Source: an uncultured Thermus sp. (GTDB lineage: Bacteria > Deinococcota > Deinococci > Deinococcales > Thermaceae). Taken from it: 24,177 nt of DNA. The notes under the pieces are model-generated. The model made no database searches. It had not been told where the DNA came from and was given only the letters and a program-made list of their open reading frames with translations. The stretch lies in contig CAMTVD010000038.1 in the NCBI GenBank assembly GCA_947085095.1, positions 1 to 24,177 on the forward strand, given 5' to 3'. A program made the position numbers and the translations under genes. Shown in pieces: positions 1-24,177 of the stretch; the stretch's first letter is position 1; each line of letters opens with the position of its first letter.

Positions 1-139
1 AGGGTGTGTGGCGGCGGGTGAAGGGGTTTTTGATGCCTCGGCGGCACTACGGGGGGGTTGAGGAGCTTAGGGAGGCGGTGGTTCAGGCCCTCAAGGCCCT
101 GGGGGGTGTGGAGTTGAAAATCTTGGGGGAGGGTACTTA
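1..139 (+). mobile_element. IS630-family insertion sequence, 3' end (transposase C-terminus 3..140, partial)
   Basis: Frame 3 reads GVWRRVKGFLMPRRHYGGVEELREAVVQALKALGGVELKILGEGT*, resembling the tail after the IS630 'LNPIExxW' catalytic Glu motif. Ends at a TA dinucleotide (138-139). Exact reverse complement of 24039..24177. Confidence 0.85.
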
Positions 140-2427
140 ACTGCAACGGCACCCTGGATGCGGGGGAGACCACTCTCATCCCCAGCGTGACCCTGGGCAT
201 GGGCCAGCAGGCCTGCGTCATCGTGGTGGCCACCGTTCCCGCCACCGCCGAAAGCGGCCGGTACGGAAACCTGAACCTGGTGGGCGTTTCCGCGGGCAAC
301 CCCTCCGTCACCGACAACAACAACTGGGCCCGGGCCGTGGCCACCGCCCAAGCCGCCCTCACCGCCAGCAAGAGCGCCTCTCCCACGGGGGCCGTGAACC
401 CTGGCGCCACCATCACTTACACCATTAGCGGCCAGAACGCGGGGGGTAGCGCCGCTTATGGCATCCCCGTTATCGTGGACGACGATTCCAGGACGGGCAT
501 CCTCATCGCCGACGTCATCCCCACGGGCCTTACCGTGAACGCCATGCCCACGGGGTACGCCGGCGCCGGGGCCGTTCGCCTCATCTACGACACCGAGACC
601 GGCTGGCAGACCCTGAGCGCCTCCGCCCTGCCCCTCACCGGCAACGGCACCGTCAAGATCGGGATGCTGATTGAGGGGACGGGGGCCTTCTTCCCCGTGG
701 GCGCCCAGTACACCTTCACCTTCCAGGCCCAGGTGCCCAGCACCGCTGCTGCCGGGACCAGCTACGCCAACTCCGCTACCGTGCAGTTTGACGCCAACGG
801 TGACGGCGACGCCCAGGACCCCGGCGAGACGGTGATCACCAACACCACCACCAACACCGCGGCGGCCCGGTACGGCGTTGCCGTGGGGCCGTGGGAGTAC
901 CTCGAGGGTGGGGCTAGCGGCACCTACACCGCGGGCGGCTACACGGTGAACCGCACTGGCGACCAGCAGAGCATCGCCTCCGTCTACAGCGGCACCAGCG
1001 TCATCTTCCGCCACACCCTGAAGAACACCGGCAACACGGAGGACAGCTTCACGCTGGGCTTTAGTGGCGCCCCCTCCGGCTGGAGCTGTAGCCTGGTGGC
1101 CAGCGACCTCACCACCCCCATCAGCGGCCCTGTGGGCCCCGTGGCGGCGGGCGGCACCCTGGATTTCGCCCTCAAGTGCCAGGTTCCCGCTACCTTCACT
1201 TCCACCACCGCCACCACCCTCACCGTTACGGCCACCAGCGTGGGTGACCCCTCCAAACAGGACCCCACCACGGACGTGGTGAACCAGGTGGTCTTGGGCT
1301 ACGCCGTGGACCTGGCCCGGCGTGGTGCAGCGGGCGATGGCGACCCCTCCAACGACAACCCCGCTCCCCAGACCGCCAACCCCGGCCAGGTGGTCTACTT
1401 CCCCATTGACGTCTACAACGCCGGCCAGAACCCCGATGTCTACAACCTGACCGCTTCCCTGCCCGCGGGCTGGGCGGTGGTCTTCTACCCGGACGCCAAC
1501 TGCGACGGGGCCATGGACACCCCCGTCCCCGCCCCGGTGACCAACACCGGCCTCATTAACCCAAGCGGTACCAGGTGCTTCATCGCCGCCGTGCAGGTGC
1601 CCGCCGGCGCGGCCCCTGGGGCTAACTCGGTGAGCTTCACCGCTACCAGCACCGCGGTGCCCACGGTCACGGACACCATCTCCACCGCGGTCACCGTCAA
1701 CCTCGTGGCCCAGGTTACCCTGGACCCCGACCGCTCCGGCACCGTGACGAGCCCGGGCACCATCACCTACACTCACACCCTCACCAACTCCTCCAACGCC
1801 CCGGCTACCTGCGCCATCAGCGGCACAGGCGGGAGCCACGGCTGGACCTACCAGTACTCCCTGGACGGTTCCACCTGGAGCTCCAGTCTGAGCGGGGTGT
1901 CTGTGCCAGCCAACGGCGGTACCCAGACCATCCACGTCCGGGTGCTGGTGCCGGCCGGAGAGCCCGTGGGCCGTACGGATGTGAACGTGGTGACGGCCAC
2001 CTGCGCTGTGGGCTCTGCCACCACTGGCGGCACCGCCACGCAGACCACCACCGTGGTGGGCGGGGAGCTTCGGCTCACGAAGTCCGTGGATAAGGCCACC
2101 GCCTACCCCGGCGACACCCTCACCTACACCATCGTGGCCGAGAACATCGGCACCGGGAACCTCACCAACGTGAAGGTCTCCGACCCCATCCCCGCCTACA
2201 CCACCTTCGTGAGCGTCACCGCCACGGCCACGGGCTTCCCTTCCGGTAGCGCCATCCTCTACTCCACGGACGGCACCAACTGGAGCGCCACGCCGCCCAG
2301 CAGCGTGCCCGTGGGTGGGGCGGTTTACGTGGGCGTGGACTTCAACGGTGATGGTGCCATCACCCCCGCCGACGTCATGCCGCCCGGTGCCAAGATCACC
2401 CTCATCCTGACGGTCCGGGTTCAGTAG
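139..2427 (+). pseudogene. DUF11-repeat secreted surface protein (putative major pilin-like subunit), 5' part separated by the IS630 insertion
   Basis: The frame of ORF 187..2427 is open back to the IS junction (NCNGTLDAGETTLIPSVTLG...). There is no signal peptide, and the start aligns with an internal point (about residue 115) of the paralog at 2520. Thr/Val/Gly-rich, DUF11 motifs (SKSASP..PGATITYTI..QN; LTKSVDK..PGDTLTYTIV.EN..SDPIP), NxGN-type Ig-like repeats and DxNxDG loops. Confidence 0.8.
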
Positions 2428-2435
2428 GTTTTCTT

Positions 2436-2481
2436 CCCCGCCCCGGGGCTTCCCCGGGGCGGGGCCCCCAAAGGGGGTTTT
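2436..2481 (+). terminator. Tandem hairpin, intrinsic terminator or mRNA-stabilising stem
   Basis: Perfect 13-bp stem CCCCGCCCCGGGG-CTT-CCCCGGGGCGGGG (2436-2464), then CCCCC-AAA-GGGGG-TTTT, just after the stop at 2427. Confidence 0.8.
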
Positions 2482-2519
2482 CACGCGATTTTCTCAGAGC
2501 TTTTTTAGGGTGAATAACG

Positions 2520-5165
2520 ATGAGAAGAACCCTCCCCCTCCTCCTAAGCCTCCTGGGTCTGGCCTGGGCCCTGACCCCGGCGGGCACGGTCATCCGCAAC
2601 CAGGCGGAGGCCCGGGTGGGGGGGGAGCGGTACTTGAGCAACGTGGTGGAGACCTTGGTCCAGGCCCTTTGCGTGCCCAGCGTGACCCCGGATGGGACCC
2701 TGGCCGCCCCCGGTCAGGAGGCCCAGGCCCCGGCGGGGAGCTTCGCCTATCTCTCCTACCGGGTGGCCAACCTGGGGAACGCCCCCTTTACCCTGGGTCT
2801 GGACCATCTGGATCTAGACGCGGGTTTTCGCCCCGAGGTGCTCCGCCTCTTTTTGGATGAGAACGAAAACGGACGGCCGGACCCCGGGGAAACCCCGGTA
2901 TCCTCCCTGTTCCTGAGCCCCGGGGAGGTGAGGCGGGTGGGGGTTGAGGCCCGGCTTCCTTCCCCCGCCTCCGGCTTCTACTTCTTCACCCTCAGGGCCT
3001 CCTGCACCGACAACCAGGGGGTCAAGCGGGACGGGGAGAACTGGGCCCGGGTGCGGGTGGGAGATGGGCCGCTTCTCCAGGTTTTCAAGGAGGCCACCCC
3101 CACCCAGGCCCGCCCGGGGGAGGTGGTCCTTTTCCGGCTGACCCTTCATAACCTGGGTGGGGAGGCCACGGAGCCTATCCACCTCACCGATGACCTCTCC
3201 GGCCTGCCCCTTGCCTACGTGCCTGGCTCGGCCGTGGCCACCCAAGGCCAGGTGGAGTTTTACGATGGAACGGACTGGAGCGTCACGGAGCCCCTTGTGG
3301 TGAAGGCCCTTCGCCTGCGAGTTTTGGGGCTTCCCCAGGGGGGGAGAGCGATCCTGACCTTTGAGGCTCGGGTCCTGGACGCCCCTCCCCAGGTGGTCCG
3401 TAACCTGGCCCAGGCCCAGGGGCCTGGGGGCCCGGCGGAGGGAGGAGCGGACATCCAGATCCTGCCCTTCCACCGGCACTACCTGGGCCCCCTAGGAAAC
3501 CCCAGGGCCCTCCCGGGGGACGAGGGGAGCGCCGACGACCGCCAGGCTAAGGAGGCCCTCGAGGGCCAAAGGGCCTGCTTTGCCCACACCTTGGAGAACG
3601 CCGGCAACGGGGAAGAGGCTCTCGCCCTTCGGGTGGAGGGGCTTCCCCAGGGGGCTACCGCCACCTTCCTAGACCTCGTGGGCATCCCCCTCGCCAACCC
3701 CTTGCCCCTGGGCCCCGGGGCTAAGGTGGATTTCCAGGTCTGCTACGAGGGCTTCGCCGCTCCCTTCACCGCCAAGGTGGTGGCCCGGGGCGAGGCGGGG
3801 GACAACGCCACCTGGGACCAGGTCTCCCAAGTGTGGCCAGCGGGAAGCCTCTCCCTCCGCAAGGAGGTGAGCCCTGTGGGAGCCGTGGCTCCTGGTAGCG
3901 AGCTTACCTACACCCTCACCTTGGAGAACGGGATCGGGCCCATGGAGGTGGAGGTGCGGGACCCCCTAGACCCCAACCTGGACTTCCTCTCGGCTTCCCA
4001 TGGTGGCGTTTTGGAGGGGGGTGAGGTGGTCTGGCGCCTTAGCCTGCCCCAGGGCACCGCTCGCCTTACCCTCAGGGTCCGGGTGAAGCCCGGCACCTCC
4101 GACGACACCCTTGTCCACAACCAGGCCCGCCTCAGGACCCCCCTGGGCCCGGATCCCCTTCCCTCTAACTCCGTGAAGACCCCCATCTGGGGCGCCGCCC
4201 TCCTCCTACGGAAGGAGGTCCGGCCCCAGGAGGCACAGCCCGGGGACCTCCTCACCTACACCCTCCGGATCTCCAATCCCGCCTCCGCTCCCCTCACCGT
4301 GCGCCTCGAGGACACCCCCGACCCTCGCTTGCGCCTGGTGGAGGGTAGCGTGCGGAGGGGTTGCGCCAACCCCGTCCCCTGGAATGCCCAGGTGAGCCAG
4401 GGCAGGATCCTCTTCGCCCCCATGGAGCTTCCCCCGCGGGGCCAGGAGTGCCTGACCTACCAGATGCGGGTCCTCCCGGGGCCTCTGGGGGAACTTGTGA
4501 ACGTAGCCCAGGCTTTTGGCCTTTCCGCCCAGGGGGCGGCGGTGGCCAGCGCCAAGGTCCAGGCCTTGGTCCGGATCCGCCCCGGGGTCTTTGAGGAGAG
4601 GGGTCTCCTCCTGGGCCGGGTCTTCCTGGACCTGGACCAGGACGGCCTTTTCTCTCCCGGGGACATCCCCGTGCCTGGGGCCAGGCTCCTCCTCCCTGGG
4701 GGGCTCCAGGTCCTCACCGACCGGGAGGGGCGGTACGCCTTCCGCGACCTTCCCTATGGGGTCTACCAGGTGATGCTGGACCCCAGCACCGCTCCCTTCC
4801 CGCCCCGGCCCCACCCGGAGGCCCTGGGGGAGGGGTACCGCCACCGGGTGCCCGTGTATGGCCTGGCGGTCACCGACTTCCCCCTTTCCCTTGGCCTAAA
4901 GGTGAAGGTGCGCCGCACCACCCTCCTCCGCATGGGCCCCCTCACGGTGGAGAAGAGGGTTTTGGAGGTGGGGGATGGGGTCTTGGCCGTCCTCAAGCTG
5001 AAAGCGGAGGAGCCCCTGCCCGGGTTCCGCCTCCTGGACCCTGTCCCGGGGGGAGAGGACTTCGTCTTTGAGGCCGAGGTGCTGGAGGGGGAGAAGACCC
5101 TGAGCTATAGGCTTCCTCCCGGAGCCCCCTTCACCGATCCCCAGGTGCGCTGGAGGTACCCATGA
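2520..5165 (+). CDS. Secreted DUF11-repeat protein with SdrD-B-like C-terminal domain (putative base or adaptor subunit)
   Basis: Sec signal MRRTLPLLLSLLGLAWA; mature start LTPAGTVIRNQA; three DUF11 repeats (VFKEATP, LRKEVSP, LRKEVRP); GRVFLDLDQDG..PGD.PVPGARL..TDREGRYAF motif; ATGA overlap with the next gene. Confidence 0.88.
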   Translation: MRRTLPLLLSLLGLAWALTPAGTVIRNQAEARVGGERYLSNVVETLVQALCVPSVTPDGTLAAPGQEAQAPAGSFAYLSYRVANLGNAPFTLGLDHLDLDAGFRPEVLRLFLDENENGRPDPGETPVSSLFLSPGEVRRVGVEARLPSPASGFYFFTLRASCTDNQGVKRDGENWARVRVGDGPLLQVFKEATPTQARPGEVVLFRLTLHNLGGEATEPIHLTDDLSGLPLAYVPGSAVATQGQVEFYDGTDWSVTEPLVVKALRLRVLGLPQGGRAILTFEARVLDAPPQVVRNLAQAQGPGGPAEGGADIQILPFHRHYLGPLGNPRALPGDEGSADDRQAKEALEGQRACFAHTLENAGNGEEALALRVEGLPQGATATFLDLVGIPLANPLPLGPGAKVDFQVCYEGFAAPFTAKVVARGEAGDNATWDQVSQVWPAGSLSLRKEVSPVGAVAPGSELTYTLTLENGIGPMEVEVRDPLDPNLDFLSASHGGVLEGGEVVWRLSLPQGTARLTLRVRVKPGTSDDTLVHNQARLRTPLGPDPLPSNSVKTPIWGAALLLRKEVRPQEAQPGDLLTYTLRISNPASAPLTVRLEDTPDPRLRLVEGSVRRGCANPVPWNAQVSQGRILFAPMELPPRGQECLTYQMRVLPGPLGELVNVAQAFGLSAQGAAVASAKVQALVRIRPGVFEERGLLLGRVFLDLDQDGLFSPGDIPVPGARLLLPGGLQVLTDREGRYAFRDLPYGVYQVMLDPSTAPFPPRPHPEALGEGYRHRVPVYGLAVTDFPLSLGLKVKVRRTTLLRMGPLTVEKRVLEVGDGVLAVLKLKAEEPLPGFRLLDPVPGGEDFVFEAEVLEGEKTLSYRLPPGAPFTDPQVRWRYP

Positions 5166-8100
5166 GAAGGGCCTTTTTCGCTCTCCTCCTGGCGGTTTTC
5201 TCCCTGGTTCGGGCCCAGCCCACCCTTCCCCCAGACCTGGGTGTGCCCCCCGGGGGCGCGGCCTGGGGTCTTCTGGGGGTGATCCCGGGAAGCGGCCTGG
5301 GCTGGTTCACGGACACCGTGGTCCTGCACCTGAGGGCAGAGGGGGAGGTGCGGCTTTGGCTCTACTCCCCGGGCCTGGACCCCCAAGACTACCGCTCCGC
5401 TCTCCAGGGCAGGCCGGAGCTGGGGGACGAGCGCTACGACCAGAAGCCGGTGGAGGCCACCTTCCGCCTCCTGGACTCCGGGGGCCGGGTTCTGGCGGAG
5501 AGGCGGTACGGCCTCGAGGCCCACCGCTACGATCTCCTTTACCAGGGAAGGCTTAGGGGGGAGTACCGCCTGGAGGCCCGCCTCCAGGGCCACGCCAAAA
5601 ACGCCTTCGCCCTCTTCCTGCCCAAGGGGGTGGAGGCCTACGCCCCCCCAGGGCTTTCCGTCTTCGCGGTGCGCGCTCCCCAGACCGCCTATCGGGCCAC
5701 CGAGCCTTACCCCCTTTACCGCCTCTTGGTGAAGACTCCAGGCTACCGCCTGGGCCTTTACGACGGGGATGGACCCGGGGAGCTGGAGGTCTACCTGGAC
5801 GGCCCTAAGGGGCGGGCCCGGATGCCCGTGAGCGGGGACCGGGAGTGGGTCTTCTACGAGCTCTCCCCCGGAACCTACACCCTTCTCTTCCGGGTGCCCC
5901 CCTCGGCCCGGCAGTACTCCAACACCGTGGCCCTGGGCCTCCCCAGCTGGATGCACCTTAGAGAAGACGGGGTGATGGCGGAGTTCGCCCCCTCGCCCAT
6001 TGCTGTGAGGGCGGTGGATACCCAAGGCAACCCCGTGCCCATGGAGCACCGCCTGGTGGAGGAGCGGGGCTATAGGGTGGTGGAGCCCTTCCTGCCCCAG
6101 GGTTACCGCCTGGTGCGGGTGGAGGTGGAGGGGGGCGAGGCCCTGGAGGGGCAAAGGGCCCGCTTTGGCCTCATGGGGGGTCGGGTGCTCTATGTCCTGG
6201 AGGCTTTGCCACCGCGGGAACCCCGTCCCCAGTTGCAGGAGGGGAGGCTCCGCCTGGAGGCCCTCCTGGTCCTTCCCACTGGGGAGCGCCCCTACGCCCT
6301 CTCCCTGAGGATTGCCCAGAAGGAGGTGCGCACCCCCGCCTCCTTGAACCTGGCCCCTGGGGCTTACACCTGGGACCTTCCCCAGATTCCCGGTGCCCTG
6401 GTGGAGGGGCCCACCCGGGTGGCCCTGGAGCCCGGCGAGGAGAGAACCCTGGTCTATAGGGTCTACCCCCGGGTGGAGTTCCGGCTTGCGCCGGAGGCCC
6501 AGACCTTGAGGGAAGGGGAGGAGGGGGTGCTGGTCCTCGAGGCCACCACCCGCTTCCCCGACCTCCTGCCCGCGGAGCTCACCCTGGAGCTTCCCGAGGG
6601 CCTGGAGCCCCTGGGTCCCACGCGGGCCACCCTGCCCCTCAAAGGGGAGGCCCGCCTGAGGGTTCCCTTCCGGGCCAAGGAGAGAGGGGGGTATAGGGTT
6701 AGGGGAAGCCTAGCTCCCTGGGGCCTCTTTGGGGAGGCCCGGGTGGAGGTCCTCCGCCCCGCCACCTTCGCCCTGGAGAAGAGGGCTCTATCCTCCCGGG
6801 CCCCGGTGGGGGAGGAGGTGGCCTTCCTCCTCAGGGTCCAGAACCTGGGGGACGAGGGGGGCGGGGTGGTCCTGGAGGACCTTGCCCCCGATCTGGGCAT
6901 CGCCTACCGGGAGGCCTTTACCCTCGGTCCTGGGGAGGCCAGGGAAGTCCTCCTCCGGGGACGGCTGGCCAGGGTGGGGCCCCAGACCAACACGGCCCGG
7001 CTCTTTTTGGGGGAAAAGGAGGTGGCCCGGGCCCAGGCGGAGGTGGTGGGCCTTGCGCCCGAGGCCCGCCTGGTGAGGGAGGCCGATCTCGGTGCCTTCG
7101 TGCCGGGGGAGGAGGTCCTGGTCTGCCTGAGGGTGCGGAACACCTCGGAGCTTCCCCTCAGGTACGTCCTCCAGGACGAGACCCCAGAGGTGGTGGAGGC
7201 CCTTTCCCAAACCCGCTTCCAGGGGGAGCTCCGCCCCGGGGAGGAGAAGGCCCACTGCTACGGGGCCCGGGTCCGCTTTGGCCCTGAAGGCGAGGGGCGC
7301 TTCCGGGCCGCTCTGGCCTATGGGGGTGAGGTCCAGGTGAAGGAGGCGAGGCTCAGGCGGGTTCTGCCCACCCTGGCCAAAGAGGCTTTCCCGGAGCGGG
7401 TCCTCGAGGGCCAGGAGGTGGTCTTCCGCCTCCGGGTGGGGAACCCCCTGGACCGTCCCCTGGTTCTCACCCTGCGGGAGTCCCCGGATGCGAACCTGGG
7501 CATGGAGGCCAGGGAGGTGCCCCTCCTGCTCTCCGCCAGGGAGGAAAAGGTTCTGGAGTTCGGGGCCCAGCCAAAGCGCCCGGGGCGCTACCGCAACCAG
7601 GTGGCCCTTTTCCACAGGGGCGTCCCCGCGGCCTTCCCCGCCGAGGCCAGGGTCCAGGTCCTGCCCCTCCTGCAGGCGGAGCGCCTCTCCACCGTGGAGA
7701 TCCCCTACGCCCTGGAAGCGGAGGGGGGCGAGGTGCTCCTGGGCTTCTCCCTTCCCGAAGGAGCCAGCTACGAGCCCGGTAGCGCCCGCCTGAATGGCAG
7801 GCCCATCAAGGCCCGTCTCCTGGGGAACAACCTCCTCTTCCTGGTGCCGGAAAGGGCGGGGCTCATCGCCTTCAGGCTCCGCCACCAAAATGCCCTGCCG
7901 CCCCTGGCGGAGCCCCAGCTCACCCTGGTCTACGGGGGTCGGGAGCTCTCCTTCCGGGGGAGCCTGAGCCTGGCGGACTACCGCAAGGCCTCCCCCGAGC
8001 CCGAGGAGCGAAGGGCCCCCATCCTCCACCCCCTCCCGGGAAGCCTCGTGCCCGATGGGGTTACCAGGGCTATCGTGGAGGTGCCCCTGGGCCTCACCCC

Positions 8101-10531
8101 CCGCCTTTTGCTGAACGGGGAGGAGGTGCCCTTCGCCCAGGTGGGCCTGGTGGCCGAGGACAAGGACCGGGGGGTTATGCGGGTGGAGTACTACGGCCTA
8201 AAGCTGAGGCCCGGGAGGAACCTCCTCCGCCTCTTTGCCCCGCCCCTGACCGACGAGGTGGAGGTCTTCGTTCCCGGCAGGCCCCACCGCCTCGAGGCCA
8301 CCCCCTTGAGCCTCAAGGCCGACGGGAGCACCCCCTTGGAGTTCCTGGTGCGGGTGGTGGACGAAAACGGCCTCCCCACGGGCTTTGGAGCCCTTTCCCT
8401 GGAGACCTCCCCCGAGCCCCTCCTGCCCGATGCCTTCCCTTTGGAGCCGGGCTACCAGGTCCTCCTCAAGGACGGGGAGGCTCGTCTCCTCCTCAAGCCC
8501 ACCCCTGTGCCGCAGGAGGTGATGGTGCGGGCCCGTTTCGCCCCCCTCCAGGACACCTTCCGCTTCTTCGCCGGGGGCATGGACAAGCCCCTCTGGCTCC
8601 TCCACGGGGGGCTGGTCTGGCGGGTGGCGGAGGGGGAGCTCTTTGGCGCACTCGGGGCTTACGCCGAGCTTCCCTTCCTAAGGGGCAGGCTCCAGGTGGC
8701 CCTGGGCTACCCGGCGGGGCTTTCCGCCCCCGGGGCTCCCGAGCGCTTCCCCCTCACGGGCTCGGCGGGGGAGGCCAGGAGGATTCTTCCCTCCCAGGAC
8801 CCCGTGGCCTTCCGCTACGATGACCACCTCCTCACCCTGGGCTACGGGGAGGTGAACCTGGCCCTTCCCGGCCTTACCCCTCCTCGGGCCACCGGGGCCT
8901 ACCTGGAGACCCGGGGGGAGGTGGGCCTGAAGGCCTACGCCGCCCTCCTCCCCTCGGGAGACCGGGACCTGGAGATCACCCCAGACGGCACCCGCCTTTA
9001 CTTCCTGGGGGAGGCGGTGCGGCCGGGGAGCGAGAAGGTGACCCTGGTGGAGGGGGCCTCGGAGAAGCCCCTGGTCCCCCTCAGGGACTACACCCTGGAC
9101 TACCCCACGGGGCTTCTGGTCCTCTCCCGCCCCCTCTACCCGGTGAGCGAGGCGGGCCTCACCGTGCGCCTCAGGGTGCGCTACACCCCCGAAAGCGCGG
9201 ATCGGGACTTCCTCGCCTTCGGCCTCGGGGCCGAGCACCGCACCGGGGGCTTCTCCTTCGGGGCGGGTTACCAGCGCCTTCCCGGCGGCGAGGCCTGGGG
9301 CGGGGAGGTCCGCTATGAGGAGGGGAGGGACCGGCTTCGCCTCTCCTTCCGGCGGGAGGGGAAGAGCCGCTTTGGCCTCGAGGCCGCCCTGGGAGGCCCC
9401 ACGGGCCTCCGCCTGGAGGGGGGCCTGGCTTACACCCTGGAGGATGGCCGCCTCGAGGGCCAGGTCCGGGCCTCCCACCCCTTGGGCCGTGGCCGGGTCT
9501 CCCTGGAGCAAAGGGACCTGCAAACCGCCCTCCTCTACGAGATAGACCTCAAGCCCCTGGTGGTGGGGGCGGGCCTGGGCTACGCCTGGGATCAGGCCCT
9601 CTTCCTGGCCCTCCTCCGGGGTGGGTACAGGGAGGGGGGCACCGAGGCCCTGGCCACCCTCTCCAACCAGGGAGCCCTTCTGGAAGCCCGCTACCCCCTC
9701 TCCGATACCCTCGCCGCCGAGGCCTTCCTCTCCACGGACTGGGAGAGGGTGCGGGGCCGCTTCGGTCTCAGGCAGAAGCTGGGGGATGGAAACCTGGCCG
9801 TTTCCTACGAGCTTCCCGGCGAGGCCGGGGAGGCGGGCCGGGCCCGCTTCGGGGCGGAGGTTCCCCTGCCCCTCAGCGAGAGGCTTTCCCTGAACCTGTC
9901 CGGCCAGGCCTCGTTGCCCGGGGGCTTCGGCCTCTCCGCCGCTCTCCGCTACAAGGAGGAGACCCTCTCCGCCCTCCTGGCCCTGGACTACGCCGAGGGG
10001 AAGCTCGCCCTCCGGGCCGGGGCCACCGGGGCCCTGGACCGGGAGAGCACCCTGGGCCTCGAGGCCACCTTCCAGCTCTTCCCCGAGCCCAAGGGGCGGT
10101 TCAGCGTGGCCTACGCCCTCAGGGCTTCCCGGCTTTCCCTCCTCACCTACCACCGCCTGGTCTACCCGGAGGGCGAGCTCAAGGGGGAGGCCCAGGCCGC
10201 CTACCTTCTCACCCCGTACTTCCAGCTCCGGGCGGGCCTGGCCTACCGCCACCTCCTGGCAGATTCCTTGGCCTTCACCTACCAGCTTTCCTTGGGAGCC
10301 CTGGCCTATTGGGGCGAAAGCGGCCTGGGCCTGGGAGGTGGGGTCCACTACGCGGCCCAGCCCGGCACCGGCGCAAGCGCCCTCGCCTTCAGCGTGGAGG
10401 GGGCCTACCGCCTCCGGGACTACGCCAGCCTGGCCCTGGGCTACACCTTCGCCGAGGCCCTCCTCTTCCTCACCCCCGAGGCCAGGGGAGGCCTCTACCT
10501 GCGCCTGGACATCTTCGGAGGTAGCCGATGA
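5162..10531 (+). CDS. Large outer-membrane protein: Ig-like/DUF11 domains plus C-terminal beta-barrel
   Basis: Signal peptide MRRAFFALLLAVFSLVRA; DUF11-like repeats (ALEKRA..VQNLG..EDLAP..TNTA; LAKEAF..VGNPL..RNQV). The last ~450 aa are amphipathic Gly/aromatic beta strands ending GGLYLRLDIFGGSR. Confidence 0.82.
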   Translation: MRRAFFALLLAVFSLVRAQPTLPPDLGVPPGGAAWGLLGVIPGSGLGWFTDTVVLHLRAEGEVRLWLYSPGLDPQDYRSALQGRPELGDERYDQKPVEATFRLLDSGGRVLAERRYGLEAHRYDLLYQGRLRGEYRLEARLQGHAKNAFALFLPKGVEAYAPPGLSVFAVRAPQTAYRATEPYPLYRLLVKTPGYRLGLYDGDGPGELEVYLDGPKGRARMPVSGDREWVFYELSPGTYTLLFRVPPSARQYSNTVALGLPSWMHLREDGVMAEFAPSPIAVRAVDTQGNPVPMEHRLVEERGYRVVEPFLPQGYRLVRVEVEGGEALEGQRARFGLMGGRVLYVLEALPPREPRPQLQEGRLRLEALLVLPTGERPYALSLRIAQKEVRTPASLNLAPGAYTWDLPQIPGALVEGPTRVALEPGEERTLVYRVYPRVEFRLAPEAQTLREGEEGVLVLEATTRFPDLLPAELTLELPEGLEPLGPTRATLPLKGEARLRVPFRAKERGGYRVRGSLAPWGLFGEARVEVLRPATFALEKRALSSRAPVGEEVAFLLRVQNLGDEGGGVVLEDLAPDLGIAYREAFTLGPGEAREVLLRGRLARVGPQTNTARLFLGEKEVARAQAEVVGLAPEARLVREADLGAFVPGEEVLVCLRVRNTSELPLRYVLQDETPEVVEALSQTRFQGELRPGEEKAHCYGARVRFGPEGEGRFRAALAYGGEVQVKEARLRRVLPTLAKEAFPERVLEGQEVVFRLRVGNPLDRPLVLTLRESPDANLGMEAREVPLLLSAREEKVLEFGAQPKRPGRYRNQVALFHRGVPAAFPAEARVQVLPLLQAERLSTVEIPYALEAEGGEVLLGFSLPEGASYEPGSARLNGRPIKARLLGNNLLFLVPERAGLIAFRLRHQNALPPLAEPQLTLVYGGRELSFRGSLSLADYRKASPEPEERRAPILHPLPGSLVPDGVTRAIVEVPLGLTPRLLLNGEEVPFAQVGLVAEDKDRGVMRVEYYGLKLRPGRNLLRLFAPPLTDEVEVFVPGRPHRLEATPLSLKADGSTPLEFLVRVVDENGLPTGFGALSLETSPEPLLPDAFPLEPGYQVLLKDGEARLLLKPTPVPQEVMVRARFAPLQDTFRFFAGGMDKPLWLLHGGLVWRVAEGELFGALGAYAELPFLRGRLQVALGYPAGLSAPGAPERFPLTGSAGEARRILPSQDPVAFRYDDHLLTLGYGEVNLALPGLTPPRATGAYLETRGEVGLKAYAALLPSGDRDLEITPDGTRLYFLGEAVRPGSEKVTLVEGASEKPLVPLRDYTLDYPTGLLVLSRPLYPVSEAGLTVRLRVRYTPESADRDFLAFGLGAEHRTGGFSFGAGYQRLPGGEAWGGEVRYEEGRDRLRLSFRREGKSRFGLEAALGGPTGLRLEGGLAYTLEDGRLEGQVRASHPLGRGRVSLEQRDLQTALLYEIDLKPLVVGAGLGYAWDQALFLALLRGGYREGGTEALATLSNQGALLEARYPLSDTLAAEAFLSTDWERVRGRFGLRQKLGDGNLAVSYELPGEAGEAGRARFGAEVPLPLSERLSLNLSGQASLPGGFGLSAALRYKEETLSALLALDYAEGKLALRAGATGALDRESTLGLEATFQLFPEPKGRFSVAYALRASRLSLLTYHRLVYPEGELKGEAQAAYLLTPYFQLRAGLAYRHLLADSLAFTYQLSLGALAYWGESGLGLGGGVHYAAQPGTGASALAFSVEGAYRLRDYASLALGYTFAEALLFLTPEARGGLYLRLDIFGGSR

Positions 10532-13500
10532 CGCTTAGGCGTTTGCGTTTTGCGATAGTTTTCCTTCCGTTCCTCTCTTTAGCGCTGGCCTTGTCCCCGG
10601 GGCAGGTCAGCGTCACCATGGTCACTGACCCTTTTCTGGTCTCCGATAGCAACAACTGTGGAGGGGGGGCGGGTCCAAGGGCCGCCTATGTGGGGTTCAG
10701 GATCACCAACACCAGCGGCACCGCCTTGCGGGATGTGCAGGCCACCTTGGGGGGCTTCGCAACAGGGTTTGGGCTAAACGGCGGCCAGGTGGCCACCCAG
10801 GTCATCGGCGGCTTGGCCCCGGGAGAGAGCAGAACGCTTTACTGGCACATCTACTATCCTTGCCACACAGCCTCGGTTAATAGCAGCCAGTTGAGCTTAA
10901 CCCTAAGCGACTCCAATCCGGGAACGGTGACCATCAGCGATTCAGGGACTACGGTTACTTCTACTTCCAGTATCAGCGCTAGCGCAGGGGGTTTGGTTTT
11001 AAACACCACCCTAGGACCAGGGGCTGTCCTTGGCCAAGTCATCACCTACGATGTCACCTACTCCTTCGGGAACATACAAGAGAACGATCGCTTCAACATG
11101 CAACCCGCTGGCAACACCTCCTACAATGCGGGGTGCTTCCAGCTCGTGAACGCTCGGGTAATAGCCTCTCAGGTCAACGCCATCCCCGTTGGAACCAGCA
11201 ATCAGCTCTTTTTCACGGCCACTTCGTCCCAAGGGGGTAGTGGGAACACGGTAACCGTAAGGTACTACATCAAGTATCTATGCGCCAACACCAGCACCAC
11301 GGCCTCACCCTATGCCTCCCAAACAAGTGGCGGCCAGATCAAATACAGCGGAAACTTCGGTGCCGCAGCCACCCAAATGAATTTCCCCGGGGCCACCAAC
11401 TCGCTTTCCATCTCTAAGACAGCCTCGGCCTCAACGGTTCTGCCTGGAAGTGAAGTCGTTTACACCGTCACGATTACCAACTCCTCTAGCCAGTACGATG
11501 CCTACATAGAGCGTATTGAGGATCACCTACCCTCCGGGGTCACCTTCGTGGGCATTGAACCGGGTAGCGATGTCACCGCTGGCAACTCCAGCCAGGTGCC
11601 CCAGCCTGGAGCTACAGGGACCCTTGCCTTTATCGGGAAGCCCTTTGTTTTGGACTCTAGCGGCAACGTGAGCGGCTCTTACCTTGTTCCCAGGGGAGGG
11701 TCCATCCGGCTGATCTACAGGGTCACCATGCCCAGCGTAGAGGGAGCCTACAGCAATAGCGTCACGGCGCATATAGGCTCCACCTCTATAGGACCCGCTA
11801 GCGCAACCGTGTACGTCGCTGTCCCCAAGATCAGCGGCAAGGTGTACGAGGACATCCCCGGCACCGCCCAGCCTTCCGGCTTCGTGCCCCGCCCCGGGGT
11901 CAGGGTGCGCCTCTACCAGGACAGCAACAACAACGGCCAGATAGACGCTTCTGACCCCTTCGTGGCCCAAACCACCACTGCCTCGGATGGGGGCTACACC
12001 TTTAGCCTCTCCGCGTACGGCACCTACCTGGTGGCCGTGGACTCCCGTTCCGTGAGTCCCAGTACCGGCTTCAACAGCGGCTACGGCCAGGGAGATGTCT
12101 GGGCGGAGCAGACCTACGGGGACGACCCCACCACCCCTGCCCTGGACCTGGGCCCCCGTTACGGTGGGCGAGCCCCTGGGGCCTCGGACGGCTTCAACGC
12201 CACCGACACCGCCCCTTCCGCCAACACCGGGGCCAAGCACCTGGCCCGGGTGGCGGTGTCCGGCGGTGAGGTTACCGGAGTGGATTTCGCCTTCAGCTTC
12301 AACGTGGTCACCAACCTGCGGGGCGGGGGCACCGAGGACGAGGACACCAGCGCCAACCGCACGGTCCAGGGCTCGCTCCGCCAGTTCCTGCATAACGCCA
12401 ACGCCATCGCCGGGGCCAACGCCATGCGCTTCGTGCCCGCAAGCCCCTACACCCCCAACACCTCGGGTTCCGGGGGGAGCTGGTGGACCCTAAGCGTCAC
12501 AAACCCCCTTCCCTTTGTCCAAGACGCCTCCACTACCCTTGACGGCACCGCTTACGATGCACTGAACCCCCTTTCTGTGCGGGACACGAACCCGGGCTCC
12601 TTGGGCACCGGGGGCACGGTGGGGGTGGATGCCCTTCCCTTGCTCCAAACTCCCAGGCCCGAGCTGGCCCTGAACTTTTCCAATCAGACCAACGTCTCAG
12701 GCACAGCGGGCATCCGGGTGGAGGCCCAAAACACCACCATCCGCCGCCTGAGCCTCTACGGCCAGCGGGGCTTTAGCACGGGGGGACAGGCGGCCCTCTT
12801 CATCACCAGCACGGGCCAGGCCACCTTGGAGGAGCTCGTGGTGGGCGCCCTCCCCGACGGCAGCGACCCCGCCAGCGTGGGAGCCCAGCAGAACCGCCGC
12901 TACGGGGTGCGCCTGGAGGGGCGGGCCACCGTTCGCCGGAGCTACTTCGCCTACAACGGGTACGCCATTTTGCTGAATGGTCCCTCAGCCCAGGGAAGCC
13001 TCATTGAGGGGAACGAGTTCGCCTATAACGGGCCGAACTCCATCTCTACCGAAGGGGCGGCGGACGGGGATACCGTGGCCTTCTGGAACAGCGGCTCCAC
13101 CTGGAGCACCCAGACGGTCTTCCGGGGGAACCTGGTGCGGGACGTGCGGGAGGTGAGCGGGGGTGGCGCAGGTACCGACCTGGGGAAGGGCTTGGAACTC
13201 TGGTACTCCGGTACCCGGAACGTCCTCATAGAGAACAACACCATCCTGCGGGCCAGGACGGCGGGGGTCGGGATCCACGCCGGGGCCCAGGGCAACACCC
13301 TGCGAAAGAACCTCATCCAGGACACCCTGGGCTACGCGGGCCAGGGCGGGGCGGGGGTGCACCTTTCCAACACCGGGGGCACCCCCCTGAGAAACCGCAT
13401 CACCCAGAACCACTTTGGGGGCAACAGGGGTGTGGCCATAGACCTGGACGCGGGCACCTGGACCTTGGGCGACGGGGTCACCCCCAACGACGGCAACTGC

Positions 13501-15288
13501 AACAACACCTCCCAACCTAACCTGGGTCTGGACTTCCCGGTGATCACCCTGGCCCAGGTGGTGGGGGGAGGCCTCCAGGTTCAGGGCACTGCCTGCCCGG
13601 GCGTCACCGTGGAGGTCTACAAGGCGGTGGCGGGGAGCGGGGACACCTTGGGGGGTCTTGGCTACGGGGAAGGGGTTCTTTACCTGGGTTCGGGCACCGC
13701 CGACGCCAGCGGAGCCTTCAGCTTCACGGTTTCCCTCGCGGGCCTGGCCTCGGGGGACTATGTGAGCGCCATCGCCATGGACGCTAACGGCAACACCTCC
13801 GAGTTCAGCGCCAACGTTCAGGTAGTCTTCGGCTACACGATCTCTGGCCAGGTCTACCACGACCGGGAGCCCAACGGGGTGAGGAACGCTGAGGACTGGT
13901 CGGACGGGGCCACGGTCTACGTGAAGCTGGTCCAGGGAAATGCCGTGGTGAACGTGGCCATGGTGAATCCTGGAAGTGGGGCCTACAGCTTCAGCGGGGT
14001 GGCCCCCGGCAGCTACACCCTACTGCTGGACAACAACCCCTCCACCTCCGACACCGCCCCCACGCCGCCCCTGGGCTGGCTCTTCGTCCACCCCGCAGGG
14101 GGTAGCCGGAGCGTAACCGTTTCCAGCGCGGACGTGCTGGGACAGGACTTCGGCCTCTTCCACGGCTTTAGGCTGGAGGGGCGGGTTTTCCTGGACGATG
14201 GGGAAGGGGGAGGGATAGCCAACGACGCCTTCCAAAACGGCGGGGAGCGGGGCCTTCCCGGGGTGGTGGTGACGGCCACGGACGGGGCCCAGAGCCGGAC
14301 GGCCACCACGGACGGGAGCGGTTTTTACCGGCTCCACATCCCTCACGCTTGGGGAAGCGTGACCCTTGCCCACCCGGCCCGCCCGGCCACGGGCTGGAAC
14401 GACGGCACCTCGGCGCAAAGGGGGGTCTCTTGGGCGGACGCCACCTCGCCTACCTCCGGCGGGGCTACGGTGAACCTGGGTCCTGCCTCGGCCCTGGCGG
14501 GGACGGTCCAGACCCGGAACTTCGGGGTGGTGCGGGAAAGCCGCCTCTACCCGGACGCCTCGGGGCAGACGGGTTCCCCCGGGGCGATCGCCTACGCCCA
14601 CTGGGTACGGCCCGGGACCCTGGGAAGCTTCACCCTGCGCCTGGCCAGCGCCCCCCGCTTCGCCTACCGGGTGCGGCTTGACGGGAACTGCAACGGCACC
14701 TGGGAGCCCACCGAGGCCTTTGCTTCCCTGCCCTACACCTTCCCTGTGGACTCCGCCTGGCCCAGGGAGGCGGATGGAAGCCTTAAGGCCTGCGCCCTCG
14801 AGGTCCAGGTCCTGGTGCCTCCTGGGGAGCCGGACGGGAGCCTGGACATCGCCTTGGTGGAGGGGAGCCTTGTTTGGGACGCCAACCCCGGGGTCACGGA
14901 GGTCCGGGGGGTCACGGACACCACCAGGGTTTCCACCGGGCTGGTGCGCCTGGAGAAGCGGGTGCGGAACGTGACCCAAGGCACGGGCTTCGCCACCACG
15001 GCTTCGGGAAAGCCCGGTGAGGTGCTGGAGTACTGCATCGCCTTCCGCAACCTCGGTTCCAGCCCCGTCTCCGGCTTCACCCTTAGTGACCCCATACCCT
15101 TCTTCACCGACCTCCACCCCTACGGGCCCGGGCAGGACATCAAGCTGGTCCTTGGGGGCACCACCTACCTGACCGCGGCCCCTGACACCGACCAAGGGGA
15201 GGTGACGGCCGGGGTGGTGAGGGTGGGCCTAGGTACCCTGGGGCCTGGAGCTTCTGGGGAGGCGTGCTACCAGGCGAGGATCCGCTAA
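10528..15288 (+). CDS. Secreted adhesin-like protein: DUF11, SdrD-B-like domains, right-handed parallel beta-helix, C-terminal DUF11 (putative tip subunit)
   Basis: Signal peptide ending ..LSLALA; ISGKVYED, ISGQVYHD and LEGRVFLD SdrD-B-like starts; GSLRQFLHNANA motif; beta-helix repeats (IEGNEF, FRGNLV, IENNTI, LRKNLI, ITQNHF); GNTSEFS motif; terminal LEKRVRN..PGEVLEYCI.FRNLG..SDPIP domain. Confidence 0.85.
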   Translation: MTLRRLRFAIVFLPFLSLALALSPGQVSVTMVTDPFLVSDSNNCGGGAGPRAAYVGFRITNTSGTALRDVQATLGGFATGFGLNGGQVATQVIGGLAPGESRTLYWHIYYPCHTASVNSSQLSLTLSDSNPGTVTISDSGTTVTSTSSISASAGGLVLNTTLGPGAVLGQVITYDVTYSFGNIQENDRFNMQPAGNTSYNAGCFQLVNARVIASQVNAIPVGTSNQLFFTATSSQGGSGNTVTVRYYIKYLCANTSTTASPYASQTSGGQIKYSGNFGAAATQMNFPGATNSLSISKTASASTVLPGSEVVYTVTITNSSSQYDAYIERIEDHLPSGVTFVGIEPGSDVTAGNSSQVPQPGATGTLAFIGKPFVLDSSGNVSGSYLVPRGGSIRLIYRVTMPSVEGAYSNSVTAHIGSTSIGPASATVYVAVPKISGKVYEDIPGTAQPSGFVPRPGVRVRLYQDSNNNGQIDASDPFVAQTTTASDGGYTFSLSAYGTYLVAVDSRSVSPSTGFNSGYGQGDVWAEQTYGDDPTTPALDLGPRYGGRAPGASDGFNATDTAPSANTGAKHLARVAVSGGEVTGVDFAFSFNVVTNLRGGGTEDEDTSANRTVQGSLRQFLHNANAIAGANAMRFVPASPYTPNTSGSGGSWWTLSVTNPLPFVQDASTTLDGTAYDALNPLSVRDTNPGSLGTGGTVGVDALPLLQTPRPELALNFSNQTNVSGTAGIRVEAQNTTIRRLSLYGQRGFSTGGQAALFITSTGQATLEELVVGALPDGSDPASVGAQQNRRYGVRLEGRATVRRSYFAYNGYAILLNGPSAQGSLIEGNEFAYNGPNSISTEGAADGDTVAFWNSGSTWSTQTVFRGNLVRDVREVSGGGAGTDLGKGLELWYSGTRNVLIENNTILRARTAGVGIHAGAQGNTLRKNLIQDTLGYAGQGGAGVHLSNTGGTPLRNRITQNHFGGNRGVAIDLDAGTWTLGDGVTPNDGNCNNTSQPNLGLDFPVITLAQVVGGGLQVQGTACPGVTVEVYKAVAGSGDTLGGLGYGEGVLYLGSGTADASGAFSFTVSLAGLASGDYVSAIAMDANGNTSEFSANVQVVFGYTISGQVYHDREPNGVRNAEDWSDGATVYVKLVQGNAVVNVAMVNPGSGAYSFSGVAPGSYTLLLDNNPSTSDTAPTPPLGWLFVHPAGGSRSVTVSSADVLGQDFGLFHGFRLEGRVFLDDGEGGGIANDAFQNGGERGLPGVVVTATDGAQSRTATTDGSGFYRLHIPHAWGSVTLAHPARPATGWNDGTSAQRGVSWADATSPTSGGATVNLGPASALAGTVQTRNFGVVRESRLYPDASGQTGSPGAIAYAHWVRPGTLGSFTLRLASAPRFAYRVRLDGNCNGTWEPTEAFASLPYTFPVDSAWPREADGSLKACALEVQVLVPPGEPDGSLDIALVEGSLVWDANPGVTEVRGVTDTTRVSTGLVRLEKRVRNVTQGTGFATTASGKPGEVLEYCIAFRNLGSSPVSGFTLSDPIPFFTDLHPYGPGQDIKLVLGGTTYLTAAPDTDQGEVTAGVVRVGLGTLGPGASGEACYQARIR

Positions 15289-17105
15289 GGTCTCTGGGCA
15301 TCGTGCTTGCCCCCCCAAAGGGGGGTTTCCCCTTCCGGGCTAAGGAGGAAGGTGTTGCGGTCGTCTTTTAGCTGGCGTTTGAGGACCTTGAGCACCTTGC
15401 CCTTGGCCTCCTTGTCCAGCACGGGGAAGAGGAGCTCAAAGCGGTTTTGGAAGTTCCGGGGCATGAGGTCGGCGCTGGTGAGGTAGACCGCCCACCTTCC
15501 CCCCTGGCGGAAGGCGGCCACCCGGGCGTGCTCCAGGAAGCGGCCCACCAGGCTACGGACGTGGAAGCGAGGGTGGAGAAGGCTGAGGGTGCTGCGCACC
15601 AGGAGGTCCACCCGGGCCCCCTTCTCCGCCGCCTGGACCAGGGCCTCGAGGATCCCCGGGTCCGTGAGGTGGTTGAACTTGAGGATCACCCGCCCCTTGG
15701 GGTGAGCCTCAGCCTGGATGCGTTCCATAAGAAGCCCCTGGATGGCCTCGCCCGTCTTGAGGAGGCTTAGCCTGGGGGTCCGGCCCTCCTGGAGGGCCTG
15801 GAAGAACTCCGCCACCTCCTTCACCACCTCCTCCTTGGCGGTGAAGAGGGAGAAGTCCGTGTACTGGCGGCCGTTTTGCGGGTTGTAGTTCCCAGTACCC
15901 AGGTGGGCGTACCCCCCCTTTGGGGTGAGGAGGAGGAGGGCCTTGGCGTGGACCTTGCGCTCGGAGAGGGGCAGGACGGCCACGTTCGCCCTTAGGAAGC
16001 GCAGGTACCAGGAGAGGTTCAAGAGCTCGTCAAAGCGGGCCCTGGCCTCCAGGAGAACGTGGACCCGCTTGCCCATCCGGGCTGCCCGGATGAGGGCCTC
16101 GGCCAGGGCGTTCTCCTCGCCGATGCGGTACAGGGTGGCCCAGACCTCCTCCACCTCCGGGCTCAAAGCCGCCTCGGCGAAGCGCTCCACCGCGGCGTAG
16201 TCCTCAAAGGGGTGGTAGAGGAGGAGGTCCTTGTCCTGGAGGCGCTTCAGGGGGTTTTTCAGAAAGGCCCGGGGCCTTTCCGGGGGCAAGGGGGGAAAGC
16301 GCCACTCCGCGGGGCCTTCCGCCACCAGGGTGTCCACCAGGGTCAGGTTCAGGGGGGGCTTGAGGAGGAAGACCTCCTGGGGAAGAAGCCCCAGGGCTTC
16401 CCGCAGAGTTTCCCGCCACTCCAAGGGGAAGCCCGTTTCCACCACCAAAAGGGTGGGAAGCCCTTCCTGCCGCTCCTCCAAGGCCTGGGCCAGCTCGTCC
16501 CAGTCCGCCCGGGCCCTTTCGCTTTCCAGAAGCCGCAGGACCCGGAACTCGTAGAGAGGGCTTTCCTCCGGGAGGAAGAGGTCGCTTCGGGCCCGCATCA
16601 GGGCCCCGAGGCGCACGTAGGTGCCCTCCCGCCCGGGGACCTTTAGGAGGCGGGGGAGGTCTTGGGGCAGGCGCACCAGGTGGCTTTGGGAGGCGAAGTA
16701 GAGGGCCCCGTGGCTGGCGTCCCCCGCCGCCTCCCAGGAGATGAGGTCGGTCTTGGGGGCCACCACCTCGGCCAGGAAGACGCGGAAGTAGAGCCAGTCC
16801 AGCTCGTCCAGGGCTTCTGGCTCCAGGATGCGAAGCCGGGAGGAGGCCTCTTCCAGGAGGGTGCGGTAGCGCTCCTGGGCCAGCAGGGCCTGGGCCCGGG
16901 CTTCCTCCAGAAGCTCCAGGTGCTCCTGGCTACCCCTGGCCTTCAGGAAGGGCTTGGCGATGCGGGCGGCGAAGAACTCGTCCAGGTTGCGGTTCCAGAT
17001 AGAGAGGAAGCGCATCCTTTCCAGAAGAGGAAAGTCGGGCCTCTGGCTTTGCTGGAGGACCCGGCGGTTAAACTGGAGCCAGCTCTGCTCGGGGGGGAGG
17101 CGCAT
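15285..17105 (-). CDS. ppk1: Polyphosphate kinase 1
   Basis: SWLQFNRRVL, NLDEFF, HPFEDY, TLYR, ARFDE, KVHAK (autophosphorylated His), HLGTGNYN and GRFLEHAR motifs. Stop overlaps the convergent adhesin gene. Confidence 0.95.
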   Translation of the reverse strand: MRLPPEQSWLQFNRRVLQQSQRPDFPLLERMRFLSIWNRNLDEFFAARIAKPFLKARGSQEHLELLEEARAQALLAQERYRTLLEEASSRLRILEPEALDELDWLYFRVFLAEVVAPKTDLISWEAAGDASHGALYFASQSHLVRLPQDLPRLLKVPGREGTYVRLGALMRARSDLFLPEESPLYEFRVLRLLESERARADWDELAQALEERQEGLPTLLVVETGFPLEWRETLREALGLLPQEVFLLKPPLNLTLVDTLVAEGPAEWRFPPLPPERPRAFLKNPLKRLQDKDLLLYHPFEDYAAVERFAEAALSPEVEEVWATLYRIGEENALAEALIRAARMGKRVHVLLEARARFDELLNLSWYLRFLRANVAVLPLSERKVHAKALLLLTPKGGYAHLGTGNYNPQNGRQYTDFSLFTAKEEVVKEVAEFFQALQEGRTPRLSLLKTGEAIQGLLMERIQAEAHPKGRVILKFNHLTDPGILEALVQAAEKGARVDLLVRSTLSLLHPRFHVRSLVGRFLEHARVAAFRQGGRWAVYLTSADLMPRNFQNRFELLFPVLDKEAKGKVLKVLKRQLKDDRNTFLLSPEGETPLWGGKHDAQRP

Positions 17106-18626
17106 TTGCTTCAGATTACGCCAGAAAAAGGTCAGAAAGCTGTCAACCCGAGGACGTTAGCGGTCTTGGACCTGGGCTCGGGCACCTTCCGCCTGGTCCT
17201 TTTCGCCTACGCCCCAGGGCGGTTTTTCCGGCTTTTGGACGAGCTCCGCGAGCCCGTGGCCCTGGGAGAGGGGTTGGCCGGGGGGGTGATTGCCATCCCG
17301 GCCCTGGAGCGGGGGAGAAAGGCCTTGAGGGCGTTTGCCAGCTTCCTCCAGGAGGTGGGAGGGGAGGAGGTCGCCACCCTCGCCACCAGCGCCGTCCGCG
17401 ATGCGAGCAACGGTCAGCTGGTCCTGGAGGAGGCCCGGAGGCTGGGCCTGAGCCCCCAGGTGCTCTCGGGGGAGGAGGAGGCCCGGCTGGGAGTGCTGGC
17501 CGTGGCCAACGCCTTCACCTTGCCCGAGGCCCTGGTGGTGGACCAGGGGGGAGGGAGCGCCCAGGTTTCCCTCATGCGGGACCGCCGTTTCCTCTCTGGG
17601 CTGGCCCTCCCCTTGGGGGCCCTGCGCCTCGCGGAGGGGTTCCTTCGCAACGATCCCCCGGGGAAAGGGGAGGTGAGGGCCCTGGAGCGGGAGGTCGCCC
17701 GGCGCCTCAAGGCCCTGCCCCTGGAGCGGGGGGTTCCCCTGGTGGCCCTGGGGGGGAACCTGCGGGCCATCGCCCGCCTGCACCAGAAGCGCCGGGGTTA
17801 CCCCCTGGACCTCCTTCATGGCTACTATTTGCCCAGGGAGGGCGTGGAAACCCTCTACGAGGAGCTCCTTCCTTTGACCGCCAAGGAGCGGGCCGCCCTG
17901 GGGGTGCAGCCGGACCGGGCCAGAACCTTGCCGGCCAGCCTGGCCTTCCTGCGGGTCCTTTTGCGGGAAGCCCGGGCCCCTGGGCTTTGGGTGAGCGGGG
18001 TGGGCATCCGGGAGGGGGTGCTGTTTACCCGGATGTGGCCGGAGCCCCACCTCGTGCCGGATCCCCGGGCCTTTGCCGTGGAGAACCTCTTCCTCCACTA
18101 CCCCTTTGCCGAGGCTCACCGGGACCGGGTGAAGGCTCTGGCAGAGGCGCTTTTCCTGGGGCTTTTCCCTCTCCACGGCTACGGGGAGGGGGAGAGGCGG
18201 CTCCTCCTCGAGGCCGCCCACCTCCACGACATCGGTATGCACATCGGCTACCACGAGCACCACAAGCACGGGGCCTACCTGGTCCTCTCGGGTCCCCTCT
18301 TCGGGTTCAGCCACCGGGAGCAGGCCCTTTTGGCCCTGCTGGTCCGCTACCACCGCCGGGGGAGACCGGAACCTGGCCCCTTCCGCGGCCTTTTCCAGAG
18401 GGGGGATGGGAAGATGCTGAAGAGGCTTGCGGCCATGTTGCGCCTGGCGGAGATGCTGGAACGCACCCGTTCGGGCCGGGTGCGGGGGGTGCGGGTGGAG
18501 GTGGGGGAGAGGGTGCGCCTTGTCCTGGAGGCTTCGGATGAGCCCTGGGTGGAGCGCCTGGAGGTGGAGAAGCAGGAGGGGCTTTTCCGGGAGGCCTTTG
18601 GTCTTGGGTTGGAGGTGGCGTGGTAG
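17106..18626 (+). CDS. ppx: Ppx/GppA exopolyphosphatase with HD domain
   Basis: AVLDLGSGTFRL, ATSAVRDASN, LSGEEEARLG, DQGGGSAQ, GVGIREG and LHDIG motifs. Start placed at TTG 17106, with GGAGG at 17096-17100; exact start uncertain. Confidence 0.92.
   Translation: MLQITPEKGQKAVNPRTLAVLDLGSGTFRLVLFAYAPGRFFRLLDELREPVALGEGLAGGVIAIPALERGRKALRAFASFLQEVGGEEVATLATSAVRDASNGQLVLEEARRLGLSPQVLSGEEEARLGVLAVANAFTLPEALVVDQGGGSAQVSLMRDRRFLSGLALPLGALRLAEGFLRNDPPGKGEVRALEREVARRLKALPLERGVPLVALGGNLRAIARLHQKRRGYPLDLLHGYYLPREGVETLYEELLPLTAKERAALGVQPDRARTLPASLAFLRVLLREARAPGLWVSGVGIREGVLFTRMWPEPHLVPDPRAFAVENLFLHYPFAEAHRDRVKALAEALFLGLFPLHGYGEGERRLLLEAAHLHDIGMHIGYHEHHKHGAYLVLSGPLFGFSHREQALLALLVRYHRRGRPEPGPFRGLFQRGDGKMLKRLAAMLRLAEMLERTRSGRVRGVRVEVGERVRLVLEASDEPWVERLEVEKQEGLFREAFGLGLEVAW
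17113..17118 (-). promoter_or_regulatory. Putative -10 element of a leaderless or near-leaderless ppk1 transcript
   Basis: TAATCT (TANNNT) lies 7 nt upstream of the ppk1 ATG with no Shine-Dalgarno. A nearby TTGACA is too far away (22 nt) to be its -35. Confidence 0.5.
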
Positions 18627-18658
18627 GTGAAGGGGGGAATAGTGTCACGAGCCGGCAG

Positions 18659-18680
18659 AATCGTGATATTTGGCACAAAT
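18659..18680. promoter_or_regulatory. Putative CRP/FNR-family binding site
   Basis: AAT-CGTGA-TATTTG-GCACA-AAT matches TGTGA-N6-TCACA with two mismatches, in an AT-rich patch centred about 61.5 bp upstream of the predicted TSS. Confidence 0.5.
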
Positions 18681-18695
18681 AAACCACCCTGAGGC

Positions 18696-18724
18696 TTGAC
18701 AACCTCCCCCGGCCAGGGTAGAGT
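18696..18724 (+). promoter_or_regulatory. Sigma-A promoter of the TetR operon
   Basis: TTGACA (18696-18701), 17-bp spacer, TAGAGT (18719-18724). Confidence 0.85.
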
Positions 18725-18729
18725 ACCCT

Positions 18730-18745
18730 TACCAACCGGTCGGTA
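18730..18745. promoter_or_regulatory. TetR (PfmR-type) operator
   Basis: Near-perfect palindrome TACCAACCGGTCGGTA over the predicted TSS. Its reverse complement fits the PfmR consensus TACCGACCGNTNGGTN as I recall it. Confidence 0.8.
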
Positions 18746-18749
18746 GACT

Positions 18750-19325
18750 ATGATCGCCACCACCCGTACCCGCATCCTGGAGGAAGCCGCCAAACTCTTC
18801 ACCGAGAAGGGCTACGAGACCACCAGCGTTCAGGACATCGCCCAGGCCACCGGGCTCTCCAAAGCGGCCCTCTATCACCACTTCCGCAGCAAGGAGGAGG
18901 TCCTGTACGAGATCAGCCTGCAGGCCCTCGAGGGCCTCATCCGGGAAGGGGAGAAGGCCCTGAGCGAGCCCCATCCCCCCCTGGCCCTCCTGCGCTTCAT
19001 GGAGGGGCACGCCCGCTTCTTTGAGGAAAACCACGCCTTTTTCGTCACCATGCTCCAGGGCATCAAAAGCCTTTCCCCCGAGAAACGGGAAAAGACCGTG
19101 GCCCTGCGCGACCGGCACGAGGCCAACCTCCGCACCATCCTGATGCGGGGGATAGAGGCGGGGGTCTTTCGCCCGGTGGACGTGGCCCTGGCGGGGCGGG
19201 CGGTCCTCTCCCTGCTCAACTGGATGATCCGCTGGTTCCGGCCCGGAAGGCCCTTGCGGGCCGAGGAGGTGGCCCGGGTGTACTTTGACCTGATCCTGAG
19301 GGGGCTTGAGAATGAAAATCCCTGA
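18750..19325 (+). CDS. pfmR: TetR-family repressor, PfmR-like
   Basis: TetR HTH (RILEEAAKLFTEKGYETTSVQDIAQATGLSKAALYHHFRSKEE); operator and acyl-CoA gene context match Thermus PfmR. Confidence 0.85.
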   Translation: MIATTRTRILEEAAKLFTEKGYETTSVQDIAQATGLSKAALYHHFRSKEEVLYEISLQALEGLIREGEKALSEPHPPLALLRFMEGHARFFEENHAFFVTMLQGIKSLSPEKREKTVALRDRHEANLRTILMRGIEAGVFRPVDVALAGRAVLSLLNWMIRWFRPGRPLRAEEVARVYFDLILRGLENENP

Positions 19326-20448
19326 ACACAAGGAGATCCGCGGGCTGGCTAGGCGCTTCCTCTCGGAGCGGGGGGAGGCCTTACGGGAGTACGAGGAGAA
19401 GGAGGCCCTCCCCTGGCCCTTGGTGGGGGAGATGGCAAAGCTGGGCTTCCTCGGGGTCTTCGTGCCCGAGGAGCTGGGCGGGGCAGGTCTGGACTTCTGG
19501 GCCTACATCGCCCTCCTGGAGGAGATGGGGGGGTACGCCTCCTTGCGCTCCGTCCTTTCCGTGCAGCAGAGCCTGGTCCTGACCCCCATCCTCGCCTACG
19601 GCACCGAGGAGCAGAAAAAGCGGTACGTTCCCCCCCTGGCCCGGGGGGAGGTCCTGGGGGCCTATGCCCTCACTGAGCCGGAAGCTGGCTCGGACGCGGG
19701 AAGCCTCAGGACCAGGGCCCACCGGGACGGGGACCACTACGTGCTGGAGGGGCAAAAGACCTTCATCTCCCACGCCAACGTGGCCGAGGTTTTCCTCGTT
19801 TTCGCCAAGACGGACCCGGACGAGGGCAGCAAGGGCATCACCGCCTTCCTCGTGGAGCGGCAGGACGGGGTCAGAACCGCCCCCCTCAAGGGGAAGCTGG
19901 GCCTAAGGGCGGCGGACACAGGGATGGTCTTCCTGGACGGGGTGCGGGTGCCCAAGGACAGGGTCCTGGGCCAGGAAGGGGAGGGGTTTAAGATCGCCCT
20001 CGCCACCTTGGATACGGGGCGCATCTCCTTGGCGGCGGGGGCGGTGGGCCTGATGCAAAGGGCCTTGGACCTTTCCGTGGCCTACGCCAGGGAGCGGCAA
20101 CAGTTCGGCAAGCCCATCGGGGCCTTCCAGCTCATCCAGGAGAAGCTGGCGGAGATGAAGCTGGACCTCGAGGCCAGCCGCCTCCTCACTTACCAGGCGG
20201 TGTGGAAGAAGCTCTCCGGGGAGCGGTACACCCTCGAGGCCAGCATGGCCAAGCTCTTCGCCTCCGAGGCCGCCAACCGGGTGGCCTACCGGGCCATCCA
20301 GGTCCACGGGGGGTATGGCTTCTTTGAGGAGTACGAGGTGGCGAGGCTTTATCGGGATGCCCGCATCCTCACCCTCTACGAGGGGACGAGCGAGATTCAG
20401 AAGCTGGTCATCGGGGCCCATCTGACGGGGCTTAGGGCCTTCGCCTGA
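19312..20448 (+). CDS. Acyl-CoA dehydrogenase
   Basis: YALTEPEAGSDA, GQKTFIS, RQQFGKPIG, QVHGGYG and LYEGTSEIQ motifs. ATG at 19312 overlaps the TetR gene end. Confidence 0.95.
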   Translation: MKIPEHKEIRGLARRFLSERGEALREYEEKEALPWPLVGEMAKLGFLGVFVPEELGGAGLDFWAYIALLEEMGGYASLRSVLSVQQSLVLTPILAYGTEEQKKRYVPPLARGEVLGAYALTEPEAGSDAGSLRTRAHRDGDHYVLEGQKTFISHANVAEVFLVFAKTDPDEGSKGITAFLVERQDGVRTAPLKGKLGLRAADTGMVFLDGVRVPKDRVLGQEGEGFKIALATLDTGRISLAAGAVGLMQRALDLSVAYARERQQFGKPIGAFQLIQEKLAEMKLDLEASRLLTYQAVWKKLSGERYTLEASMAKLFASEAANRVAYRAIQVHGGYGFFEEYEVARLYRDARILTLYEGTSEIQKLVIGAHLTGLRAFA

Positions 20449-20463
20449 GAAAGGAGGTAAGGA

Positions 20464-20916
20464 ATGCCGCTTTACTTTGAAGACTTCCAGGTAGGTCAGA
20501 GGTTCACCACCCCGGCCCGCACCGTGACCGAGGCCGACATCGCCAACTTCGCCGGGGTCTCCGGGGACTACAACCCCATCCACACCGACGCCGAGTTCGC
20601 CAAGACCACACCCTTCGGGGAGCGCATCGCCCATGGCCTCCTGGTCCTTTCCATGCTCACGGGCCTCAGGCAGCGCTCCGGCCACTTTGAGGGGACCCTT
20701 ATCGCCTGGCTGGAGATCCGGAACTACCGGTTTTTGAAGCCCGTCCTCATCGGGGACACGGTGCACGGGGAGACGGAGATCCTGGAGAAGCGGGAGACCT
20801 CGAGGCCCGACCGGGGCATCCTGGTGCAGAGGGTGCGGGTGGTGAACCAGAGGGGCGAGGTGGTCCAGGAGGGGGAGTTCGTGACCTTGGTGCGGCGGAA
20901 GGAAGGGGGGGCGTGA
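20464..20916 (+). CDS. MaoC/hotdog-fold (R)-enoyl-CoA hydratase-like protein
   Basis: YFEDF and FAGVSGDYNPIHTD..IAHG hydratase-2 motif; strong AGGAGG RBS. Confidence 0.93.
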   Translation: MPLYFEDFQVGQRFTTPARTVTEADIANFAGVSGDYNPIHTDAEFAKTTPFGERIAHGLLVLSMLTGLRQRSGHFEGTLIAWLEIRNYRFLKPVLIGDTVHGETEILEKRETSRPDRGILVQRVRVVNQRGEVVQEGEFVTLVRRKEGGA

Positions 20917-21656
20917 TGGGAAGGCTGGAAGGCAAGGTGGTCCTCATCACCGGGGCGGCCCACGGGATCGGGCGGGCCACCCTGGAGCTTTTTGCCAGGG
21001 AAGGGGCGAGGCTCATCGCCTGCGACCTGGAGGAGGAGGCCTTGCGGGAAGCCGCGGAGGCCACGGGGGCCCTGGCCATCCCCATGGACGTGGCGGACCC
21101 CCATTCGGTAGAGGCGGGGTTCGGGGAGGCCCTGGCGGCCTTCGGCCGTCTGGACGGGGTGGTGCACTACGCGGGGATCACCCGGGACAACTTCCACTGG
21201 AAGATGCCCCTAGAGGACTGGGACCTGGTCCTCAAGGTCAACCTCACGGGAAGCTTCCTGGTGGCGAAAGCCGCCAGCGAGGCCATGCGGGAGAGGAACC
21301 CGGGGAGCATCGTCCTCACCGCAAGCCGGGTCTATTTGGGGAACCTGGGCCAGGCCAACTACGCCGCCTCCAAGGCGGGGGTGGTGGGGCTCACCCGCAC
21401 CCTGGCCCTGGAGCTGGGGCGGTGGGGGATCCGGGTGAACGCCCTGGCCCCGGGCTTCATTGAGACGCGGATGACGGCCAAGGTGCCGGAGAAGGTGCGG
21501 GAGAAGGCCATCGCCGCCACGCCCCTGGGGCGGAGCGGGAGGCCCTTGGAGGTGGCCTACGCGGCCCTCTTCCTGGTCTCCGAGGAGTCCAGCTTCATCA
21601 CCGGCCAGGTCCTCTTCGTGGATGGGGGGCGGACCATCGGAGCGGCTCCTGCCTAA
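20913..21656 (+). CDS. SDR oxidoreductase, 3-oxoacyl-ACP/CoA reductase (FabG-like)
   Basis: TGAAHGIG, AGITRD, GQANYAASK and PGFIET motifs. Start at GTG 20913 or ATG 20916. Confidence 0.93.
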   Translation: MMGRLEGKVVLITGAAHGIGRATLELFAREGARLIACDLEEEALREAAEATGALAIPMDVADPHSVEAGFGEALAAFGRLDGVVHYAGITRDNFHWKMPLEDWDLVLKVNLTGSFLVAKAASEAMRERNPGSIVLTASRVYLGNLGQANYAASKAGVVGLTRTLALELGRWGIRVNALAPGFIETRMTAKVPEKVREKAIAATPLGRSGRPLEVAYAALFLVSEESSFITGQVLFVDGGRTIGAAPA

Positions 21657-21685
21657 GGGGTAGGATAGGGGAGAAGGAGGAGGGT

Positions 21686-22162
21686 ATGAAGGGTCACCCC
21701 GAGGTCATCCAAAGCTTGCAGGAGAGGCTCTCCGAGGAGCTGGCAGCCATTTTGCAGTACATGGTCCACGCGGAGATGGCGGAGAACTGGGGTTTCAAGG
21801 CCCTGGCCAAGCACCTCAAGGCCCACGCCATCACCGAGATGCGCCACGCCGAGAAGCACATTGAGAGGATCCTCTTCCTGGAGGGCTTCCCAGAGGTGAG
21901 CCGCATCGGCGAGATCCGGATCGGGAAGAGCGTCCAGGAGATCCTCTTCAAGGACTACGAGGGGGAACTACAGGCGGTGAAGGGCTACAACGAGACCATG
22001 AACCTGGCCCAGAGCCTGGGGGACAACGGCACCCGGGACATGGTGGCGGAGATCCTCCAGGACGAGGAGGCCCACGTGGACTGGCTGGAAACCCAGCGGG
22101 AGCTCATGGAGCAGATGGGCCTCAGCAACTACCTGCAGTACCTGGCTGGGGAGGCCGGTTAG
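21686..22162 (+). CDS. bfr: Bacterioferritin
   Basis: MKG start, ELAAILQY, EMRHA (ferroxidase ligands and heme-ligating Met), ERILFLEG, DEEAHVDWLE; AGGAGG RBS. Confidence 0.95.
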   Translation: MKGHPEVIQSLQERLSEELAAILQYMVHAEMAENWGFKALAKHLKAHAITEMRHAEKHIERILFLEGFPEVSRIGEIRIGKSVQEILFKDYEGELQAVKGYNETMNLAQSLGDNGTRDMVAEILQDEEAHVDWLETQRELMEQMGLSNYLQYLAGEAG

Positions 22163-22497
22163 GGGACCGGGGCCCCCAGGTGCTTTCTCGCCCAGCGCTC
22201 CACCGCCTGGATGACCTCCTCTAGCTCCCTGCCCGAAGGGGTCAGGCGGTACCGGGTGCGGGGGGGCATGTAGGACTCCACGGTCTTCTCCACCACCCCC
22301 AGGCTCACCAGGTGCTCCAGGCGCTGGGAAAGGGTGGCGGGGTTCACCCCGCCAACGGCCCGGGAGAGCTCGTTGAACCCCTTGGGGCCTTCTAGAAGAG
22401 CCCGGATGATGTGTAGCGTCCACTTCTCCTGCAGCAGGTTGAGGGCGGCGTAGACGGGGCAGAAGGCGCTTTCTTCCCGCGCCGGAGAGTCGGCCAT
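22159..22497 (-). CDS. HxlR/DUF24-family winged-helix regulator
   Basis: CPVYAALNLLQEKWTLHII..GPKGFNEL..TLSQRLEHL..PPRTRYRLTPSG. Confidence 0.92.
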   Translation of the reverse strand: MADSPAREESAFCPVYAALNLLQEKWTLHIIRALLEGPKGFNELSRAVGGVNPATLSQRLEHLVSLGVVEKTVESYMPPRTRYRLTPSGRELEEVIQAVERWARKHLGAPVP

Positions 22498-22503
22498 AAC
22501 CCC

Positions 22504-22523
22504 ATGGTAGCACGGGGGTGCTA
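22504..22523 (-). promoter_or_regulatory. Leaderless extended -10 promoter of the HxlR gene with overlapping palindrome
   Basis: Minus strand TGc-TACCAT, 6 nt, then ATG; palindrome TAGCAC-GGGG-GTGCTA at 22508-22523. Confidence 0.65.
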
Positions 22524-22537
22524 GCTTTGGCGAAGCG

Positions 22538-23461
22538 CTAGAGTTCAGGGAGCCTCGAGGCCGCCTCCTTGAGCCTTTCCCGGGAAGCGTGGAGGTAGAT
22601 CTGGGTGGTGGCGATGGACTCGTGGCCCAGGAGGTCCTTGACCGCGTCCAGCTCCACGCCGCTTTCCACCAGGAGGGTGGCGTAGGCGTGGCGGAGCTTG
22701 TGGGGGGTGAAGCGCCTGGGGTCCAGGCCCGCCCGGAGGGCCGCCTCCCGGAACCTGGCCTCCACGTAGCGGGCAGAGGGTACCCGGCCCCGGCGCTTAC
22801 CCTGGGTAAAAGTGAATATATTCACATTACCCTGGGGGGGTCCCAGTTCCAAGAGCACGCCCTGGGCCGTGCGGGACAGGGGCACCAGCCTTTCCTTGTT
22901 GCCCTTGCCCACCACCCGGACGGCCACGGGGTGCCCGTTTTCCTGCAGGATGTTGCGCCCCTTCAAGGAGAGGGCCTCGGAGATTCTTAGGCCCGTGCCG
23001 TAGAGGAAGCGGGCCAGGGAGGTGAGCAGGCGGGCCTCCTTTTCCTGGGACAGGGCCTCGAGGAAGCGCCTGAGCTCCTCGGGGCTCGGATGCAGGGGAA
23101 GCCGCCTCCCGGCCTTGGGACGGCCGATGCCCTCGGTGGGGTCCTCCACGGCCTCGCCCCGCACCTGGGCCAGGTAGCGGTAGTAGCTCCTGAGGGCGGC
23201 GAGAAACCCTTGGACCCGCCTGGGGGCCCAGCGCTCCTCGAGGAGGATGGCCCGCACCGCCTCGGGGCCTGGGGGGAGGCCCTGGGCCTTCAGGAAGCGG
23301 AGCCAGAGGGCCAGGTCCTGGAGGTAGCGGCGGACCCCCCGGGGGGAGTAGCCCCGCTCCAGGAGCAGGTACTCCGCATAGGGGGCCAAGGGCAGAAGGG
23401 CCTCTGCGGGCTTTTTAATGCCGATGGTTTTCCATATAACGGGGATGGCGGGTTCGGCCAC
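22538..23461 (-). CDS. XerC/XerD-like tyrosine recombinase
   Basis: Complete catalytic set GLRISE, GKGNKER, HKLRH, LLGH and TTQIY, plus the N-terminal core-binding domain. Start placed at GTG 23461, 6 nt after a perfect TATAAT. Confidence 0.92.
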   Translation of the reverse strand: MAEPAIPVIWKTIGIKKPAEALLPLAPYAEYLLLERGYSPRGVRRYLQDLALWLRFLKAQGLPPGPEAVRAILLEERWAPRRVQGFLAALRSYYRYLAQVRGEAVEDPTEGIGRPKAGRRLPLHPSPEELRRFLEALSQEKEARLLTSLARFLYGTGLRISEALSLKGRNILQENGHPVAVRVVGKGNKERLVPLSRTAQGVLLELGPPQGNVNIFTFTQGKRRGRVPSARYVEARFREAALRAGLDPRRFTPHKLRHAYATLLVESGVELDAVKDLLGHESIATTQIYLHASRERLKEAASRLPEL

Positions 23462-23467
23462 GGGGGT

Positions 23468-23473
23468 ATTATA
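23468..23473 (-). promoter_or_regulatory. -10 element of the recombinase gene (leaderless)
   Basis: TATAAT-ACCCCC-GTG on the minus strand. Confidence 0.7.
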
Positions 23474-23501
23474 CATGCGCGAAATGTACCTTTCGCGAAC
23501 A
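23474..23501. other. dif-like 11-6-11 recombination or binding site
   Basis: CATGCGCGAAA-TGTACC-TTTCGCGAACA: inverted CGCGAAA/TTTCGCG around a 6-bp spacer; the left arm and spacer resemble E. coli dif GGTGCGCATAA-TGTATA. Confidence 0.6.
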
Positions 23502-23661
23502 ATGTAAACAAAAGGGGCGTCCAGGGAAAGGATCCCCCTTCGGCAAGGAGCGACGCAGGCCTTCGGCGGGAACCTCCCATCCATTCTCCTCATAGGGGCA
23601 GGTACCGGATGGCGTTTTCCAAGTCTTCCTCGTCCACAGGGCCCATTTTTTGTAACACGCC

Positions 23662-23757
23662 CTATACAACCGCAGACAGCCGCACTCGGCTCTGGGATAC
23701 CTCACGCCCGAGGCTTTTGCGGAGGGTGTCTTGAAAGGGGGTGGGGGTCCTGACTAA
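23662..23757 (+). pseudogene. IS3-family (rve integrase-type) transposase C-terminal remnant
   Basis: LYNRRQPHSALGYLTPEAFAE..* matches the YNxxRxHSxLGYxTP tail; an in-frame stop just upstream shows truncation. Confidence 0.8.
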
Positions 23758-23801
23758 ACTGGCGGGTGAGAGGACCTCTTGACTGAGGGTAAGAACGAGC
23801 T

Positions 23802-24040
23802 CTAATGCCAGAGTAGGAGGAACCCAAGCAAGAGGAACCCTACTCCGGGCCAAGGATAGGGTTGCCTCAAGAGGACGTGAAGCAGGGTGACCCCAAGGAG
23901 AGCCAATAGGGGATGGGGCAGGAGTTGGCCCGAGAGAGCCAAAGAGAGGAGGCCTAGAAGGGCATTGAAGTCGTAGAGGCCAACAAGGAGAATCCCAAGG
24001 CGGGGAACCTTCCTGAGGGCGAGGAGATAAAAGCCCGCTA
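23802..24040 (-). pseudogene. C-terminal fragment of a small membrane protein interrupted by IS630
   Basis: Open frame from the IS junction with no start codon there: AGFYLLALRKVPRLGILLVGLYDFNALLGLLSLALSGQLLPHPLLALLGVTLLHVLLRQPYPWPGVGFLLLGFLLLWH*, with several hydrophobic segments. Not in the ORF track. Confidence 0.6.
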
Positions 24041-24177
24041 AGTACCCTCCCCCAAGATTTTCAACTCCACACCCCCCAGGGCCTTGAGGGCCTGAACCAC
24101 CGCCTCCCTAAGCTCCTCAACCCCCCCGTAGTGCCGCCGAGGCATCAAAAACCCCTTCACCCGCCGCCACACACCCT
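24039..24177 (-). mobile_element. IS630-family insertion sequence, 3' end (second copy, inverted)
   Basis: Exact reverse complement of 1..139; identity stops right after the TA target. Confidence 0.85.

Follow-up and report, generated by a model that had tools for sequence, protein, structure and literature searches.

A gene cluster in the window (the whole stretch of 24,177 nt analysed here) encodes proteins that probably join end to end to form a heat-stable fibre on the cell surface. The joining is probable because the N-terminal 31 residues of ORF2 after its signal peptide correspond to the strands that are missing from the end domains of neighbouring proteins. The domain concerned is the CLIPPER (DUF11) domain, an Ig-like domain with an isopeptide bond between a first-strand Lys and an Asn of the penultimate strand, catalysed by a neighbouring Asp. 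We propose a head-to-tail fibre that is built by donor-hairpin complementation and probably locked by a Lys-Asn isopeptide bond, and regard it as reasonably likely. Taken by itself, strand complementation in trans is quite likely; the chances that it is covalently locked are about even. The proposal is based on sequence complementarity, conservation and a controlled complex model; binding, subunit order, covalent linkage, fibre formation and the part played by ORF3 are inferred from these.

The N-terminal hairpin of ORF2

ORF2 has the following parts.
2520..5165, + strand: ORF2, 881 aa, candidate base/terminator subunit (hairpin, D1, three CLIPPER-type domains, SdrD_B-like domain, small C-terminal domain)
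2520..2570, + strand: ORF2 signal peptide, 17 aa, ending in AWA, read from the sequence
2571..2663, + strand: putative donor hairpin, equivalent to the final two strands of a CLIPPER domain, with Asn27 at 2598..2600
2664..3077, + strand: domain D1, a complete Ig-like sandwich after the hairpin (AF2 pLDDT 96; invariant Cys51 and Cys162)
4941..5162, + strand: C-terminal mini-domain (Lys812 invariant, Asp840 nearly invariant, no Asn strand, conserved tail TDPxVRWRYP)

The protein begins with MRRTLPLLLSLLGLAWA, followed by LTPAGTVIRNQAEARVGGERYLSNVVETLVQ exactly at 2571..2663 (residues 18-48). Two Arg residues, a hydrophobic core and an A-x-A motif mark the signal peptide, with the cleavage site between AWA and L. 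Among relatives, an A-x-A-like site invariably precedes the hairpin motif by 0-3 residues. An earlier note on this DNA had described the 31-residue peptide directly after the signal peptidase site as resembling the last two strands of a DUF11 domain, including the candidate isopeptide Asn, with no earlier part of the domain in the same chain. Our results bear out this description. Only the 17 residues of the signal peptide lie upstream, and a family profile of residues 18-50 aligned in hhalign to columns 86-116, the last 31 of the 116 columns, of D4, a complete CLIPPER domain of the same protein family (probability 93.5%, pairwise E 2.3e-7), with Asn27 placed on the invariant Asn534. The score of this match was 35.0, against 6.9 for the reversed profile and at most 14.7 (mean 8.4) for 30 column shuffles. 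Three non-CLIPPER domains scored 8.0-12.4 and the two truncated terminal domains described below scored 8.8-10.6. In weaker hhalign matches, Asn27 also fell on the conserved Asn of D5, D2 and the ORF1 internal domain. The matches to D5 and the ORF1 internal domain lie near the C-terminal end of the domain; that to D2 spans 15 residues only (columns 105-119 of 136). A Pfam scan of the isolated 37-residue hairpin piece returned no family because the piece is too short. From the profile comparisons, residues 18-48 of ORF2 can be assigned as the G-H hairpin of a CLIPPER/DUF11 domain, bearing the isopeptide Asn. The hairpin holds the Asn only, and a Lys/Asp/Asn triad within one domain of one chain is not found there.

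Of the 94 proteins in the ORF2 search list, a few of them ORF1-like, 93 carry the hairpin motif, and Asn27 is invariant across 76 ORF2-family sequences, in which residues 18-186 contain no invariant Lys. The same N-terminal hairpin occurs in all 108 full-length relatives of ORF1 and in the 5' part of ORF1 of this genome, which lies, with signal peptide and hairpin, at the end of contig C22. All 11 of the 119 ORF1 relatives without the motif are N-terminally short records. The peptide is therefore no orphan, as the earlier note had called it, and its sharing by ORF1 and ORF2 suggests subunit polymerisation in a conserved ORF0-ORF4 cluster, not an isolated tag/catcher pair.

No other stretch of the two families is as conserved as the hairpin, which lies at the mature N-terminus, and ORF3 and ORF0 are always encoded alongside. 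This could also indicate an export or targeting signal, read after Sec export by the ORF3 barrel or by ORF0, in place of a structural donor. Such a signal seems very improbable to us. ORF4 must also reach the surface, yet the hairpin sequence is absent from the N-termini, read by eye, of all nine ORF4 copies. Furthermore, the motif is homologous residue for residue to the G-H strands of whole domains, and a targeting role leaves the truncated acceptors unexplained.

The end domains of ORF1 and ORF4

The proposed acceptors lie at the C-termini of two other proteins of the cluster.
139..2427, + strand: ORF1 3' fragment, candidate shaft subunit, with Pfam DUF11 and NCBIfam TIGR01451 and TIGR04226 matches
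2068..2424, + strand: ORF1 C-terminal acceptor, a CLIPPER domain ending after the F strand, with Lys632 at 2080..2082 and Asp666 at 2182..2184 and without the Asn strand
10528..15288, + strand: ORF4, 1586 aa, candidate tip adhesin (signal peptide, no donor hairpin, beta-helix, SdrD_B and CarboxypepD_reg domains)
14941..15285, + strand: ORF4 C-terminal acceptor domain, with Lys1477 at 14956..14958 and Asp1521 at 15088..15090; the protein stops directly after the F strand

ORF1 residues are numbered in the 746-aa reading that starts at 187. The truncated domains to which the earlier note had pointed are real. Positions 2068 and 14941 are Leu628 of ORF1 and Leu1472 of ORF4, and both domains lack exactly the hairpin part and keep Lys and Asp. 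On ORF1's own complete domain (171 columns), the ORF1 terminal domain aligned to columns 4-129 and the hairpins to columns 134-171; judged by sequence, they are exactly complementary pieces of one domain. At the same level, the arrangement is that of donor-strand complementation, in which one subunit is missing C-terminal strands and an N-terminal extension of another subunit supplies them. Consistent with truncation, the ORF1 terminal domain alone matched DUF11 with 50.6 bits over profile positions 2-57 of 114 only. The ORF4 terminal domain alone matched positions 13-86 of 105 of Pfam DUF7507 with 18.7 bits, below the cut-off of 27.

Both ends are conserved. In 117 of the 119 ORF1 relatives, the protein ends at the F strand by pattern; of the two exceptions, one has four extra residues, and the pattern missed the second, although its VQVQ end is the usual one. 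Lys632 is invariant and Asp666 is kept in at least 90% of the 63 sequences of the ORF1 family. All nine ORF4 copies (the window and eight loci) retain L-x-K-x-VRN, DP[IV]PFF and an identical end, with Lys and Asp kept.

Complete CLIPPER-type domains are also present in these proteins. ORF2 scored 61.8 bits and ORF1 47.3 bits against PF01345 (DUF11; cut-off 24.6), and ORF2, ORF1 and ORF4 scored 61.8, 74.4 and 55.0 bits against TIGR01451. The Lys/Asp/Asn triad lies within a single chain in the complete internal domains of ORF2 (190/224/295, 448/481/534 and 565/598/661) and of ORF1 (62/109/195). The terminal domains of ORF1 and ORF4 contain Lys and Asp and lack the Asn strand, and for them the triad appears to exist only across chains. 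The predicted residue layout is that of a split tag and catcher, with Asn27 on one side and Lys632/Asp666 or Lys1477/Asp1521 on the other. In the shaft protein, which carries both pieces, the hairpin may close the end domain of its own chain. Closure in cis cannot account for ORF2, a donor only, or ORF4, an acceptor only.

The Lys-to-Asp spacing of 33-34 residues equals that in the solved CLIPPER domain 9IFR, whose triad is listed as Lys715/Asp748/Asn806 in Table 1 of the available text of PMC12617251. Searches of PDB sequences with ORF2, its D4 and the ORF1 end domain returned no significant match (best E 0.14-1.3, unrelated chains). 9IFR was not retrieved, so the link to this structure is made through Pfam membership and the PMC12617251 table.

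Structural models of the hairpin

We modelled ORF1 residues 615-746 together with ORF2 residues 18-56 in three runs with three controls. The ipSAE values were 0.71, 0.70 and 0.71, with 0.01 for the best control; 116 of 157 solved complexes reached the pass mark of the method, as did 2 of 215 mismatched pairs, and the halves of a split fold tend to pass. Contact agreement between the runs was at least 98% and partner pLDDT at least 77. In keeping with the earlier suggestion that the peptide pairs with the truncated domains, the hairpin is predicted to dock on the ORF1 end domain. The modelled interface includes, on the ORF2 side, residues 25-35 and 38-50 and, on the ORF1 side, residues 630-634 and 659-667, the segments with Lys632 and Asp666. 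The pass may reflect the likeness of the pair to solved whole CLIPPER or CnaA-type domains.

The earlier note had named folding of the peptide into the next domain of its own chain as an outcome that would speak against its idea. One part of our modelling partly agrees with such folding. In an AF2 model of ORF2 residues 18-186 alone, the hairpin is ordered (pLDDT 94-97, pTM 0.86) and may pack on its own domain D1. In that case, the hairpin could belong permanently to the N-terminal module of both donor proteins (ORF1 and ORF2), the C-terminal domains of ORF1 and ORF4 could be stable seven-strand variants, and subunits would not complement one another. The structural matches to the D1 model point the other way: 48 of the 50 begin at model residue 31 or later, past the hairpin, and span residues 31 to ~168 only (Z 7.9-9.7, middling by the tool), indicating that D1 resembles complete Ig-like folds without the hairpin. 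Moreover, pLDDT is local, and a well-defined hairpin may score high unpacked. The invariant Asn27 finds no invariant Lys partner in residues 18-186, the acceptors retain Lys and Asp and lack the Asn, and the complex model beats its controls. We therefore think packing in cis improbable. PapD-like folds are among the D1 matches, within the same middling Z range, and Cys51 and Cys162 of D1 may form a disulfide.

Complementation in trans might also proceed without a covalent bond, as in chaperone-usher, type V or TasA fibres; Lys, Asp and Asn would then serve only for packing and hydrogen bonds. The Lys632-Asn27 pair is absent from the closest pairs listed for the complex model. Known donor-strand fibres are mostly non-covalent (general knowledge; PMC9715654, as far as its available text goes), and some DUF11 domains lack the bond, according to the available text of PMC12617251. 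Against this, Lys, Asp and Asn are all conserved, distributed over two chains, and their positions and spacing match those of domains with a solved bond. ORF0, a free-standing acceptor-like domain on contig C22 in this genome, has lost the Asp and the invariant Lys, suggesting that these residues matter where they are retained. Overall, a purely non-covalent joint is unlikely, although less so than packing in cis.

Other members of the cluster

One further protein of the cluster lies between ORF2 and ORF4.
5162..10531, + strand: ORF3, 1789 aa, candidate outer-membrane export/anchor platform (signal peptide, Ig-like and DUF11-like parts, very large C-terminal beta-barrel at 8459..10528)

The ORF3 start overlaps the ORF2 stop. 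AF2 predicted residues 1100-1789 of ORF3 as all-beta, with ~40 strands (pLDDT 85.4). Foldseek matches of this barrel included SlpA and, at E ~1e-7, LptD, the FimD/PapC ushers and TonB-dependent receptors, the latter with a TM-score of 0.21-0.26 when normalised to the query and an rmsd above 19 Å; over all matches, the TM-score was at most 0.26 by query and at most 0.35 by target. The modelled fold is that of a large barrel in the generic sense only. The Foldseek matches did not favour ushers over LptD or TonB-dependent receptors as an assignment for ORF3. In Pfam, ORF3 has only a weak Porin_4 match (E 0.003) and no usher family. Pfam searches with ORF1-ORF4 found no chaperone, usher or PapD family, and no TasA/camelysin-type family at E up to 0.1. 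ORF0 is a candidate chaperone with a fold other than that of PapD.

ORF1, ORF2 and ORF4 differ from sortase-dependent pilins, which are defined by an LPXTG-type signal and a nearby sortase gene. Their C-termini (...TVRVQ, ...VRWRYP and ...YQARIR) lack an LPXTG-type signal and a hydrophobic tail, and none of the scanned ORFs of the window matched a sortase family.

The C-terminus of ORF2 is conserved in a different way, with W-[RK]-Y-(P) in 77 of the 94 proteins of its search list. A terminator role for ORF2 is a guess, because Lys812 and Asp840 are likewise retained in its C-terminal domain, where an Asn is lacking. The N-terminus of ORF3 was considered as a donor to this mini-domain; read by eye, it contains no N-x-A motif in the window or in the family consensus.

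The order ORF0-ORF1-ORF2-ORF3-ORF4 was found in all eight loci picked from relatives, and ORF1-ORF4 lie in the window. These loci are not independent, because they were hand-chosen among good matches and close kin. ORF2 matches (E up to 1e-20), among which paralogues may be counted, are present in 123 of 151 sampled Deinococcota genomes.

Proposed assembly

In our proposed mechanism, one CLIPPER domain would be split between chains of the gene cluster. ORF1 and ORF4 end with the first part of the domain, which carries Lys and Asp; ORF1 and ORF2 start, after cleavage, with the last two strands, which carry Asn. Once the proteins are exported, each donor hairpin would slot into the open domain at the C-terminus of the preceding subunit, whose fold it would complete. 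Lys632 (or Lys1477), Asp666 (or Asp1521) and Asn27 would then take up the positions of the triad in an undivided domain, with spontaneous formation of an intermolecular isopeptide bond. ORF4, with an acceptor only, would be the distal adhesin or tip. ORF1, with both donor and acceptor, would form the repeating shaft, and ORF2, with a donor and a different conserved C-terminus, would be the last, cell-proximal subunit or base. The giant ORF3 barrel would serve as the outer-membrane platform.

A wider claim can be made only tentatively, at somewhat less than an even chance. Deinococcota may possess an undescribed class of fibre of outer-membrane bacteria: a sortase-free covalent pilus of large multidomain subunits, in which split CLIPPER joints are completed by hairpins and locked by autocatalytic intermolecular Lys-Asn bonds. 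A non-usher barrel of ~40 strands would export and hold the fibre, and ORF0, which lacks the catalytic residues, would be a non-covalent chaperone or cap. The ORF2 hairpin and the ORF1 or ORF4 end domain would form a natural tag/catcher pair from a thermophile. Our literature search found no description of such a donor-hairpin CLIPPER fibre. To our knowledge, covalent fibres have been documented so far only for Gram-positive sortase pili, BsaA and, tentatively, archaeal threads. If correct, the proposal would provide outer-membrane bacteria with a route to covalent fibres without sortases, and a gene set of most sampled Deinococcota with a function. It would also add a naturally evolved, two-strand, thermostable tag/catcher pair with a CnaA-like CLIPPER fold, unlike the CnaB domains of SpyTag.

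Comparison with known systems

In SpyTag/SpyCatcher, SnoopTag and Isopeptag, a short tag carries Asn or Asp, a truncated domain carries Lys and the catalytic acid, and the bond forms spontaneously on docking. These pairs come from Gram-positive CnaB or pilin domains that were cut in the laboratory. The layout predicted here is similar, with Asn on the tag and Lys and Asp on the truncated domain. It differs in its natural split, its two-strand hairpin tag, its CnaA-like CLIPPER domain and its origin in a thermophile.

Chaperone-usher pili (Fim, Pap, Csu) consist of an acceptor-only tip adhesin, shaft subunits with an N-terminal donor and an incomplete Ig fold, and a growth-ending subunit, together with a large outer-membrane barrel. 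The subunit logic proposed for ORF1, ORF2 and ORF4 is the same, and FimD and PapC are among the ORF3 Foldseek matches. In contrast, chaperone-usher subunits are linked non-covalently through a single donor strand. The ORF3 barrel is much larger (~40 predicted strands), its match is generic (TM at most 0.26 by query and 0.35 by target), and the acceptor is only the last domain of multidomain subunits of 750-1600 residues.

Sortase pili likewise have a covalently polymerised shaft whose Ig-like domains contain internal Lys-Asn bonds, and the ORF1 internal domain matches TIGR04226 (RrgB D2 type) with 31.8 bits (cut-off 30). Here, by contrast, the chains end right after a beta-strand without an LPXTG-type signal, the organism has an outer membrane, and the proposed link joins side chain to side chain inside a domain.

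CLIPPER domains (PF01345) have been described in single-chain fibrillar adhesins, with the crystal structure 9IFR, and the bond described is intramolecular, within one domain of one chain (Protein Sci 2025, PMC12617251, available text). In that text, the terms 'strand complementation' and 'split' occur 0 times, and no split domain or strand donation is mentioned. Our proteins share the domain family (PF01345 and TIGR01451 above cut-offs), the triad of complete domains and the Lys-Asp spacing, whereas the terminal domain is divided between two polypeptides.

A related working principle has been reported for BsaA of Clostridium perfringens, a TasA-family protein. According to the available text, its 'donor strand exchange and lock' involves an N-terminal segment that enters the sheet of the next subunit and an intermolecular isopeptide bond that follows, and mutation of the bond residues abolishes oligomers (bioRxiv 10.1101/2024.11.04.621531). 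This is the principle we propose for ORF1, ORF2 and ORF4. As far as that text describes it, BsaA differs in having a TasA-like fold in place of a CLIPPER domain and in belonging to a Gram-positive bacterium without an outer membrane. Its export is associated with SipW and type IV pili, and no giant barrel or set of adhesin, shaft and base is described there.

The archaeal thread filament of Saci_0406 is, in the available text (Nat Commun 2022, PMC9715654), a head-to-tail fibre of a thermophile with donor-strand complementation and proposed intermolecular isopeptide bonds, features shared with our proposed fibre. In that filament, according to the same text, the bond links Asn57 in subunit n+2 to the Asp24 N-terminal amine. 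The filament differs further from our case in having no Lys-Asn-Asp triad or Pfam domain, in using a single-strand donor and in belonging to an archaeon with one membrane.

Interruption of ORF1 and the ORF1-ORF2 spacer

Two DNA features lie next to the ORF1 fragment.
1..138, no strand assigned: end of a repeated IS-like element that cuts ORF1 (~139 nt recurring at many contig ends of the assembly, including, inverted, the far end of the window)
2436..2477, + strand: two G+C-rich stem-loops in the 92-nt ORF1-ORF2 spacer (RNA fold -47 kcal/mol, z -3.19)

ORF1 in the window is truncated by the contig end and the IS and is in frame again from nt 139 (NCNG). Bases 1-139 match 16 places besides the window start, nearly all of them contig ends. 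The fibre system may be inactive in this strain because the IS-like repeat cuts the shaft gene. The reverse complement of the C22 end, aligned to the start of the window, gave no real match; the C22 end and the window start probably carry different ends of the IS.

In the spacer, none of 200 shuffled sequences folded as stably. A simple terminator scan did not call the stem-loops on the + strand. Possibly, they form an attenuator after the shaft gene.

The ORF2 hairpin corresponds to the end of a CLIPPER domain

The cluster contains four large genes, and the neighbours among ORF2, ORF3 and ORF4 overlap start to stop.

Large genes of the cluster
ORF1: read as 187..2427, true 3' fragment from nt 139; + strand; DUF11/TIGR01451 match
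ORF2: 2520..5165; + strand; DUF11/TIGR01451 match
ORF3: 5162..10531; + strand; weak porin match only
ORF4: 10528..15288; + strand; DUF11/TIGR01451 match

The N-terminus of ORF2 is MRRTLPLLLSLLGLAWA. The 31 residues LTPAGTVIRNQAEARVGGERYLSNVVETLVQ (residues 18-48, the hairpin) sit exactly at 2571..2663, right after a leader whose sequence resembles a Sec signal peptide with a cleavage site of the A-x-A type. Since only this leader lies upstream of the hairpin, the ORF2 chain has no upstream domain body, as the earlier note had stated. That note had also proposed that the peptide mimics the last two strands of a DUF11 domain, including the candidate isopeptide Asn. Sub-alignments were extracted from the family alignment of 76 ORF2 relatives and their profiles compared by hhalign, and the proposal was borne out. 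The hairpin profile matched the last 31 of the 116 columns of D4, a complete domain of this type in ORF2 (residues 441-556), with a probability of 93.5% and a pairwise E of 2.3e-7. Asn27 of the hairpin aligned with Asn534 of D4, which is invariant in the family (76 sequences). The score of 35.0 compares with 6.9 for the reversed profile, at most 14.7 for 30 column shuffles, and 8.0-12.4 for the hairpin against three non-CLIPPER domains of ORF2. Weaker matches to ORF2 domains D5 and D2 and to the complete internal domain of ORF1 placed Asn27 on conserved Asn661, Asn295 and Asn195, respectively. The D5 and ORF1 matches lie near the domain C-terminal end, and the D2 match is short (15 residues, columns 105-119 of 136).

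DUF11 was renamed CLIPPER in a 2025 survey in Protein Science (PMC12617251). In the structure 9IFR described there, an intramolecular Lys715-Asn806 bond with Asp748 as the catalyst is found in a domain spanning 708-828 (PMC12617251). Asn806 is thus ~22 residues from the domain end, like Asn27 in the hairpin. In 9IFR the Lys and Asp are 33 residues apart, and this spacing recurs in ORF2 at 448/481, 565/598 and 190/224 (33-34 residues). The hairpin motif is present in 93 of the 94 proteins of the ORF2 search list, which also includes a few ORF1-like proteins; the single exception starts inside the protein.

ORF1 and ORF4 end in open domains, and ORF1 carries its own hairpin

The missing part of the fold has its counterpart in two neighbouring genes, where the earlier note had pointed to truncated domains as reaction partners. 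This reading of the two domains holds: both keep the Lys and the Asp and end before the hairpin strands. The last domain of ORF1, from Leu628, covers columns 4-129 of the 171 columns of ORF1's own complete domain, and the protein ends there. The absent columns, 134-171, are those matched by the hairpins. In the ORF1 family (63 sequences) Lys632 is invariant and Asp666 is kept in at least 90%. By pattern, the F strand is the end of 117 of 119 ORF1 relatives; the remaining two are one protein with four additional residues and one with the same VQVQ end. In ORF4, the last domain (from Leu1472) retains Lys1477 and Asp1521 and also stops at this strand, features common to all nine copies (the window and eight loci of relatives) despite differing N-terminal adhesin parts. 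A search of both truncated end domains for a hairpin-like sequence found none (profile scores 8.8-10.6).

The peptide had been called an orphan, and this description does not stand, because ORF1 has the same motif. The first ~134 codons of ORF1 (to residue 134 of an 896-residue relative) are at the end of another contig of this genome, C22. The 5' part is located there (L018 1492..about 1890) and the rest is window 139..2427, with the break between ...IYLDA and NCNG.... Past the break, the C22 copy continues into unrelated sequence and then a stop. A repeat of ~139 nt occupies both ends of the window (1-138 and 24039-24177, inverted relative to each other) and recurs at 16 other sites of the assembly, almost all of them contig ends. 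The repeat probably represents one end of an insertion sequence whose many copies caused the assembly to break, and ORF1 is probably interrupted by this element in the strain. The C22 ORF1 protein starts with a signal peptide, followed by MTPAGTQIQNQASASYIDSAGQPRTTTSNLVATVVQQVY..., and the motif is present in all 108 full-length (at least 860 residues) ORF1 relatives among the 119 listed. The 11 relatives that lack it are N-terminally short records. The ORF1 and ORF2 hairpin families match each other with a probability of 98% (hhalign).

Structure models

A complex of ORF1 615-746 and ORF2 18-56, modelled with a family alignment for each, gave ipSAE values of 0.71, 0.70 and 0.71, and three controls gave 0.00-0.01. 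The complex passes a mark that 116 of 157 solved complexes attain, against 2 of 215 mismatched pairs. Whole CLIPPER and CnaA-type domains are already solved, so resemblance to a known fold may account for this pass. Contact agreement between runs was at least 98% and partner pLDDT at least 77. The confident interface consists of ORF1 residues 628-641, 645-651 and 659-667, the strands with Lys632 and Asp666, and of peptide residues 25-35 and 38-50. The models show that the hairpin and the ORF1 end domain can rebuild this fold, which falls short of showing that they bind.

The hairpin could instead belong to its own chain, folding with the following domain, D1 (2664-3077). An AF2 monomer model of ORF2 18-186 (76 sequences; mean pLDDT 96, pTM 0.86) confidently predicts the peptide as a hairpin whose strands span model residues 7-16 and 19-29, which counts against complementation in trans. 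In a fold search with the same model, 48 of 50 matches begin at model residue 31 or later (the others at 24 and 4), indicating that D1 is complete without the hairpin. In the 76-sequence family, residues 18-186 contain no invariant Lys able to pair with Asn27 in cis. All 50 matches are Ig-like or PapD-like sandwiches with middling Z scores (7.9-9.7); they include PapD-like chaperone domains and ASH/MSP domains, which may be just the common Ig arrangement. Cys51 and Cys162 in D1 are invariant.

Proposed assembly of the subunits

The interpretation of the peptide as a split-domain donor is supported in silico, and we widen it to the joining of subunits. A cross-linking domain would be split naturally between chains, with the hairpin as one of its halves, and would link the subunits of a conserved fibre system that has apparently not been described before. 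Once an incoming subunit has been exported by Sec and has lost its leader, its hairpin would complete the open last domain of the subunit before it, and the cross-chain triad would then make a Lys-Asn isopeptide bond. Which subunits carry donors and which carry acceptors predicts their order from tip to base. ORF4, with an acceptor only and with beta-helix and adhesin-like domains, would be the tip; repeated ORF1, both donor and acceptor, the shaft; and ORF2, which has a donor and a conserved C-terminus of a different kind (TDPxVRWRYP), the base. A W-[RK]-Y-(P) terminus is found in 77 of the 94 listed proteins. The last mini-domain of ORF2 (4941-5162) has an invariant Lys812, a near-invariant Asp840 and no Asn strand, which makes the role of ORF2 as a terminator uncertain. 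The mini-domain could receive a further donor, be linked to its own tail by a Lys-Asp bond, or serve for docking on ORF3.

ORF3 would serve as the membrane platform. What the analysis shows directly is that the pieces are complementary, that this is conserved and that the complex model passes; binding, the bond, the subunit order, the fibre and the part played by ORF3 are inferred. The model of its residues 1100-1789 is all-beta, with roughly 40 up-and-down strands (pLDDT 85.4). Its Foldseek matches include LptD, FimD/PapC ushers, TonB-dependent receptors and the Deinococcus SlpA complex (E about 1e-7), with low TM scores (0.14-0.26 query-normalised, at most 0.35 target-normalised). The model points to an outer-membrane barrel of very large size but does not demonstrate an usher. 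A further gene, ORF0, encodes a small secreted single-domain protein of 171 aa (L018 957..1472) with no Pfam match, directly upstream of ORF1 on C22 and in all eight fetched loci. ORF0 aligns with the ORF1 acceptor domain and has the same end strand, with VIPIP in place of the acceptors' SDPIP and without the invariant Lys. We suggest for it a putative role as a non-covalent chaperone or cap.

The donor/acceptor logic proposed here resembles the subunit logic of chaperone-usher pili. Its working principle, in which a strand is donated and an isopeptide bond then locks the joint, has been proposed for BsaA of Clostridium perfringens (10.1101/2024.11.04.621531). For archaeal threads, donation and an unusual N-terminal isopeptide have been proposed (PMC9715654). 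The CLIPPER paper, in the part covered, describes intramolecular bonds only and uses 'strand complementation' and 'split' 0 times (PMC12617251), and a 2026 review of bacterial surfaces has 0 mentions of CLIPPER/DUF11 in its first 300,000 characters. Searches of openly available full-text literature and of that part of the review turned up neither a split CLIPPER domain nor this gene set.

Gene layout and genome setting

The window is an entire contig (C38; 24,177 bp) of a 2.08-Mb G+C-rich genome, and its proteins have their nearest named relatives in Thermus species. The order ORF0-ORF1-ORF2-ORF3-ORF4 is kept in 8 of 8 loci of relatives, hand-picked from good matches and mostly from complete genomes. 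In one of the relatives' loci (L012 373..4291), ORF1 is present as two ORFs with a gap of ~1 kb; in another (L011 11319..12978), an insert of ~1.6 kb separates ORF4 from a shorter ORF3. Of the 61 genomes sampled from the family, 44 have ORF2 relatives (E up to 1e-30); of the 151 sampled from the phylum, 123 do (E up to 1e-20), and this second count may include paralogues. Many genomes of the phylum's second family have 2-4 ORF2 matches each, which suggests several paralogous clusters per genome.

The ORF1-ORF2 spacer contains, at 2436-2477, a 13-bp G+C stem-loop and a second hairpin with U-rich sequence after it (z -3.19). This putative attenuator recalls those found behind major-pilin genes.

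Downstream of the cluster (15285-18626), a polyphosphate kinase gene (ppk, 15285..17105, - strand) faces a + strand Ppx/GppA phosphatase ORF. As listed from 16662, this ORF shares ~440 nt with ppk; since its Ppx domain does not begin before residue 189, the real start probably lies further downstream. The region 18750-23593 encodes a TetR regulator, an acyl-CoA dehydrogenase, a MaoC dehydratase, a short-chain dehydrogenase, a ferritin-like protein and a phage-type integrase (22538..23593, - strand), which adjoins the terminal repeat.
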